64,000 bases of DNA, taken from assembly GCA_000002445.1 (NCBI GenBank), contig CP000071.1, positions 1,056,001-1,120,000 of the forward strand, in the 5' to 3' direction. A program made the position numbers and the translations under genes. The stretch comes from Trypanosoma brucei (lineage: Eukaryota). Positions within the stretch are counted from its first letter, which is position 1; the number at the start of each line of letters is the position of its first letter. The notes below the pieces were generated by a model. The model ran no database searches. It was given only the letters and a program-made list of their open reading frames with translations, and was not told the origin of the DNA. Of the stretch, positions 1 to 64,000 are shown piece after piece.

Positions 1-1496
1 AACACACAATTCCCGTACCTTCCCACATTGAGTTACAGCCGGTCTGAACACCCATGCGCTTATTAAGCCTTATTGGTGTACGCGCAGCGCGCCACTGCTA
101 GTGAACAGCTTCTTTTTCAAAAAAAAACTTTCCACAGCTCTGCGCAATGCCAAATGGTATTTTCATAGGGCTGCCGCCCCAGTAGGTCTCCTTGTGAAAT
201 TCACTTTTTTTGAACTGGTGTTTTCCCGACAGCTCCTGATTCCTTGTCCCTCAACAGGCGGTTGGTAGGTAAATCCAGGTATTAATCCAGCTGCCAGACG
301 TTTCGCCCATTTCCTCCCAGCCTTACCTCAATATTTAGGACAGCAAAACCCGCACCGAAATTGTATAAGACATGCACAAATGCAAGCCACCCTTTAATTA
401 AAATTCGTCCAATCGATCCCACTGCTTATATGTCGAGAGAATAAAACACAAAACGCGGTCACTTCATAATCGCAAAATCATCCAGTTTTGCGCAAAAGCG
501 TATCATTACCTCCCTACCCCAAATCTCCCTCGACATATTTTGATTACTCTTACGAGCACTCACGTGTCACAAAAGCAAGTGCAAAAAAAAAAGCTCTACT
601 GATCTCGAAGAAGCCCAACTGATGCAATACACCCCTCCCCCACAATCAAAAACGAAATTGCCATTTAATCGCCCTCGTGCAAATCATATCAGCTCTAGTG
701 CAGCTATTACGCTTACGGTGTGGGCCTTTCCCCCCTTACAGTTTCCATTCAAGGGGAAAGTAAGCATTACCGTGGTTAAAAAAACCACCATAAGGCGCAA
801 AAACGTACCGGCACGCATGCTCAACCGAAAAAGAAAAACACACCCCCACCCACCTAACCAACATACGGAACTGTACAATACGCCTGATGATGGCGGGAAT
901 GGGGAAAGATATGGGGCATGAAAAAAAACTCTTTTCCCGTCAGTATGGTATGCATCACACGGCGCATGCACCCCAAACATCCCAACGAAAGATGTCCTCC
1001 TGCGGGAAAACAGAAGGTCGGATAGCAACTACATCATTTTCATACAACCATCTAATATAACTTTGTGAAGGCAAAAATCAAAGTGTGGTAGAAAGAAAAG
1101 GTTGAGAGAACAAGGTTGTGTGGCATGTTCCGCAAGATAATGACAGCAAGTGACGCAGAGCCGGGTAGCGGCACACACACACACACACGGCAGCGGTTGG
1201 CCGCACATAAGAAAGTTTCCAGCATCAGGCCTATAAGGCTATTCACGTTTTAGAATTGTTGGATCAAAATAATGAGAAACGAAAAAGAAAAGATTCAGAA
1301 GGGCAAAAAATTGAAGAAACCTTAGATTCAACCGTTAGGATGCCGCATAATGAGGAAGGAACGCAATATGGTTACAACCTCGGTGCGCACTGCCGCTTAC
1401 TCCCTATTGTTGTTATTGAAATATGGCATATAACAAGAAAGGAAACCCACGTCCACTTTGCTAAACCCACACCACCCACACGAATGTAATCGTGTT

Positions 1497-2561
1497 TTAC
1501 ATTTTGGAAGTGCGCGGGAGCGCCGGGAGCCCCTCATCAGCCAACTTGCAGGAGTTGAGCTTCTTGAACGAGCGTTTGGCACAACCGTTGGCATACAACA
1601 CATTGTAGACCTCATGGCATATGGGGAGGTGCACGTTGTGCTTCTTGGCGAGTCGCTCCAGCGGCTCAGCGGTTGCAACACCCTCAGCAACGGCCTTGCT
1701 GGTGCGCTTGATCTCTTCGAGGGAAATGCCTTGGCCGAGCTTCATGCCCACCGTAAAGTTACGTGAGAGTTCTGAAGAGCAGGTGAGCAATAAGTCACCG
1801 AGGCCGGGAAGGCCGAAGACAGCCTCACCCGTGCCGCCAAGTGCCAGGGTCAGGTCACGGATTTCGAGAAGACCACGAGAGATGAGGGCAGCGCGGGCAT
1901 TGTTCTCAGTTCCAAGTCCCTTTAGTGCACCTGAGGCAATGGCAAGCACATTCTTCATGGCGCTTGCGATCTCGCATCCGATAACATCGGTGGTTGCCCA
2001 GCAACGGAAGGAGCCGTCGGATGTGGTCATGATTTTCTGAATCTTTCGTGCCATGTTGATGTCGGCCGCGGCAGTGCAAACATTTGTCAGCATTCCCTTA
2101 GCAACTTCAATGGCGAATGAAGGGCCAGCAATAACACCGATTGGATAGTTGGGCAGGAACTCCTCCAAGATCTGTGCGGGGAAGAGGAGGGAGGAGCGCT
2201 CGATGCCCTTGCTGCACATCACCACGGGCACGTTGCGGGAAACAACGTGGTTGCGGAGGATGTGGCTGTTCTTCTGGAGGAACCCGCGGAGGAACTGCGT
2301 CGGGATGACGAAGAGGACAATCTCCGCACCTTTCGCGCACTCCTCAGCATCGGCCGTGAAGGTAAGGTTAGCTGGAAGCGGTGCACCGGGAAGGAAATAT
2401 ACGTTTTCGTGCTTCTGGTTCACAACACGGGCCTCATTGGCGTTCATATGCCATACGGACACAGACTCACACTTCTTTGCAAGGACGCACGCCAGAGCGG
2501 TACCGAAGGCGCCACTGCCGAACACCGCACCGCGCTTCAGATATGTCACACCGGAGACCAT
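1497..2561 (-). CDS. GPDH: NAD-dependent glycerol-3-phosphate dehydrogenase, glycosomal type (354 aa)
   Basis: ORF 1497..2732 on the minus strand. The Rossmann motif [10 protein letters not shown] lies 14 aa after the internal Met of [24 protein letters not shown], so I place the start at the in-frame ATG whose top coordinate is 2561 (plus-strand cat at 2559-2561). Family-level similarity to G3PDH runs the whole length ([25 protein letters not shown]). The C-terminus is ...PRTSKM, a PTS1-type tripeptide as in trypanosomatid glycosomal G3PDH. The upstream 57 codons of the longest ORF look non-coding (low complexity). Confidence 0.9.
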
Positions 2562-2672
2562 TATGTGTTTGATATGATTTCTTGCTGTCTTTGATATTAC
2601 TGTAGCTTTTGCTCGTTGATTAATATAACTGAGGCTTGTAGTATTGCTAACCGTGGTTTCGCAAATACGTCC

Positions 2673-2699
2673 AGTAGAAAAAGGAAAAGAGACGGGAAG
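2673..2699 (-). promoter_or_regulatory. polypyrimidine tract upstream of GPDH: candidate spliced-leader acceptor region
   Basis: Plus strand agtagaaaaaggaaaagagacgggaag is purine-only, giving a 27-nt coding-strand polyY tract. The first coding-strand AG downstream (plus ct at 2647-2648) would give a 5'UTR of about 85 nt. Confidence 0.35.
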
Positions 2700-3271
2700 T
2701 TGAAGCAACAGATATGGCGGAGGTGCATGCACTCAACAAAATGCTCGCACACGATGCAGAGTAATCACTACCAGCAGCTTAGACGGAAACCGTTCTATAA
2801 CCCCGAAGGGGATCTCCATGAATGTGTATACCATTGCCATGAGGCGGCGCACAGGCACATATGCGCATGGTGGAGAGGTTGGCTATTGGTTGGCTAAGCC
2901 TCCGTTTTCCCTACTTTTTTTTGGGGGGGGGAGGGATGGGGCTGTAGAGTTTTGTATTTATTTTTATCGTCCCCATTCCTTCACCATTGGTATATTTTTC
3001 AATATTTCTATTTCATTCTATCCAGTTTCCGCCCCAACAACGGAATGTGTAAAAAATAAAATGTTGGGTTGCCATATTTTATACGTGTACACGCGTAGAC
3101 CCTTTTTCATTTGGACCCCTCCTCCCTTTCTCAAAGGCCACAGTATGATGGTCAGCAGTGCTGTTATTATCATTTTTTAAAAAAATTAACTCTCCGTTTC
3201 ATCTCTTTCCCTTCCCATGGTTGTAACTTGGTTAAGGTTTATAATGCTACGACTTGTTCCCTGCTGTTGTG

Positions 3272-6178
3272 TCATTTGCTTTCGATTGAGGCGTAACACA
3301 CTACGTAGATGGCACCATAGCCGTGATTGTCAAACCCAGATGGATTCTCCCACGCGGTGGTATTGTCATCTTCACCCGCTACCAGCGCCACATCCCGATA
3401 AGTCACGCGATCATTCTCAGGGCAATCGTCATCACAGTAACATTTTGTTCGTGGACCCGAAGAGTTTACAAACCTGTAAAAGTGCACGCTTTCGCTTCCC
3501 AACCTCAGTACAGACGTATTAGAGTGAAATTTCAGCGTTACACGCAGCCCAGCCCGCTTTGCATCATCACCTGCTGGCGTATCGCTCATGCTGGAAGGCT
3601 GCGACTCGGAGAACTGAATGGACTCAGTGTATGTAACATGCTTGCCACCACCCCATACGTAGCATAGATGTACCACCGCTCCAGTGTAGAGTGCGTGCGA
3701 ACCCCTGTATCGGAAAGCAACGGAACTTGTGCTGTCATTTCCCGAAAGCGCTGTAGAATTCAGGACGGTATTCGGTTTATTGCTCAATGGTGGGCACACC
3801 TTCGTCTTCGTACCGAGCATGACATCGTCCTTAAACACAAGAACTGTGTCCTCGCTGGCGTTTAACCCTCGGCCTCTGAATGTCGAATTCAGCGATACTT
3901 CACCAACACGCCACACATCAGGACTATGGCCAGAGTGCTTGACCACCTGATCTTCCGCCTCAAATACAATATTCGCTGCTGACAACTCCCTGCCTTTATG
4001 CAACACGGGTATATACGTTTCCGCACCGTTCTTTGCACACAGGATGTACTCCACGTTGGTTGAGGCACCGAAAATACTCACTGAATTCTCAAACCGCGCA
4101 GAGACATAGTCATCTTCATTCTGCGGCAACTCGCAAGCTGATGTATATCTGTTATTAATTAGGCAGAAGTGGAAAACACATCTCTCCCATGAGCGCACAA
4201 GTTTCATGTCGGAGGGCATGATACCTGATGACAGTGTTACAGTGGCCGTTTCCTTGAGAGTAAGCTTACCGTCTGGTAGTTCGAAACGAAGATCATACTC
4301 ACTCACATATAAATGGTTCTTCCCACAATTGCCATTTGTGGGTTCCATTGTGCCTTGCGGGCGTGCTACAGACCATACACCAAGTGATCGGATGTAATAA
4401 CACACTTTCAGACATTGGTGCGCCTCACCAACAACATCGTACCTGTATACTGTTCCTTTCTCCACTTCAAAACCGTTCTCGGCACGGAATTTATTGGACT
4501 GCATACCATGAGTGCACTCCGTATCAACAGAAACGAAATACACTGTATCCGCAGCGGAGAGATCATGCCCATGGAATGTCATGGAACCCGTTTGTCCACC
4601 ACGCAGAGGATACGGTGCGAGTTCGAAGGAGGGATTGCGGTCGTTGATAGTGATTCTCCCATTCACCTCAGCGGCATTCAGAGACCCACTCTTTCGGTAA
4701 CACACTCTCAGCATGCCACCACCGTTTGAATCAGGGTCTACAACAACTCGACACCTTGGTGTGTTCCCATTCCTTAACGAGCAGTTAAACCTTGTCACAC
4801 CATCTTTTTCGTGATCCCCACACGTGTCCAATGACACGAAGGCGGAGTCCCGCGTAGCATCAAGACCCGTGCCATTAAGCTCAATTTCCACCCTTTGCCC
4901 AATGACAACTGCGGGTGATACCACTGTGAAGGATGTGGGCTGAAGTACCTCTATCGTAAAATACGATTCCTGCGATTCGTCACCGTCGCCAATCCTTCGC
5001 AACTTACTCCATTCGTTGGAGGAGTGATTGTAATAGCATACATTACCCTCCATTTTATCATCAATAAGCATTTTAGTTGAAAAATTGACTCTCGCCATCG
5101 CATTCTCAACACTAATTTTTCCAACCTGTAGACCATATAGTAACGGCGCTTTGTCTGAGCAAGCCGAATCTTTCTGTACAATTATTATTTTATCTCCCTC
5201 AGTGGGAGTACTACCACCATGAAGTTGCAGGTAACCTTCCTCACGTGCCTGTGGTCTCACGGGTATTGTGCTGTATGTGTTGGTATTAGTGGCCTCAAAA
5301 GTAATGATTGCTCCGGTATTGTCTTTTTTGCCGTCCTCAACTGCGGTGTATGACCTTTCCTGATGTGAGGGGTTGCTACATGCCTCTGCTCCGGCACCGC
5401 AGTATGATACACAGATGGCAAAGGTTTTCTTGGTCGACGACGGTTGCAGGGAGAAGGTTCCCGTGATCCTTCCTGTTCCAACACCCTCCAGCTCATTCAA
5501 TTCGATGGTGTCTTCACTTGCCTTGGCACATAATTCTGAGACATGACTGGCATCACTACATTCCTCCACATTTCCACAGGGGAAAAGGAAGATGGTACGG
5601 TTTCCACCGAAGCCGCTGTTGACGGGGCGTCCCTTCTGTGCTGTTTCCTCCACAGTGAGGCGGAAGAGATCCAACCCATGGGGACTTGGTTCTACACTCA
5701 AAGAAAAATCCCTGTAAAGACTTGGCCATACATCCAATTGAGAGCCATCTCCTCCAGAATCCACACGCTTTGCAGGGAAGGTCTTGTTACCAGACACATA
5801 ACATACACCGTATTTATCCCCCACAGTAAAGATACTACTGCGCACTGTGAACGCCCCCTTGGCATTACCACCGTCGTGATCGACAGTAGAGACGTTGAAG
5901 ATATCATCTGGAATTGGTTTGCTATTACAATTTTTGGCATTTTCCTGTCGCACAAAATAAAACATATCAGTGCTAGAAAACTTCATGTCATCATTACCAT
6001 CACTGGAACCCTTGCTGAACTCTACTTGTGCGGTTTGATGTAGTGAGAGTTGCACAGCATCTGTAAGCTTGAACTCTACAGTGGCCATTGCTTTACCCAC
6101 AATAACCAACAGAATCACCGCAAGTAAAGTAGACAGATTCAGACGTCCATGTCTCACGCACTGATTAGTATAGCTCAT
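3272..6178 (-). CDS. large Cys-rich, N-glycosylation-rich secreted/membrane protein, hypothetical (about 968 aa from Met43; longest ORF 3272..6304 is 1010 aa)
   Basis: Uninterrupted 3033-nt minus-strand ORF. Met43 (MSYTNQCVRHGRLNLSTLLAVILLVIVGKAMA|TVEF) gives a textbook signal peptide: basic n-region, hydrophobic core, AxA cleavage site. There are many NxS/T sequons and repeated Cys-containing modules (…GVCYVSG…, …NVCYYNHS…, …RVCYRKSG…, …KVCYYIRS…, …HLCYVWGG…, …VVCYASIESK). I recognise no named family. The start could instead be the upstream ATG at 6304. Confidence 0.6.
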   Translation of the reverse strand: MSYTNQCVRHGRLNLSTLLAVILLVIVGKAMATVEFKLTDAVQLSLHQTAQVEFSKGSSDGNDDMKFSSTDMFYFVRQENAKNCNSKPIPDDIFNVSTVDHDGGNAKGAFTVRSSIFTVGDKYGVCYVSGNKTFPAKRVDSGGDGSQLDVWPSLYRDFSLSVEPSPHGLDLFRLTVEETAQKGRPVNSGFGGNRTIFLFPCGNVEECSDASHVSELCAKASEDTIELNELEGVGTGRITGTFSLQPSSTKKTFAICVSYCGAGAEACSNPSHQERSYTAVEDGKKDNTGAIITFEATNTNTYSTIPVRPQAREEGYLQLHGGSTPTEGDKIIIVQKDSACSDKAPLLYGLQVGKISVENAMARVNFSTKMLIDDKMEGNVCYYNHSSNEWSKLRRIGDGDESQESYFTIEVLQPTSFTVVSPAVVIGQRVEIELNGTGLDATRDSAFVSLDTCGDHEKDGVTRFNCSLRNGNTPRCRVVVDPDSNGGGMLRVCYRKSGSLNAAEVNGRITINDRNPSFELAPYPLRGGQTGSMTFHGHDLSAADTVYFVSVDTECTHGMQSNKFRAENGFEVEKGTVYRYDVVGEAHQCLKVCYYIRSLGVWSVARPQGTMEPTNGNCGKNHLYVSEYDLRFELPDGKLTLKETATVTLSSGIMPSDMKLVRSWERCVFHFCLINNRYTSACELPQNEDDYVSARFENSVSIFGASTNVEYILCAKNGAETYIPVLHKGRELSAANIVFEAEDQVVKHSGHSPDVWRVGEVSLNSTFRGRGLNASEDTVLVFKDDVMLGTKTKVCPPLSNKPNTVLNSTALSGNDSTSSVAFRYRGSHALYTGAVVHLCYVWGGGKHVTYTESIQFSESQPSSMSDTPAGDDAKRAGLRVTLKFHSNTSVLRLGSESVHFYRFVNSSGPRTKCYCDDDCPENDRVTYRDVALVAGEDDNTTAWENPSGFDNHGYGAIYVVCYASIESK

Positions 6179-8487
6179 GTTTCCAACCAAACAACCGTAA
6201 CACCCTTGCGAGGTACTGCGCGCAATAGCAGTGTTGTATGCGTTCCTTGGCGTACAAACAACCAATAATATCCGCTTCTTCTTCACGTCCGCTTCCGTAG
6301 CCACTACCGCGGAACAAATTTGGGGAGATAACTAAAATGTTTTAGCACTACCTGTTTTGCTTTAGGAATATGTAGCGCCGATAATGTGATCCTTCTTTCC
6401 TGCGTTGCTGTTGGCTTAATTTTACTTCGATCCTGCTTTCGTTACGTTTTTGTCGGATGTGTGGGTGTGTGTATTTTTATGTGTTTATATGTGCCTAACA
6501 CAATGGGACAAACCAAATAGGAACGTCGCCGTAACACACACCCAAACAGACACAACAGAAGAGTTTTGTGCGTTTTTTGTGGATTTTTTTTTCTATGGGA
6601 TGGTGACGAGAACGCCAATATTCGTTAATGCGAGACGGTATTTACTCACGTGATCAAAATGTCGTGAAGGGAATGTACAGCTTCCCTTAAAACGACAAAG
6701 CCTATGGTTGATTTTCAAATAATAATAATAATAATTAAAGACCAAAGTAAGAAAAAAAGGAAAAAAATGAAGAGAAAATTTTGTTTTCTTCCTTGCCTAC
6801 CTCCTCCCCCCTTTTTGCTTACTTTCTATGTGTCCTAAATTAGTTTTGCAAGGTGAAGAACCTAGTGATTGATATGTTTCAATCTTTGTAAGGCAGGGTG
6901 ATGTCGTGCGAATGTATTTGTATGCGAAGGAATTATAGAAAGAAGAAACCAGAGAAAGAGAAAGAGGGAAAGAGAGAGAGAGAGACAAGAGGAAGTACAA
7001 TTAAAAATGACAGAAATAACATCAGAGAGAATGAAAGCAAAACAAAACAAAAAAGGAAGAATGCAGTGCGTGAAATTAAGTAAATAAAAAATGGGCACAC
7101 AATGCACGAGCAGACGCACACACATATAATAAAGATGGGTAGTAAACAGAGACAAATGCGATTCAAAATCGTAAGGGCATCAGTTAGGAGGGAGAGGGCA
7201 AGGATAAATAGACATAAAAAAGAAAATGCATGAGCCAGAAAAAAACGGCTGTTGCCAAGCGTGTGCATCCGCAAGGACGAAAGAAGTAGAACAAACCAGT
7301 TAGAGCAAAAACAACAACAGAAACGCAACAACAACAACACACACAAACACAAAAAAAACACATAAACTTCGGTAGGAACACCTTTTGCACGTATAAATAT
7401 ACTTATATATATAAATACATGCAACTTGATGAATGAAGCGGGAGAAAAAAGTAGAGAGAAAGAGGGAAACAATCACAGCATTAATGATAACAATAACAGC
7501 CGATGGCTAAGGTAAATAGAAATCCCCCTTCTCTTTCCTTCTTTTTCTCCCTTTTCACATACGCATGCACCTGAAGAATTGGTGTGATGACAGGAAACTA
7601 GTTCGATGCTAGAAAAGGGTGGTGGGGAAACTACAAGAGAAAGAAAAAAAAAGGGTAAAGGTATAACAAACAAGAAGCCTTCTCTATCTCATGTGCTTTT
7701 CTTTTTAAATTTTTTTGTATTCTATTTTAAATCTAAGTTACGTATATATTTATACATATATATATATAAATATATACGCATGCATTAAACTTTCCCCATT
7801 TTTTCCATTCCCTTCCCTTCCTCACAATCATTTCCTTCTCTGTCATTTCTTTCCCTTAAACACTCACTTTTACTCCTTTTTTTCTTTAAATAACAATAAT
7901 ATAATGGTATAAAAATACCAAATGTACGACGCAAGGTTATTGGACGTTTCTTCTAAGTACAAAAAAAAAAGACACAAAATAAAGTGGAGGCTTCGGTTCA
8001 CCAATTCGATTGAAACAAAGACGACAACAAAAAAAAAAGAAAAAAGAAACAAACTGTTACAAGCTATAGAAGGGACACGGGATGAGAACTGACGCTGATT
8101 AAAAAAAAAAAGGACAACATCAACGACAACAGAACAAAAACGTGATGGAATATGGCGTGTCAAATTAGACGGCAAAACAAACAATAACAGTAAAAACGGC
8201 AACACCAATAGTGAAAAAAAAAACAATTAGTGTCAAACAAAAAAAAAAAGAAAAAACGAAACGAAACTACGGCAACAAACAATAGTAATAATAATAGTAA
8301 TAATAACTTTCGCCTCAATTTCCTTCTTTCCTTAACTCACTTCCATTCATCCATTCATTCACTCATTCCCTTCGTCTTCTTCATTCTTCTTCAATTACTT
8401 TGCACGTGCGTGTGTACATGTATTTTTCTTCCTGCTTCCGCATTTGTGTGCTTGTTCGCCTTTTCTCCAAAAGCAAACAAAAAGAAG

Positions 8488-8519
8488 GGAGAGAGAGAGA
8501 GAGAGAGGGGGGGGGGGGG
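8488..8519. repeat. (GA)10 immediately followed by G13 homopolymer
   Basis: gagagagagagagagagag then ggggggggggggg. Similar G/C homopolymers of 9 nt or more occur at 2923-2933, 16776-16788 (C-run), 17030-17042 and 39843-39853. Confidence 0.9.
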
Positions 8520-9069
8520 CGGGAAAGAAAAAAGAAAAAAAAACATATAGACGGATTTTTAAACTTTCGCCTTGTCTCTCCGTCTGTTCGACTTTCTGGT
8601 GTAAATGTTTCATTTCGTCATCTTTTCTTCACTCACTCACGCAACACAAATTCAAATACAAAAGTACAGATACCGTCACAGTTCAACCACGTCGCAAGTA
8701 AGCAAAGTAACGAAGAACGAAAAAAAAAAAGGGAGAAAGAAAAAAAAAATTACAACAATACGAAATGCCAAACAGATGAGGGTTAGAAGATGAACAACCA
8801 AGTGGCATCCAAGCAAACGGGTAACCAAGAGGCGGTTGTTCATATATATATATATATATGTGTGTGTATATATAAAGGAAAAAAGAGAACTAACCAATAA
8901 TAATCAAATTATTGTAATTGTAATAACAACAGCATCCGCAGCTGCAGGAAAAGGAAAAGAAAAAAAGTCCGGAAAAGAAAAGCAACAACAACAACGACGA
9001 CAACACAAAGCAGATGAAAACAACAACAATAACCAAAGTAGATATGGACAAGTAGGATTCTTCACGAGG

Positions 9070-10185
9070 CTACGCGCCTTTCGGTATTTGGCTTGCAAGA
9101 TGTGGATTAAAGCTGCATATTTCATCCCAGAATGCCCTACGGAGGGAGTCAAGACTCATTTCCTGCATTTCATATGGCCACGCGAAGGATGTCGGACACA
9201 CCGGCTCGTCCACTTCATCATGCAACGGTGCCATGAATGGATGGCGAAGTAATTCAGCCGCTGATGGCCTTTTCCGCGGGTCAAGCTCCCACATTTGGCT
9301 GAGAAAATCAATTCCATCTGCACTTGTCAACCCGGGCACAAGTTTGCCCATGTCCAATTCGCCATCAGGAAGTTGATTTAACTTCTCCAACGCCTCTGCA
9401 CTCTCTACCATATCCCTTGGAGGCTTCCCAATATGTGTGCAAATGAGCCGCAGCTGATCAATCGTGTTTCGGCCCGGAAGGACTGGCTTGCGATTGTACA
9501 TTTCTGCCATAATGCAACCGACTGACCAAATGTCTACCGCGGTGTCGTAGTAACTGTTTTCTAGAAGCAGTTCCGGCGGTCGGTACCAGCGTGTAATGAC
9601 GTAGTCAGTCAAATCATGATGTGGGATAGTGACGCTACGGGAAAGACCGAAGTCAATAATCTTCAGCTCGCACGAGATGTCAGTGACTAGGTTGGCTGGT
9701 TTCAAGTCACGGTGTGCCACACCGGCACTATGTAAATATTTTAAACCCCGAAGTATTTGATAAATGAAGTACCGGACGTGAGTTTCCTCTAGCACCTGAC
9801 GCGAGCGAAGCACAACATTCATATCAACATCCTTCAGGGGCGTTACTATGTAAACATCACGGAATTCATTGTAGCCCTTCATGGGCGGCAATATATCCAT
9901 GACATGTAACAAATTCTCGTGCCTGAAGAAGCGCATCATCGCAACCTCACGCAGAACGCGCCTGCCATCATCCAAGTCACGGAATACCTCTCGGCACTTT
10001 TTTATCGATACCTTCTCCTGTGTTTCTTCATTCAAGCAACTGCACGCAATACCATAAGCTCCCATACCAAGTATTTTCAAAAGTGTGTACTTCCGTGGAA
10101 CCTCAAACTCGGATCCACCAACATTGTACACCTTAAAGCCCCCTACAATTGTAGGCTCGCACAACTCTTGATTACTTTTGTGCAT
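9070..10185 (-). CDS. mitogen-activated protein kinase (CMGC group, TDY activation loop), 371 aa
   Basis: Glycine loop LGMGAYGIACS, VAIKK-like VSIKK, catalytic HRDLKPANL, DFG, activation loop HHDLTDYVITRWYRPPE (T-D-Y dual-phosphorylation motif) and MAPK-specific CD-domain region. Full-length ORF with no frame problems. Confidence 0.9.
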   Translation of the reverse strand: MHKSNQELCEPTIVGGFKVYNVGGSEFEVPRKYTLLKILGMGAYGIACSCLNEETQEKVSIKKCREVFRDLDDGRRVLREVAMMRFFRHENLLHVMDILPPMKGYNEFRDVYIVTPLKDVDMNVVLRSRQVLEETHVRYFIYQILRGLKYLHSAGVAHRDLKPANLVTDISCELKIIDFGLSRSVTIPHHDLTDYVITRWYRPPELLLENSYYDTAVDIWSVGCIMAEMYNRKPVLPGRNTIDQLRLICTHIGKPPRDMVESAEALEKLNQLPDGELDMGKLVPGLTSADGIDFLSQMWELDPRKRPSAAELLRHPFMAPLHDEVDEPVCPTSFAWPYEMQEMSLDSLRRAFWDEICSFNPHLASQIPKGA

Positions 10186-12930
10186 TGCTTATCACGGTGA
10201 TGTTCCCCTCCTCTTCCCACAACCTAGTTCAACCTTTTCTTCTATTCTTTCCTTCACTCTATCCGACTCTTCTTTCTTCTTCTGTTTCAAAAAATACCTT
10301 TTTTTCTTACCCTTTAGCTTCTCCTCTTTTTGAAAAATGGGAAAATTAATAATTGTCCTTTATTTTTTTCTTCCCTCCGTCTCCGTTTCCTCCTCCTCCT
10401 TGGCTCGAAGTGTAACGCTTCCCCAAGCAGAAATAAGGCACCACAGTGTATAGAAGCAAACCGACAGCAAAATAAATAATAATAATGGTAATGATGATAA
10501 TGGCACGGCGGTTACCTTCTTCTATGTGCCTTTATTATCAGTTATTATTATTGTCGCGGTTGATGATGATGACGACGGTGATGTTATTATTTTTTTGTTC
10601 ACTCCCTTTTTGCTTGGGTTGTTGGCCCTCAGGATGTATGAGGAACGCAATCTAACTGTATGAAGATGCGAGTTTTTCGTGCCTTCGAAGCACTTCCTTC
10701 CTTTCTTCTCTGTTTTGCTTTCTCCTCAAGGTTGGCGATAATACTCTCCCTCTTTTTGTTTCTCTTTCCTCTCAAAATTTTTTGTAATGTGTCGGTACGT
10801 ACACGCTCACTATCTAAATCTTTATGGTGTGCGCTGCTACCGGCACCAATGACTTTGTATAAATATATACAAATAAATAAATATAAATATAAATATAAAT
10901 ATATATATGTGTACGCCTGTTTCTGTTTCTTAAGTTGTTGAAGGCCCTATGGTGAAGTCCTTTTTACACTCCCAATTTCTTACTCTTTTCCCTTTTTTTT
11001 CCCCCCTCCCTCTTAAAGGCCTCCTCTTCACTTTCCTTTTCCCCCCTTTCTTCTATTTTTTCGCCTGTAGCCCCTACCGCTACCCCTTCCGTGTTATTAT
11101 TTTCCGGCTTTGTTGAACTGCTCCGGTAGCCGCTTACTTAAGTGACGTCTTCCTTTTTCTTTTACTTTTACTTTTTTACTTTTTCTTCTTCACTTTCCCC
11201 TGCCCACTCCTTTTTCCTCGTGTAAATATAAATATTTCTTTGTTATTTTATTTTCCCCACCCCCTTTCCTTCTCTAATGATTTATACGGTGGTATCACTT
11301 TATTTTATTTTCTTCAGTCCTTTTGGTCACCGACTCACCGGGTTGCAGTCGCCAGCCAAACGTCACTCCGTTTCAGCTGTCTAATTTGCAGCAAACCAAT
11401 CAATCAACCCGTTAATTTTAGGGCAGTACCCGTTAAAAATTAAAAAAAAACCCTTTCCCCGTCACTTAGTTTGTAAGGCCGCCGTGATGGAGGACGGAGA
11501 GGGTTGCGTTGGCTTCTTTAAAACTCTTTTCTTTTTCTTTTTTTTGTTTTGTTTTATATTGCTATTTTTGTTTTAAAGTAGGGGTAAAAAAGAAAAAAAA
11601 GAGAAATGAGGGATACGTGTGAAGGGAACGAAAGAAAAGAAAAAGAAAAAAATTAAGAAGAATAGAGAAAAAGAAAAAGGGGTAAAACTAAAAGACTTTT
11701 GCTTTTTGTATTTCCTTCTTTCTTTTTATTCTCCTTTCCTTTACGCTATACATAAAACAATAAAAACAACAACAACAGCAACAATAAAAAGAAAAGGAGG
11801 TAAGAGAAGAGAGGAAATAGATGATAACCGGATATCAAAGTTTCAATTCGCAAGAGGAACAGAAGGAAGCATAAATACATATATATTCACACACACACAC
11901 ACGGAGAGAGAGAAAGAGAAAGGAGGTGGTGACACAAAATTCAACATAAGGGAAGCACAAATGAAGAAATTAAGTTACTTCGTGGCCAATGGTTGGTGAG
12001 GGAGAAAATGGTGGAATCGTTACGCTTTGGGATGAAAACAGACAAAACAAGGCAGAAAACAAAAAAAAAGGAGATGGAGCGGCGAAGGGTCAAATAAACA
12101 CACAAACACAAGCAACAAAAAAAAAAAAAGAATAAATAAGTAAATGAAAAGAAAAGGACGGAAGAAAAGGAAAATCACACAGTGATATTCCCACAACATT
12201 TGCCCCTCCTTTTCATTCCCCTATCCTTTCCCATAAGCACCGTGGCACATTTATGAATGCATCCATATCTATTTAATGCTCCTTTGCATAACTCCAACAT
12301 CTTCTCACCATTGGGATTATATTTCCTTTCCTTTTCCCTTTCCCTTTCCATTCCCCACATTTTTTCAAAATTTCCCCTTCTTTCCTGGCCTTTAGGCTTG
12401 CGCGCCTTCTTTTTTTTTTTCCCCCTTTTAACTCTCTCTCTCTCCATCTATGAATGCACTTCCTCCTCCATTCCCCTTTCTCTCCTTCACGCTAAATAAT
12501 AAACTGTCAAACAGTTATCAAAAAGTACCCGCAGCAGCACCAGCACGGGCAAAGGGAGAAGAACTATAGTGAACAACCTTCAACATGAACAGGTAAGAGA
12601 TGGAGGCAAGCCTGCAGAAGAAAAAAAAATAAACCAAGAAGGAAATACGCGCCGTGGGTGAGTACAGCCAAACCCATCCATAAGCATAAGATGTTTTTTT
12701 TTTAAAAAAATGTGTCACTACATATACGTATGTATATGTATCTCTATGCTAGTAAATATGAGCGTGAGTGGGAGGGATAAACCAAGAGGGAGAGGCGGCA
12801 AGAGCCAGCAGTCACTGATAACGGGAGATTCTAAACGGACTTTAAAGTACCTCTATTTGCGTTTCGTGCAGATAAAATAGAACTCTCTAAAGGAATGAGT
12901 CATATCGTCTTTTTCGCTCATCGCTCTCGG

Positions 12931-15717
12931 TTATTCTTCCACTTCCCCTTCATACTCCCCATCACCCTCTAGTGCCTCTTCATCACCCTCTGTTCCATCA
13001 TCCTCAATCTCATTATCCAGTTCCTCCTCTTCTAGAACCGTGTAAAACTCCTTCGCTCTTGGACACGCATGGACGGAGGCATTGTTGAAGTCCAACAATC
13101 GGATATTATCCAGCCGTGTGCTACGACTAAGAGCCACATACGCCTGACCAGGAGAAAAGAAGCGATGGATTGCCACTTCCACGTGCGAAATTGTCAAACC
13201 TTGCGCCTTGTGAACCGTCATTGCCCATGCTTGGCGCAGGGGAAGTTGTGTACGCGTGGCAACGGGTTGATCCCCCATGTACCACTGATGCGAACTGGGT
13301 GATATGAAGGCGTAGACATGCTTTGGGAGACGTTTACTACCATTTGCGAACCCGCCATCTTCAACCGCACCACTGTCGGAGGATGTGTGGTTTCCCTCCC
13401 GTAGGTCCAACCTAACAATAGGTAAGCGCGTGAGACGAACGTGTTGCGGTGCAATGCCTCCCAAATACATCTCTAGGGGATGCACGGCATTCGCAGACTC
13501 AGTTTTGCCAAGACCAACAAGACGCAAGATGTCTCGGCAATGTGTGTTTCCATATACGCAGCCATAACTTGCGTCTTCAGGGCGGCGAATACCACGCTCA
13601 CGCAGGTAATAGAAAAGAGACTGACCAAGGGCGGTGTCGACACAGCGGAACGCATCTTGTAATGTAGGCAACCCTGCGCGCTCCAACAATTCTTGTCCAC
13701 GGGCCGAGGGGAAATGGCGTTCACGCGGAGCCCGAAGAACAAGTTCAACAAGCTCAAGCGGATGGAGAAAACCGACCACCTCACCAACGGACCCATTGAC
13801 TAGACCAAGTCGAAGCGAAATGTTCTGAAGTACCATCACTCGCGTACCAACCTTTAGTGCAAGATCTGTTGGAAGTGTGCTGTCCTCAAACCGTACCCAA
13901 GGTTGCGATGGTTGTGTACCTGTAGTTGTCTCTTCAGTCGTTTCAGGTTCAGTTTCATGAGTGCTGTAGGCATCATAAGCTCGGTACACTTGAAGGGGAC
14001 GCATTGTGTCTTCCTCCGTCACAGAATTAGCACCATTACTGCTGCCAGTCTGTTGTGAGGAACCGTCGTTTGGTGATGGATAAATTGGAAGGCCCTTGGG
14101 TTCGAGCGCGGCAAAATACTTTGCATTACGCATTTCCACCTCCTTGTTTGTTGCGCAGAGTCGCACGTGCCGATCTTTCTCTGCCGCTGCTGGCGTTGTC
14201 TCTGCGTCGGTAAGTGGTAGCACACCATCATTTCCGGCATCCTCATCCTTCTTTTTGCGTGACTTCGCGCTGGATTTCGAAGCAACAGTACGAGATAACA
14301 ATAGTTCGTATGACTCAGGTGACAGTGATCCGACTCGAAGCTCGTCAAGGACCTGCTGAAACGCCAAATCATCGTGCTGCCTGAATTTCTTATGAAGAAT
14401 GACGGTTATTAGATTCAACGAGGTCCATGTACTCGTCTCAAAGCAGTACTGTAGTTTGGACGGCGCCGGTGTCCCATCAGTTGGATCACCACCTTCTTGC
14501 GCTTCGGCATTTTCCTCCGTCTTTTGTTGTGGCTTATTGCGCGGTGGAATAGGCGGTAACTGCAGGAAGTCCCCACATAGAATTACCTGAATACCACCGA
14601 ATGGTTCATTACGACGGCGTATAGCGCGTGCAATCACATCTAACTTATCAAGTAGCAGGGGATCCATCATTGAAATCTCGTCGATGATGAGTGTTTGGCA
14701 GTAACGCCATCGACCAGCCGCACGCCTACTGCGGCGAACCCACTTTAATAACTGACGCGCATCCCCATCTCCAAACTTCACGCCGGCAAAACTATTCACA
14801 GTTGAGCCGCGAACATTGAGAGCGGCTACTCCAGTAGTTGCCGTCACATATACGCAGCGGCGTTTGTTGTGCCGAAGTTGGTAAACGATCTCGCGGATGA
14901 GAAGTGACTTTCCAGAGCCTGCCCCACCCGTTATGAATAAGTTGCGCCCCTTTAATGCAAGCCTTAGTGCGCGCTGTTGCTCTGGACTGAGTGATGTTAA
15001 AATGGGAAGTTGGCTATCAGCGTCAGCATCACTGAAGTGGGTTTGTCCCTCGCTAGCCCCCTCTGCTTTTCCCTGAGCCGATATCTTCGCCTCAGTACCC
15101 ACCGGTTGTGTGCGTTCAGCAACCCCTAACTTCGAGAGATATTCTTTATCATCCGTTACTTCAGTAGGTTCAGCGGCTGCTTTTGCTCGGAGGCGCTTCT
15201 TTTTCTCCTCCTCGCGCCGCAGAGCTTCCTCCTTCAACAGCTGCATCAGTTGCTTACTTTCCTCATCCACAAGTTTCTCATCGTCATCATCATCTATGGC
15301 AACGTCAGAAGCACCTCCTTTTCCCGGAGCACTTCCTTCTATACCATTGGCTCTTCTTGCAGTGTTAAACGCACTCGCTCCCACGGTTCGACCACTTCGC
15401 CGCTGCTTCGATTTGGTTACGGCAGCAGCTTTTGTTTTTCCACCTCCGACTTTCCGTCGCCTCGTCATGTGTTCCTCAGAAATCCGCGGCGGCTCAAGTG
15501 GCGGTGGTGGGGAGTCGATTTTAATGGCCGCTCGCCCGCGTTTCTCCACCGGTTCCGCCTTTGCAGTGCGGGAGCGGGCCGCAATGCCACTCACCAGCGG
15601 CGGTTCATTTGGTTGAGTGCTGCGGTTGAGGCGATTGCCGCATGTGGTGAAGTCAACGCGTTGAATCCGCAGTGCCACACGTGAGGGACGCCATACGGCG
15701 CTTAGACGGGAGAGCAT
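12931..15717 (-). CDS. PIF5: PIF1-family 5'-3' DNA helicase with N-terminal mitochondrial presequence and about 230-aa basic low-complexity extension (928 aa); I recall this as PIF5-like
   Basis: Walker A LFITGGAGSGKSLLIREIV. PIF1 signature blocks: RLCATNKEVEMRNAKYF, VMVLQNISLRLGLVNGSVGEVVGF, and C-terminal MTVHKAQGLTISHVEVAI. The N-terminus MLSRLSAVWRPSRVALRIQR is an Arg-rich amphipathic presequence. The acidic C-terminal tail is EEEELDNEIEDDGTEGDEE. The PIF5 name is from memory of kinetoplastid PIF1 paralogues, not from a search. Confidence 0.85.
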   Translation of the reverse strand: MLSRLSAVWRPSRVALRIQRVDFTTCGNRLNRSTQPNEPPLVSGIAARSRTAKAEPVEKRGRAAIKIDSPPPPLEPPRISEEHMTRRRKVGGGKTKAAAVTKSKQRRSGRTVGASAFNTARRANGIEGSAPGKGGASDVAIDDDDDEKLVDEESKQLMQLLKEEALRREEEKKKRLRAKAAAEPTEVTDDKEYLSKLGVAERTQPVGTEAKISAQGKAEGASEGQTHFSDADADSQLPILTSLSPEQQRALRLALKGRNLFITGGAGSGKSLLIREIVYQLRHNKRRCVYVTATTGVAALNVRGSTVNSFAGVKFGDGDARQLLKWVRRSRRAAGRWRYCQTLIIDEISMMDPLLLDKLDVIARAIRRRNEPFGGIQVILCGDFLQLPPIPPRNKPQQKTEENAEAQEGGDPTDGTPAPSKLQYCFETSTWTSLNLITVILHKKFRQHDDLAFQQVLDELRVGSLSPESYELLLSRTVASKSSAKSRKKKDEDAGNDGVLPLTDAETTPAAAEKDRHVRLCATNKEVEMRNAKYFAALEPKGLPIYPSPNDGSSQQTGSSNGANSVTEEDTMRPLQVYRAYDAYSTHETEPETTEETTTGTQPSQPWVRFEDSTLPTDLALKVGTRVMVLQNISLRLGLVNGSVGEVVGFLHPLELVELVLRAPRERHFPSARGQELLERAGLPTLQDAFRCVDTALGQSLFYYLRERGIRRPEDASYGCVYGNTHCRDILRLVGLGKTESANAVHPLEMYLGGIAPQHVRLTRLPIVRLDLREGNHTSSDSGAVEDGGFANGSKRLPKHVYAFISPSSHQWYMGDQPVATRTQLPLRQAWAMTVHKAQGLTISHVEVAIHRFFSPGQAYVALSRSTRLDNIRLLDFNNASVHACPRAKEFYTVLEEEELDNEIEDDGTEGDEEALEGDGEYEGEVEE

Positions 15718-18320
15718 TTGCGTGTTTATTTAAAAACAACAAAAATTCAAATAGTTGATTCAGAAGTAGCCTAAAATTATTATTATTTTTTTTAAAAAAG
15801 AAAACAACGACAACCCCACCAACGGAAACAATGCGTGAGATCGGTGGAAGGACCAACGAGTAAAAAGGGGAAAAGTGTCAACAGTTTTGCGCCCTACCTA
15901 CGCGTAGCGGTTATGATCAGGCTGCCTTTGTGTGACGTGTTACTGCGTTATCACTGCTTATTGTTGTTCCTTTGGTTAGTGCAAAAAAGTAAAAGAAAAA
16001 GAAAAAGAGAAATTACCGTTGAAAAGTGCACACATACCAAGAGAGAGATGAGCCGTGCAGGTGCAGAAAGGTTCAACATTACAGAAGTATCAAATCATAA
16101 TATTTGTAGTTATACTTCACCCACCGTTATCTTCAATCATTCCCATGTTCCATTTCTCCACCAGCTCACGTCCTCTCTTCAGTTCTTTTCTGCGCTCCCC
16201 ATTCTTTTTTTCTTTTTTGGTTTTATTGAGGAAAGGAGGAATGGATGCGGTGATGCAATGACGAGCCGGTGGCGTCACAAACTGAAATCATTGCAACGCA
16301 CATGCACAGAGAAACACACACACGAAAAAAAAAGAAAAAAGGAGCCGAGAGAAAGAAATGAATGACCGAAAGCTGATGGGAGCGTCGAAGAAAAGAAAAA
16401 AAAGAAAGCTATACAAAAGGGGGAAAAAAAAACAAGAAACATAGGGGAACGAAAAAGAAGAAACCAGACTGGGGTTGCAGAAGCCGAATAAGGGGGAAAA
16501 AGAATAATGGGGAATTAGAGGAAGAGGATCCGGTACGCGGCAAGACAGAGGCCACATACAAAACGGAATCAAACGCCGTTAAATTAAAGAAGCAGAGAGA
16601 GAGAGGTAAAGAGAAAACAAAACAGACGAAAAAAAAAAAGAAAAGAAGAAAGGGGTTACGGCGGAACAACTCCACCAGAGTTGACGCTGTTTTCTCGATA
16701 TTGCTTTCCCCATCATAAATCCTCATTGATGCTTTTCTTTACTTCTTTCGCTTCATTTCGTGTCTTCTATTTTTTTCCCCCCCCCCCTCCTCTCTCCATC
16801 AGTGACGCGTATAAATATGTATGTATACAAAAAATATAAACATACATGAAATGAAACAGACAGCCAACTAAGAAAAATCTGTTTTAATGCTGCCGTAGAC
16901 AAGCGCACACGCGACACCCAAACGGGGAAGAAAAAAAAAAAAGAGAAATGGAGAAACCTTCATTAAAAGTTTCGCTGAGGGCGAAGCAGTGGATGATAAG
17001 ACGAGGACACAAACACAAAAACACACAAGAAGGGGGGGGGGGAAAAAAAGGAGAACTAAAAGAAGACACAACATTAAATATTTTAAATATATACAAATAC
17101 ACCAAATAACCGGATCCTTCACCACTCCCAATGTGACGAGAGGAAGAAAATGCAGAGTTGGGTGAAAACAGATATAAAAAGAAACAAAAACAAAAACAAG
17201 AAACGAAGCTGATGAGTACATAAAGATACAAAAAGTAAAAAAGAAAAAAAAAGAAAAAGAGGGAAAGGGAGAGAGAAGCGGTACTTGTGCAAAACAACAA
17301 CAACATCAACAAAACACACACACACACACACAAAAGGAAGCAAAAAAACAAAAAAACAAACTCCCCCAATAAAATAGCAACAATCCGAACTTGGCGTAAA
17401 AAACAAAAAAAACGCCAGAGACAAGATGGCTACGAAATATACGCCCCAAAACCGCATGCATATTGACATAAACTTCCCTCCCTCACCATCCATTAAAAAA
17501 AAAAACCCCTTCTTCAAACTGTAATTGCTCGTCACGTTAATAACATCAAAGGAGAGGAAAGAAAGCGGAGGGGGAATGCACCATGAGGAAGCAGATGCAC
17601 ACCAATGCATAAATAAAATTAACATAAAATATACCGCAAAAAATGCTGCAAATATAAAATTTGTGATGCATGAACGCGTATATGATATCTCTTCTCTATT
17701 GTTTTCTCATATCTCTCCGCCATCATTCGTCCACACTCCCATCACATAATGCCAAACGGAAGTTACGATAGCAATAACAAAAATGATAGTGAGAAGGAAA
17801 GAAGAGTAAAGTTTTTTTTCTTTTAAACAAAACAAAACAAAATGTATTGTTGCACCCGTTTTCTCTCCCCCTTTTATTTACCTTTTTTTTTTCACACCAC
17901 ATTTTTTTTTCCTCGAACCCGATGGCACAATCCGTGAATTCAATTTCAGCGAATATCTCTACAATTTTTTTCTGTTTACTGATCCGATTGGTATTACGCT
18001 ACAGCTTTTAAAGCTATTTATATTAGTTTCGGTTTCCTTTCCTTTCTTTTTTTTTTTTCATTACTTATTTCTTATTTCCACCTTTCCTGTTCACACATGT
18101 TCCCTGCCATCCCCAAATTATCAAATAAAACAATACGAAAAAAACAAACAAACAAACAAAAAGTACGGCGGGACAGCAGGGATTGCAGTAAAATGGAGGG
18201 TGGCGGGGACTGATGGCGTTTGAATTAAGTCCCCACTTCCGACTTAATCATGACTGTACAACGTAATTTTTTTTTTCCTTTAGAGAAAGAGACGAAGCAG
18301 CGAGAAGACGAGAAGGAAAA

Positions 18321-18345
18321 ACACACACACACACACACACACACA
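18321..18345. repeat. (AC)12 microsatellite followed 50 nt later by (TA)11 at 18394..18415
   Basis: Read directly from the sequence. The same spacer holds another (AC)n at 17318..17333. Confidence 0.95.
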
Positions 18346-18848
18346 GGGCAAAAACAGAGCAGTAATGAGATACATGATACAACATAACAAAATTATATAT
18401 ATATATATATATATAATTACTTATTTACCTATATATACCGATATCTATAAATGTGTGGTATATATATGTATACAAGTATATACGAAAAATAAAAATAAAA
18501 ACAAAAACAAATCAACAGGAATCCCTAAAAAAAACCCATCTGCTTCTCCTACCTTTCCTCTTCGTACAATACACAAACAACACACAATGCATCAACGTAC
18601 ACAATTTAAGCAAAAACTTTCCGCACTTCCATCAGTGTAATATATATTGCCATTACTGGTATTTTTGTTTATTTTCAGTCCCTTACACACAGTATTGTTT
18701 CTATCTCCTTTCACTTTTACTTACTTTCTTGCTGTACATGAATCGATTTATGAGCATGTTCGCTTGTATGTATGGACGTGTGGAGATAACAAAGCATGGT
18801 AGGAAGCAATTTCGGAATACGAACCATATTGTCAGAAACCTTTCTTCC

Positions 18849-18874
18849 ATATATATATATATATATATATATAT
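18849..18874. repeat. (AT)13 microsatellite
   Basis: Perfect 26-nt run in the 3.4-kb gene-free spacer. Confidence 0.95.
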
Positions 18875-19176
18875 GTCTCCTACCACTGTTTTCTTTTCTC
18901 ATTTTAACCGACACGCTCGACATCTTTCTTTTTCCCCCTTCTACTGTCTTGACCAGTTGTTGTTCACGTATCATTTTTCATATATATTTATTTTTCATGA
19001 TGATAAAAGTAAGTGTGTACTGCTGTGGTGATAGTGGTGGTAGTGTGGGGCGGGTGGATGGTAGCCGGAGAGCATAATGAAGGTGAATCCACGAACAGAG
19101 CAATCTGTTAGCAGGCAAAACAGCGGTTCGCAAAGGGGGAAAAATATTAGTAACAACAACACCAACAACAACTGCA

Positions 19177-19923
19177 TTACGGTATAAACACACGAGTTGT
19201 TTTTCTGTATGGTTGGTTACAGTAGGGGCATGCCTTCTTTTGTAATTGACGGAGGCAACCATCACATGTGCAAAGGTGACGGCAGGGTAGAAACAGTACA
19301 AGGGACTGCCTCTCTAAACAAATGCAACACTGTCCGTTGTTAGTTTCCTGAGCCCTGTTAGAAACATATGAGGCTGGAGCCATGGTGGATATATTTGGAA
19401 AACGATCAGAATTTGTTTGCCCAGCGTGTGGCGGGGCCGTATGAGCCGCCTGCTCATTTTCTGCGTCGCGCTGAGCCACGTGGTATTCCTGACGTATGTA
19501 ATTATTGGTGTTTCCACGTGGGCTGGTAAACGGTGGTGGTAGCACTAAACGAATGTCGCTCTGTTGATGACCATCATTCTGCTGTTGACGCTGCTGAGGA
19601 CGCGGTGATGTGAGAGGCGGTAAAACCTCCTGCACCGCCAGTTCACCCCTGAAACTTCTACGCCAGCGCAGTTGCGGTTGCGGTTGCCGATTCTGGTGCC
19701 TATTGTCCGGGTGACGTGCCGTATGGGGCATTTCTGATGAATTCGGTTGGAAGAGCAAATGACCCCCCAAGAAGACGGGTTGGATGCCTGTTGTTATTTT
19801 AAGCAACTGCAAGCGATGCCGCCTGTTGGAGGAAAAAAGCGTTCTACCATTACCACCACCAGCTGGAAGGACAAGATTCGTGGTCATGAGAAAGTTGCGG
19901 AATGTTATATCCACACTAAACAC
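19177..19923 (-). CDS. C-terminal C3HC4 RING-finger protein (putative E3 ubiquitin ligase), Q/P/R-rich N-terminal region, up to 248 aa
   Basis: C-terminal CCICLERQSLVLFLPCRHLCTCDGCLRQLQKKACPYCNQ is a RING-HC with the spacing C-x2-C-x(9-39)-C-x(1-3)-H-x(2-3)-C-x2-C-x(4-48)-C-x2-C. The N-terminal half is low-complexity (PQQRQQQNDGHQQ), so the start codon is uncertain. Confidence 0.65.
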   Translation of the reverse strand: MFSVDITFRNFLMTTNLVLPAGGGNGRTLFSSNRRHRLQLLKITTGIQPVFLGGHLLFQPNSSEMPHTARHPDNRHQNRQPQPQLRWRRSFRGELAVQEVLPPLTSPRPQQRQQQNDGHQQSDIRLVLPPPFTSPRGNTNNYIRQEYHVAQRDAENEQAAHTAPPHAGQTNSDRFPNISTMAPASYVSNRAQETNNGQCCICLERQSLVLFLPCRHLCTCDGCLRQLQKKACPYCNQPYRKTTRVFIP

Positions 19924-20640
19924 CTATACTAACGGTGGGGGCGATTTCACCCTCCAGTTATAATAAAGTTGGGGCTTATGTGGGAACACCCTTTAAAAAT
20001 GATTCAAAGTAGGGCCAAGCATTTTGGAGAAGAGAAGATAACATGTTTGTTATGAGCAAACGAACACTGTACAACAATCCTCAGCAGAGTAACTTTACAC
20101 TGTAACTCCCTCTTTCCCTTTCTTTCCCAACACAGCTGAGACACGATAGCTTAGACTAAGGCGATATATTTGTGTGAGGAGCGCGCGACAGAGAGGGGGA
20201 ATGGAAACTGGGTGCCGTTGCACTCGCTTCATGTGAACCTGCAACTTTACCTGCAGCAGAGAGATGCGGCCCTTCGTTGAAGCTATTATCACCTATTCAC
20301 CGAGAGGCACCCACCTATTCATTCTGGAGATTCTCTCATAGGAACACAAATTACAACAAAAGGCGAGCATATCCGAGCGTCGTCCCCCAATTTTTCCTCA
20401 TACCAAACTACTGTTTTTTTTTTTTCAACGTTTTAATTCTTTCCACACCCCTTATTCCTTTTGGCAGTCCTAAACCCGAGGGTTAACCGTTACAGAACCA
20501 TTGCTCCACCCACCGATAGACACGACATTCATCTCTGCATGTCAATTGATACCACGAGAAGCGCTGCGAAGCATATTCACAGCAGCCCCTCCCCCTCCAA
20601 ATCGGCAGCAACTACAGCAGCAGTAATACTGAATCAGTTC

Positions 20641-22110
20641 TCATTGCAAGCTGTGTAACATCGGTGCGCGTTTCAGCCGTGCAGCAACCTCCTCCTGTTG
20701 CCGCGCACGGTGCACGCGCTGTTCAAACGACTTGACCGTGGAAAGAAAATTTGGAAGCTCACGCACTGCGACGTCGGCTCTGTCGCGGTGAAGGAAGAGA
20801 TGGGACTGAATTTGCGCTACACTCAGTTTGCCAGGCAGCAGCTGCAAGGCGAACGCTTCGTGGAGAGACTCCGGTGCCTCGGGAAAGAATTTACAAAATA
20901 GTTTCCGTGCTTGCTCACGCGATATCAGACCAATTTCGACCTTCAAATCACAGCGACCGGGCCGGATGAGGGCTTCATCCAGTCGCTCCACGTGATTTGT
21001 TGTCATAAACACGATTCGACCTTCCTGAGCGGCGACACCATCGAGTGCGTTGAGCAGTCCACTCATCGTAATGTGACTATCGGCGCTAAATGCCCGATCA
21101 ATGTCTTCCAGTAGCACAATAGAGCGGATTGGGGCGGTGTTAAGCAACTGGACGAGTGTGTCGTCGCTCAATCCGCGGCCAGAGAGACTCAAGGGACAAA
21201 TGGAAAGTCGTAACTCGCCAGCAAGCGCCATCACCACGCTGCTCTTGCCGCAACCAGGAGGACCGTGAAGCAGGTAACCGCGGCGATACGGAACGCCTAA
21301 ATCTTCATAATACCTGCTTGACTGAAGAAACAGTTTCGCATCCTCCAAAAGCATGTCCCCAATCCCATCATTAAGCACTACAGAATTCAGCGGGCGCCGA
21401 CGGCGTGGCTCTTGCCGCACCCAACGACCACCAGCGTTCTGATAAATGACCGTATGATCGCTGTTTCGCATGGAGGTGAGCTCCCGCGCCTCCTCGAGAA
21501 TCTCACGCATAAAAGTCGAGGATAGACCCAATGTAGTCAGTTCCATTGTCTCAAGAACGTCAGTGCCCATTGCCTGGGTTTCCACACGGCGCCGTTGCAG
21601 TACAATTGGTCGGTGTTTGTACCAGAACCAGTGCCGAATGTTGGTACAGGGGGCATACATACACTCATGCGATGACTCGTCGTTGGAGTATATGGTGGTG
21701 TTGCGCGTGGTGACGTTCACCTGTTGAACCTGGAACGCGGGCTTGCTCGAGAGCCACCGCACCATCCACCCGTAGCTTTCGTCCTGACTTGTCACCTCCA
21801 TTGAAATGACGAACCGCCGGCGCATGACGGATTTGAACATTGTGGACACTGAACGTGTGGCGGCACCAGTGAATGTCAGCAAATAAAGCCCGACGCCCGC
21901 ACTAAAAAACGGATTTTGCAGCAGGTTCCCCAATGTTCGACTAAGGACGCCACCTTCCCCCCTCCAGCGCTCCGGTACAAGAGCGGCAAGTTCAGCTAAT
22001 GCCACATCGGCACTCACTGCGGTGGAGGAGGAAGAACCGCACACGGCGGGGTTACTTCCATCGGCGAGAGCAGCAAGATTCATAGCGAGACGACAGCAGA
22101 TACAACGCAA
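20641..22110 (-). CDS. BCS1: BCS1-like mitochondrial AAA ATPase (489 aa)
   Basis: Walker A [12 protein letters not shown]. The BCS1-specific block [31 protein letters not shown] is very close to BCS1L [26 protein letters not shown]. The N-terminal BCS1_N-like region carries a single TM segment ([16 protein letters not shown]). Confidence 0.9.
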   Translation of the reverse strand: [489 protein letters not shown]

Positions 22111-22978
22111 GGCTTACAATTTGAGGGAAGGTAAGCTGCGCGCCCCGAGGGAACTTTCAATTTGGTCAGCAAATGATGTGCAACGCCGGTTTGCTTCGAC
22201 TCGTTGCGCCCTTCAAAGAGAAGTGCTGTTGCCGCCTCTCGGCGAGCTAATTGTCTCCTTCCTTTAATGTACGAAAGCAAAATACAAAGAAAACAACAGA
22301 AACGAGAAAATATCGCGGTTTGAGTACGGGAATAAGCTGCGGTAAAACACATATCCCACCCTGTCACATACGTGGCGTCGCTGCAGTGTCTCGTTTATGT
22401 GTGCCGTGTGGTAATGAAAGTAGAGGTAGTAACAGTGGTACATGCGCGTTACCCCTCTTTATATCCCTCCCTCCTTCCTTCCCGACGTCTCACACTCACA
22501 AACCATGTGTGGATGCAAAAACGTTTCGGGCGAGTTGCGAAGCGCTCCCTTCATTCCTTTTTTTAAAAATTATTCATGCATATACCCTGGTGGAAAATAT
22601 ACCATGTGATTTTGCGATTGGTGACACGAACAGCGAGAATACAAATAATGTGGGGTAACCCTCAACGGATCTTATACGATGAATTGGTACAAAAATACCT
22701 GTACATTATGAGTGTGTGTAACGGTAGAAAGCAGATGAATAGAATACACGGTACAGCAAAAGAAATATACATTGAAAAAGGTCTCCCTTTCATTTCTCAA
22801 TACAATAAATTAAAATAGCCTAGTTGCTTACTGCATTGCATTGACGACGCCCTTCCGAAAATACACCTACAGAGAAGCTCACAGCGAACTTCAGCATCAC
22901 CTGCCAATGCTGAGAGGGATGCCGACGCTACGAGAAGATTCGCACTAATACTCCATCGTCCTCCATTTCCCTCGCCAG

Positions 22979-24937
22979 CTATGACGGGACAGGAGAGGCT
23001 TCTGATGCACGAGAGGGACTTTCCACAGTAGTGTTCATAAAGGCAAGTCGGTTTGCCACAATGTTCGATGCCATATGCCGCCGCTTAAGGGCACTCAAAA
23101 GGACGTCCCGCAGCGGTGGTGTTGCAACCTTCTCCCAGTCCACTTCGTCCCTCACTCCCCGATGCTCTTCCGTTGTCCCATCTTCATTACCCTCCTGGCA
23201 AGTTGGCGCAGTGTAATCGTCATCCATGTCTTGGTCATCGCTATACAAGCCATACGACGCGGCACGCTTCCGTCGTGGCCATGTTGGTGCAAAGAATGCC
23301 GGGAGCCACATGTGCGCAAAGGCTGCCACCAAAAACGGCATTGTGTCAAAAAATCGGCAGAACTCTTCATAACTTATGTGTGAGCGGCGCATCATGTTCA
23401 ACGGTATGACTGTTTTCTGGTGGGGTAACAAGGATGCTGCTTTAACACTCTTCCTATTCTTCCTCCCCTTTAATTGCGAGCGGATGTACGCCTGCTCTTC
23501 CTCTTGATGTAACACATCCAAGGAATCCCTTAGTGCCTTCACGATACTCGGCGACAATACGCTTTCCGGCTCCTCACAGGACTCCCGGCCGTCCCGCCGT
23601 AACTGAGTCAGGGCAGACTTGTGGATGTAATCGTCGGTCTCCAAAACACTAAAACAAAGTTTCCGAATCACATCCTTCAACTCCGCACCATTGACTAAGG
23701 CATCAAAACCAGCAAGCAGTTCACGGACATGGGCTTCTGGAGATTTCTCTCGCTGACTCGTCTCATTCACCACCGGTGCGGGGATGTTAACACCCGGAAT
23801 AGGAAATGTCTGGTTACCGCGATTACCGGCAAGCACCGGACTCATTTTGGCAACTGACATGTTCGATGAAGAGGTTTGCCCTGCTCCACTGCCCTCTATT
23901 GTGCGGTGTAATGACGCGTGGTGGAGCTGAGCTGCCTTTAGGGGGGAGAGACTTCGCACTCCACTACTAGCAGCAGCAGTGTTATGTGACGTTTCAAGAC
24001 GACCCACTGCGTTGACTCCAGACTCACTCATGGAAGATGATGGGTGGGCAACTGAGAAAAAATTCTCGGCAGCCTCATCATCCCTTACTTCGAACGGTGC
24101 TTGCCTGAGCATATCGAGAAATGCATCGAGTGTTACAATCCCACTGGAATCCGCCACGGTCAGTAGTGCTGACTGCAGAAGCCGGAGGTTCGGTGCGGGT
24201 TTTCCTTCTTCCACCACCTCTTGCTTCTTTTTCTTTTTCTTGCCACCGCGGTTCTTCCTACTTGGGGTTCCCAGCGACTGCGATCGTGCCCCGGTTCTCG
24301 TTGGGGAATTCCGCGCTGCTGCTGCTGCAGTGGCTGCCGCAACTCTTGACTGCCGCTCTTCTTCCTCCAGCTTTCGCACTAGCGCCTCCGGATTTTGCTT
24401 GTAGTAGGCTGCTATGAAGTAATCGTTAATGTCCTGCACGACCCGTCTATGGGCGAACTTGGGCAGGGATTCCAGTATCATTTTTTCCTTCGCCTTCGTC
24501 ATTGGTCCCTGTAGCACTGGTAGAGCAACCGCTTTCCCCTGTTGTTCATTAAAGCGCGAATTCGGTGGAGGAAGTCGAAATAAAGTTTTATAGTAGTCGG
24601 TCATGGAGATACGACGCTCCATCATAATCTTCCGCTGCTCTCGTTCCTTCGTCTGCTGCAGGCTCTCCCGTCGGCGCACATGCCAAAGCACACGGTCCTC
24701 TACCGCGGTGTTTCGCAGCCGTTCCACATTTGGACAGGGAGAAATGTTTGACGCCACCACACGCTCTGCCGTCGATGACATCCGCGCAGTGGAAGCCTTC
24801 GCATCCATCGAGAGAGAGGTTGCACTCCTCGTTCCAAATGTGGTTGTTGACATCTTCTCGCCTGAAAATATGCTTCCCGTACGCCCCTTGCTCTGGCGGC
24901 TTCCCTCAAGTGCATCGCTCACACCCACAGAACTCAT
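22979..24937 (-). CDS. hypothetical protein, 652 aa, Ser/Ala-rich with a poly-Lys stretch
   Basis: Long uninterrupted minus-strand ORF in the same orientation as its neighbours. Contains RGGKKKKKKQEVVEEGK, a poly-Ala run AAATAAAAARNS and a C-terminal acidic stretch YSDDQDMDDDY. No recognisable catalytic motifs. Confidence 0.6.
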   Translation of the reverse strand: MSSVGVSDALEGSRQSKGRTGSIFSGEKMSTTTFGTRSATSLSMDAKASTARMSSTAERVVASNISPCPNVERLRNTAVEDRVLWHVRRRESLQQTKEREQRKIMMERRISMTDYYKTLFRLPPPNSRFNEQQGKAVALPVLQGPMTKAKEKMILESLPKFAHRRVVQDINDYFIAAYYKQNPEALVRKLEEEERQSRVAAATAAAAARNSPTRTGARSQSLGTPSRKNRGGKKKKKKQEVVEEGKPAPNLRLLQSALLTVADSSGIVTLDAFLDMLRQAPFEVRDDEAAENFFSVAHPSSSMSESGVNAVGRLETSHNTAAASSGVRSLSPLKAAQLHHASLHRTIEGSGAGQTSSSNMSVAKMSPVLAGNRGNQTFPIPGVNIPAPVVNETSQREKSPEAHVRELLAGFDALVNGAELKDVIRKLCFSVLETDDYIHKSALTQLRRDGRESCEEPESVLSPSIVKALRDSLDVLHQEEEQAYIRSQLKGRKNRKSVKAASLLPHQKTVIPLNMMRRSHISYEEFCRFFDTMPFLVAAFAHMWLPAFFAPTWPRRKRAASYGLYSDDQDMDDDYTAPTCQEGNEDGTTEEHRGVRDEVDWEKVATPPLRDVLLSALKRRHMASNIVANRLAFMNTTVESPSRASEASPVPS

Positions 24938-26669
24938 CGGTGTTTACGTGGCGACGCAGCCCCTTCTGCTGAGCAGGCAGGTGGGTAGCTGAGCTTCAGC
25001 CTAGTGTAATTTGAACTAACAACCAAACGAGCGCGCACACAAACAGCAACAATTCACTTTTTGAAAAACGCAAGGAACAGAGATAAGTCTGAAACCAATC
25101 TTAAATAAGTTGCCTCGACCCTTGTTTTACCTTCGCTATGCTCTGACGAAAGCCGAAAAGCAGGAGCTACAGCCCCTATGGATGACTAAGGGTGCTTAAC
25201 ACTGCTTATGTGCATACATTTATTTAAGGGGAAGTAGAAGGATAATGCAAGGAACTATGAACAAACGTTAGTGCAACCAGTCTACACAACGGCATGTTTC
25301 TCAAGAATCTTACTGCATTGATGCTTACACATCCCTTATCCAACCAATCGACAAACGATGAATGTAAAACATAGGGACAGGGATCTTCAGAGTGTGTAAA
25401 AAAAAAAAAAAGCGACCCTTAGCCGTTATGCGGCACTTGCTGCGATGCGTCAGTTTTAGTGATGTAAACTTGAATATTAGCCGCAGATCGGTGCCACCTC
25501 CTCCATTCTATGTGGTTCCCCCGTCATTCCACAGTAAGGCCAATCCAACATACTCAGCCGACACCTCATGCATGTCAGCGTTGCCTTCCTCAGTCGACGC
25601 CCATTGCCACGTCCGCCAGTCGTATCGCTCTTACTTTCACCCATCTTTTTGACCAACTGTAGTGGAATTACAGAGCGTCGGCGTGCCAACACACGCGTGT
25701 AGCCGGAAAAATCTGTTGTCTCCAAATGCCTGCGCATCGCCATCAGGAGGGTGTTGCTTTTGGATCCAGTGGGCTTACGTCCCCTTGGTTCCGTTCCGCG
25801 TCCTCTCCCGCGCATGGCCTAATAAATTTGTTCCCTGCTGCTTTCACCCTCTTGAAGGTTGTTTCCCCCCCTTCTTTCTCTCGCGACCAATCACAAATAC
25901 ACACAGTCCTGCTGTAAATGTAGAGAGTTTAGATTAGTGAGAAGGAATGTTAGGAAAAAGACAAGTGATGAAAGGATGAGGGGATCACACGAATAATATT
26001 CCCAAATAGACAACGGAGTTACTAAGTTACGCTTGGAAAAGATGTGGGTAATAAACATAAGTAACCAATACACCTTACTCTCCAGCTTCACAGAATACCA
26101 GCGTTGTGCTAATGGGACGGATAACCACGGTTGCAATTAGATGGTCCATACAATTCTCTGGCCGCTATCTGACTTCCATCTACCACTGCACATCGAGGTA
26201 GTGAAGGCACGAAACGGTCATTAGAGTTGCTCCGCCGCCGCTGGTAACGAAAAGCGGACACAGCAACTGGGTGTCCAAATTTTTCTAAGGGATGAGAGGG
26301 GGGAAAAGAAAAAAAAAACAGCAGGCGATCCGCGTTAGCAAAGAAAGGGTAAGCGGATGCGCATCCTATGACTCTTCCGACCATAGTACCACGAACCGAA
26401 AAAAAGTTAGTGACGACGCAGGCAGTGGCCACAACGAACATGCCAATGGGTACATATCTTTTGCCTTTGGGATCAAGAGCTAATCTAGTGAAACAAAAAC
26501 TACCGACTTACGTGTTTTAGTGAACGAGAGTATGAAAAGGCAAATCAAATAATCCCTTCTTCCAAAGGCGGGAACTCAAGACAAAAGGTATCTCATATCA
26601 AAATAATAAGCAAGGAGGAATAAACTCGAATCATAAACGAGACAATGCAGTTGTTTTCAGATAGACACG

Positions 26670-28031
26670 CTAAAGGTAAACCACGGCCTCGCATGGGTAA
26701 CACTCGTTCACTGAATCGTAGCCTAGAGCGCACAACTCAACTTTATCAATGAATACAGGGCTCTCACATAGCGAAACATTTGCAAAACGCCGTAGAACCT
26801 CCGATGCATTAAACGGTAAATTTTTTCCGCCGCTTTGTTGTTTCCCTTCACCCGTACGCCACTTCGTGTTCATCAGCGTGACGTGAAGTAACTTACTCTC
26901 CGACACACGTGGGTCATCACATATGAGTTCCCCAAAACTGCTGTGAACGATGTCCTGCAATGCTCTAACCGTCGCGGTGGATTCCTCGTCTGCCAATCCC
27001 ATATACAACACATTTGCCTTCTGCACATGTTGACCTCGGCTAGTCATCACGTGCAGTCCACCTAAGCGAATGGGAATTCCCACACTGTCATCAGGCCCTG
27101 CTTTACCTTTATGTAGGTGTTGCTGTTGCTTCCACCCATAGATCTGGTCTTGCAGTACCTGCATACATTCTACAGCCAGTGCAACATCTTCACATGTCGG
27201 AAGGGATAACATGAGGAGGGTTAAATGCGTGCGTGGTGCACTAGTAAATATCTCCTCCGTTACACCGTTTGCAGGATCAACACAACACTGTTTCATCTCC
27301 CACAAAAGTGCCTCCGCCCTTTCGCCAAACACTTTTACCTTTCCGATGGGTAATGCAATGAAGTGAGTATACGGTTTCTTGTAGAAATGCTTTCCGACCC
27401 TCCCACCGAACGTCGAACCAACGTTTTTTTCACCGCTTTCGTGGGTTTCCACAGCATATTTCCTCTTGGAGGCGCTTCCCTCCCCTACCACCTCACGAGA
27501 ATCGGGAGCGCTGTCAACCACTTCTGCACTCGCAGACTCATTTCCGCGTGCATGACCTTCAGTGGCAAATATTCTGTAGCAACGATTCTGAGGGAAACGG
27601 ACAACACGAATGGAGGAATCATGCGATATGCCGTCATCTCTGCAATTATGAACAGGAACGACGTGCATTCCACTGGTTCCACTGACATTTTTCTTATCAA
27701 CACTGGCACCAACAGACGCCATAACAGACGGGGACACGGCAAGACAGTAACCGCAAATAAGACGGGCGTCATAACTAACCTTACCGCAAGAGTTGCAGGT
27801 CCAACCACACCCATTTGTTAGGCACTTGCAGCTCCTTTTTCCGTTGCATTCCTTCTCATTTCTTTTATTAGTGGATTCATTTGAACCGTAACGCGCCGCT
27901 AATCGGTTTCGGGCCATATTGTCGAGTGCCTTCTCACGGTGCACCCACTCCACCGCAGCCGCGCGCTCAGTGACATCGGTAGAAATCGACGAAAGAGCCC
28001 TCCACGACATATCCTCCGACTTATTATACAA
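26670..28031 (-). CDS. RanBP2-type zinc finger + 2H-phosphoesterase (LigT/AKAP18/ASCC1-like) domain protein, 453 aa
   Basis: Mid-protein GCGWTCNSCGKVSYDARLICGYC fits the ZnF_RBZ pattern W-x-C-x2-C-x3-N-x6-C-x2-C. The C-terminal half has two H-x-T-x tetrapeptides about 90 aa apart (…PRTHLTLLMLSL… and …SKLLHVTLMNTKW…), which is diagnostic of the 2H phosphoesterase superfamily, within a region with a matching beta/alpha hydrophobic pattern (HFIALPIGKVKVFGERAEALLWEM). Confidence 0.65.
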   Translation of the reverse strand: MYNKSEDMSWRALSSISTDVTERAAAVEWVHREKALDNMARNRLAARYGSNESTNKRNEKECNGKRSCKCLTNGCGWTCNSCGKVSYDARLICGYCLAVSPSVMASVGASVDKKNVSGTSGMHVVPVHNCRDDGISHDSSIRVVRFPQNRCYRIFATEGHARGNESASAEVVDSAPDSREVVGEGSASKRKYAVETHESGEKNVGSTFGGRVGKHFYKKPYTHFIALPIGKVKVFGERAEALLWEMKQCCVDPANGVTEEIFTSAPRTHLTLLMLSLPTCEDVALAVECMQVLQDQIYGWKQQQHLHKGKAGPDDSVGIPIRLGGLHVMTSRGQHVQKANVLYMGLADEESTATVRALQDIVHSSFGELICDDPRVSESKLLHVTLMNTKWRTGEGKQQSGGKNLPFNASEVLRRFANVSLCESPVFIDKVELCALGYDSVNECYPCEAVVYL

Positions 28032-28235
28032 TCCACTTGACAGTCCCCCAAAAGAAAATCAAATACGAACACCATCATAGGAAAGTGATATGCACAGAAG
28101 CCCCAAAAGAAAAGAAGATCCATCAACAACTTGAAGAACAACACGAGCCACCAACACCACAAAAAGATTATTCAATGAACAGAACGCCCCCCCCCCACTA
28201 TGCGACACAACACTAGTAATAAAACTTACGACATT

Positions 28236-28499
28236 CCTTAATGGATTCGCGGGCCACCTATTACTGATGTCGACTCGCGCACAGTAATACGAGAGTAAAA
28301 TTATTAATAAGGTAAAATTTGCATCTGAGGTCGAGGCCAGGCAAGTAAGACGGGGAAAAAATGCAGGAATGGAGAAGGTAGAAAGTATGGAGACACACAT
28401 TCCACAGTGTAGTACTAACACGTACAGATGTCCATGCAGAACAGATCGCTCTCCCGCTTCACTCCCTGAGGCTCGGTCGACCGAAAATACATAAATGCA
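28236..28499 (-). repeat. 264-bp dispersed repeat, copy A (upstream of the ZnF/2H-phosphoesterase gene)
   Basis: 262/264 identical to 36296..36559 (mismatches at 28277 and 28292) with no indels. Lies 205-468 nt upstream of the ATG at 28031. Confidence 0.9.
28341..28399 (-). promoter_or_regulatory. polypyrimidine tract (coding-strand) inside repeat copy A: candidate trans-splicing signal
   Basis: Plus strand gcaagtaagacggggaaaaaatgcaggaatggagaaggtagaaagtatggagacacaca is about 90% purine, giving a coding-strand polyY tract. Coding-strand AG dinucleotides follow immediately downstream (plus-strand ct at about 28330-28300). Confidence 0.4.
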
Positions 28500-29283
28500 G
28501 GTCAAACCCCCTAAACTGAGTGCATCGGACCATTGAATAATATCATTATTTCCTTACTTCGACCCATTCTGTTTGACCCTTACCCCATACAAAATCCAAA
28601 AGAAAAACAAAAAAGGTAAGTGAAGTGGAAAAATACTGCGGCACCTAATCATGGGCCCAGAATTATTTAATATATACCAAATTTTTATGAAAATGATTTC
28701 CTAGAAACGACTTGGACAACGCCTTCAGCGACACCTCGCGAGGAAGAAAAAAGTAACAAACTCTTCCCCACTCTGCCTTATATTTTATTACAGCTCCTCA
28801 CGGATGCGAAACGAACGGTAAACAACACAGTTATAATAGGTTAAGGAAAAATTGACGACCATTTTGTCACCAACTGATTTCTTCGAAGAAGCGATTTAAA
28901 ATATGCACCCGTGTGCATCGGAATCACGTAAAATATGGTTAAGATAATGAACTCTTCTGATTATTTGTTTAGAATACTAAATACTGTAAACAAATTACCG
29001 AAATAATCCACTAGACAGTGAACAACATCGTGATAAGACGCCGGCGTCGTAAGTACATCCTACGACCGCTACCCACAGGGTATATTGAAACAACATATCA
29101 ATATGTAAAAAAAAAATATTTGTAACCATCCCCACGAAAAAAAAACAGTAATATTAACAAAAACGTTTTTCTTTAGACCTTCATGTTAAAAAAAATATTA
29201 ATAACAAAAGTAACTTTGAACGTCCAGAGAGCAGTATCAGAAATCCTAACGCTTCTACATGTACTTACAAAGATACCTATCAC

Positions 29284-31652
29284 ACACACACACACACACA
29301 CACGTATGCCATTGAAGAGCGTAGGAAGGAAGAGGTTGCGATGGAAGGGGCGTGTCACTAAACATGTAAAAAAAAATGGTCACCGCAGAAAAAAAAAACG
29401 ATATAGAACTCCCATTTGTAAGCCGCAATGATGGATCGATTCAGATATTGGTGATGGAAGGGTTTCGATATGGTTCTAATTGGCTGTGGGTTCCCGCCGT
29501 CTGGGAGAATCATTAGAGGGGGCATGAACATCCTCCGCCTTCTTTGTAATAGCTTTGCCGTTTTCGTCAAGAACATCACATATACGTGCCGCAGGTATCA
29601 GTAAAAACACAAGAGGAATGCTGATGAGTGGAGTGCCAAAGTGACCAAGAAGTAGAAGCCACTTCACATTACTGAAGTCGCATGGACCCACCGTAATGTC
29701 TGATTGCACATTCCATACGTATTCCATCAAAAGCCATCCAAGTGTGTTGGAAACGGAACGGCCAAAATGCGCACATCCTGCAAGTACCGCATACACCATA
29801 CTTTCAGACCCACGGGGACAGAGCCTCGAAATGAGCATTACAGTTGGCATGAAGTGCATCATGTAGCACACCTGCTGTATAATTTGGTCACCAAGAACGA
29901 ATACAACGTGATCGCTAACATACGGACGGTTCCATCGCTCCACAATGATTATATCAAAGATACTCGAAACTATCTCAATCAAAGTTGTTACGATGAATGT
30001 TAGGCGATAGCTGCGCTTTGAGAATACGTATCTGAATAACGTCACACCAATAACACCACCCATAGTCCCAATCACGTTACCCACAGTGTTGTAGTAAAAG
30101 TATGAAAAGTTAGGACCACCAGGGAAACAATCGGGGGTCGCCATGAAGACATTGTCCATTGCGCCACGAAGTTGGATGTACGTGACCCTCGAGATGAATG
30201 TGAACATATTTGCCTTCGCGATCACAAGTGGAAGGGCAACGAAACCGAGTCCACAGAGTGTAAATGACGCCACAACACTGGTTATTAGCAGCTGCAACCT
30301 TGTGCCAAGGACTGTCACGAGAACCATACCGATGGCGCCAAGTGTGAGAAGCATGCAGTAAAACACAACCTTCTTGTTGCGAGCAAACACTTCTCGATTC
30401 ACTTCAAAGGCACCACAGCAACAAGGTAGTATCCGTGCTCCGCCCTCACCCACTTCCTCGGTATCCGATGGATTGTCCAGTGAGCCACTTGTTGCTTCGC
30501 TCCCCTGTAACCTCACGGCGTCGGCTTCATGCTCCAGCTTCTTTTCGCGAATAATCTTCAGGTCGTACGCACGTTCCTCTCGGTTCTTCCGTTCACCATA
30601 CCAATTCAGTATGAAGAATATCGTCGGCACCAACTGCATCCCAGCAGAGATAAACACAGCCACTCGCTGCAACCTCTTATCGGTAAGTGGTCCTACAATG
30701 GAGGACGCAACAAGGGAGCCAACCAAAAGGCACCACCAAACCCAACTCACAAGCGATGGGCCCGCCAATGGGACGCGGCGAATCAAGCGACTGTAATGCC
30801 CTTGTGTGAGGATATCAAGGTTAGCAACTGTGAAGGTAATGACAAAAACAAGGAAGCCAGCCACCGGTACATACGACAACTCTCCGGGCAGTGAACCGTA
30901 CACAATAGCGAGGGTGGAACCCACCACACAGGATAGAGCGAGGTACCATCGCTTCGTGTACCCAAATAACGCAAAGAGGTCACTGAACATAGCTGCAAAC
31001 GGCTTCACTGCGTAACCCAACGACGACATACCACCCATCAGTTGGTAAAGCTTTGCATCAGCACCAAAGGTGTAGGTAAACATTGGAAAAAGTGAGGATC
31101 GAATGATGTTGTCAGCAATTCCTTTGCCGAAGAGCTCGCAGAAACCAAGGGCGAAAACAAACTTCGGTCCGAACGCTTCCACAGCAGTGCCGAGTACGGG
31201 AATGCTCCACACGCATGGCAGCTTTCGGAACAAGGCCCTTGCGTCAGGGTGTACAGGACGAGCATCCATTGTTTCCTCTGCAGAGAGTTTGTGAGTTGTA
31301 CACTCAGCTTCGTGAGCTTGGGGTGCGGAATGTTGAGGTGGTTGGTCCTGGCATGCGTTCGGTGACGTGGTCATTGCTGGTACTCGAATATGTTCCCACA
31401 AGTATGAATGTTTGTCACTATCGTTGCTTTGGTTTCGACTTTATCTCCAGAACAAAATGGAAGGGTTACCTTTTCGATACAGCGGGTAGAGGACAACATA
31501 GTGGCAGCACAAGAGAGCGGTTGAAGGAAAGAAATCGCAATGAACATTGAGAACGGAATCAGGCCGTCAAATAGCGCGTGAAACCACTGCAGCACTTGCT
31601 GGTACCGTACGTCAACTGGATACAAAGCGCTTTGCGGTATTGTATAATGTTA
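29284..31652 (-). repeat. tandem segmental repeat unit 1 (transporter gene plus about 190 bp of 3' flank and about 250 bp of 5' flank)
   Basis: Near-identical to 32550..35016 and 36923..39210. The 3' homology to the other units starts at the (CA)n tract at 29284. The 5' homology to unit 2 ends at …tattgtataatgtta (31652). Confidence 0.85.
29476..31401 (-). CDS. multi-pass membrane transporter, 641 aa, tandem copy 1 (I recall folate/biopterin transporter BT1 family)
   Basis: 641-aa ORF with about 12 hydrophobic segments and a large central hydrophilic loop (REKKLEHEADAVRLQGSEATSG…). 94-97% identical to the ORFs at 32840..34765 and 37216..39141. The family assignment rests on recollection that trypanosomes carry a three-gene folate/pteridine transporter cluster of this size. 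No diagnostic motif was verified. Confidence 0.8.
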   Translation of the reverse strand: MWEHIRVPAMTTSPNACQDQPPQHSAPQAHEAECTTHKLSAEETMDARPVHPDARALFRKLPCVWSIPVLGTAVEAFGPKFVFALGFCELFGKGIADNIIRSSLFPMFTYTFGADAKLYQLMGGMSSLGYAVKPFAAMFSDLFALFGYTKRWYLALSCVVGSTLAIVYGSLPGELSYVPVAGFLVFVITFTVANLDILTQGHYSRLIRRVPLAGPSLVSWVWWCLLVGSLVASSIVGPLTDKRLQRVAVFISAGMQLVPTIFFILNWYGERKNREERAYDLKIIREKKLEHEADAVRLQGSEATSGSLDNPSDTEEVGEGGARILPCCCGAFEVNREVFARNKKVVFYCMLLTLGAIGMVLVTVLGTRLQLLITSVVASFTLCGLGFVALPLVIAKANMFTFISRVTYIQLRGAMDNVFMATPDCFPGGPNFSYFYYNTVGNVIGTMGGVIGVTLFRYVFSKRSYRLTFIVTTLIEIVSSIFDIIIVERWNRPYVSDHVVFVLGDQIIQQVCYMMHFMPTVMLISRLCPRGSESMVYAVLAGCAHFGRSVSNTLGWLLMEYVWNVQSDITVGPCDFSNVKWLLLLGHFGTPLISIPLVFLLIPAARICDVLDENGKAITKKAEDVHAPSNDSPRRREPTAN

Positions 31653-32549
31653 TGCAGTATCATCAAGGCATCTACAAGATCGGAAGTCTATCTTCAGAGA
31701 CCTGTCTACATACAGTTCATGGAGGTACTTACAGTTGTTACTGCACTGCCCCGTTACACTCTCACCTTTTCGTTTACTTGGCGTACAGTAAACATGTGTC
31801 ACGCAGCCCAAGGGGCAGCCACACTTTGCGGGGCCTTCTCACCTTTTCTATTTACGTGAACATGAAAAAAAAATGGAGAAGACAGTGTGGAGGAAATACA
31901 ATGTTCTGGCAACATTTTCTCGTGTTCGTGAGGCAATATGGTGAGCACTCAATAAACAGCGATTATTGGGGTAAGACAATAAACAAAAAAATGCGTGGAA
32001 CAAACCCGTCGAGATACATCGAGTGGAGGGTAAATAAGAGGTACAAACACACATCTCCAGGTGTATAGAGAGAAATGTGTTGACGCTCCATCGGTTACCA
32101 TTGGCATCCAGCTCGAATGGAAAAAAAAAGATAGCCACAAAAAGATAGGGAAAAGAAAGACAAGGGACCACTAAATCCTTTCCATCACAAACAAAAAAGG
32201 TGTAGTCTGGAAAAAAAAATAGAAGAACACAGACGAAGTTGCGGTAACAAAATATAAAATAAGGTGCTTTCCTGACCCCAATAGGAAAACAACAACAACA
32301 TAAAGAAAAAATCCACAAACGATATAAAAAAATTTTTCACGTGATAAGAGGAGAAAACTAAAGTCACAACCAAAAAGAAAATTCATCCACCATATTTGCT
32401 TGGGGGAAAATCACATCCACACATGCGCAGAATATAGTCCACCTGCTCATAGAAGAAAAAAAAAACAGCCATAATAAAAAATAAAAACGTCTTTTCAAAA
32501 ATATAAAAAAAATAAAGTCATGGTAAATAGAATTACTTTGCTTCACGTT

Positions 32550-40056: not shown

Positions 40057-42966
40057 CTACTTTTTCGACTCTGGCGTAACAACAGCTTGTTTCAGGGACT
40101 CCATAAACTTGACAATGGAGGCATCGTCAGTATATATAACGTCCGACAAATCTGACACGCCGTTTCCACCACGAGCACCACTGTGGTGTGTTGTTGTGGG
40201 ATTCATCCTCGTTTTGATGTGCCGCGCTTCCGATCCGTTAGCGTCTGTTCGCGAGAACCTCGGATACGGGTAACGCATGTCAAGCAGCATGGTGGCCTCG
40301 TTTTCTACTGTTTCAAGCAGCTGTGCGAAGTGGGCGTATTCGGGGTTATCTTGGTACCTCGCTTGTATCCAAGCAAATATAACAGTTCCCCACATAATAT
40401 GAATGTTGAAGAAAGCATCCATCAAGAGGATGTTGTCTGGTCGCAGACTGCAGCTATCAAGTGGAACCGCTGTTGCTGTTGGTGTTTCCATATCGTACGA
40501 GTGCAGCGTCGGTTGGATCATTAAAACACAATTATCTACAGATTCCCGCATTAGCCAGTGTCGCTTGAATGTCGACTCATCGGGTGATATATTAAGGACC
40601 ATGAAGTACTCTGAACGACGCAAGTTAAACACAAACGAAGGAAATAAGGTGAAGCACGGACGAAGTCGCAGCGACTCCGGGGAGCCAGGTGTGAACGAAC
40701 CGTAGCGTCGCACAAACCGCACAAGCACTGTGTCCAACCATCTTTTTGCATCGTTCCACTTGCTTGGATGCTTTTCCAATATGCTTACTGTCATGCGGGC
40801 GAGTACTGTGGCCGCACATGTCTGATCGAATGTGTCGTATTCAGAAAAATACTGCGGGTTAGCCGTGCTCACTCCATCAGCTGTTATTGTAACGGGGGCA
40901 ATGGGAAGTGCCACACTTGTCACGCGGATACGGGATTCGCCGAGTGGGGTGGTGAAATGCGTCACAAATTGTATGAAACGGTTTTGCTGCTGTTGCGGCA
41001 TACCATCCACTTTATTTAGTGTCGCTGTGTCAAAAACCACAGTGTATGTGGTTCCCTGGTCTATAGTACTAACACGCCAGTCTGTTGTCCCACCGACTCC
41101 AATTTCAATGGGCGAGATGGAAGCGCGGTGGGCTTTCGTTCCCGATGTTTTTTCCGCAGCCACACAAGGCCCTAAAACTCCAGAGACGAGTGTGTCGGCA
41201 GATGTGTGCACATGGAGTTTCACACCAAAACCGCTGTTAGCCACTAGAGCACCGGGGGCAGAACCATCAATATCACCAGCACTGCTAATACCACTGCTTT
41301 CGACGCCTGGGGGGCGAAGGTCACAGAGGTCAAAATACCGCTGAAGGGAAATAGTGAACATTTGGTGGTCGAATGTGTCACCACAGATGAAGGTACCACC
41401 CGTTTGGTCCACTGCCTGTCGCATTTCCAGTATGCCTATTTGATCAAAACTCTCGGCAAATACGCTAAGGCTTGCGTTCACATCTAAAAGACGTAGTTGT
41501 ATTTCGTTGTAGAATTTGAAGGCAGCTTCGTAGTAGGGTGTCTCACCCTCGATAATATCACGATGAAACCTCATCATGCTCTCCTTTTCAATGCTAACGA
41601 CGGTGCCCGGACCACGAGTACAAGGACCTCCAGTAAAGAGCAGCACCCGACCCGCCTTCCGTACGGGTGCCACACCAGCTGGCGCAGCGCCCGACATCTC
41701 CTTCTTTACAGGGACTTCGGGCAGGGCTTCAAGCAGTCGCACAGCGGCACTCACCGCCGTCCCAGTTGCTCTCAGAGGACGTTTATTAACGGGTGTCACT
41801 CCATCGTGGCACTGAAGTCCTTCAATGCTTGTTGTTAGTGTAAATTCACACTCCTCCAGTGGTACCAGGAAACGACCGCGAGCTGGGAGGCCATCATTCA
41901 GCTGCAACATATTCCCGAGCTCCGCAGTGGTATAGGCTCGATCGCCCCGTATGCTGTAACATCGTGACAGGGACGAACCGCTCAGATCCCACACAGATAC
42001 GCGAGCCCCAAATGAAACGAGCCCAATGAGCGATTGTGGGGGAAGCCAGTTGAGGCAGCGTTGGATGTTACACTTAAGGGCCTCTAGCTCTTCGACTGCG
42101 ATGCAAGTGTCAATAATGAACACAAACGTCGGAGAAAAGCCGACACCTCTCGTTGCCTGAGCTGTTGTGGGTTGCTCTAGTGGTAAAATGTACTCCACAG
42201 TGTCATTGTGTAGTGCAGGGTGTTCAGGTCTGTAGTGGGGTGGCAGCTGGTTACGGCGTTGGCACGAAAAACACACCCAAAACTTCCCCTCTTCCCTATA
42301 GCAGTGGTGGCTCCAGAACGCCCCACAGTTTTGGCATTGTTGACCACATGCCGTGGGATCGCCAATAACCATACGAGATGCATCGATGGGAAACAAAGGA
42401 GTGTACATGCAAGCGAGGGGGATAACCATCTCTGGAAGTGTGAGGGCTGCAGCAGAGGGCGCTTCCTGCTTTCCGTCACGGGTATGGTTTGGGTATGTGC
42501 TCCAAGTCCACCTCAAACCATTCTCATCAGTGCATTCCGCTGCTGGTGGTGGTGGCGGTACGTGGGAAGCAGTTGTAGCGGATGCGCCACTACCCGTCGG
42601 TGCGACCGCTCCGCCAACATGGGAAGCAGCAGCCGCTCCTACTGCCGTTGGTGGGGCAAACATGTTGGTGTCATTAGTGTTGGCAGGGTTATGTATACCT
42701 TGCTGAGGTGCGTATTGCTGCTGCCACGGCGTCTGGTTGGCATTATAATTGTAATTATTCATTTGCTGCTGCAACTGTGTGTACTGGTTCGAATACGTAC
42801 CCTCAGCGGTACCGCCCCCGTATTGAGCATTGTGGCCCTCCATGAGAGTAGCTGGGTCCTGATACGACACATAACCCTGCTTAACATCCTGGGTAGGATA
42901 CAACCCTTGATAATCCGCTTGCCGCGGGTAACCTCCGTAGGATTGCTGTGGTACGTGTCCTTGCAT
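40057..42966 (-). CDS. SEC23: COPII coat subunit Sec23 with about 150-aa Q/N/Y/P-rich N-terminal extension (969 aa as longest ORF)
   Basis: Sec23 N-terminal signature GLRWTWSTYPN (compare GVRFTWNVFPS), IPLACMYTPLF, and zinc finger CQNCGAFWSHHCYREEGKFWVCFSCQRRNQLPPHY (compare W-C-x-I-C-x-S-R-N-x-LPPQY). These are followed by trunk, beta-barrel, helical and gelsolin-like regions. Residues 1-150 are prion-like (QQSYGGYPRQADYQGLYPTQ…QMNNYNYNANQTPWQQQYAPQQG). In-frame Mets at positions 42, 69 and 102 are possible alternative starts. Confidence 0.8.
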   Translation of the reverse strand: MQGHVPQQSYGGYPRQADYQGLYPTQDVKQGYVSYQDPATLMEGHNAQYGGGTAEGTYSNQYTQLQQQMNNYNYNANQTPWQQQYAPQQGIHNPANTNDTNMFAPPTAVGAAAASHVGGAVAPTGSGASATTASHVPPPPPAAECTDENGLRWTWSTYPNHTRDGKQEAPSAAALTLPEMVIPLACMYTPLFPIDASRMVIGDPTACGQQCQNCGAFWSHHCYREEGKFWVCFSCQRRNQLPPHYRPEHPALHNDTVEYILPLEQPTTAQATRGVGFSPTFVFIIDTCIAVEELEALKCNIQRCLNWLPPQSLIGLVSFGARVSVWDLSGSSLSRCYSIRGDRAYTTAELGNMLQLNDGLPARGRFLVPLEECEFTLTTSIEGLQCHDGVTPVNKRPLRATGTAVSAAVRLLEALPEVPVKKEMSGAAPAGVAPVRKAGRVLLFTGGPCTRGPGTVVSIEKESMMRFHRDIIEGETPYYEAAFKFYNEIQLRLLDVNASLSVFAESFDQIGILEMRQAVDQTGGTFICGDTFDHQMFTISLQRYFDLCDLRPPGVESSGISSAGDIDGSAPGALVANSGFGVKLHVHTSADTLVSGVLGPCVAAEKTSGTKAHRASISPIEIGVGGTTDWRVSTIDQGTTYTVVFDTATLNKVDGMPQQQQNRFIQFVTHFTTPLGESRIRVTSVALPIAPVTITADGVSTANPQYFSEYDTFDQTCAATVLARMTVSILEKHPSKWNDAKRWLDTVLVRFVRRYGSFTPGSPESLRLRPCFTLFPSFVFNLRRSEYFMVLNISPDESTFKRHWLMRESVDNCVLMIQPTLHSYDMETPTATAVPLDSCSLRPDNILLMDAFFNIHIMWGTVIFAWIQARYQDNPEYAHFAQLLETVENEATMLLDMRYPYPRFSRTDANGSEARHIKTRMNPTTTHHSGARGGNGVSDLSDVIYTDDASIVKFMESLKQAVVTPESKK

Positions 42967-44891
42967 ATCAATGGAACGGTAGCCCCTTCCCCTTCACTTC
43001 CTTTTTCCTTCAAATTCAAAAGCGAACAAATGGCACTTCAGCTAGTTGCCCTCTTCTGTGAACTCACGGGATACAAACAGCCTTCTCTCGCTTCTTATTT
43101 TTACCAGAGGGACAGCTAACACACTTGTCCTATTGGTGTTTACTAATTCTGCTGAATCCTTCCAAAAAGGCTAAATACTCACACGTTACTTCACGTGCCG
43201 CTTCCGTCGCTACACCTTGTAGGGGGCAGCGCTGCACGCTTAGTCAACTCCGAGAGTTACAAGAAAAAAAAAAGGCAGCACCTTACAGAAAAGGGAAGAA
43301 AATCGTTTTAGTTTCCGGTTCTCACGGGTAGGAATAAAACATTTCTCGGCCCCTCCTCTCACCTTGTTCGACACTCAACCTCAAGAACTGCCTTTTACGG
43401 GAAAGAACTTGTGGCGCTTAATATTTGTGTTTGCAACAAGAATCGAACCTGGAGATGAGTGCACCGTACTCCCTCCCCACCACCACGCGTTCGTTTCTAT
43501 GTATTTGTACTCCCCTGGTGTATTTGTCCCTCCGCGTCAGCTCGATTAGTGTGCTGGCTGAATTTGCTCAGTCTATCACCGCCCAACAAAAGAAAGAATA
43601 CCACAGAAGTATAACTTGGGGGAGGTCCAAACAGTGTAGAGCGACGCATCTTAGAGGTGAAGGAAGTAAACCACACCAATGGCAATAAGAGAAAGGTCGA
43701 AGAAAAAGAAACGACCACTTGTTCCATTTCCTCTGATTCCTGTGCCTAATGCTCCATACCCCTCCTCCAACCGTCTCGTCTTTTGAATTCTCCGTTCTCC
43801 TTTTCCCTCTTTGTTAAAACTCAGAAGAGACATGATCTAATTTTCGTGCGCCAAAGGCACTGCGCAGGACGGTGGCGCTGAAAAGTAATACAGCAACATC
43901 AAACACCAGCGACAAGAGCACCGCGATCTCTCATTTCCTGCTGAAGCTATTTTATTTCTTTTACCTTTTCCCTCACCATCCTGCCTTTGGGTGTGAAAGT
44001 GGTATCTACACCTCCCTTCACGCACTAAAGATAATAAAGCGAAATACAAAAGGCAGAAGGGAGGGGGAAAAAAAAAAAGGAACATTGGGCCTGTACAAAG
44101 CGTTTTTAAAACACACACATGCACAAATAAATGCATCTTCTGACGGAAGTGGCTGCATGGGCAAAGAGTGAGGGAGGGAGGGAAAGGTGAAAAGGAAAGG
44201 GGGGACGAAGAAGGGGCACGACGTAGCGCCAGCGGGAACTGGAAGCAGGAAAAAATTGATGGGAGGTAAGAGACGCAGGAGAATGTACGAAACAAAAGGA
44301 GAAAAACAGGAAACAAAACCAACATTATTCAGTTTTGTTTCCCTCCATTCTTCATACAATGCTCAAATAGTTTCCTTCCTTCCCATATACATGCTACCCC
44401 ACTCTGAGACGTCACGCCATACATCAACTTTCATTTCTATCACCATTCATATGTATGTGCGGTTTTGTCGACTGACAAAAACAAAAACAAGAGGAAAGCG
44501 CAGAAATCATAATTATTTTCCCATAATCCTCACTAAGCGAAAAATAAGGTAAACAAACAATCACCTTCAATTAAGATAATATCATATCTTCTATCAGTGT
44601 AGACCCTCTTACCATCTACATTTGACACAACGTCGGTGAATGGCCTTATCCACGCCTAAACCGTGCATTTCACCCACTAAAGTCACTACCCTCATGAAAC
44701 TACACGCGTATATATTCGCAGAGGCGTCCATAGTCAGGTGAGCGAAATGCACATAACCGATCCTTTTCGTGTCGCAGAGCCCCGCATGGTTCGGTTTTGG
44801 GAGCGCTTTGTGGAGGAAAGCAGCTGATCATATATAATCACGCACAAGCAGCAGTTTCCTCGCTCCAACCGTACCATACGCACACAAACCG

Positions 44892-46829
44892 TTAATCACG
44901 ACTTATAGCGAAACGTAACAACTCATCTCCTGACGAAACTACGACTACGTCCTGATCGTTCGAGCTCCCATTTCGTTTCGTGCCAACCACCTCACCGCCA
45001 CCGAACTCCACCACACGTTGCAGCATCGTTTTCACCACTCCTTCCGGCATTGTCAAAAGAAACCGTTGACATCTTAACGGTGGCGGGAAGTACCGGAGTC
45101 CGCCCTCAACTTCCTCATCCAACCAGAAACCGGCACCGAGTGAATCAAACACATATGACGGCTGAACTAACCATTTTGAGGACACAACACCGCACAACGC
45201 TTTCACGCTCCGTGGGGGACCACGGAGAACAATATGTGTTGTGTTCAGCGGAAGAATTTCATCTACCTTGTTATCAACAAGGACCGCGCGCTGACCGAGT
45301 TTCTGGATCGCCTCCATCACACTGTTCCGTTCCTTTTCTGTTAGACTCGTCGTAATAAAGTAACGTGGCTGCACTGCCCCTCGCTTCGGATCGACAGGAG
45401 AAGGGGAACGAGTGGACCCTCCAACAGCAGAGGAGGCACCGCTCACTGGGCGAAACGGTCGGCGGAGTCCACGACTACTTGGAGTTGCCATCAGTGCAGA
45501 ACCGCTCGATGATGCGACGGGGGAAAGACCTCCTGTGCGTTGACGGAGCGCTACCGCGCCAGATCTCGGCTGCATTTGAACACTTTCACTTCGTTGTTGC
45601 TGGAACTGTTGCCGACTGTTGCTCACAGCTTCCACTAGAGTGCACGCAGCCGATGTATAAGAGGTTTGTGCACGCAAGATGTTGGAACCAACCGCAGGTT
45701 GATACCCCATGCCGTCGAGGCACGTCTGTTGTGCCTCCGCCGTCGGCGAATTGAGTTCCTTCTTCACCACAGGAGAACCTTTTTTGACGTATTCATCCGT
45801 TTCGGAAATCCTGTCGGCTACAGTATAGCTGGGGGTGCGGGGATTCCGCTTCTTGAGGGGTCTGGTGGGAGTCGTGGAAACAGTGCCCTCGCGCTCTCGT
45901 TTCACTGAGTGACTGTTTTTAGTGGTGACTGGTGCGGACCTGTCGTCGCTGGTGGTGGCACTCATCCACGCATTCCCATCGGGGTGTGGAAGTGTGTACG
46001 GTTGATTCGGTCCACTACCAGATGATGTTGTGGTTAATCCTCTGGTGTGATTTACAGTATTAGAAAGCGGTTGCCCTGAGGTGGTAGATACGGAATTACC
46101 CCCGCCAACATTATTGGCACAAACAGCCGTCTGGTAGTTCCTAGCGGCAGTTACCAACTCCTGTGCACTTACCAACTTCCGCACTGCGGCTTCATGCGTC
46201 TGTGTGAGGGATTTTATCTTTAATTCATAGTTTTTTTTCATCTCATGAACCTCTAAGTTATGTTGAGTTGCGTGTTTCTCTAATGCGCTCTCTTTCTCCT
46301 CAACAACCCCCTGTAGATGTCCTATCGTTCGCTTAAGTCTCGCCACTTCCTCTTCAAGATCAAGGACACGCTGCGTATCGACGACGGGTTCACTCCTCTT
46401 CCCTTGTCTCCGGTGTGATTGCTTCTCTAGTTCTTTGTAGCGAGCCATGAGCCGCTCATAACGCTCAACAGAAACGACGCCATATTTCCCTACATCGCTT
46501 TTGCTGTCACCACGCGACTGTAAGTTACTGCTTTCAGACGCAGTTGCCACTGGTGAGGGCCAGCGAGTTTGCTGACGTGGGGGTTCAACATTTAAGCCAC
46601 CTGCCATGAGAGAAGATGCTGCTCCCATATCTGTTGTAGCCGTATTTTGCAGTGTGCGCGGCTGGGGGCATAACGCAGCAATTTGTTCTAGACCCACCCC
46701 TCCAGGGCGGGCACCAGTGGCACCATCACCATGTCCAGGTGACAGAAGTGCTAAAATTCCCTGCATCTGAGTAATCAGCTGGGGATTAGATGCGAGTTGC
46801 TGTAGCACAGACAGTGGATTGTCTCCCAT
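44892..46829 (-). CDS. coiled-coil + C-terminal BRCT-domain protein, hypothetical, 645 aa
   Basis: Central heptad-repeat region (ERYERLMARYKELEKQSHRR … LEEEVARLKRTIGHLQGVVEEKESALEKHATQHNLEVHEMKKNYELKIKSLTQTHEAAVRKL). The C-terminal about 95 aa match the BRCT fold pattern: PRYFITTSLTEKERNSVMEAIQKLGQRAVLVDNKVDEILPLNTTHIVLRGPPRSVKALCGVVSSKWLVQPSYVFDSLGAGFWLDEEVE (F-x-x-S/TG…GG…THLV…K…IV…W…S…G…L-E-Y). Confidence 0.7.
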   Translation of the reverse strand: MGDNPLSVLQQLASNPQLITQMQGILALLSPGHGDGATGARPGGVGLEQIAALCPQPRTLQNTATTDMGAASSLMAGGLNVEPPRQQTRWPSPVATASESSNLQSRGDSKSDVGKYGVVSVERYERLMARYKELEKQSHRRQGKRSEPVVDTQRVLDLEEEVARLKRTIGHLQGVVEEKESALEKHATQHNLEVHEMKKNYELKIKSLTQTHEAAVRKLVSAQELVTAARNYQTAVCANNVGGGNSVSTTSGQPLSNTVNHTRGLTTTSSGSGPNQPYTLPHPDGNAWMSATTSDDRSAPVTTKNSHSVKREREGTVSTTPTRPLKKRNPRTPSYTVADRISETDEYVKKGSPVVKKELNSPTAEAQQTCLDGMGYQPAVGSNILRAQTSYTSAACTLVEAVSNSRQQFQQQRSESVQMQPRSGAVALRQRTGGLSPVASSSGSALMATPSSRGLRRPFRPVSGASSAVGGSTRSPSPVDPKRGAVQPRYFITTSLTEKERNSVMEAIQKLGQRAVLVDNKVDEILPLNTTHIVLRGPPRSVKALCGVVSSKWLVQPSYVFDSLGAGFWLDEEVEGGLRYFPPPLRCQRFLLTMPEGVVKTMLQRVVEFGGGEVVGTKRNGSSNDQDVVVVSSGDELLRFAISRD

Positions 46830-48949
46830 CCTTATTCCTCTGATCTAGCCCCCTTTTGCTGTTGTGTAACTAAAATAGAAAGCGTAAGCAAAAAAAAAAG
46901 AAAATATTCGTCGAGATACTCACGTAAACACATGGATAAGAACAAGTGCAACTGATTTCACACATGGAAATATATGCGTACACACAGCAACCATATATTT
47001 CGCCCTTTGTGTTGTTTCCCCTCCCCTTCTCATCTAATGAGATGCCTTTGTTCTTTCCTCCTTCCTTCCCTTTGGAATCCCCTTTACGCCCATTCACCCA
47101 CGTGCGCACAAGGGTGCAAACTCGTGTTTATACACATATAGCCACATTATATGCGGTGTTTGGTATATAACATATACTCCCTGCTTATTCCTTTCTTTCA
47201 TCCACCCATTTAATTTCTCTTCGTCTTGGCAGGAATGCATATAAACATATATATATATATATATTTGAATGATGCTCAGTTAAATGCATGGAATAATAAG
47301 TACTTCATCCAACCTTCATCCACTACGGCTTCGGTTCGCGCTCGCCCACCAACAACTTTGTCCCCTTCTTTTTTGCTTCCTGTTTTGAAGGAAAAAAAGA
47401 GGCCCATGCCGTATAAATAAATAAACACCAGTAACATCCGAACGGTGTGGTGGGAACACCAAGAAAATAAACAAATAAACACGAGTGCGAAGAACAGCAA
47501 AAAAAGGGGAAAAAATAAATTAGTTGATAAATAAATATAACAAGAATGGAAAAGAGACCGACGCGTAAATGGATGAGGGAAGGAAAAGGAAAGGAAGATG
47601 TAACACTCAGTGGAATAAAGAAATCATTCCATACTCCCGGATCGCCACACGTAAATAAATTGAAGAACAAACAGTGCATAAAGAAGATAAGAACCCTTTG
47701 CTGAACGACAAGCAGCGGGGGAGGGGAGGGGGGCGGAATCGGAAATGCGGTGGTGGTACCAAACAGAGCCGCGGAGTTCGATAAAGCACCGAGTGAGTTA
47801 TTACCTTCACTTGGCCACTTGAGGCGACACTGTGGAGAGGGAAGCAAAAAAATCAGCAAAAAAGAAAGCGAAAGGAAGTGAAAGAAAGAAAAATTCATCG
47901 AACGGAAAAATAATTTTAATGACAATAATAACAATAACAATAATAATAATAATAATGACGAACACGCTTTCGGGTGAACAGGCGGAATGATTTGCGGGAA
48001 CGAAACGGGGGAGAGGGAAGAAATGGGACACTCCCCAACACAACATTAGATATTGTCTGACAAGAACGACAACAACAACAGCAGCAGCAAAGCACACACT
48101 CCGAGCCAACAGAAGAAAAAAGGGCGGGTGGAGGCCTAAAGATCGCATATGACGGGCGAACCAAAAACAACAACAACACAAAAATAAGATGGATCTCTAC
48201 AAAGAGACAACAAATGTGCTTGAGAAGTTGTACATTTGCATGTGTGACCCTCACAAGTAATCGAACAAGGGCAAAAATGAAGGGGTGGGGATGGAAACGT
48301 GGAAATGAGGCAACAGTGCCCCCCTACTAACAGAGGAGAAAAAAAAAAACGGCAACACATACGAATTTACATCGTTATGTGAACTCCTCCATCCCTTCCC
48401 TTTTTCGTTGAGTTCTGGAATCCGTCCACATAATTCCAGGGCCTCTGTTCCAAACCATACTTCTTGGTTAGATCCAAGACAAAGACAAAACAACGACAAA
48501 ATATCTGTCTTTTTTTTCTCCCTCCCCTCTTGCGTCGTTGACACGGTTACCATTCCTTCCCTCCATGAATACCTGCCCAGCCCCTGTACCTTCACTTTGC
48601 TTCTCAACAGTTCACAGCATCACTTGAACCAATACAAAATATGAGGGATCCCCTCACCCCTTCTCTTCTCCGTCCCTTTCACTGTCTCAGTCTACGCGAG
48701 TGTCAGCAGATTAGTCACAACATTTCCCACATATTCGATGTAAATGTGTGCTACATGCATATGCAATAAACAAACAAGTATATATAACACTGATTATGAA
48801 AACGTGAACAAACAAACTCACATACAGATATACATACATACACACACACACTTGTACTGCTAACGCTTCCTCACTTCCAAATCATCCATGATATCGTTCC
48901 TCAGTGCATATCTGCCGTTACCAAAGCCGTGTACCCCACTTTTAAACCT

Positions 48950-50263
48950 TCACCCCTTTACTGAACGCGCCAATTCCTCCGCCACGCTATCAATAAACAC
49001 TTCTGTTGTCTCGTAGTGAGACCGTTGCAGTGCTGCTGCCCCGTGCACGCAAAGCGCAAGGTCCTTCGTCATGTGCCCACCCTCGATGGTTTTGATCGTT
49101 GCCCTCTCGAGGGAGGAAGCAAACTCCACCAGTGGCGCATTCCCATCTAATTTCCCACGATGAGCTAATCCACGGGTCCATGCGAATATTGATGCAACAG
49201 AATTCGTGCTTGTTTCTTTCCCCTTTTGGTGCTCGCGATAGTGCCTTGTTACTGTCCCATGAGCTGCTTCCGACTCAATTGTTTTACCGTCCGGACATAA
49301 CAACACCGAAGTCATGAGACCCAATGAACCAAAGCCTTGCGCGACTATGTCACTTTGCACGTCGCCATCGTAGTTCTTACAGGCCCACACGAACCCACCG
49401 TTGCCCTTAATCATTTGTGCTACCTGATCGTCAATGAGTCGGTGCACATAAGTTAGATTCAGTCGCTCAAACTGTTCACGATATTTTGTGTCATACATGC
49501 GCTGGAACGTTTCAAGAAACAAACCGTCATACTTTTTGAGGATGGTGTTCTTCGTAGAGAGTACGAGGGGGTAGCGCCGCATGATGGCGTATTCGAAACA
49601 ACTCTCCGCAAACGCTTCAACACTCTCCCGTGTATTGTACATGGCAAGTCCGACACCCTCACCCTTAAAGTTGAATACCTCCAGCACTTGCGGCGACCCG
49701 CCATTAGCTGGTGTATGCACAAGTTCCAGACGACCGGGGGGGAAAAGAGATTCCGTTGCTTTGTACTGATCACCATATGCGTGACGACCAACAATAATCG
49801 GTTCACTCCACTGGGGCACCACGCGAGGGACGTTCTTCACAATGATTGGCTCACGAAACACCGTGCCACCAAGAATGTTACGAATTGTCCCGTTAGGACT
49901 CTTCCACATCTTCTTCAAGTTAAACTCCTTCACACGAGCCTCATCGGGAGTTATGGTCGCACATTTAATACCCACGTTATGTCGTTGTATGGCCTCCGCT
50001 GCCTGTTCAGTAACTTTATCATTACTTGCGTCCCTACTCGTAATACTGAGGTCGTAGTACTCAATAGGAACATCGACATGGGGTAAAATGAGTTTCTCCT
50101 TTATAAGTGCCCATATGATCCGTGTCATCTCATCACCATCCATGTCAACAACCGTCCCACTCACCTTAATGCGACCCAAGCTTGGACGTGTTGTAGACAC
50201 AAAGCGCGGTGTTAATGCACCTGCGTTCACAGAGGAAGCTGCACAGGCTACACGGCGGAACAT
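48950..50263 (-). CDS. IDH: NADP-dependent isocitrate dehydrogenase (eukaryotic dimeric type), mitochondrial precursor, 437 aa
   Basis: Full-length match to NADP-IDH: [40 protein letters not shown], and C-terminal [25 protein letters not shown]. The N-terminus [27 protein letters not shown] is an Arg/Ser-rich mitochondrial presequence. There is no C-terminal PTS1. Confidence 0.93.
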
Positions 50264-51345
50264 AGTTTACACTAACCCGTTCTGTGATCACTTTTCTTCT
50301 ATATGTTTTCCTTTTTTTTTTACTTTTTTTTTCTCCACTATCACTTCGTACACAACCAACCTCCTTCTTTTGTCCTTTTTTGAACTGTTCGTTTTGTGCT
50401 TGCTGTTCACTAAGAACGCAAGCTTCCTTATTTTTAGAGACCTTTTTTTTTCTTTGCTTCAGTTTCTGTGGGTATGCACGTCTCTCTGTGGAAAGTGGCT
50501 TTGTTAGTGAAGAAATACGTACTTGAAAGATATAATAGTGATAACAAAAAATGAAGGATAAAGGTAACGCATAATCCACTGATGAAAGTAGGTGGTAAAA
50601 GTAGAGTCGAAGAAAATAAGTCAACACACACACACACACACACAAACGAACAAACATATATATATATATATACAAAAGGAATGGGTGAGCACGTAATGGT
50701 CTCCTTCCTTTTCCTCTTTCCCCCGGTTCCATTCACACTCCTCCTCGCCTTCCCTCCTTCCTGTACATCACGTGCGGCAAGCAACATTTACAAACTCACC
50801 GACACACAAAAACACACACAATATTTAAAACCAAACAAAGTACAAGAGGCAAATCACACTATAAAAAGAGGGGGAGGAAAAGCAATTAGGAACAGGAATA
50901 GAAGAGAAGCTAATGTTCTTTTATTTATTCGATGCTCGGTTTGGAAAACATAGCATGGTCCAAGCAAACCATGCGTTCCCTACACTCATGAATAATAACG
51001 GGAACAACATATGTGGATGGATGACGAACCCGAAAGGAGGGGGAAAAAAAAAGACGAAAGAGAGAAAGAGTTCAACAAAACATTATTATTTTTCTCTTTT
51101 TTTTGGTTTTTTTTCCGCGGGTTAACTATGTAAATGACGTTTCCATTTCATACAGCAACATAAATCAAAACACAAGACAACACACACACACGGAACCTAG
51201 TATATAACTGTACACGCAACACATCTCTTTATTTTTGCTCGTTTGCTAATTATTTTCCACTCTGACCTTTGCAGGCCGCCGCTACGCACGACGCCACATT
51301 AAACCCGAATAATAAAGAAGGCATCCATTCTGAAACACGGTAACC

Positions 51346-54300
51346 TCAGCGAGGTGACATTTTTTCCTTATCTCCTCCCTGTCGCATTCCACCATGTGGT
51401 GGTGTCCGTGGCGTTATGCTCGGTGACCTTCCAGTTGGGAGACTCGGGGGATTTTTCCCAACAATCACTAAAGGACTGCTGTTCAAATTTTTGTTGGTGC
51501 GAAGCGTCGGGCATCCGGTGGTGCCAGTTCCTCTCCGCGTCCCCACGTGCCGGCGAGGTGTCAAAGACCCGGCGCGACGGCACAAACCAACACGTCCATC
51601 CTGCACGCCGCCACCTCTTGGAGACGAGGTTGTATTGAGATGTTCTACTAATAGTGAATACCTCATTAATGCAGACCGCGTTCTTGCACAAAATTCACCA
51701 AAGTTCCACGCCCTACTCAATCTGCGCAGCGCGTTGGGTCGCCTAGGCGACCTATTCCGGCGCCGTAGATTGGCAGAAGCAACGGGTAGTGCAAACAACG
51801 ACCGCCCGTGCAAAGATCTATCGTCTTTCAAACCGTGTCCACTTCCGGAAAGTATAAACTGCGGAGAGCTGATGCATCCATCACGCCATTCCCGTGGCAT
51901 GCCCTCGCAGTTGATATCAAATAGTTCCTTCCTTAAATTTTCGCAGTGCATGCTGAAACGCCAGAAGTTGCGGTATATATTAACCAAACTTTCTGCCACA
52001 GCGGTCCCAGGTGCACCGGTATAATCGTCCCCTGTAGGACCTTGCCCATCATCCAGCCCTTCTCCTGGCTCGGTGTGCCCCTGCCGTTGAGTCCACCTAA
52101 AGGGTTGGAGATTTCTGCCGTACCTTACGCTGCTCTTTTTTGAACTCACGGACTGGCCCCATGGTGGTGGGGATACCGGTGCAGTGCTCTCCGTATCGCT
52201 CAAATGTGCCACATTCTGAACTGACTGACGTGGTTTAAACAGGGAGGACCGATCGAAGGAGGCGGACTCTGCGCCAACAAGGGCTTGCAGTTTCTCTTTC
52301 AATGCGCTCCCCGGAGCTTCCCCATCGTTCAACTGTTGGCCACAACCACCAGAAAAGGGGATCTCGGAGCGGTCCCCACCACAGGAGGGCAATCTATGCA
52401 GCGGCGGTAAGGTTACACGGTCCCGCAGGTTCCTTCCGAGCCTAGCAACTGGACCTTCACTGACTGCACCCTCGTACAGATCAATACCTGTGGATTTTGC
52501 ACTAAATAGGCCCCTACCACGAGTGTCATTGCCAACTGCACCACCAGTTGCCCTGTACATCGTATTTGTCAGCGGTGATCCAGCATTATTGTCAGCAAGT
52601 CCGCTCATTGACGACAATAGCCGCTCACTGAGCCGCAGAAGAAGCTTCGTGTCGAGAGCCATCGCAGGTTGCCCTTCATGACCAGCAACGCGGCTCTCCT
52701 GACCGGCTTCGACTGATCCAGCTGAACCATGTCGTGCCAAAGACTCCAAAGCAGCAACCTCAGATTGCAACATGGGTTGCAAAGCTGGGTAGCAGCAACA
52801 TAACGCTCTAAGGAAGTCTCCGAGGGCCTCGTGATGACTCAAGTAGTTGGCGCAAGACTGATCCCCCCCTGAGTCAGTTGTGCTTCCTGTCCCACAAAAG
52901 GGTCTGTCATCCGCAAAAACATGCTCGCGTTGGGAATGTCGTTGTTGTCGCTGCCAGAGATGCTCCGCAGGAGTTGGCAAACGTGTACCGAAGTCCTGCG
53001 ACCCGTTTGCGTCCCCTGCATGCAGCGTCCCTGGTCCGATGGGTGAAAGCCTTTTAGACCTCTCACTGGCACCTGATCCTCGAAGACTTGCGATACTAAC
53101 TTGCCACGAAGGGGAAATCCTCCCGAGTCCAGAGAGGGAAGTACCATCAACAACTAAGGACCCCTTGCTGCATGGACGCTGAAGCCGCGATCCACTCTGG
53201 GAAACTGGTCGCGACCAATCACCAGAGTTAACGGTGCCACTAGTCATGGACTGCCCCTTACCCTCGCAAGGGGAAGTGAGCCCATCGGAGAGAGTCAATT
53301 GTCCGCTCTCAGCTAACTTCAAGTTACTGGGGACGCGAAACCCTGTTTGATGAGTTGATTGAGCCTCACTATCATGTTCCCGGAATCTTATAGAATTCAC
53401 CCTCCTCAGTGGCATTATTTGCTTGTCACCTTTAGCAGCTGAAGAGCTTTCAGCGAAGTGAGTGGGTCGACTCCTTGCTGACATTGCTATCCTTTTGGGT
53501 GCTTCCGCCCAACTTTTCCGCCTCTCGCCAAGTCCATGCGCCGCTGAAGATGTTCGACTCCTATGTAGGGGCTCTGAACCCCTCGTGCCACATAACCCAC
53601 CACTAGCGAAACTACTTTTCCTACTCAGCGCCTTTTTCCCTTCCGGCACACCCTTAGTGGACGCACCACCAACGTCTTTCTCGCCCCGCCTATCAACGAA
53701 ACTTTTTTCCAACACGGACTCTCTTGCTCTATGCAACTCTCTTTGAAGCCTAGCGCATTTATCTGAGAGTTGTCCAACTCCCCAAGAAACTTTTGATGTG
53801 CTTTTTAAGAGGGCCTCATACTTTTCGTTGCATAGGGATTCCCCGTTATTCCGCGCCCCTTGAAGAAGCGTCTCAATCGCGGATATTTCACTTTGCAAGG
53901 CATCAGCCTTTGCGGCGCCCAGCGCATCAAATTGTGATGTCGCTGACTCGGTTGCTGACTCAAGTAAAAAATCATCGGCATCATCCTCTGCAGCAGGCAC
54001 ATCGTGGTATGACATTAGCGCTGACTCAAGTAACTGCACGTGATTCAAGCGTCTCCTGTTGGGACTGGTCATGGCAAGAGTAGGTTTCCTTAGACGGGAT
54101 TTTGACAATGCACCTTGTTTTCCATTTGGTGACTTCTTACCCAGCTTCCTCCTGGGACGAGGTCTGTCGAACATTACACCGTGAGTCCCGCCGTGCTCCC
54201 TTGCCACCTCCATCAAGCGTTCCTTCAACATGTGAATCTGTTGTTCCTTTTTAAGATAATTGGGTGTGTCGGGACTGTTTCCCTGGTCAGACGATGCGCT

Positions 54301-55806
54301 GGATGAACATTCCCACGGACTACGGACAAGCTCTTGAGCGGCATGCAAGCGCTCATTCTCTTCGGTGAGGGCTGTCAATGTCTGTTCGTACTCTTCTTGT
54401 TTTGTCAGCAGCTCCGAAAGCTCCCGTTGGTACGCGGCTATTGCGGCAGATTCCAACTCTTCCGTTTCATCCAACAGGGTATCCTCATACACTTCGTCAT
54501 CATCCCACACTGAGGAAAAGGTCCTAATGGTGTCCCCAAAGGAAGACTCAAGCCTTTTAGGTTTCGCGTGCGATGCCGTTTTGTCCAAGCGTTTCGATCT
54601 CAACGCAGGTCTCATGACGCTACCCACGAAATCTTTTGGAATCCCCGGTCTTTTGCGGCAGCCTCCCATACGTGAACTACAAACTGACTCATTGAATGCC
54701 ACTTTGCAACCTCTTAAAGGTGATCTCAGCGTTGCTGCTCCATCCGCCCGACCCCGTGGTGACGTGCAGCCAATCCGTGACCCCTGCTGTCTTTTATCAA
54801 GCATCAAAAAATCATCGGAGGGCTCCTCATCGTCATACTGGTCCAATGTACTACCAAATGCGGTTTTCATAATAGCGTAGTTGCCTCCGGACAACTGCTG
54901 ACCCATGTCTGCCTGCCACCTCCCAACAGCTGAGGTAAACATTTCAGTGAAGAACGCAACCACTTTGTGATCGAAACAGCGGCAGAGTGCCAAATCACAC
55001 CCGGCGTTGTACACCTCCTTCAACGTTGGGGCATGCTTTGGGAAAACAACCATTCCAGGGAGCCGGCTTTGATAGCCAGCATGCATCATAACTGTAATGG
55101 TGAGCATCATGTTAAACTGACTTTCCAGGGAACGCAGCTGACAAATGATGTCGGGTAACACCTCGTGCGTATACGCATCGATAATAACCAGATAGGGTAT
55201 TACTTCGCTCGAGAGAGAGGCAGAGGCAGTCTCGATGTTGCTCGTGGATTTCGAGGTCTCCCCTGTGTTATCCGTCGATAATTCGCACACGTCACTGTCG
55301 ATGTCACGTGAGAAAGCGAAAGTCGTGTCCTTACTCGTTATATTGCCTTCCTCCGACGAAACCTTCTGCGACTTTGTCTGGGGCTTTACCGAGGCTGCAG
55401 AATGTTGGGCCTCACGGAGGATTCTCTCGGCCTCCAGGGCTTCTTGCCTCAACGCCTCGGAAGCCTCAAAACTCGTCTGCGCCTCCAATACCCTCCAGCG
55501 ATGCATAGCTAAGTGAGAAGACATTATGGCAAGCGTAAGCACGTTGCCTGATAACACCACACACGTTGCTGTGGAACGCCGCGTCAATTTTCGCCGGGCG
55601 TTCACCAATGCATCCACCTGCATTATGCGCTCATCGGAATCTGAAATGCCGTATAACAGAACCTCCCCATCCAAGGTGCCCATAAGTGAATGCTCATAGC
55701 CTTTGCTAACCTGATTTGCGATGCGCCCGGTGTCTTCCACTCTCTTGCACAGCTGCTGTATGTACTCCAGACAAACATGTTCATCCGTACCCACTGACTC
55801 GCTCAT
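51346..55806 (-). CDS. large hypothetical protein, about 1486 aa from Met56 (longest ORF 51346..55971 is 1541 aa), Ser-rich with a coiled-coil segment
   Basis: 4.6-kb uninterrupted minus-strand ORF. The first 55 codons of the longest ORF read through a (TA)18 microsatellite (…KIHIYIYIYIYIYIL…), so I place the start at MSESVGTDEHVC (plus-strand cat at 55804-55806). Contains the coiled coil ESAAIAAYQRELSELLTKQEEYEQTLTALTEENERLHAAQEL. No named domain recognised. Confidence 0.65.
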   Translation of the reverse strand: MSESVGTDEHVCLEYIQQLCKRVEDTGRIANQVSKGYEHSLMGTLDGEVLLYGISDSDERIMQVDALVNARRKLTRRSTATCVVLSGNVLTLAIMSSHLAMHRWRVLEAQTSFEASEALRQEALEAERILREAQHSAASVKPQTKSQKVSSEEGNITSKDTTFAFSRDIDSDVCELSTDNTGETSKSTSNIETASASLSSEVIPYLVIIDAYTHEVLPDIICQLRSLESQFNMMLTITVMMHAGYQSRLPGMVVFPKHAPTLKEVYNAGCDLALCRCFDHKVVAFFTEMFTSAVGRWQADMGQQLSGGNYAIMKTAFGSTLDQYDDEEPSDDFLMLDKRQQGSRIGCTSPRGRADGAATLRSPLRGCKVAFNESVCSSRMGGCRKRPGIPKDFVGSVMRPALRSKRLDKTASHAKPKRLESSFGDTIRTFSSVWDDDEVYEDTLLDETEELESAAIAAYQRELSELLTKQEEYEQTLTALTEENERLHAAQELVRSPWECSSSASSDQGNSPDTPNYLKKEQQIHMLKERLMEVAREHGGTHGVMFDRPRPRRKLGKKSPNGKQGALSKSRLRKPTLAMTSPNRRRLNHVQLLESALMSYHDVPAAEDDADDFLLESATESATSQFDALGAAKADALQSEISAIETLLQGARNNGESLCNEKYEALLKSTSKVSWGVGQLSDKCARLQRELHRARESVLEKSFVDRRGEKDVGGASTKGVPEGKKALSRKSSFASGGLCGTRGSEPLHRSRTSSAAHGLGERRKSWAEAPKRIAMSARSRPTHFAESSSAAKGDKQIMPLRRVNSIRFREHDSEAQSTHQTGFRVPSNLKLAESGQLTLSDGLTSPCEGKGQSMTSGTVNSGDWSRPVSQSGSRLQRPCSKGSLVVDGTSLSGLGRISPSWQVSIASLRGSGASERSKRLSPIGPGTLHAGDANGSQDFGTRLPTPAEHLWQRQQRHSQREHVFADDRPFCGTGSTTDSGGDQSCANYLSHHEALGDFLRALCCCYPALQPMLQSEVAALESLARHGSAGSVEAGQESRVAGHEGQPAMALDTKLLLRLSERLLSSMSGLADNNAGSPLTNTMYRATGGAVGNDTRGRGLFSAKSTGIDLYEGAVSEGPVARLGRNLRDRVTLPPLHRLPSCGGDRSEIPFSGGCGQQLNDGEAPGSALKEKLQALVGAESASFDRSSLFKPRQSVQNVAHLSDTESTAPVSPPPWGQSVSSKKSSVRYGRNLQPFRWTQRQGHTEPGEGLDDGQGPTGDDYTGAPGTAVAESLVNIYRNFWRFSMHCENLRKELFDINCEGMPREWRDGCISSPQFILSGSGHGLKDDRSLHGRSLFALPVASANLRRRNRSPRRPNALRRLSRAWNFGEFCARTRSALMRYSLLVEHLNTTSSPRGGGVQDGRVGLCRRAGSLTPRRHVGTRRGTGTTGCPTLRTNKNLNSSPLVIVGKNPPSLPTGRSPSITPRTPPHGGMRQGGDKEKMSPR

Positions 55807-55824
55807 ATTTCCTACGGTACCACG

Positions 55825-55826
<2 letters not shown>

Positions 55827-55862
<36 letters not shown>
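55827..55862. repeat. (AT)18 microsatellite 21 nt upstream of the start codon of the 1486-aa hypothetical gene
   Basis: Perfect 36-nt dinucleotide run read directly from the sequence. Confidence 0.95.
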
Positions 55863-55866
<4 letters not shown>

Positions 55867-56355
55867 TTTTAACACCCACAAGAGGGAGAAGTTACAAGGT
55901 GACGCAGTGCAAAGCACCACGTCGATGTATTGCTGCGAACGACGGCACCTGAACTTGTCTCCAACAGGCAATGCAGCTCAATCGCGGGACAAAAGCCACA
56001 CGGTAGCGCAAGAACAGCTAAACAACCGTAGAATTTAGATGCGGAGAGAAATGTGCAAAGAAAAAAGAAGAGGTTAGAGCATAAACTAGCGTGGAAGCCA
56101 ACATTCACCAAACATAATGGCGGTACACCGTTCACAAGCGGTGTGGCACAGCAGGATAGAGAAAGGGGCACAAGAATATATGTAACCGAAAAGAGTGCAT
56201 TCGAAGAATTGGCAAGATGACGCGTCCCCTCTGTATCGCTGCTCGTCTCATGTAAATGAAACTAATTCCAAATGTGAGACGACGAACGGCCGAAGTAATG
56301 AGCGAAGCAACTCCGCTTACCCCTCCCCTCCTACTGGAATGTTAAAGATAACCAT

Positions 56356-58725
56356 TTACTGTTGCTCGCATGCCGGGATGCTGCGCAACCCATCGGATGC
56401 GTTCGTCTCATCCTTCGCGCCGTCCCCGTTGTCCGTAAGCCCCTTATTAAGCCACGCAGCGAGTGGCCCCACCGCGTTGTCGTCCTTTACGAACGCAAAA
56501 CATGCGCCGCGAGGAGCAGCTCCTCCTGCAGGGGCAGAAGCTGCGTCCTCACCGCACTTTTTGCTTTTGTTCGTGTCGTTTGAAGAACCGGCGACCACGA
56601 CGACTATGAGGCTGTTGTGCGGCGCTGCTTGAACAACTTGCATGACGTGGCGATTGGTTTCATCAACTCGTTCCCTCTGCAGTTCCTCCCATGACGGGGT
56701 TTCCTCGTTCGCTACCTCAGCGTTTTTTGGCACAACGGTCTGGGTGAGTTGCACCCACGTCAAGGCATATGAAACTGCTACGTCATCACCTGCATCTTTT
56801 GGTGCATTACGACGCTTCTCTAAGCACCGTACTGCTTTCCGTACCGCGTCACCGTCGTGCCGTACGGGTACCGCATTAACTGCCACTCCCCCTTTACCCC
56901 TATTGTTAGGAACGATATCGCTAAGAACGCAGGCGTCGTCAAACAGGTTTAACTCAACGGAAATAGGTGAATTTACAGTGGGAGGACCACCCTGTCGCTC
57001 GTCACTGGCCTCCCCAGTCACTGACACCTCCTCCATAAGCTTCAATACGTTTACTCTCGTGTGCAGCCCGAAGTCCGGGCCATGCTGCATCTTTAGGTAC
57101 ACCAGCTCCGCACTGGTACAAGCATCTATCTCACTGTCGTGTGAGCCCTGTTGAATGCTTTTCTTTAGGTATCGCAAAGCAAGGTACCTTAAAGAGTTTT
57201 TACAGGGTAGCCCGCTCGGGTGCGGAAACAAATGAGCGGTGTCCAACAGCCAGCAGTTTGGCAGCATTTTACATGCACGCAAGTCGTTTTCAAGGCTATG
57301 ACCAACAAGAAAGGCGTCCTTTGTGACGTACCGCTTGAGTTTCTGCTGACAGTCCTTCAACGTGGTAGTCACGCCCTCGAGCATACCACTGTCGATGCCA
57401 CTAAATCGTGTAACGTAGTCAACCACTTCTTCGTCTGGCTTCACCAAAGTGTCCACAACGACACTGGACGCACGCACATCAACAAGCGTGACGCGTGCCA
57501 GGGCACTCACATTGTTTTTTACGAGTACCATTTCACAGTCAAGGGCGAAAACGTTCGGAAGTGAGTTTTTTGTTTTGTCTGCACAATTTGCATCCGCTGC
57601 ACTGCCGACTGCATCAAAAGATTCCCATGTAGACGGCTCATCATGGTCCGGTACCCCCACGGCAAAGCCTAAAGCTTCTAAAGTCGCTTTATCTCTCTCA
57701 AGAGAAAGCGCGTACTTTAAAAGCAGATCTCGGTCATCCCACAACGACGGTCCTCCGCCAGGTGGTGATGATAACACCTTCAAAGACTCAAGGGGCGTTG
57801 GGAGTTTGTCGTCACTCTGAGCGCTACTGGTGTTTGACGTGCCATTAGCTATTGTTAGTGCCCGATTAAAAAGCGCTCCCACCCCTCTGGGTGCAGATGA
57901 ATCGGTTCCGCTACTTCTATTCTCTCCCTTAGTTGCAGCCGCACGGGCGCCATTGCTCTGCTGTTCACCTTCCTGTGAGTGCTGCCCTCCCACTGGTGTT
58001 GCGGGTTTGCCGCCTCGCCAAAATATATCCCGCTCGACTCTCGAGTTACCCTCTTGCACAATCATAGGTGCGAACTGCACGCCGCATTCCGGTCGGGCCC
58101 AGCACTGCTGTTGGCGTATTGGGCACAACATTGCCCGACCAATGCTCTCTGAACATTGTCTTTCCACCGTATTTCGTTGTGTCGCACCCTTTTCGTCATT
58201 ACCTTCTCGTGGCCGCTTTCCGTTCTTTCCTTTTAACGAGGACTTGTTGCCCTGTGCTCCGTTGGCTGTGTTTTGGATTGCGGGAGCAGCGGTTGCGCCC
58301 AGTAGCATTTCATCGTGTGTCCACCCATTCACGTATAAGACAACAACATCGCGGAGTTTCGATCTGTTCTTGACGAAAATTACACGCGGGCCTTCAACGA
58401 GCGGTACCGGTGATGGTACTGACCACAACAGCAGTGTGCCAATATCACGAGGATAAAAACAGCCACCGCGCCGCTTTTCTGCGGCGGGTTGGAAGTAAAT
58501 CTCCACAGTGCTGAAGTGCTCGGTGATAGCAGCAGCAACGCCCTTTTCCCCATCCTTTTCTCCTTCTTGTGACTGCAGTGGTTGTGCTTCCGAAGTGTTT
58601 GGCTCACCTGCAGCGTTCATCACACCTTCAACAGGTGCTTCGCGAGCACCCTCATTACTTCCCGTTGTTGCATCTGGCCCCCCTGGTCGCTTTACTGTGG
58701 AAGCTGAACACTTTCGGCGTCCCAT
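56356..58725 (-). CDS. DEDDh-family 3'-5' RNA exonuclease (REX1/REXO1-like), 789 aa
   Basis: Exo I motif VFALDCEMV, Exo II about 90 aa later, and Exo III GHSLENDLRACKM with the H-x4-D of the DEDDh subclass, in the C-terminal third. The N-terminal two thirds are low-complexity and basic. Confidence 0.8.
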   Translation of the reverse strand: MGRRKCSASTVKRPGGPDATTGSNEGAREAPVEGVMNAAGEPNTSEAQPLQSQEGEKDGEKGVAAAITEHFSTVEIYFQPAAEKRRGGCFYPRDIGTLLLWSVPSPVPLVEGPRVIFVKNRSKLRDVVVLYVNGWTHDEMLLGATAAPAIQNTANGAQGNKSSLKGKNGKRPREGNDEKGATQRNTVERQCSESIGRAMLCPIRQQQCWARPECGVQFAPMIVQEGNSRVERDIFWRGGKPATPVGGQHSQEGEQQSNGARAAATKGENRSSGTDSSAPRGVGALFNRALTIANGTSNTSSAQSDDKLPTPLESLKVLSSPPGGGPSLWDDRDLLLKYALSLERDKATLEALGFAVGVPDHDEPSTWESFDAVGSAADANCADKTKNSLPNVFALDCEMVLVKNNVSALARVTLVDVRASSVVVDTLVKPDEEVVDYVTRFSGIDSGMLEGVTTTLKDCQQKLKRYVTKDAFLVGHSLENDLRACKMLPNCWLLDTAHLFPHPSGLPCKNSLRYLALRYLKKSIQQGSHDSEIDACTSAELVYLKMQHGPDFGLHTRVNVLKLMEEVSVTGEASDERQGGPPTVNSPISVELNLFDDACVLSDIVPNNRGKGGVAVNAVPVRHDGDAVRKAVRCLEKRRNAPKDAGDDVAVSYALTWVQLTQTVVPKNAEVANEETPSWEELQRERVDETNRHVMQVVQAAPHNSLIVVVVAGSSNDTNKSKKCGEDAASAPAGGAAPRGACFAFVKDDNAVGPLAAWLNKGLTDNGDGAKDETNASDGLRSIPACEQQ

Positions 58726-59379
58726 GAAGTCCTTTCCCTTCGTTACTCTCCTTTGATGTATGAACCGCTACTTGATGATGGATAGTGCTCGGATCGGTAC
58801 CAACAACTGCCACAGGAGCAGTGATAGCTTACGGTGTTGTGATACTTAAAAAAAAAAAAAACAAGCGATCTCGACACAACGCAACTTCTCCACAGGTGGC
58901 TCACTTTTTTTTTGTTGTTGTTGTGCGTACAAACGCAATCAGGTGAGAAAAAGGGATGCTTCTAAGGCTAGGGAGTTCTTTTACTTCCAGTGTCCTTTCC
59001 CGCCGTGCGTAATGCCCTGTGTGTATACGTCAATGAATAGCAACAACAGCAACAAAAGACAGAGAGGTATCAAGGATAAAAGAGCTGCACCACCAAAGTG
59101 AAGGATAACAAAGCACCACCACGAAACAGTTGCGACAACCCACTGGCAACACGAAAAGATTTGAAGTGCAAAAAAGAAAAAAAATGAAGTTCGAAGGCAT
59201 TCAAAGGAAAGCATCGTTTTTTTTCTTTTCTTCTTCAGAGTTCTCTCAAGGAGGGGGGAAAAAACCACGAAGGCGGTAAGGAAACGATTGTAATTGTAAG
59301 AAGAAACTTAGAAAGTTATAAAACGCTGTTTGGATAAAGCAAAACGGAAATTATCCGCCCTTATATAGCATTCGGCCGA

Positions 59380-60474
59380 TCAGATAGTCAGTGGGTTTCG
59401 CCACTGCGCACCACCGGGATTTTCTCCTGCTGGTGACTTACTGCGGCGTTCCCCGAGTTGTGGGGCCTCCGAGTCCGGGGCTCGACGTTCGCTTTTGGAA
59501 GCAGCCCGCTTTCCTGACGCACGGGACCGCTTGCTGTTGTTCCTCTTTTTCTCCTTATCAGCCTTCTTATTCTTCTTTTTATCTTTACTTGAAGACTTCA
59601 TGGAGGAGCTTCCTTTGGATGAGCTCCGACGGAGCGAGTCGTGGCGGCTTACATTGCTACTACCGGCAGCATCCTCGTTAAGAAAGAGGGAACCCTTTTC
59701 ATCTCCTCTCCTCCTCCTAGAAATCGCGCCGAGGCCAGCCACAATACTATACATCCAAAGCTGCTCGATGCGTGTCATAAGCAACACTAACACTATTGCT
59801 CCAAACATCCAGCCGCAGTCCGCCGCGGTTATAAAAATGTTGGAATCGATGCCAGTAAAAAAAGCCATAGACTCGTAGTAGTACATAACGGGGAGTGGGG
59901 GTCCTTTCGCCATGTCATAAGCGGCGTAAAGTGTGTAACTGACTCCAGAGGCTGAGTTGGTCATTTCACCCCCTTTACCTGCTTTCTGCGCTACATAGGC
60001 AAGAAGATGTTGTGCTGCCCACCCTGGCATAGATACAACTGCTGCCACGTAAAATTTTCCGGATCGAATACTACTATTTACCAGTCCCTCAGATGAAAAG
60101 GAACTTGTGCCCCGGCGAAACTTAAACAAACCGCTACTATTCTTATGACCGAACAGCCGGTCCAATCCCCTTTCAATATCACCGCTGGACAACGGGTACG
60201 TGTTGCCCCTCTTTTTCCCTGATTTGGTTGTGAGCCATAACTCAACATCCACGACATCAATGGCTGTGTAGAGGCAGTTGGGGAGAAGATAATCGCCAAA
60301 ACAAACACATTGGCACCGCGGGTTCTCCCTCTCCACCACGCCGTAATGGCAATCACATGTTGGCTGGGCATAAGGTCTGGGAGGTGAGAATACGAAGCCA
60401 ACGAGGCACACCATGCAAATAGCCTGAACAACAAAACAAATTTGTAGGCGTTTACCGCCACAGCATGCTTTCAT
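59380..60474 (-). CDS. type-I membrane protein, hypothetical, 364 aa: signal peptide, Cys-rich ectodomain, one TM, Ser/Lys-rich cytoplasmic tail
   Basis: N-terminal MKACCGGKRLQICFVVQAICMVCLVGFVFS (signal/anchor); CDCHYGVVERENPRCQCVCFGDYLLPNC; TM WMFGAIVLVLLMTRIEQLWMYSIVAGLGAI followed by RRRR stop-transfer; tail SSSKGSSSMKSSSKDKKKNKKADKEKKRNNSKRSRASGKRAASKSERR. Confidence 0.55.
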   Translation of the reverse strand: MKACCGGKRLQICFVVQAICMVCLVGFVFSPPRPYAQPTCDCHYGVVERENPRCQCVCFGDYLLPNCLYTAIDVVDVELWLTTKSGKKRGNTYPLSSGDIERGLDRLFGHKNSSGLFKFRRGTSSFSSEGLVNSSIRSGKFYVAAVVSMPGWAAQHLLAYVAQKAGKGGEMTNSASGVSYTLYAAYDMAKGPPLPVMYYYESMAFFTGIDSNIFITAADCGWMFGAIVLVLLMTRIEQLWMYSIVAGLGAISRRRRGDEKGSLFLNEDAAGSSNVSRHDSLRRSSSKGSSSMKSSSKDKKKNKKADKEKKRNNSKRSRASGKRAASKSERRAPDSEAPQLGERRSKSPAGENPGGAQWRNPLTI

Positions 60475-60914
60475 CTAAATTAGTGACTGGTTGCCTCCTA
60501 ACTATCTAAATGCTTCCTTGATCCCACCGTGTCACTATTTGATCTCCTTTTCGTCTCGTCTTTAAGAGAATATCCTTTTCGTTGGTTTGTGGCTCCTTGT
60601 GCGTTTGTCTTTTTAGCTCTCCACCCCTTCCCTGCCTTCACCTTAAAAAAAAAAAACTTTCCGCAATGCGGGCCGCTTTTTGTTTTTGTTGTTGTCTCTG
60701 CCCTGTAATGGCGTTTTCCTGCAGCTGACTGTTTTCCTGCGGCGCCAGGGTTAACAATAATAAAGGAAACAAGGACAGACGGCAACGGGGGAACCTTCAA
60801 GGATACGGATGAAAGTTATAAGTAAAAAGGGGGGAAAAGAGGGGAGTTGAAATGAAAAAAAAAACAAATACAATTACAAATCCGGAAGCACAACTGCACA
60901 CCCACACCCACACC

Positions 60915-60947
<33 letters not shown>

Positions 60948-61902
60948 GAGGCGGTGGAATTTCATCAAAGGAACGCAGGGAGAGGGAACAGAAACGACTG
61001 AGACGACAAACATCAATCTCAACCTCTTTCAAAGCAAAGCAGACATTATCCTCTGCTATTCGTAAGTAAGTGCAAATGTACTTCCTTCCATCACCCCAAG
61101 GGGGAAAAAAAACAATCTATTCCCCTTCTTTTCCTGTAGTCTTACATCCTCTTTTCCTTTTTTTTTTTGCATACGCTGAATGCACACCAGATAATCGAGG
61201 GAGTAAAGGTATGAGGGGGAGGTGGAGTATGACCACCTCTTTGTTTCCCCCCTCTCTGTCTTTTTTACTTCAAGAATATTTATAAAACAACATTTAAATA
61301 TATATATATATATATGAGGCGGTGGGAGACGTAATGCTGTTGGCTCGATCAAAGCAATACCAGCTGTCGTAACTGTCATCGTAATTGCGTGGCTCAAACC
61401 CTAAAACAATTTATTTTTCCTTCCCCTCCCCCCCTCCTTAAGGATAATTTGTTGGATAAATTTAATGCGCACACGCCCTCTGCGGTTTGTAAAGGAGCAT
61501 TCGAGACACCTTTTAATATTGCAGAAATAGTGGTTGCATCGTGAAGCAATCATAGAAGAGGAATGGGGTGGGAGGGGGAAAAAAAGCAAGAAAAAAAAGT
61601 AAATTCGTGGGTCAAAGCTAATGAGGAGAGAAAGCAAAGAGATAAAGGTATAAAAATGTTGGGAAAAGTAGAAATAAAGGAGTGAGTGGAAGATCCCTCC
61701 TCTTCCTTCCTTCTTTTTTTGTTTTTTTTTGTCAAAGAAGAAAAAAAACTTAATTAGTGAGCGCTTACGCTAACGCAATCAGTGCTAAAATCCCAACCAT
61801 ATCCCTAAAACCATATATACACTCACCACCACCAGAAACCCCCCCCTCCTCCCCAATTGAGCAACCAAAGCAAACTTCCAAAGCCCACACTGTGGAGGGA
61901 GT

Positions 61903-62289
61903 TTAACTCTTATTAGCTATTACCTGTCCAACTATATTCATAATACTAAGCACGATCATAAATACACCAATAATGCAACTCGCCACTTCCTCCCCCAGCA
62001 GCAAACCACCCATGAATAAATAAAGAAAAGCACGGCCAACATATGATAGGAGAAACTTTACCATTTCATTGTGTTCCATCATTCCCAATTCAGCCGACGG
62101 CATGATCACAGCAAAGAAAGTCACATATAAGCGCGCTATGAAAACGCGGGCTGCGTCAATATTCTCCACGGTATACCACATAACTTTGTATAATGTCATT
62201 GTACCACTGGCAGCGGCACCAACAATACCCATAATCATCAATGCCAGTTGGAAACTATTTTTGCCGCTCATAGGTTGCAAGTCACTCAT
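61903..62289 (-). CDS. small polytopic membrane protein, hypothetical, 128 aa (about 4 predicted TM helices)
   Basis: ORF in the same orientation as its neighbours. Hydrophobic segments LALMIMGIVGAAASGTMTL, VTFFAVIMPSAELGMM, AFLYLFMGGLLLG, CIIGVFMIVLSIMNIVGQVI. Size and topology resemble small Golgi/ER tetraspan proteins, but I recognise no family. Confidence 0.5.
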   Translation of the reverse strand: MSDLQPMSGKNSFQLALMIMGIVGAAASGTMTLYKVMWYTVENIDAARVFIARLYVTFFAVIMPSAELGMMEHNEMVKFLLSYVGRAFLYLFMGGLLLGEEVASCIIGVFMIVLSIMNIVGQVIANKS

Positions 62290-62464
62290 TTTAACTCAGC
62301 CACAGTTGGTATGCACAATATTTTGTCCCTTGTGTGATGTCACGCTCTTAATACCCCTTTTCTTTTTTCTTTTTTCTTTATTATTATTATTTATTTATTT
62401 TTTTTTTCCAATCAAATGGTTCTCTTGTTTTTTCAGAAAAAAAAAATCCAATTCCTCACTGGTC

Positions 62465-62467
<3 letters not shown>

Positions 62468-62501
<34 letters not shown>
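62468..62501. repeat. (TA)17 microsatellite between the small TM gene and the PCD-like gene
   Basis: Perfect 34-nt run. Confidence 0.95.
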
Positions 62502-62502
<1 letters not shown>

Positions 62503-62880
62503 GCGCACCTATTAATATTAATTTATTTAAATTCACTTATGGATAAATGAGTTATTCAGAGGACACGGTTTTTCTTCTTCTGTGTGCCTGTTGGTCGTTT
62601 ATGTCACCACACTAACTATTTTTTTTTAGTGGTTGTTGGCTTTTTTATTCTATATTTTAAAAATTCTAATGTTTGTTAATTTCATCCAAAAAAAGAAGTT
62701 AAATTAAACAAATAAGGAAACACAGTACAAAAAAAAACAAAAAATAACATTCATGGAAGAGAAACGAGCAAATAACAATAGTAATGGCAATAGAAGTGTG
62801 AATATAACATTCATCCAAAACACAGACACCACGCAATCAACTGAGAAAAAAAAAGGGAAGAAACTCGTGCAAATGAATAC

Positions 62881-63690
62881 TTACGGGGATGTGCAAGAAG
62901 AAGGAGTTCCGTCATTATTATTGTTATTACCGTCTTTTGAAAGAACAGCTTCCCATGAAGTTGCTATGCCCTCTACAGTTTCCGCGAGTGGCTTCTGGCG
63001 TTCCTCCTCGCGACGCTTCAACGCTTCCGCCACACATTCACCCATCATATCCTCAATTACGGAACGTTTAACCACTCCATCAATGATTACCTTTTGTTGC
63101 CGTTTGCTTTTCTTAAACATGTTGTATTGATCGTTCAAAAAGGCGGCGAGACGAGCCTCACGTTTACTGAGACCCCGGAAAGATGGCGAATAAATATATA
63201 CCGTTATCCTCGTCCCTTCCCAAGTTACGTTTGGGTACTTGTCGCTTCCGTAACAAAAGGCCCACAGACGGCCCATGAAAAGATACGCGTCGCGAAAATT
63301 AGCGAAATCAAAATCGCGCTTTAGCGCCCCCTCACCGGTAAAAATGGTCAGTGGGGCGGGACCCATTTCTTCTTTTTCTTCTTTTCGAGCATCAGCTCCT
63401 TCAGCATCGGCATCGGCATCAACACACGGAAAACATTCATCCACCGGCACCCAACCTTTCACGCTTTTCAGAAAATCCTCCACTTCATCTTCCCGCATCC
63501 TCCGCTCATGACGGGCGTAAGAGGCCCCATGCTGAGGGTTGGAGTTGTGAAAAATGTTAAAACCATAATCCCCTTTGCAACGGCGTGTGGAAACATCACT
63601 TGTGCGGATATTTCCCAAACATCCGCGCGCAGTCGCCATACAACAGGAGCGGCGCATGTGCAAATGAGTGTGAGATGTTAGCACATTCAT
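62881..63690 (-). CDS. pterin-4a-carbinolamine dehydratase (PCD/DCoH)-fold protein with substituted catalytic histidines, about 269 aa from Met74 (longest ORF 62881..63909 is 342 aa; alternative starts at 63657 and 63639)
   Basis: C-terminal region LKRDFDFANFRDAYLFMGRLWAFCYGSDKYPNVTWEGTRITVYIYSPSFRGLSKREARLAAFLNDQY follows the PCD profile (F-x-F-x-[DN]F-x2-A-x2-FM-x2-[VL]A-x2-[AC]E-x3-HHP-x-W-x6-V-x-[IL]-x-TH-x3-GLS/T-x2-D-x2-LA-x2-[IL]). The HHP triad is replaced by KYP and the TH dyad by SP. The first 73 codons of the longest ORF cross a (TA)12 tract and are probably not coding. Confidence 0.6.
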   Translation of the reverse strand: MNVLTSHTHLHMRRSCCMATARGCLGNIRTSDVSTRRCKGDYGFNIFHNSNPQHGASYARHERRMREDEVEDFLKSVKGWVPVDECFPCVDADADAEGADARKEEKEEMGPAPLTIFTGEGALKRDFDFANFRDAYLFMGRLWAFCYGSDKYPNVTWEGTRITVYIYSPSFRGLSKREARLAAFLNDQYNMFKKSKRQQKVIIDGVVKRSVIEDMMGECVAEALKRREEERQKPLAETVEGIATSWEAVLSKDGNNNNNDGTPSSCTSP

Positions 63691-64000
63691 AACGCGATTA
63701 AAAGCACTGTACCTAAGCAACTTTTTCTTTTGATGTGGGCTCTGTACAAAGCGCCCTTTCGTTCCCGACGAGAGCACATGAAATAAGACGAAGAAAGAAG
63801 CTGTGTGGTTAAACTGGAAAGGCACTTGAGTATCATATATATATATATATATATATAAAGACACACACACGCCCTGCAAACGTGTAAGTTGACGAAAACC
63901 ACGACTCAAAACTTCGTCCCTGTTTGGTAGTATTAATAACTTTTTTTTTTAAACGTGCATCAAGGGAAATATTTGAACCCGCGCGCACTCTGGCACCTCG

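What the first reader, a model, noticed from the sequence alone, without database searches (positions are those of the whole stretch)
26670..28031. RanBP2-type zinc finger fused to a 2H (LigT/AKAP18/ASCC1-like) phosphoesterase domain
A W-x-C-x2-C…C-x2-C RanBP2 finger (GCGWTCNSCGKVSYDARLICGYC) precedes a C-terminal domain with the two H-x-T-x motifs (HLTL, HVTL) that define 2H phosphoesterases. That family covers RNA 2',3'-cyclic phosphodiesterases, 2'-5' ligases and ASCC1. RanBP2 fingers bind ssRNA or ubiquitin. The fusion suggests an RNA-end-processing or RNA-repair enzyme targeted by the finger. A role in kinetoplastid-specific RNA metabolism (tRNA splicing, SL RNA, or mitochondrial editing substrates) is plausible but undescribed from the sequence alone.
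Basis: partly seen in the sequence, partly recalled or inferred. Interest (0 to 1): 0.5.

Follow-up and report, generated by a model that had tools for sequence, protein, structure and literature searches.

The report
Trypanosome ASCC1-like enzyme, zinc finger replaces KH
This Trypanosoma brucei gene encodes a relative of the conserved eukaryotic repair and quality-control factor ASCC1 that keeps the two-histidine phosphodiesterase domain and the helicase-docking hairpin, has gained an N-terminal RanBP2-like zinc finger and has lost the usual KH RNA-binding domain.

Summary
The ORF on the minus strand (true ATG at 28010, stop at 26670, 446 aa) is identical to T. brucei TREU927 XP_847192.1/Q580Y1. 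It has a W-x-C-x2-C-x10-C-x2-C finger at aa 70-89 and two H-Φ-T-Φ motifs, HLTL at 262 and HVTL at 376.

The C-terminal half is a confident 2H phosphoesterase:
- Pfam AKAP7_NLS, E=1e-20.

The evidence points specifically to ASCC1:
- The family profile hits ASCC1 structures at E=6e-50, against 1e-13 for AKAP7.
- It aligns colinearly (hhalign E=8e-58) with canonical ASCC1 across the N-terminal "beta pin", acidic DEPC patch, KH and 2H domains.

About 30 homologues share an extra N-terminal helix plus finger. Non-trypanosomatid members have a canonical RanBP2 pattern (N-[FY]-x2-R) and keep KH. All 16 members with the trypanosomatid-type finger have a diverged finger (S-x-D-x-R) and no KH.

So this is a domain-swapped ASCC1 derivative, not kinetoplastid-specific RNA chemistry. 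The substrate is unknown, as it is for human ASCC1. It is a new variant of a known kind and of moderate interest.

The parts
26670..28010 (-). Complete CDS (446 aa plus stop), identical to T. brucei TREU927 XP_847192.1 / Q580Y1. Probably Tb927.8.3600 or .3610, inferred from neighbouring genes.
   Evidence: The neighbours are BT1 genes Tb927.8.3620/3630/3650 and the PIF helicase Tb927.8.3560.
27888..27974 (-). Conserved N-terminal helix (aa 13-41, consensus VRxEKxxDxxxxxxLxxxYG). It is specific to the finger-bearing subfamily and its function is unknown.
   Evidence: Alignment. AF2 helix 13-41 with block pLDDT 77-94. No Pfam match.
27729..27815 (-). RanBP2-like C4 zinc finger (aa 66-94: NGCGWTCNSCGKVSYDARLICGYCLAVSP). 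This is the diverged trypanosomatid form, S-x-D-x-R in place of N-[FY]-x2-R.
   Evidence: Relatives hit PF00641. PDB profile hits to RanBP2-type fingers. AF2 strands 65-71 and 78-81, pLDDT 74-89.
27561..27632 (-). ASCC1-type 'beta pin' hairpin (aa 127-150: GISHDSSIRVVRFPQNRCYRIFA). R143 and R146 are nearly invariant.
   Evidence: hhalign aligns it to the ASCC1 N-terminal LxxIxGRCYR motif. Canonical ASCC1 N-termini are listed. AF2 strands 134-138 and 144-148. The role of the beta pin is from PMC11214414.
27387..27557 (-). Poorly conserved, predicted-disordered linker (aa 152-208). It occupies the position where relatives have the acidic DDEPxC patch and the KH domain. KH is absent here.
   Evidence: pLDDT below 50. 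Gap over KH in hhalign. KH HMM E=1.5, score -0.1. No Pfam KH hit.
26673..27371 (-). 2H phosphoesterase domain of the ASCC1/AKAP7 type (aa 214-446).
27216..27227 (-). First catalytic motif, H262-L-T-L.
   Evidence: Sequence. H262 is invariant and T264 is present in at least 90% of 33 homologues.
26874..26885 (-). Second catalytic motif, H376-V-T-L.
   Evidence: Sequence. Conserved in 32 of 33 homologues.

Best explanation
[quoted passage not shown] Its parts, in order, are:
- a lineage-specific helix;
- a RanBP2-like zinc finger;
- the conserved ASCC1 beta-pin hairpin;
- a disordered linker where the KH domain used to be;
- an intact two-histidine phosphodiesterase domain.

Shown here: the domain identities, the colinearity with ASCC1, the conservation of the catalytic His-x-Thr pairs, and the strict co-variation of finger type with KH presence.

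Inferred: the beta pin docks the protein on an ASCC3/Slh1-type tandem helicase, as predicted for human ASCC1. The 2H domain acts on an RNA or nucleotide phosphodiester or cyclic-phosphate end that arises during nucleic-acid damage repair or RNA/ribosome quality control. The zinc finger supplies the ligand recognition (most likely single-stranded RNA, possibly ubiquitin) that KH provides in other eukaryotes. The actual substrate is unknown, as it is for human ASCC1.
For: 2H domain:
- PF10469 scores 75 bits against a cutoff of 24.4.
- Foldseek top hits are 8tuk and 8tly.

ASCC1 rather than AKAP7:
- The single sequence hits only ASCC1 among 2H proteins in the PDB, E=1.2e-4.
- The family profile gives ASCC1 at 6e-50 and 8e-36, AKAP7/18 at 2e-13 to 1e-11, and kinetoplastid mS64 at 4e-10 to 5e-5.

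Colinearity:
- hhalign of the 33-sequence family against 24 canonical ASCC1 gives probability 100 and E=7.6e-58. Family columns 98-471 match ASCC1 columns 2-356, covering beta pin, acidic patch, KH and 2H.
- The canonical set is verified as ASCC1 by 8tuk_A at E=1.7e-121.

Beta pin and linker:
- AF2 predicts a hairpin at aa 134-148 and disorder at aa 152-208.

Finger and KH:
- 14 of 33 homologues carry Pfam KH_1 and 6 hit Zn_ribbon_RanBP.
- A KH HMM built from ASCC1 finds KH in 14 members, all with non-trypanosomatid fingers, and in none of the 16 with the trypanosomatid-type finger.
- Other ASCC1 lineages independently carry an N-terminal CCHC knuckle or a C-terminal RanBP2 finger.

Literature:
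Against: - KH, one of the two domains that define ASCC1 architecture, is absent.
- The beta-pin match of the T. brucei sequence alone is weak (E=0.076 against a short HMM in a 33-sequence search). It rests mainly on profile-level colinearity.
- The presence of ASCC3, ASCC2 or TRIP4 orthologues in T. brucei could not be checked with these tools.
- No paper on ASCC in trypanosomes was found.
- No enzymatic activity has been shown for any ASCC1.
- The taxa of the KH-bearing, finger-bearing homologues are unknown because they come from unnamed metagenome or Logan proteins. The direction 'KH lost in trypanosomatids' is therefore inferred from ASCC1 being KH-bearing elsewhere.
Confidence: 0.72

Rival explanations
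1. A free-standing AKAP7-like enzyme (2',5'-oligoadenylate or cyclic-nucleotide phosphodiesterase, or a PKA anchor) with no connection to an ASCC-type complex.
Against: The family profile prefers ASCC1 over AKAP7 by about 36 orders of magnitude in E-value. The ASCC1-specific beta pin and acidic patch align colinearly. The protein ends 2 residues after the 2H domain, so there is no room for the C-terminal RII-binding helix of AKAP7.
Confidence: 0.1
2. The finger is an NZF-type ubiquitin reader rather than an RNA binder. It would recruit the 2H enzyme to K63-ubiquitylated targets such as collided ribosomes or damaged chromatin, in parallel with or in place of the ASCC2 CUE domain.
For: The family finger profile also hits ubiquitin-binding NZFs: RBCK1/HOIL-1L 8im5 and 3b08, and TAB2 7e62. 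ASCC and RQT recruitment is K63-ubiquitin driven (background in PMC10076317).
Against: The best finger hits are RNA-binding fingers, FUS at E=0.0085 and RBM10 at 0.017. The canonical members have N-[FY]-x-x-R, as in FUS. The NZF Thr-Phe ... Φ signature (from general knowledge of NZF domains) is not present: the positions read G-[FY] ... E, and in T. brucei G-K ... Y.
Confidence: 0.15
3. A catalytically silent scaffold, with the 2H fold used only as a structural module as in the kinetoplastid mitoribosomal protein mS64.
For: T. brucei already uses an AKAP7_NLS-fold protein as a ribosomal protein (6hiv_DQ). No ASCC1 activity has been detected in vitro.
Against: Both H-Φ-T-Φ motifs are conserved in 32 of 33 homologues across large divergence of 21-45% identity. 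That is hard to explain without selection on the active site. The protein is not mS64, since the profile gives only E=2e-7 to 6hiv_DQ.
Confidence: 0.12
4. A kinetoplastid-specific RNA-end healing enzyme for tRNA splicing, SL RNA or editing.
For: 2H enzymes include the tRNA-splicing CPDases. The finger could bind RNA.
Confidence: 0.04

Closest known systems
ASCC1 (human Q8N9N2; structures 8TLY human PDE domain, 8TUK Alvinella KH+PDE)
   Same: Both have an N-terminal beta-pin motif (xLxxIxxRxYR), followed by a C-terminal 2H phosphodiesterase domain with two HxT motifs. ASCC1 is the best sequence, profile and fold match.
   Different: The window protein has no KH domain, only a disordered 57-residue linker in its place. 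It has an extra ~100-residue N-terminal module (helix plus RanBP2-like zinc finger) that is absent from animal ASCC1. The acidic DEPC patch is degenerate in T. brucei.
Finger-bearing ASCC1-like proteins from unnamed eukaryotic and metagenomic sources (e.g. P0023, P0027, P0031, P0043)
   Same: Same N-terminal helix, finger at the same position, beta pin and 2H domain. They fall in one family with the Trypanosoma proteins (E 1e-49 to 1e-26 against the Trypanosoma profile).
   Different: They retain a KH_1 domain above the Pfam threshold and a canonical RanBP2 finger, W-x-C-x2-C-x3-N-[FY]-x2-R-x2-C-x2-C.
AKAP7/AKAP18 central domain (2VFK, 5JJ2)
   Different: AKAP7 has no beta pin, KH or finger. 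It has an RII-binding helix that this protein lacks, and its profile similarity is much weaker.
Kinetoplastid mitoribosomal protein mS64 (6HIV chain DQ, 7ANE, 7AOR)
   Different: It is a distinct paralogue of 268 aa with no finger or beta pin, and it is a structural ribosomal protein.
RanBP2-type zinc fingers of RNA-binding proteins (FUS 6G99, RBM10 2MXV, RBM5, TAF15)
   Same: Same Cys spacing, the leading Trp and the conserved Arg. They are the best finger-only PDB matches of the family profile.
   Different: T. brucei has Ser for the consensus Asn and lacks the following aromatic residue. It is below the Pfam threshold.

Membership tests
2H phosphoesterase superfamily | Two H-Φ-[ST]-Φ motifs in one domain. 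| tested here: met
   HLTL at 262 and HVTL at 376, 114 residues apart. They are conserved in 32 of 33 homologues.
2H phosphoesterase superfamily | The 2H fold, with the two HxT motifs brought together in the active-site cleft. | tested here: met
Pfam PF10469 AKAP7_NLS | Score above the gathering threshold over the whole model. | tested here: met
   75 bits against 24.4, covering profile positions 1-206 of 208.
ASCC1 | A 2H domain closer to ASCC1 than to other 2H families. | tested here: met
   ASCC1 at 6e-50 against AKAP7 at 2e-13.
ASCC1 | A conserved N-terminal beta-pin hairpin upstream of the catalytic domain. | tested here: met
   Profile-profile colinearity. AF2 hairpin at 134-148. R143 and R146 are nearly invariant. 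The single-sequence match is weak, E=0.076.
ASCC1 | A type I KH domain with GxxG immediately N-terminal of the 2H domain. | tested here: not met
   No Pfam KH at E up to 10. The ASCC1-derived KH HMM gives E=1.5. hhalign shows a gap there. Residues 152-208 are predicted disordered. KH is absent in all 16 members with the trypanosomatid-type finger.
ASCC1 | Physical association with ASCC3 (and ASCC2 or TRIP4). | not testable with these tools
   No T. brucei proteome or interaction data are reachable, and no literature was found.
RanBP2-type zinc finger (PROSITE-style consensus W-x-C-x(2,4)-C-x(3)-N-x(6)-C-x(2)-C; Pfam PF00641) | A full consensus pattern including the Asn. | tested here: not met
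   T. brucei reads W-T-C-N-S-C-G-K-V-S-...: the spacing is exact but Ser79 replaces Asn. The KH-bearing relatives meet the pattern.
RanBP2-type zinc finger (PROSITE-style consensus W-x-C-x(2,4)-C-x(3)-N-x(6)-C-x(2)-C; Pfam PF00641) | A Pfam score above the gathering threshold (27 bits). | tested here: not met
   T. brucei gives no hit at all. The best relative scores 23.1 bits at E=4.4e-5, and P0072, with a C-terminal finger, scores 26.3 bits. Family-profile finger hits in the PDB include eight RanBP2-type fingers, alongside eL43/L37a ribbons and a few others.
AKAP7 | A C-terminal PKA RII-binding helix after the 2H domain. | tested here: not met
   The protein ends 2 residues after the 2H domain.

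The most novel reading that the evidence does not exclude
In trypanosomatids the zinc finger has taken over the substrate-selection role of the KH domain in an ASCC1-type enzyme. Alternatively, it reads ubiquitin and makes the enzyme a direct sensor of ubiquitin-marked stalled ribosomes or damaged nucleic acid. This natural domain swap could be used to find the long-sought substrate of the ASCC1 phosphodiesterase.
Probability: 0.2. Interest if true: 0.6.

Novelty: new variant of a known kind. Interest (0 to 1): 0.4.

Why it matters
ASCC1 is a human disease gene (SMABF2). Its phosphodiesterase substrate is unknown, and its KH-plus-PDE pairing has been described as unique and conserved in "higher" eukaryotes (PMC11214414).

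A protist family adds a RanBP2 finger to that architecture, and a trypanosomatid branch then drops KH while keeping the beta pin and catalytic histidines. This points to the beta pin plus the 2H active site as the conserved core. The nucleic-acid-binding module appears to be interchangeable: other lineages add CCHC knuckles or a C-terminal RanBP2 finger.

For trypanosome biology, this gives a concrete, testable annotation to a "conserved hypothetical / AKAP7-like" gene. It also predicts an ASCC3-type partner.

Tried and rejected
- Word-indexed homology searches, with the single protein and with two profiles, returned only the same Trypanosoma proteins plus P0040. All wider homologues came from the exhaustive HMMER search.
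- A finger-only profile against the PDB was dominated by partial CxxC-knuckle matches to C2H2 fingers and rubredoxins. The only full-length match was FUS at E=0.3, so this was inconclusive. The whole-family profile was more informative.
- NCBIfam gave nothing.
- Protein comparison failed on the two alignments. hhalign with raw FASTA or -glob misbehaved and worked after conversion to a3m.
- The first AF2 model, from 8 sequences, was poor outside the 2H domain (pLDDT 52.6).
- The afdb50 library was unavailable, so the taxonomy of the KH-bearing homologues could not be obtained from it. Cluster look-ups named only Leptomonas, Phytomonas, Strigomonas and Angomonas.
- Model coordinates were not exposed, so the His-His and Cys4 geometry was not measured.
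- Literature searches for ASCC1/ASCC3/2H in trypanosomes, and for the probable gene IDs, found nothing on this gene.
- Considered and rejected: identity with mitoribosomal mS64, a Trl1-type CPDase, and an AKAP7 orthologue.

Full report
**Observation.** The mechanical ORF is 26670..28031 on the minus strand, 453 aa, with a bacterial-code TTG start. In a eukaryote the start is the first ATG, at 28010. The resulting 446-aa protein is identical, residue for residue, to T. brucei brucei TREU927 XP_847192.1 / UniProt Q580Y1 on a 2.48-Mb contig. Sources name it "hypothetical protein, conserved" or [quoted passage not shown].

The finger string is at aa 67-89, HLTL at 262-265 and HVTL at 376-379. The finger pattern occurred in 1 of 200,000 shuffles of the protein. 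Two or more H-Φ-[ST]-Φ motifs occurred in 138 of 20,000 shuffles. Both features are conserved in orthologues.

**Genomic setting.** Every large ORF with a Pfam hit in the window is on the minus strand. This is what one expects of a single trypanosome polycistronic unit, so neighbours say little about function.

The three tandem BT1 genes are the folate transporters Tb927.8.3620/3630/3650, interrupted by the MPN-domain eIF3 subunit Tb927.8.3640. The PIF1 helicase is Tb927.8.3560 (PMC5114424, PMC4513851, PMC2743194). This places the gene at about Tb927.8.3600 or .3610. That ID is inferred, not verified.

**The C-terminal domain.** Pfam AKAP7_NLS (PF10469) matches aa 214-444 at E=9.7e-21, 75 bits against a cutoff of 24.4, over profile positions 1-206 of 208.

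- then archaeal and bacterial LigT/CPDase, Usb1 and viral 2',5'-PDEs.

I could not measure the distance because model coordinates are not exposed. H262 is invariant, and T264, H376 and T378 are present in at least 90% of 33 homologues that are only 21-45% identical. This argues for a live active site.

**Which 2H family.** With the single sequence, the only 2H hit in the PDB is ASCC1 (8tuk_A, E=1.2e-4). With a profile of 33 family members the ranking is:
- ASCC1 8tuk_A 6.4e-50 and 8tly_A 8.4e-36;
- AKAP7/18 2e-13 to 1e-11;
- kinetoplastid mS64 4e-10 to 5e-5.

The match to Alvinella ASCC1 runs through its KH domain as well as the PDE domain.

**The wider family.** The exhaustive profile search found 524 proteins at E up to 0.001. 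Directly below the Trypanosoma orthologues are about 30 proteins of 400-670 aa, at E 1e-61 to 1e-20. They share these elements in order:
1. an N-terminal helix, VRxEKxxDxxxxxxLxxxYG;
2. a W-x-C-x2-C-x10-C-x2-C-L finger;
3. a G-x-S-x-D ... R-x-Y-R block;
4. an acidic DDEPxC patch;
5. in many members a KH domain;
6. the 2H domain.

Pfam finds KH_1 above threshold in 14 of 33 and Zn_ribbon_RanBP in 6 of 33. The best RanBP score is E=4.4e-5 at 23.1 bits, below the 27-bit gathering score. The named members (Leptomonas, Phytomonas, Strigomonas, Angomonas) are trypanosomatids and lack KH. The KH-bearing members come from unnamed metagenome or Logan assemblies, so their taxa are unknown.

**Link to ASCC1 beyond the 2H domain.** Canonical ASCC1-like hits of 340-400 aa begin with MDxLxPxLxxxxGRxYRxN, then an acidic DE(P)C stretch, KH and 2H. 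A 24-sequence alignment of these is bona fide ASCC1 (8tuk_A E=1.7e-121).

hhalign of the finger-bearing family against this set gives probability 100 and E=7.6e-58. Family columns 98-471 align to ASCC1 columns 2-356. T. brucei IRVVRFPQNRCYRIF pairs with LVWIGKRCYRKP. The T. brucei row is gapped across KH.

Chinnam et al. 2024 call this N-terminal hairpin the "beta pin". They report it as highly conserved and supported by SAXS, and they predict that it tethers ASCC1 to the second helicase cassette of ASCC3 (PMC11214414). Both AF2 models place a two-stranded hairpin at aa 134-148.

A caveat applies. The beta-pin HMM alone scores the T. brucei sequence weakly, at E=0.076 in a 33-sequence search. 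The assignment rests on profile colinearity and conservation (R143 and R146 in at least 90% of members).

**KH loss.** The evidence in T. brucei is:
- no KH in Pfam at E up to 10;
- a KH HMM built from canonical ASCC1 scores -0.1 (E=1.5), while it finds KH in 14 relatives at E of 2e-5 or better;
- residues 152-208 are predicted disordered and poorly conserved, even among Trypanosoma species.

**The finger.** The spacing matches the RanBP2 consensus exactly.
- KH-bearing relatives read W-x-C-x-E-C-x-[FY]-x-N-[FY]-x-x-R-x-x-C-x-x-C-L, the N-F-x-x-R arrangement seen in FUS.
- All 16 members with the trypanosomatid-type finger (the Trypanosoma species, the four named trypanosomatid genera and several unnamed Logan proteins) read ...C-x-x-x-S-x-D-x-R-x-V-C-x-x-C-L.

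Finger type and KH co-vary strictly. Of the 15 Asn-type fingers, 13 are accompanied by KH. The other two, P0033 and P0036, have no detectable KH (E about 0.2). None of the 16 trypanosomatid-type fingers has KH.

The whole-family profile hits the RanBP2-type fingers FUS (0.0085), RBM10 (0.017), RBCK1/HOIL-1L, RBM5, Mdm4, TAF15, Mdm2 and TAB2. A block of eL43/L37a zinc ribbons and a few other proteins also appear among the finger-region hits. The E-values are individually marginal but consistent.

The T. brucei finger alone gives no PF00641 hit. Its best match is a sub-threshold zf-ChsH2 zinc ribbon. I conclude that it is a diverged RanBP2-type finger.

Its ligand is not determined. The RNA-binding class is the closer match. 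The trypanosomatid substitutions remove the Asn and the aromatic residue, which in that class contact RNA. That last point is general knowledge of ZRANB2- and FUS-type fingers and was not tested here.

**Recurrent zinc modules on ASCC1.** P0077 and P0092 carry an N-terminal CCHC knuckle, above the Pfam threshold, ahead of KH and 2H. P0072 carries a C-terminal RanBP2 finger at 26.3 bits. Small zinc modules have therefore been added to ASCC1 more than once.

**Mechanism.**
- Shown: domain identities and order, intact catalytic motifs, and ASCC1 colinearity.
- Inferred: the beta pin docks on an ASCC3/Slh1-type helicase; the 2H domain processes an RNA or nucleotide phosphodiester or cyclic-phosphate end during nucleic-acid damage or quality-control reactions; the finger supplies the ligand recognition that KH provides elsewhere.
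- Unknown: the substrate. Human and Alvinella ASCC1 did not cleave 2-5A, 2',3'-cGAMP, 2',3'-cAMP or 3',5'-cAMP.

**Membership.** The protein is a member of the 2H superfamily and of PF10469. It descends from, or is orthologous to, ASCC1 by profile and fold evidence. It fails the KH criterion of ASCC1 architecture, and partner association is untestable here. I therefore file it as an ASCC1-derived variant rather than a standard ASCC1. It fails the strict RanBP2 pattern and the Pfam threshold, so the finger is "RanBP2-like".

**Novelty and score.** The gene and its AKAP7-like domain are already in databases. I found no paper linking trypanosomes and ASCC1. The main ASCC1 structural paper does not mention zinc fingers or protists.

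The new points are the ASCC1 assignment, the finger-bearing subfamily and the KH loss. This is a new variant of a known kind and is useful for ASCC1 biology and trypanosome annotation. It is not a surprise at the level of mechanism. Interest is 0.4.

Noticed in passing
window 29476-31401, 32840-34765, 37216-39141 (-); 35084-36247 (-): Three tandem 641-aa BT1-family genes, the T. brucei folate transporters Tb927.8.3620/3630/3650. A JAB/MPN-domain gene (eIF3 subunit, Tb927.8.3640) is inserted between the second and third copies.
   Followed up: partly
PDB 6hiv_DQ / 7ane_ar / 7aor_ar (not in window): Trypanosomatids have a second AKAP7_NLS-fold protein, the mitoribosomal small-subunit protein mS64. 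The 2H fold has thus been recruited as a ribosomal structural protein in the same organism.
   Followed up: partly
proteins P0077, P0092, P0072: Other ASCC1-like lineages carry different zinc modules. P0077 and P0092 have an N-terminal CCHC knuckle and P0072 has a C-terminal RanBP2-type finger, all with KH plus 2H. Zinc fingers seem to have been added to ASCC1 repeatedly.
   Followed up: partly
window 27888-27974 (-), aa 13-41: A conserved N-terminal helix (VRxEKxxDxxxxxxLxxxYG) accompanies the finger in the great majority of family members that have an intact N-terminus. It matches no known family, and its role is unexplained.
   Followed up: no
protein P0020 (EukProt, 3985 aa): A gene model that joins an SNF2-family helicase to a finger-bearing AKAP7_NLS protein of the trypanosomatid type. 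It is probably a merged gene prediction rather than a real fusion.
   Followed up: no
window 3272-6304, 22979-24937, 44892-46829, 51346-55971, 59380-60474 (-): Large minus-strand ORFs of 364-1541 aa have no Pfam match. The 652-aa ORF next to the target is probably Tb927.8.3590, a basic conserved hypothetical reported as depleted on TAP110 overexpression (bioRxiv 10.1101/2020.06.25.171090).
   Followed up: no
window 12931-15717, 19177-19923, 20641-22110, 40057-42966, 56356-58725 (-): Other identifiable genes in the same transcription unit are a PIF1 helicase, a C3HC4 RING protein, a BCS1-like AAA ATPase, a Sec24-like protein and an RNase_T-domain exonuclease. Also present are glycerol-3-phosphate dehydrogenase, a protein kinase, isocitrate/isopropylmalate dehydrogenase and a pterin-4a-carbinolamine dehydratase domain protein.
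   Followed up: no

What the first reader, a model, noticed from the sequence alone, without database searches (positions are those of the whole stretch)
29284..39210. Triplicated 641-aa transporter array with mosaic (gene-conversion) copy 3 and an unrelated MPN gene embedded between copies 2 and 3
Three 94-97% identical ORFs sit in tandem. Copy 3 alternates between copy-1-like and copy-2-like blocks at least five times along its length. That pattern is the footprint of repeated gene conversion rather than simple divergence. Unit spacing is 3364 bp between copies 1 and 2 but 4376 bp between copies 2 and 3, because a 387-aa MPN- gene with its own 5' module occupies that spacer. Tandem nutrient-transporter arrays in trypanosomes are drug-uptake determinants. 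If these are folate/pteridine carriers, copy number and chimerism could shift antifolate sensitivity.
Basis: partly seen in the sequence, partly recalled or inferred. Interest (0 to 1): 0.6.

Follow-up and report, generated by a model that had tools for sequence, protein, structure and literature searches.

The report
Known T. brucei folate transporter array
This is the published three-gene folate transporter cluster (TbFT1-3) of Trypanosoma brucei chromosome 8, already shown to carry methotrexate into the parasite; the patchwork third copy is real and comes from short gene-conversion events, which is usual for trypanosome gene arrays.

Summary
Three minus-strand BT1-family genes lie 3364 and 4376 bp apart, with an MPN- gene between copies 2 and 3. 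Copy 3 switches between copy-1-like and copy-2-like sequence six times (7 runs against 30.4 expected, p<5e-6).

The window is T. brucei brucei TREU927 chromosome 8. The genes are Tb927.8.3620, .3630 and .3650, that is TbFT1-3. The interrupting gene is Tb927.8.3640, a putative COP9 signalosome subunit CSN6.

Dewar et al. 2016 (PMC5114424) already described the array, its interruption, and its role in folate, methotrexate and raltitrexed uptake. Mosaic copies in T. brucei tandem arrays are also a published general pattern (PMC1855330, PMC2854126).

What I add:
- FT3 is an FT2-type backbone carrying three short FT1-type tracts.
- Differences between copies sit in about 14 dense patches that assort independently.
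- 927 and gambiense differ at 8 coding sites in all three copies at once, which indicates concerted evolution.
- T. vivax has Sec24–CSN6–FT. FT3 is therefore the added element and the MPN gene is the original resident.
- T. congolense shares FT–CSN6–FT, with its own copies 99.6% identical.
- Some telomeric ESAG10 proteins carry FT-type tracts.

Verdict: real and correctly read, but already known. Interest is low.

The parts
29476..31374 (-). FT1 (copy 1, Tb927.8.3620) coding sequence, 632 aa from the first ATG. This is the 'alpha' haplotype.
   Evidence: ORF; ATG at codon 10; BT1 E=1.3e-157; identical to P0068/XP_847193
32840..34738 (-). FT2 (copy 2, Tb927.8.3630) coding sequence, 632 aa. This is the 'beta' haplotype.
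37216..39114 (-). FT3 (copy 3, Tb927.8.3650) coding sequence, 632 aa. It is a beta backbone with three alpha tracts.
   Evidence: (100% identical to P0001/XP_847196)
38835..38903 (-). Alpha (FT1-like) tract 1 in FT3, ORF nt 239-307, 10 informative sites. The maximum extent is ORF nt 209-361. It encodes the start of TM1 (KFVFALGFC...SS).
   Evidence: also present in gambiense FT3
38462..38469 (-). Alpha tract 2 in FT3, ORF nt 673-680, 5 informative sites. The maximum extent is nt 577-683. It is absent from FT3 of gambiense and equiperdum, so it varies between strains.
37975..38287 (-). Alpha tract 3 in FT3, ORF nt 855-1167, 6 informative sites. The maximum extent is nt 793-1218. Sites 862 and 1167 are found only in 927 and are shared by FT1 and FT3 alone, so the FT1-FT3 exchange is recent.
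35084..36190 (-). Tb927.8.3640, an MPN- protein and putative COP9 signalosome subunit 6. It is single-copy and lies between FT3 and FT2.
   Evidence: Pfam JAB + MitMem_reg; best PDB sequence matches are CSN6 (E=1.8e-9); named Csn6 in PMC4513851 Table 4; no JAMM motif
36296..36559 (-). It contains a polypyrimidine tract followed by AG.
28236..28499 (-). Repeat X, copy upstream of the AKAP7-like gene, downstream of FT1. It is 262/264 identical to the other copy.
29279..31655 (-). Full repeat unit of FT1: 254 bp 5' flank shared with FT2, the CDS, and about 195 bp of 3' flank ending at a (GT)n tract.
32546..35019 (-). Full repeat unit of FT2. Its 5' flank matches FT1 and its 3' flank matches FT3 for 296 bp.
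36920..39211 (-). Full repeat unit of FT3. Only 70 bp of 5' flank is shared. Both flanks are FT2-like.
40057..42966 (-). Upstream neighbour, a Sec23/Sec24-family COPII subunit. It is the conserved left border of the locus.
   Evidence: synteny in gambiense and T. vivax
26670..28031 (-). Downstream neighbour, an AKAP7 2'5' RNA ligase-like domain protein. It is the conserved right border.
   Evidence: synteny

Best explanation
The region is the TbFT1-3 folate transporter array of Trypanosoma brucei chromosome 8.

What the genes are. Three nearly identical genes encode 12-helix carriers of the folate-biopterin transporter (BT1) family, which have the major-facilitator fold. They lie in one polycistronic unit, and a single-copy CSN6-like gene sits between FT3 and FT2. 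[quoted passage not shown]

Why the copies stay alike. Repeated short, non-reciprocal gene conversions keep them about 96-99% identical. The tracts range from under 100 bp to a few hundred bp. They pass among all three copies, and therefore across the CSN6 gene without duplicating or deleting it. Protein sequences suggest exchange with the telomeric ESAG10 genes as well.

How the mosaic looks. Two old haplotypes persist: alpha (FT1) and beta (FT2). They differ in about 14 dense patches, most of them in transmembrane helices. FT3 is a beta-type copy that has picked up three alpha tracts. The set of patches it carries differs between strains.

Shown here:
- identity of the locus and membership of the BT1 family;
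- the mosaic and its statistical support;
- phylogenetic incompatibility between segments;
- strain-specific bases shared by all copies;
- synteny in other trypanosomes.

Taken from the literature: the transport function and the antifolate phenotype.

Inferred:
- the mechanism is conversion without crossover;
- FT1 is the donor and FT3 the recipient;
- FT copies are the donors of the FT-type tracts in ESAG10.
For: Identity. Copy 3 is 100% identical to XP_847196, a T. b. brucei TREU927 protein on a 2,481,190-bp contig. Pfam BT1 matches at E about 1e-158 over profile positions 1-431 of 432. The AlphaFold2 model has pLDDT 86 and every top PDB match is an MFS transporter.

Function. The array, its interruption by Tb927.8.3640, the folate Vmax drop of 4- to 10-fold and the >30-fold methotrexate/raltitrexed shift on RNAi are in PMC5114424.

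Conversion:
- 7 runs against 30.4 expected, p<5e-6. All 21 alpha sites fall in 3 runs, 0 of 500,000 permutations.
- Both FT3 flanks are beta-like.
- Outgroup polarisation gives 8 derived sites shared by FT1+FT3, all inside alpha tracts, against 15 shared by FT2+FT3 elsewhere.
- For seven sequences from three strains, the minimum number of recombination events (Rm) is at least 12. Neighbouring sites are far more compatible than distant ones: the permutation p was 0.0 for neighbourhoods of up to 5 sites and 0.001 for 8 sites.
- Eight CDS sites are fixed between 927 and gambiense in all three copies. Four of 264 sites in repeat X behave the same way.
- FT3 of gambiense carries beta at nt 673-680 where 927 carries alpha. 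FT3 of equiperdum is a different mosaic again.
- The alpha-to-beta junction between nt 307 and 362 recurs in the independently assembled gambiense FT3.

Age of the arrangement. T. congolense has FT–MPN–FT, and its two copies are 99.6% identical to each other but 73% to T. brucei. T. vivax has one FT.

No crossover. The MPN gene is single-copy in all three assemblies.

ESAG10. P0080 (aa 164-303) and P0076 (aa 231-297) carry FT-type residues at 10-20 diagnostic positions, inside otherwise ESAG10-type proteins.
Against: - The differences between FT1 and FT2 are themselves clustered (index of dispersion 5.4). At the level of patches, the order of alpha and beta in FT3 is no different from random (p=0.51). 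The site-level p-value therefore shows that each patch is inherited whole. It does not show six independent long-tract events.
- With three sequences alone, the donor and the recipient cannot be told apart.
- Outgroups are 27-33% diverged, so the polarisation is noisy.
- The gambiense assembly was ordered against 927, the equiperdum assembly is long-read and contains 1-nt deletions, and the Logan contig is short-read. Some differences between strains could be mis-assembly between 2.3-kb repeats.
- ESAG10 exchange rests on protein sequences only.
- No experiment separates the three isoforms functionally.
Confidence: 0.9

Rival explanations
1. FT3 is not the recombinant. FT2 and FT3 are sisters, and FT2 alone acquired its three distinctive patches (ORF nt 239-307, 673-680, 855-887) by ectopic conversion from a telomeric ESAG10 gene. 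The apparent FT1-like blocks in FT3 would then simply be the unchanged ancestral state.
For: At all three patches the FT2 residues (RCVLALGLS, TT, VLT, EQLEREADAA) are identical to those of ESAG10 proteins. FT2-unique sites (21) far outnumber FT3-unique sites (5) and are confined to three clusters. Exchange between FT genes and ESAG10 does occur.
Against: - T. congolense and T. vivax carry the FT2 (beta) state at several of these sites (KCVLALGLS, T103, EQ at 287-288). Beta is therefore ancestral there, and the alpha state shared by FT1 and FT3 is derived: 8 polarised sites.
- ESAG10-specific residues that lie between or next to the patches are absent from FT2 (HDM at 97-99, TVL.K at 282-286, G297). 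The donor tracts would have to be implausibly short and exact.
- Sites 862 and 1167 are 927-specific bases shared only by FT1 and FT3.
Confidence: 0.07
2. The mosaic is an assembly artefact. Reads from three 2.3-kb repeats that are 96-99% identical were mis-assigned, producing a chimeric consensus for copy 3.
For: Near-identical tandem repeats are a classic source of chimeric consensus. The T. equiperdum assembly shows only two copies plus frameshifts. A short-read Logan contig shows yet another combination.
Against: - The alpha tract at nt 239-307, followed by beta at 362-576 and a beta 3' half, recurs in the separately sequenced T. b. gambiense FT3.
- Informative differences lie at most 280 bp apart, which I judge to be well within the length of a single Sanger read (my own knowledge of read lengths).
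- The 264-bp repeat X shows the same strain-specific homogenisation. I judge it too short to be mis-assembled (my own assessment).
- The three deposited TREU927 proteins match the window exactly.
Confidence: 0.03
3. The blocks reflect convergent selection, not sequence transfer. The same amino-acid patches arose independently in FT1 and FT3 because they tune transport.
For: 39 of the 40 variable residues lie in predicted helices and 35 of these are in the membrane domain. Two thirds of the FT1-FT2 differences are non-synonymous.
Against: Shared patches are identical at synonymous positions too, for example nt 246, 258, 676 and 855. dN/dS is 0.4-0.5, not above 1. The non-coding flanks and repeat X show the same concerted pattern.
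Confidence: 0.01

Closest known systems
TbFT1-3 (Tb927.8.3620/3630/3650), Dewar et al. 2016, J Biol Chem 291:24768 (PMC5114424)
   Same: This is the same locus. The paper describes three folate transporter genes sharing about 96% nucleotide identity, in tandem, interrupted by the unrelated Tb927.8.3640 on chromosome 8. RNAi reduces folate and methotrexate uptake and confers resistance to methotrexate and raltitrexed.
   Different: Nothing differs in the object itself. The paper treats the three genes as one unit. In the passages I read, it does not describe the mosaic of FT3, concerted evolution, or synteny in other species.
Sequence mosaics and concerted evolution in T. brucei tandem gene arrays (Jackson 2007, PMC1855330; Jackson et al. 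2010, PMC2854126)
   Same: Duplicates in polycistronic arrays recombine into subspecies-specific mosaics. PHI and GARD tests are positive for most arrays, including the related chromosome 1 pteridine transporter (BT1) array.
   Different: The chromosome 8 FT array is not in Table 2 of the 2010 paper, and neither paper names it in the main text. Here the conversion also crosses an unrelated single-copy gene, and the same arrangement is homogenised separately in T. congolense.
ESAG10 (expression-site-associated gene 10), the BT1-family gene between duplicated promoters of about half of the bloodstream VSG expression sites (PMC2567434, PMC5070307)
   Same: It is 84-91% identical in amino acids to FT1-3 (PMC5114424; 89%) and belongs to the same family. 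It shares alpha patches with FT1 and beta patches with FT2.
   Different: ESAG10 is telomeric and lies in an RNA polymerase I expression-site unit (PMC2567434, PMC5070307). It has a 54-aa N-terminal extension and about 40 private substitutions. The window copies are chromosome-internal, and PMC5070307 describes them as RNA polymerase II transcribed.
Leishmania FT1, FT5 and BT1 folate/biopterin transporters
   Same: Same Pfam family, at 40-46% identity. They are folate and methotrexate carriers, and FT1 and FT5 are described as folate/methotrexate transporters in PMC5114424.
   Different: Leishmania has 14 FBT genes (PMC5114424). The link between loss or rearrangement of these transporters and methotrexate resistance is from my own knowledge and was not checked here. 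These are not orthologues of the array in this window.

Membership tests
BT1 / folate-biopterin transporter (FBT) family, Pfam PF03092 | Full-length match to the family profile above the curated threshold | tested here: met
   All three copies score 525-529 bits (cut-off 22), E about 1e-158, covering profile positions 1-431 of 432
BT1 / folate-biopterin transporter (FBT) family, Pfam PF03092 | Major-facilitator fold: two six-helix bundles joined by a cytoplasmic loop | tested here: met
   AF2 model with pLDDT 86 and pTM 0.85 shows helices either side of a low-confidence central loop. All top Foldseek PDB matches are MFS transporters with probability 1.00. No FBT member has a solved structure detectable by sequence.
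BT1 / folate-biopterin transporter (FBT) family, Pfam PF03092 | Transport of folate or pteridine substrates | not testable with these tools
   Shown experimentally for the array as a whole by RNAi and uptake kinetics (PMC5114424). Not resolved for individual copies.
TbFT1-3 locus (Tb927.8.3620-3650) | Sequence identity to the deposited TREU927 proteins and the same gene order | tested here: met
   P0001, P0067 and P0068 (XP_847196, XP_847194, XP_847193) equal the window translations from the first ATG. The order FT-FT-MPN-FT matches the description in PMC5114424.
Tandem array under concerted evolution by gene conversion | Phylogenetic incompatibility between adjacent segments of the same genes | tested here: met
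   Rm >= 12. The short-range PHI-like test gave permutation p of 0.0 for neighbourhoods of up to 5 sites and 0.001 for 8 sites. Polarised sites conflict: 8 for FT1+FT3 against 15 for FT2+FT3.
Tandem array under concerted evolution by gene conversion | Paralogues within a genome share lineage-specific substitutions that orthologues in a sister lineage lack | tested here: met
   8 CDS sites and 4 sites in repeat X are fixed between 927 and gambiense in all copies. T. congolense paralogues are 99.6% identical to each other against 73% to T. brucei, despite the shared FT–MPN–FT order.
Tandem array under concerted evolution by gene conversion | Direct observation of a non-reciprocal transfer event (donor unchanged) | not testable with these tools
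   This needs pedigrees, clonal lines or population haplotypes.
COP9 signalosome subunit 6 (for the interrupting MPN gene) | MPN domain without the JAMM metal site, plus the C-terminal helical region shared by CSN6, Rpn8 and eIF3f/h | tested here: met
   PF01398 and PF13012 both match. The sequence reads 'GWYAVGCNLSD' with no HxH. The best PDB sequence matches are CSN6 chains at E=1.8e-9.
COP9 signalosome subunit 6 (for the interrupting MPN gene) | Assembly into a CSN complex | not testable with these tools
   Assigned by BLAST only in PMC4513851 Table 4.

The most novel reading that the evidence does not exclude
FT1-3 and the telomeric ESAG10 genes may form one exchanging pool of short cassettes that encode transmembrane helices. 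Conversion would shuffle about 14 alpha/beta patches into strain-specific transporter isoforms. Selection would keep the two patch alleles apart while everything between them is homogenised. The resulting chimeras would differ in folate or antifolate affinity, so the array would hold standing variation for antifolate sensitivity and could draw on silent expression sites as a reservoir.
Probability: 0.15. Interest if true: 0.45.

Novelty: already known. Interest (0 to 1): 0.18.

Why it matters
The array is the main entry route for folate and classical antifolates into bloodstream T. brucei, and its loss is a resistance mechanism (PMC5114424). That point is already established.

The mosaic adds a smaller, practical point. 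FT1, FT2 and FT3 differ at 40 residues, and 39 of them lie in predicted helices. The combinations differ between strains. This has two consequences:
- Results from the pooled knockdown cannot be assigned to a single isoform.
- Read mapping and copy-specific reagents at this locus are unreliable.

The data also give a clean example of gene conversion that leaps over an unrelated single-copy gene and is maintained in two species. They further suggest traffic between a core housekeeping array and VSG expression sites.

Tried and rejected
- PHI-like test with a 20-site neighbourhood. It gave no signal; the observed value was above every permutation. The tracts are shorter than that window. Neighbourhoods of 1-8 sites were significant and 12 was not.
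- Patch-level runs test. Not significant (p=0.51). I therefore dropped the idea that FT3 consists of a few long alternating segments. The patches assort independently.
- Positive selection as the cause of the patches. dN/dS is 0.4-0.5, so this was rejected.
- Hydropathy-window prediction of transmembrane segments. It gave overlapping, unusable segments. I replaced it with AF2 secondary structure.
- Repeat X as an RNA gene. Rfam found no match anywhere in the window at gathering thresholds.
- Sequence search of the PDB with FT3. Nothing was found. Only fold search finds relatives.
- Homology between the long 3' spacers of the three copies beyond about 200-300 bp. Word-7 BLAST found none. The origin of the 890-bp FT2-FT1 spacer stays unexplained.
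- Literature search for exchange between ESAG10 and the chromosome 8 array. It returned nothing relevant.
- ESAG10 nucleotide sequences. The ESAG10 proteins are on no contig in the collection, so I could not obtain them. That comparison is at protein level only.
Full report
**1. What is in the sequence**

ORF listing shows three 641-codon ORFs on the minus strand. I call them copy 1 (A, 29476-31401), copy 2 (B, 32840-34765) and copy 3 (C, 37216-39141). A 387-codon ORF at 35084-36247 lies between B and C.

Start-to-start spacing is 3364 and 4376 bp. The 641-aa length comes from a TTG start. The first ATG is codon 10 in all three copies, and the deposited proteins are 632 aa.

Self-BLAST defines the repeat units:
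- A 29279-31655 matches B 32649-35019 at 96.6%.
- B 32546-34835 matches C 36920-39211 at 98.7%.
- A 29282-31471 matches C 37028-39211 at 97.0%.
- A separate 264-bp repeat, X, occurs at 28236-28499 and 36296-36559 at 99.2%.

Every ORF of 200 aa or more in the window is on the minus strand, apart from three that lie inside longer minus-strand ORFs. The layout is that of a trypanosomatid polycistronic unit.

**2. Identity**

Each copy matches Pfam BT1 (PF03092) end to end at E about 1e-158. Copy C is 100% identical to 'folate transporter, putative' of T. brucei brucei TREU927, on a 2,481,190-bp contig. The same 90% cluster holds the other two TREU927 proteins, three from T. b. gambiense and one from T. 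equiperdum.

From the gene order, A is Tb927.8.3620 (FT1), B is Tb927.8.3630 (FT2) and C is Tb927.8.3650 (FT3). The ORF between B and C is Tb927.8.3640.

An AlphaFold2 model of FT3 (pLDDT 86, pTM 0.85) matches only major-facilitator transporters in the PDB. No FBT-family structure is detectable by sequence.

**3. What is already published**

Dewar et al. 2016 (PMC5114424) found this array in genome-wide RNAi screens with methotrexate and raltitrexed. [quoted passage not shown]

Knockdown of FT1-3 had these effects:
- Folate uptake Vmax fell 4- to 10-fold, with no change in Km.
- Methotrexate and raltitrexed EC50 rose more than 30-fold.
- Cells became more sensitive to pyrimethamine.

Tb927.8.3640 is listed as the T. 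brucei Csn6 candidate in PMC4513851 Table 4. This agrees with:
- its JAB and MitMem_reg domains;
- its best PDB sequence matches, which are CSN6 chains (E=1.8e-9);
- its lack of a JAMM motif.

**4. The mosaic**

Among the three coding sequences, 75 sites vary. At 70 of them A and B differ and C matches one of the two. In order these read B, A x10, B x27, A x5, B x2, A x6, B x19. That is six switches.

- Runs test: 7 runs against 30.4 expected, z = -6.7, 0 of 200,000 permutations as extreme.
- The 21 A-like sites fall in three runs, 0 of 500,000 permutations.
- Both flanks of C are B-like.

C is therefore an FT2-type (beta) copy with three FT1-type (alpha) tracts:

| Tract | ORF nt | Window coordinates |
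|---|---|---|
| 1 | 239-307 | 38903-38835 |
| 2 | 673-680 | 38469-38462 |
| 3 | 855-1167 | 38287-37975 |

**5. A qualification**

The A-B differences are themselves strongly clustered:
- The median gap between differences is 3 nt.
- Identical stretches run up to 280 nt.
- The index of dispersion is 5.4, with 0 of 20,000 permutations as extreme.

The differences form 14 patches. 13 of the 14 patches are wholly alpha or wholly beta in C; among the nine patches with more than one site, only one is mixed. At patch level, however, the order of alpha and beta is no different from random (p=0.51).

The statistics therefore show that each patch is inherited whole and assorts independently. That indicates short tracts. 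They do not show a few long alternating segments.

dN/dS between copies is 0.4-0.5, so there is no sign of positive selection.

**6. Is C really the recombinant?**

Three sequences alone cannot decide this, so I used T. congolense (L004) and T. vivax (L005) as outgroups.
- Derived bases are shared by A+C at 8 sites, all inside the three alpha tracts.
- Derived bases are shared by B+C at 15 sites, all outside those tracts.

No single tree fits both sets.

The rival reading is that B alone received ESAG10-type patches. It is weakened for two reasons:
- The outgroups carry the B state at several of these sites.
- ESAG10-private residues lying between the patches are absent from B.

**7. Other strains**

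The T. b. gambiense locus (L001) is collinear with the window over 17.2 kb at 98.6% identity.

- Its FT3 has the same alpha tract at 239-307 followed by beta. This is an independent assembly, which argues against a chimeric consensus.
- It carries beta at 673-680 where 927 carries alpha.
- The copy at the FT3 position in T. equiperdum is beta at 239-307 and alpha at 362-384, a different mosaic again.
- For seven sequences, the minimum number of recombination events is 12.
- Neighbouring informative sites are much more compatible than distant ones. The permutation p was 0.0 for neighbourhoods of up to 5 sites and 0.001 for 8 sites.
- Eight coding sites differ between 927 and gambiense in all three copies at once.
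- Repeat X behaves the same way. Copies within a strain differ by 1-2 nt, while orthologues differ by 5-6 nt.
- Sites 862 and 1167 are 927-specific and are shared only by FT1 and FT3. They mark a recent exchange of at least about 300 bp.

Together this is concerted evolution with ongoing conversion.

**8. History of the locus**

T. vivax has Sec23/24–MPN–FT–AKAP7-like with a single FT. The MPN gene is therefore the original resident, and the FT copy upstream of it is the added element.

In T. congolense, a contig carries the 3' end of an FT gene, then the MPN gene, then a full FT gene. The FT–MPN–FT order is therefore shared with T. brucei. The two T. congolense copies are 99.6% identical over the last 564 nt but only 73% identical to the T. 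brucei copies.

Two histories fit. The duplication may predate the species split, with the copies homogenised separately since. Or it may have arisen twice at the same spot. The first is more parsimonious.

The MPN gene is single-copy in every assembly. Exchanges involving FT3 must therefore be conversions without crossover.

The finer history of the flanks remains unresolved:
- FT2 has the FT1-type 5' flank and the FT3-type 3' flank.
- Homology of the FT1 3' flank stops exactly at a (GT)n tract.
- The 890-bp FT2-FT1 spacer has no relative in the window.

**9. ESAG10**

The next-closest protein cluster is ESAG10, at 89% identity. ESAG10 proteins share beta patches with FT2 (aa 80-88, 102-103, 225-227, 287-296). 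They share alpha patches with FT1 (aa 123-128, 539-550, 594).

Two ESAG10 proteins carry clear FT-type tracts inside an otherwise ESAG10-type sequence:
- P0080, at aa 164-303;
- P0076, from TREU927, at aa 231-297.

This suggests ectopic conversion between the chromosome 8 array and telomeric expression sites. It rests on protein sequences only. I found no paper in the held library describing it.

**10. Where the variable residues lie**

Of the 40 residues that vary among FT1-3, 39 fall in predicted helices (my own count from the positions and the helix list):
- 35 are in membrane-domain helices, including TM1, TM2, TM4, TM5 and several C-domain helices.
- 4 are in the long cytoplasmic-loop helix.

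Most of the folded protein is helical, so this is not a meaningful enrichment. Whether the isoforms differ in function is unknown.

**11. Comparison and verdict**

The locus, its interruption, its family and its pharmacological role are all published. Subspecies-specific mosaics in T. brucei tandem arrays are a published general finding. The published examples include the related chromosome 1 pteridine transporter array, but the chromosome 8 FT array is not in that table (PMC2854126 Table 2; PMC1855330).

The incremental points are:
- the tract map of FT3;
- conversion across CSN6 in two species;
- the FT-type tracts in ESAG10.

These are modest and unsurprising to a specialist. Interest is 0.18.

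Noticed in passing
window 28236-28499 and 36296-36559: A 264-bp repeat (262/264 identical) lies just upstream of two unrelated genes, the AKAP7-like gene and the CSN6-like gene. Each copy is the next element downstream of an FT copy. The repeat contains a polypyrimidine tract plus AG, so it may be a trans-splice acceptor module. The two copies are homogenised within each strain: 1-2 differences within a strain against 5-6 between 927 and gambiense.
   Followed up: partly
window 29281-29302, 32658-32673, 37032-37049: A (GT)n microsatellite, read on the coding strand, lies about 170-195 bp after each FT stop codon. The FT1 3' flank stops matching FT2 and FT3 exactly at this tract, so it may be a duplication or conversion boundary.
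   Followed up: partly
window 31656-32545: The spacer of about 890 bp between the FT2 unit and the FT1 unit has no similarity to the other FT 3' spacers or to anything else in the window. A simple tandem duplication would not leave it there, so its origin is unexplained.
   Followed up: partly
proteins P0080 (aa 164-303) and P0076 (aa 231-297), ORF numbering of the window copies: Two telomeric ESAG10 proteins carry FT-type residues at 10-20 consecutive diagnostic positions where six other ESAG10 proteins agree with each other. This suggests ectopic conversion from the chromosome 8 array into VSG expression sites.
   Followed up: partly
L004 (T. congolense IL3000 contig CAEQ01002012) 81-644, 1625-2737, 2989-4908: The contig carries an FT 3' fragment, then the MPN gene, then a full FT. 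The two FT copies are 99.6% identical over 564 nt and share about 225 bp of 3' flank. This is the same FT–CSN6–FT arrangement as in T. brucei, homogenised independently.
   Followed up: yes
L002 (T. equiperdum CM010679) 14113-16483: This assembly has only two FT copies. The one downstream of the MPN gene has the FT2-type upstream flank but an FT1-like coding sequence, with 1-nt deletions at ORF nt 855 and 1781. It is either a real FT2/FT1 deletion by unequal crossover that left a pseudogene, or a collapsed long-read assembly.
   Followed up: partly
L003 (Logan ERR7929156 contig 654) 1-4464: This FT gene has an upstream flank matching the FT3-specific flank as far as window 39475. Beyond that it joins unrelated sequence carrying a methyltransferase-like ORF, not Sec24. 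Its coding sequence is yet another alpha/beta combination. It could be another locus, another strain's rearrangement, or a short-read chimera.
   Followed up: no
window 40057-42966: The upstream neighbour is a 969-aa Sec23/Sec24-family protein with a Gln/Pro-rich N-terminal region of about 150 aa. Its position beside the FT locus is conserved in T. b. gambiense and T. vivax.
   Followed up: no

What the first reader, a model, noticed from the sequence alone, without database searches (positions are those of the whole stretch)
62881..63690. PCD/DCoH-fold protein with all catalytic histidines substituted
The C-terminal 70 residues track the pterin-4a-carbinolamine dehydratase profile almost position by position. 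The HHP catalytic triad is KYP, and the downstream TH is SP. This is a pseudo-enzyme version of a fold that in animals doubles as the DCoH dimerisation cofactor. It sits two genes from a transporter array that is possibly for pteridine or folate. If that family call is right, this is an intriguing functional neighbourhood: a pterin-binding but non-catalytic module.
Basis: partly seen in the sequence, partly recalled or inferred. Interest (0 to 1): 0.5.

Follow-up and report, generated by a model that had tools for sequence, protein, structure and literature searches.

The report
Mitochondrial dead pterin-dehydratase-fold protein of trypanosomes
This Trypanosoma brucei gene (by position Tb927.8.3740) encodes a protein that keeps the pterin-dehydratase (PCD/DCoH) fold but has lost every catalytic residue in all relatives found. 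It carries a mitochondrial import signal and most likely works by binding a partner, not as the enzyme that databases name it.

Summary

These substitutions are fixed in all 57 to 68 orthologues examined, so this is neither a sequencing variant nor a decaying gene.

- The PCD domain is residues 62-194, split by a 34-residue acidic insert. It is not the C-terminal 70 residues.
- The BT1 folate/biopterin transporter array lies 23.7 kb and nine large ORFs away, not two genes.

The family is small and sharply bounded: 23 representatives among 1.84 billion proteins. Members have basic N-terminal presequences of mitochondrial type, a near-invariant but disordered motif at the mature N-terminus, and C-terminal helices. 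No member occurs in any solved structure.

T. brucei also has a separately annotated 14-kDa PCD, Tb927.11.7040. I could not retrieve its sequence.

Best reading: a mitochondrial, non-catalytic binding module derived from PCD. Its partner is unknown. A role as a "prozyme" partner of the canonical PCD, or a repurposed pocket, remains open. The result is moderately interesting, as a new variant of the known PCD-like pseudoenzymes.

The parts
62881..63690 (-). Complete coding sequence, 269 codons plus the stop at 62881-62883. By position this is Tb927.8.3740.
   Evidence: It is 99% identical to a T. b. equiperdum protein. In that genome the gene lies between a Nop-domain gene and a COPI_assoc gene. 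Nop56 is Tb927.8.3750 (papers) and IDH is Tb927.8.3690, so the gene order in the window fits the identifier.
63577..63690 (-). Residues 1-38: predicted mitochondrial presequence, variable, basic and almost free of acidic residues. An alternative start at M12 (ATG 63655-63657) would give an 'MRR...' N-terminus like many orthologues.
   Evidence: across 54 orthologues the pre-motif segments hold 291 basic and 36 acidic residues in 2105. A basic residue (R or K) sits at -2 in 37 of 54 and at -3 in 28 of 54. Divergent members start MLRR/MFRR plus 5 residues. Tb927.8.3740 is listed as TargetP-positive in Peikert 2017 Suppl. Data 2.
63493..63576 (-). Residues 39-66: near-invariant motif at the mature N-terminus, KGDYGFN(V/I)FHNSNPQHG(G/A)SYARHERRMR. 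It is predicted disordered in isolation and is the candidate partner-binding segment.
   Evidence: Conservation in A1, A2 and A5. pLDDT is about 50 with both 23-sequence and 68-sequence alignments.
63439..63492 (-). Residues 67-84: first helix and first strand of the PCD fold (EDEVEDFLKSVKGW).
   Evidence: hhalign aligns residues 62-84 with the N-terminal L..L..GW segment of canonical PCDs. pLDDT is 89-95.
63337..63438 (-). Residues 85-118: acidic, low-complexity insert within the PCD domain. Its length varies among trypanosomatids and it is absent from the short, divergent members.
   Evidence: Alignments A1 and A3. pLDDT is about 57-63.
63109..63336 (-). Residues 119-194: core of the PCD/DCoH domain (strand, helix, two strands, helix).
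63232..63240 (-). K151-Y152-P153, in place of the catalytic H-H-P.
   Evidence: Column counts: K in 55 and R in 2; Y in 56 and C in 1; P in all 57.
63184..63189 (-). S168-P169, in place of T-H (the third catalytic His).
   Evidence: Column counts: S in all 57; P in 52, A in 2, G in 2, S in 1.
63157..63159 (-). E178, in place of the conserved Asp of the PCD motif.
   Evidence: E in all 57 sequences.
62884..63108 (-). Residues 195-269: C-terminal extension. It continues the last PCD helix, adds a second long helix (211-232), and includes a conserved P-L-x-E...W motif. The tail is variable and N/S-rich.
   Evidence: Secondary structure and pLDDT. Conservation. The extension is absent from the 166-aa members.

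Best explanation
The gene encodes a nuclear-encoded protein that is probably imported into the mitochondrial matrix. Its core is a PCD/DCoH domain that has lost the pterin-4a-carbinolamine dehydratase active site.

This protein family is distinct and, as far as named members show, restricted to kinetoplastids and unnamed environmental relatives. I propose that the domain no longer dehydrates pterins and instead works as a binding module. The remodelled former pocket (D-K-Y-P, Y-S-P-S-F-R-G, E-A-R), the almost fully conserved first helix, the near-invariant disordered N-terminal motif and the C-terminal helices would hold an unidentified mitochondrial partner. This resembles how DCoH clamps HNF1 helices and how the PCD-like RAF2/acRAF proteins chaperone RuBisCO.

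Shown here: the fold, the loss of all catalytic residues, their fixation across the family, strong purifying selection, the presequence-like N-termini, and absence from solved complexes.

Inferred: mitochondrial matrix location, loss of activity, a binding role, and the existence of a partner.
For: - Loss of the enzyme signature. K/Y/P/E replace H/H/H/D in all members. The NCBIfam equivalog models for the enzyme give at most 30 bits against cut-offs of 80-146. A canonical control, P0091, passes NF002018 with 130.5 bits against 108, and scores 109 bits on Pfam.
- Selection. 12 to 28 invariant columns, depending on the alignment, across sequences down to 34% identity. The former pocket is among the best-conserved stretches.
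- A discrete family. 23 representatives at E below 1e-30, two intermediates, then canonical PCDs only at E of 1e-7 or weaker, among 1.84 billion proteins.
- Mitochondrial targeting. Presequence statistics and MLRR/MFRR starts. Tb927.8.3740 is TargetP-positive and in the mitochondrial reference set of Peikert 2017. The Leptomonas orthologue is named 'putative mitochondrial'.
- Disordered but invariant N-terminal motif. pLDDT is about 50 in two runs. This is typical of a segment that folds on a partner.
Against: - No partner, localisation image, knock-down phenotype or interaction data were found. Tb927.8.3740 is absent from the held supplements of TrypTag, two T. brucei complex maps and a kDNA-loss proteome.
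- In Peikert 2017 it is listed as mitochondrial only through annotation and TargetP, not through proteomics.
- No relative occurs in any solved trypanosome or Euglena mitochondrial complex. If it belongs to a large complex, that complex has not been solved or the protein binds only transiently.
- The very strong conservation of the former pocket would fit a new ligand-binding or catalytic site equally well.
- Loss of activity is inferred from sequence alone.
Confidence: 0.5

Rival explanations
1. Prozyme. The dead paralogue forms a heteromer with the canonical 14-kDa mitochondrial PCD (Tb927.11.7040) and activates, stabilises or regulates it. Trypanosomatid AdoMetDC, deoxyhypusine synthase and PRMT1 use inactive paralogues in this way.
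For: T. brucei has a second, separately annotated PCD: Tb927.11.7040, 14.2 kDa, in the mitochondrial proteome and TargetP-positive. L. major likewise has LmjF.11.0220 in addition to the chromosome-10 orthologue of this gene. PCD/DCoH proteins are obligate dimers or tetramers (established knowledge; oligomeric PDB entries). Prozyme pairs are a recurrent theme in trypanosomatids (established knowledge).
Against: I could not retrieve the sequence of Tb927.11.7040, so neither its catalytic motif nor its compatibility as a partner was checked. The two proteins would share only about 20-25% identity, if Tb927.11.7040 resembles other canonical PCDs. That is far more diverged than known prozyme pairs. 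The extra N- and C-terminal conserved segments point to a partner other than a 100-residue PCD.
Confidence: 0.15
2. Repurposed pocket. The remodelled site (Asp150, Lys151, Tyr152, Ser168, Glu178, Arg180) binds a small molecule, possibly still a pterin or a folate, or catalyses a different reaction.
For: The former active-site stretches are among the most conserved parts of the protein. They hold a constellation of ionisable residues that a purely structural role would not require. Trypanosomatids have an unexplained essential need for unconjugated pterin (PMC12327612 and PMC3060496).
Against: All three pterin-ligating His residues are gone, and one is replaced by Pro. No conserved genomic link to pterin or folate genes exists. 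Binding could not be modelled with the tools available.
Confidence: 0.2
3. It is a genuine 4a-hydroxytetrahydrobiopterin dehydratase (EC 4.2.1.96), as UniProt and several genome annotations name it.
For: Source names. The Pfam match is above threshold.
Against: All motif residues are replaced in every member. Equivalog models fall far below their cut-offs. From memory of Naponelli et al. 2008 (not held; cited), COG2154 proteins that lack the motif had no PCD activity.
Confidence: 0.03
4. Sequencing variant or decaying pseudogene.
For: None beyond the loss of catalytic residues.
Against: The ORF is intact. The same substitutions and 12 to 28 invariant columns recur across 57 to 68 orthologues, from Trypanosoma and Leishmania to distant environmental relatives.
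Confidence: 0.01

Closest known systems
Canonical pterin-4a-carbinolamine dehydratase / DCoH (PCBD1, PCBD2, PhhB; Pfam PF01329)
   Different: Only about 25% identity. Canonical PCDs from bacteria and protists are 52-66% identical to a canonical protist query. All catalytic residues are replaced. The protein also has a presequence, a conserved N-terminal motif, a 34-residue insert and a 75-residue helical tail. HNF1, the partner of DCoH, is restricted to animals (knowledge).
PCD-like RuBisCO assembly factors RAF2 (plants) and acRAF (alpha-carboxysome, PDB 4low)
   Different: 17% identity, a different substitution pattern and different extensions. The compartment and client differ too, because trypanosomes have no RuBisCO or plastid. 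This looks like an independent loss of activity, not membership of that family.
Tb927.11.7040 / LmjF.11.0220, the annotated 14-kDa trypanosomatid PCD
   Same: Same genome, same Pfam family by annotation, and also mitochondrial by proteomics and TargetP.
   Different: It is a separate locus on chromosome 11 and of minimal PCD size. It is presumably the gene behind the literature statement that T. brucei 'possesses PCD'. Its sequence was not obtained here.
Trypanosomatid prozymes (AdoMetDC prozyme, DHS and PRMT1 inactive paralogues)
   Same: A catalytically dead paralogue of an enzyme, kept under selection in kinetoplastids.
   Different: No evidence of a heteromer or of activation. Divergence from the active paralogue is much greater. 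This is an analogy from knowledge only.

Membership tests
PCD/DCoH superfamily (Pfam PF01329, DCoH-like fold) | Profile match above the curated Pfam threshold | tested here: met
   34.3 bits against a gathering score of 26. Orthologues score 36-50 bits. hhalign gives 98.3% probability.
PCD/DCoH superfamily (Pfam PF01329, DCoH-like fold) | Two-layer alpha/beta PCD fold that superposes on solved members | tested here: met
Active pterin-4a-carbinolamine dehydratase (EC 4.2.1.96) | Catalytic His61/His62/His79 and Asp88 (rat/human numbering). The motif is [EDKH]-x3-H-[HN]-[PCS]-x5,6-[YWF]-x9-[HW]-x8,15-D (Naponelli 2008, from memory). | tested here: not met
   The protein reads Y147...K151-Y152-P153...G159...P169...E178. 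Column counts over 57 orthologues show no His at any of the three positions.
Active pterin-4a-carbinolamine dehydratase (EC 4.2.1.96) | Score above the curated cut-off of an NCBIfam equivalog model | tested here: not met
   The best is NF002018 at 30.2 bits against a cut-off of 108. The canonical control P0091 scores 130.5.
Active pterin-4a-carbinolamine dehydratase (EC 4.2.1.96) | Dehydratase activity, or complementation of a phhB-dependent strain | not testable with these tools
   Needs recombinant protein or a genetic assay.
DCoH transcriptional co-activator | Binds the HNF1 dimerisation domain in the nucleus or cytosol | not tested
   HNF1 is restricted to animals (knowledge). The N-terminus looks like a mitochondrial presequence.
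RAF2/acRAF RuBisCO assembly factors | PCD-like domain lacking catalytic residues | tested here: met
   This is a shared property, not shared ancestry: 17% identity to 4low.
RAF2/acRAF RuBisCO assembly factors | Association with RuBisCO in a plastid, carboxysome or cso-operon context | tested here: not met
   The host is Trypanosoma brucei, which has no RuBisCO (knowledge). The neighbouring genes are Nop56 and a COPI-associated protein.
Trypanosomatid prozyme pairs | An active paralogue is present in the same genome and compartment | tested here: inconclusive
   Tb927.11.7040 is annotated as PCD and mitochondrial. Its sequence and motif could not be retrieved.
Trypanosomatid prozyme pairs | Heteromer with the active paralogue, and activation of it | not testable with these tools
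   Needs co-purification or multimer modelling with a sequence I could not obtain.

The most novel reading that the evidence does not exclude
This family is a new, ancient mitochondrial component of euglenozoans. A pterin dehydratase would have been converted into one of two things. One is a regulatory 'prozyme' of the canonical mitochondrial PCD. The other is a sensor or enzyme with a new K/Y/E/R pocket. Either would link it to the long-unexplained essential requirement of trypanosomatids for unconjugated pterin, the 'metabolite Y' problem of Ong et al. 2011 and the 2025 PLoS NTD paper.
Probability: 0.12. Interest if true: 0.7.

Novelty: new variant of a known kind. Interest (0 to 1): 0.4.

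Why it matters
- Annotation. UniProt and several genome projects name every member of this family '4a-hydroxytetrahydrobiopterin dehydratase'. With no catalytic residue left, that EC assignment is almost certainly wrong and should not feed metabolic reconstructions of trypanosomatid pterin metabolism.

- Pterin biology. Papers argue that retention of PCD in T. brucei, which lacks phenylalanine hydroxylase and QDPR, implies an unknown pterin-dependent oxygenase. T. brucei has two PF01329 genes, and only the 14-kDa Tb927.11.7040 can carry that argument. The second gene is a dead paralogue whose relation to the first is untested.

- Evolution of pseudoenzymes. This would be another independent case, after DCoH and RAF2/acRAF, of the PCD fold being recruited for a non-catalytic role. 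Here it happens in mitochondria, and with an unusually conserved disordered motif. That makes it a tractable candidate for partner discovery in a parasite with good genetics.

Tried and rejected
- Tried to retrieve the canonical T. brucei or Leishmania PCD sequence, to compare motifs and test the prozyme idea. The family-profile word search returned only family members. The exhaustive HMM search gave unnamed canonical PCDs. A search seeded with the best of these, P0091, returned 7,935 canonical clusters and none named as kinetoplastid. P0091 is 14.55 kDa, against 14.24 kDa reported for Tb927.11.7040, so it is not that protein.
- Cluster look-ups gave no organism names for the environmental members. 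The claim that the family is 'Euglenozoa-wide' therefore rests on MLRR/MFRR presequences and on one-directional gene arrays, not on taxonomy.
- Literature. No full-text hit for Tb927.8.3740. Nothing in the held supplements of TrypTag, Gazestani 2016, Crozier 2017 or the 2026 kDNA-loss proteome. Lye 2011, Naponelli 2008 and Vickers & Beverley 2011 are not held.
- The AFDB Foldseek library was unavailable.
- A deeper alignment did not make AlphaFold dock the N-terminal motif.
- Rejected the idea that the protein is a subunit of a solved mitochondrial complex (mitoribosome and its assembly intermediates, ATP synthase, respiratory complexes, RESC). Neither the sequence nor the family profile matches any PDB chain other than canonical PCD/DCoH.
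- Rejected the functional-neighbourhood idea with the BT1 transporters.

Full report
**What is at the coordinates.** The window is Trypanosoma brucei chromosome 8. Its ORFs include glycerol-3-phosphate dehydrogenase, a PIF1-type helicase, BCS1, three BT1 transporters, Sec24, isocitrate dehydrogenase, an RNase_T protein and a COPI-associated protein. This gene order matches identifiers quoted in Peikert 2017 Suppl. Data 2: PIF5 is Tb927.8.3560, BCS1 is Tb927.8.3580 and IDH is Tb927.8.3690. The finding is a minus-strand ORF, 62881-63690. Its first in-frame ATG is at 63690, preceded by a polypyrimidine tract and AG dinucleotides. It encodes 269 aa and is 99% identical to a T. b. equiperdum protein. 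In that genome it lies between a Nop-domain gene and the COPI_assoc gene. Nop56 is Tb927.8.3750 (papers). By position the gene is therefore Tb927.8.3740, listed as 'hypothetical protein, conserved' and TargetP-positive in the mitochondrial reference set.

**Checking the observation.** The protein matches Pfam PF01329 at 34.3 bits, above the cut-off of 26, over residues 120-187. Against PDB sequences the best hits are Toxoplasma PCD and DCoH. In the Toxoplasma alignment the canonical 'dhhpn' lies opposite 'dkypn', and the Thr-His of 'sthd' opposite the Ser-Pro of 'yspsf'. A profile of 57 family members against a profile of 13 canonical PCDs gives 98.3% probability and E 1.1e-14. It extends the match to residues 62-194, with a 34-residue insert.

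**Are the substitutions conserved?** Word-indexed searches found 71 relatives with E below 1e-42. These include Trypanosoma, Leishmania, Leptomonas, Phytomonas, Angomonas, Strigomonas, Novymonas, Porcisia and many unnamed transcriptome or metagenome sequences. After them comes a gap. In 57 aligned sequences:
- His61 is K in 55 and R in 2.
- His62 is Y in 56 and C in 1.
- His79 is P in 52, A in 2, G in 2 and S in 1.
- Asp88 is E in all 57.

The most divergent members, at 34-45% identity, show the same pattern.

An exhaustive HMM scan of 1.84 billion representatives found 23 family representatives at E below 1e-30. It also found two intermediates, P0088 and P0089, which also lack the histidines. 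Canonical PCDs appeared only at E of 1e-7 or weaker. Canonical PCDs are very uniform: the listed best hits are 52-66% identical to a canonical protist query, among 7,935 matching clusters. A canonical control scores 109 bits on Pfam and passes the NCBIfam enzyme equivalog, whereas this protein gets 30 bits against a cut-off of 108. The family therefore belongs to the PCD superfamily but fails every testable criterion for the enzyme.

1. *Presequence.* The N-termini ahead of a conserved Lys-Gly-Asp are variable in sequence and length (4-87 residues). They are strongly basic (291 basic against 36 acidic residues in 2,105), with a basic residue (R or K) at -2 in 37 of 54 sequences. Divergent members begin MLRR or MFRR followed by about five residues. 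This is the classic short mitochondrial presequence of kinetoplastids (knowledge).
2. *N-terminal motif.* The mature N-terminus is a near-invariant 28-residue motif, KGDYGFNVFHNSNPQHGGSYARHERRMR. AlphaFold leaves it disordered at pLDDT about 50, even with 68 sequences.
3. *First helix and former pocket.* The first PCD helix is conserved on nearly all positions (AYLFMGRLWAFCYGSD). The former pocket (DKYP, YSPSFRGLSKREAR) is among the best-conserved stretches.
4. *C-terminal extension.* The last helix is extended and followed by a second long helix and a P-L-x-E...W motif.

**Mechanism.** The residues known to bind and dehydrate the pterin are all gone, one of them replaced by proline. PCD activity is therefore very unlikely (inference from the motif; the activity data in Naponelli 2008 are recalled from memory, and the reference is only cited). 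Strong purifying selection on surface-forming segments and on a disordered motif argues for a binding function. Precedents are DCoH, which binds HNF1, and the PCD-like RuBisCO assembly factors, whose structure 4low is the third-best structural match. I therefore favour a mitochondrial, non-catalytic adaptor or assembly factor (confidence 0.5).

The partner is unknown. Neither the sequence nor the family profile matches any chain in the PDB other than canonical PCD/DCoH. So it is not a modelled subunit of the solved trypanosome or Euglena mitochondrial machines.

There are two live rivals:
- *Prozyme partner.* It could pair with the separately annotated 14-kDa mitochondrial PCD Tb927.11.7040 (the L. 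major counterpart is LmjF.11.0220). This could not be tested because that sequence was not retrievable.
- *Repurposed pocket.* The K/Y/E/R pocket could bind a small molecule.

**Neighbourhood.** The L. major orthologue lies on the 570,865-bp record FR796406.1, which I take from memory to be chromosome 10. It keeps the downstream COPI_assoc and RNase_T neighbours, but no BT1 gene lies within 10 kb. A distant member sits on a 20.7-kb environmental contig among unrelated genes, most of them on one strand. Trypanosomatid gene order does not reflect function (knowledge). The proposed pterin neighbourhood is therefore incidental synteny.

**Relation to the literature.** Ong et al. 2011 state that T. 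brucei possesses PCD while lacking PAH and QDPR, and infer unknown hydroxylations. The 2025 PLoS NTD paper keeps PCD in the trypanosomatid pterin cycle. T. brucei has two PF01329 genes, and the one in this window cannot support that inference. No paper mentioning Tb927.8.3740 in its text was found. Four proteomic or localisation supplements held no entry for it.

**Verdict.** This is a real, conserved and uncharacterised pseudoenzyme, a new variant within the known class of PCD-like non-enzymes. It has a probable mitochondrial location and an unknown partner. It is useful as an annotation correction and as a defined experimental target, and is not a major surprise. Interest 0.4.

Noticed in passing
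window 29476-39141 (minus strand): Three tandem 641-aa BT1 folate/biopterin transporter genes (PF03092, E about 1e-158 each). A JAB/MPN-domain gene (35084-36247) sits between the second and third copies.
   Followed up: partly
P0090 (from; sequence): A 554-aa environmental protein with a signal-peptide-like N-terminus, four tandem PCD domains and a C-terminal hydrophobic anchor. The domains keep N-H-H-P-E-W but have T-T-D-D in place of T-H-D. Tandem, apparently secreted or membrane-anchored PCD repeats are unusual.
   Followed up: no
P0088 and P0089: Two divergent intermediates between this family and canonical PCDs (E 3.7e-17 and 1.3e-13). They read T-F-P or T-Y-P instead of K-Y-P, and P0088 starts with MLRR. 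Their organisms are unknown. They may mark the root of the family.
   Followed up: partly
Names: UniProt names essentially all members '4a-hydroxytetrahydrobiopterin dehydratase', whereas GenBank and TriTrypDB records alternate between that name and 'hypothetical protein'. This looks like systematic over-annotation from the Pfam hit.
   Followed up: yes
window 3272-6304, 22979-24937, 44892-46829, 51346-55971, 59380-60474 (all minus strand): Five long ORFs (1010, 652, 645, 1541 and 364 aa) have no Pfam match at E of 1e-3 or better. They are probably kinetoplastid-specific proteins.
   Followed up: no
window 63826-63858 and 62478-62512: (TA)n and (GT)n microsatellites in the intergenic regions flanking the gene. 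These are typical trypanosome intergenic sequence and produce spurious 'YIYIYI' ORFs on both strands.
   Followed up: no
window 26670-28031 (minus strand): A 453-aa protein with an AKAP7 2'-5' RNA ligase-like (2H phosphoesterase) domain (PF10469, E 1e-20).
   Followed up: no
L003 4787-9907 (metagenome contig ERZ21831265 ctg67574l): Three tandem 91-aa dynein light chain genes lie directly upstream of a distant family member, P0069. The 425-aa gene call for P0069 has a long, low-complexity N-terminal extension that is probably a mis-called start.
   Followed up: no
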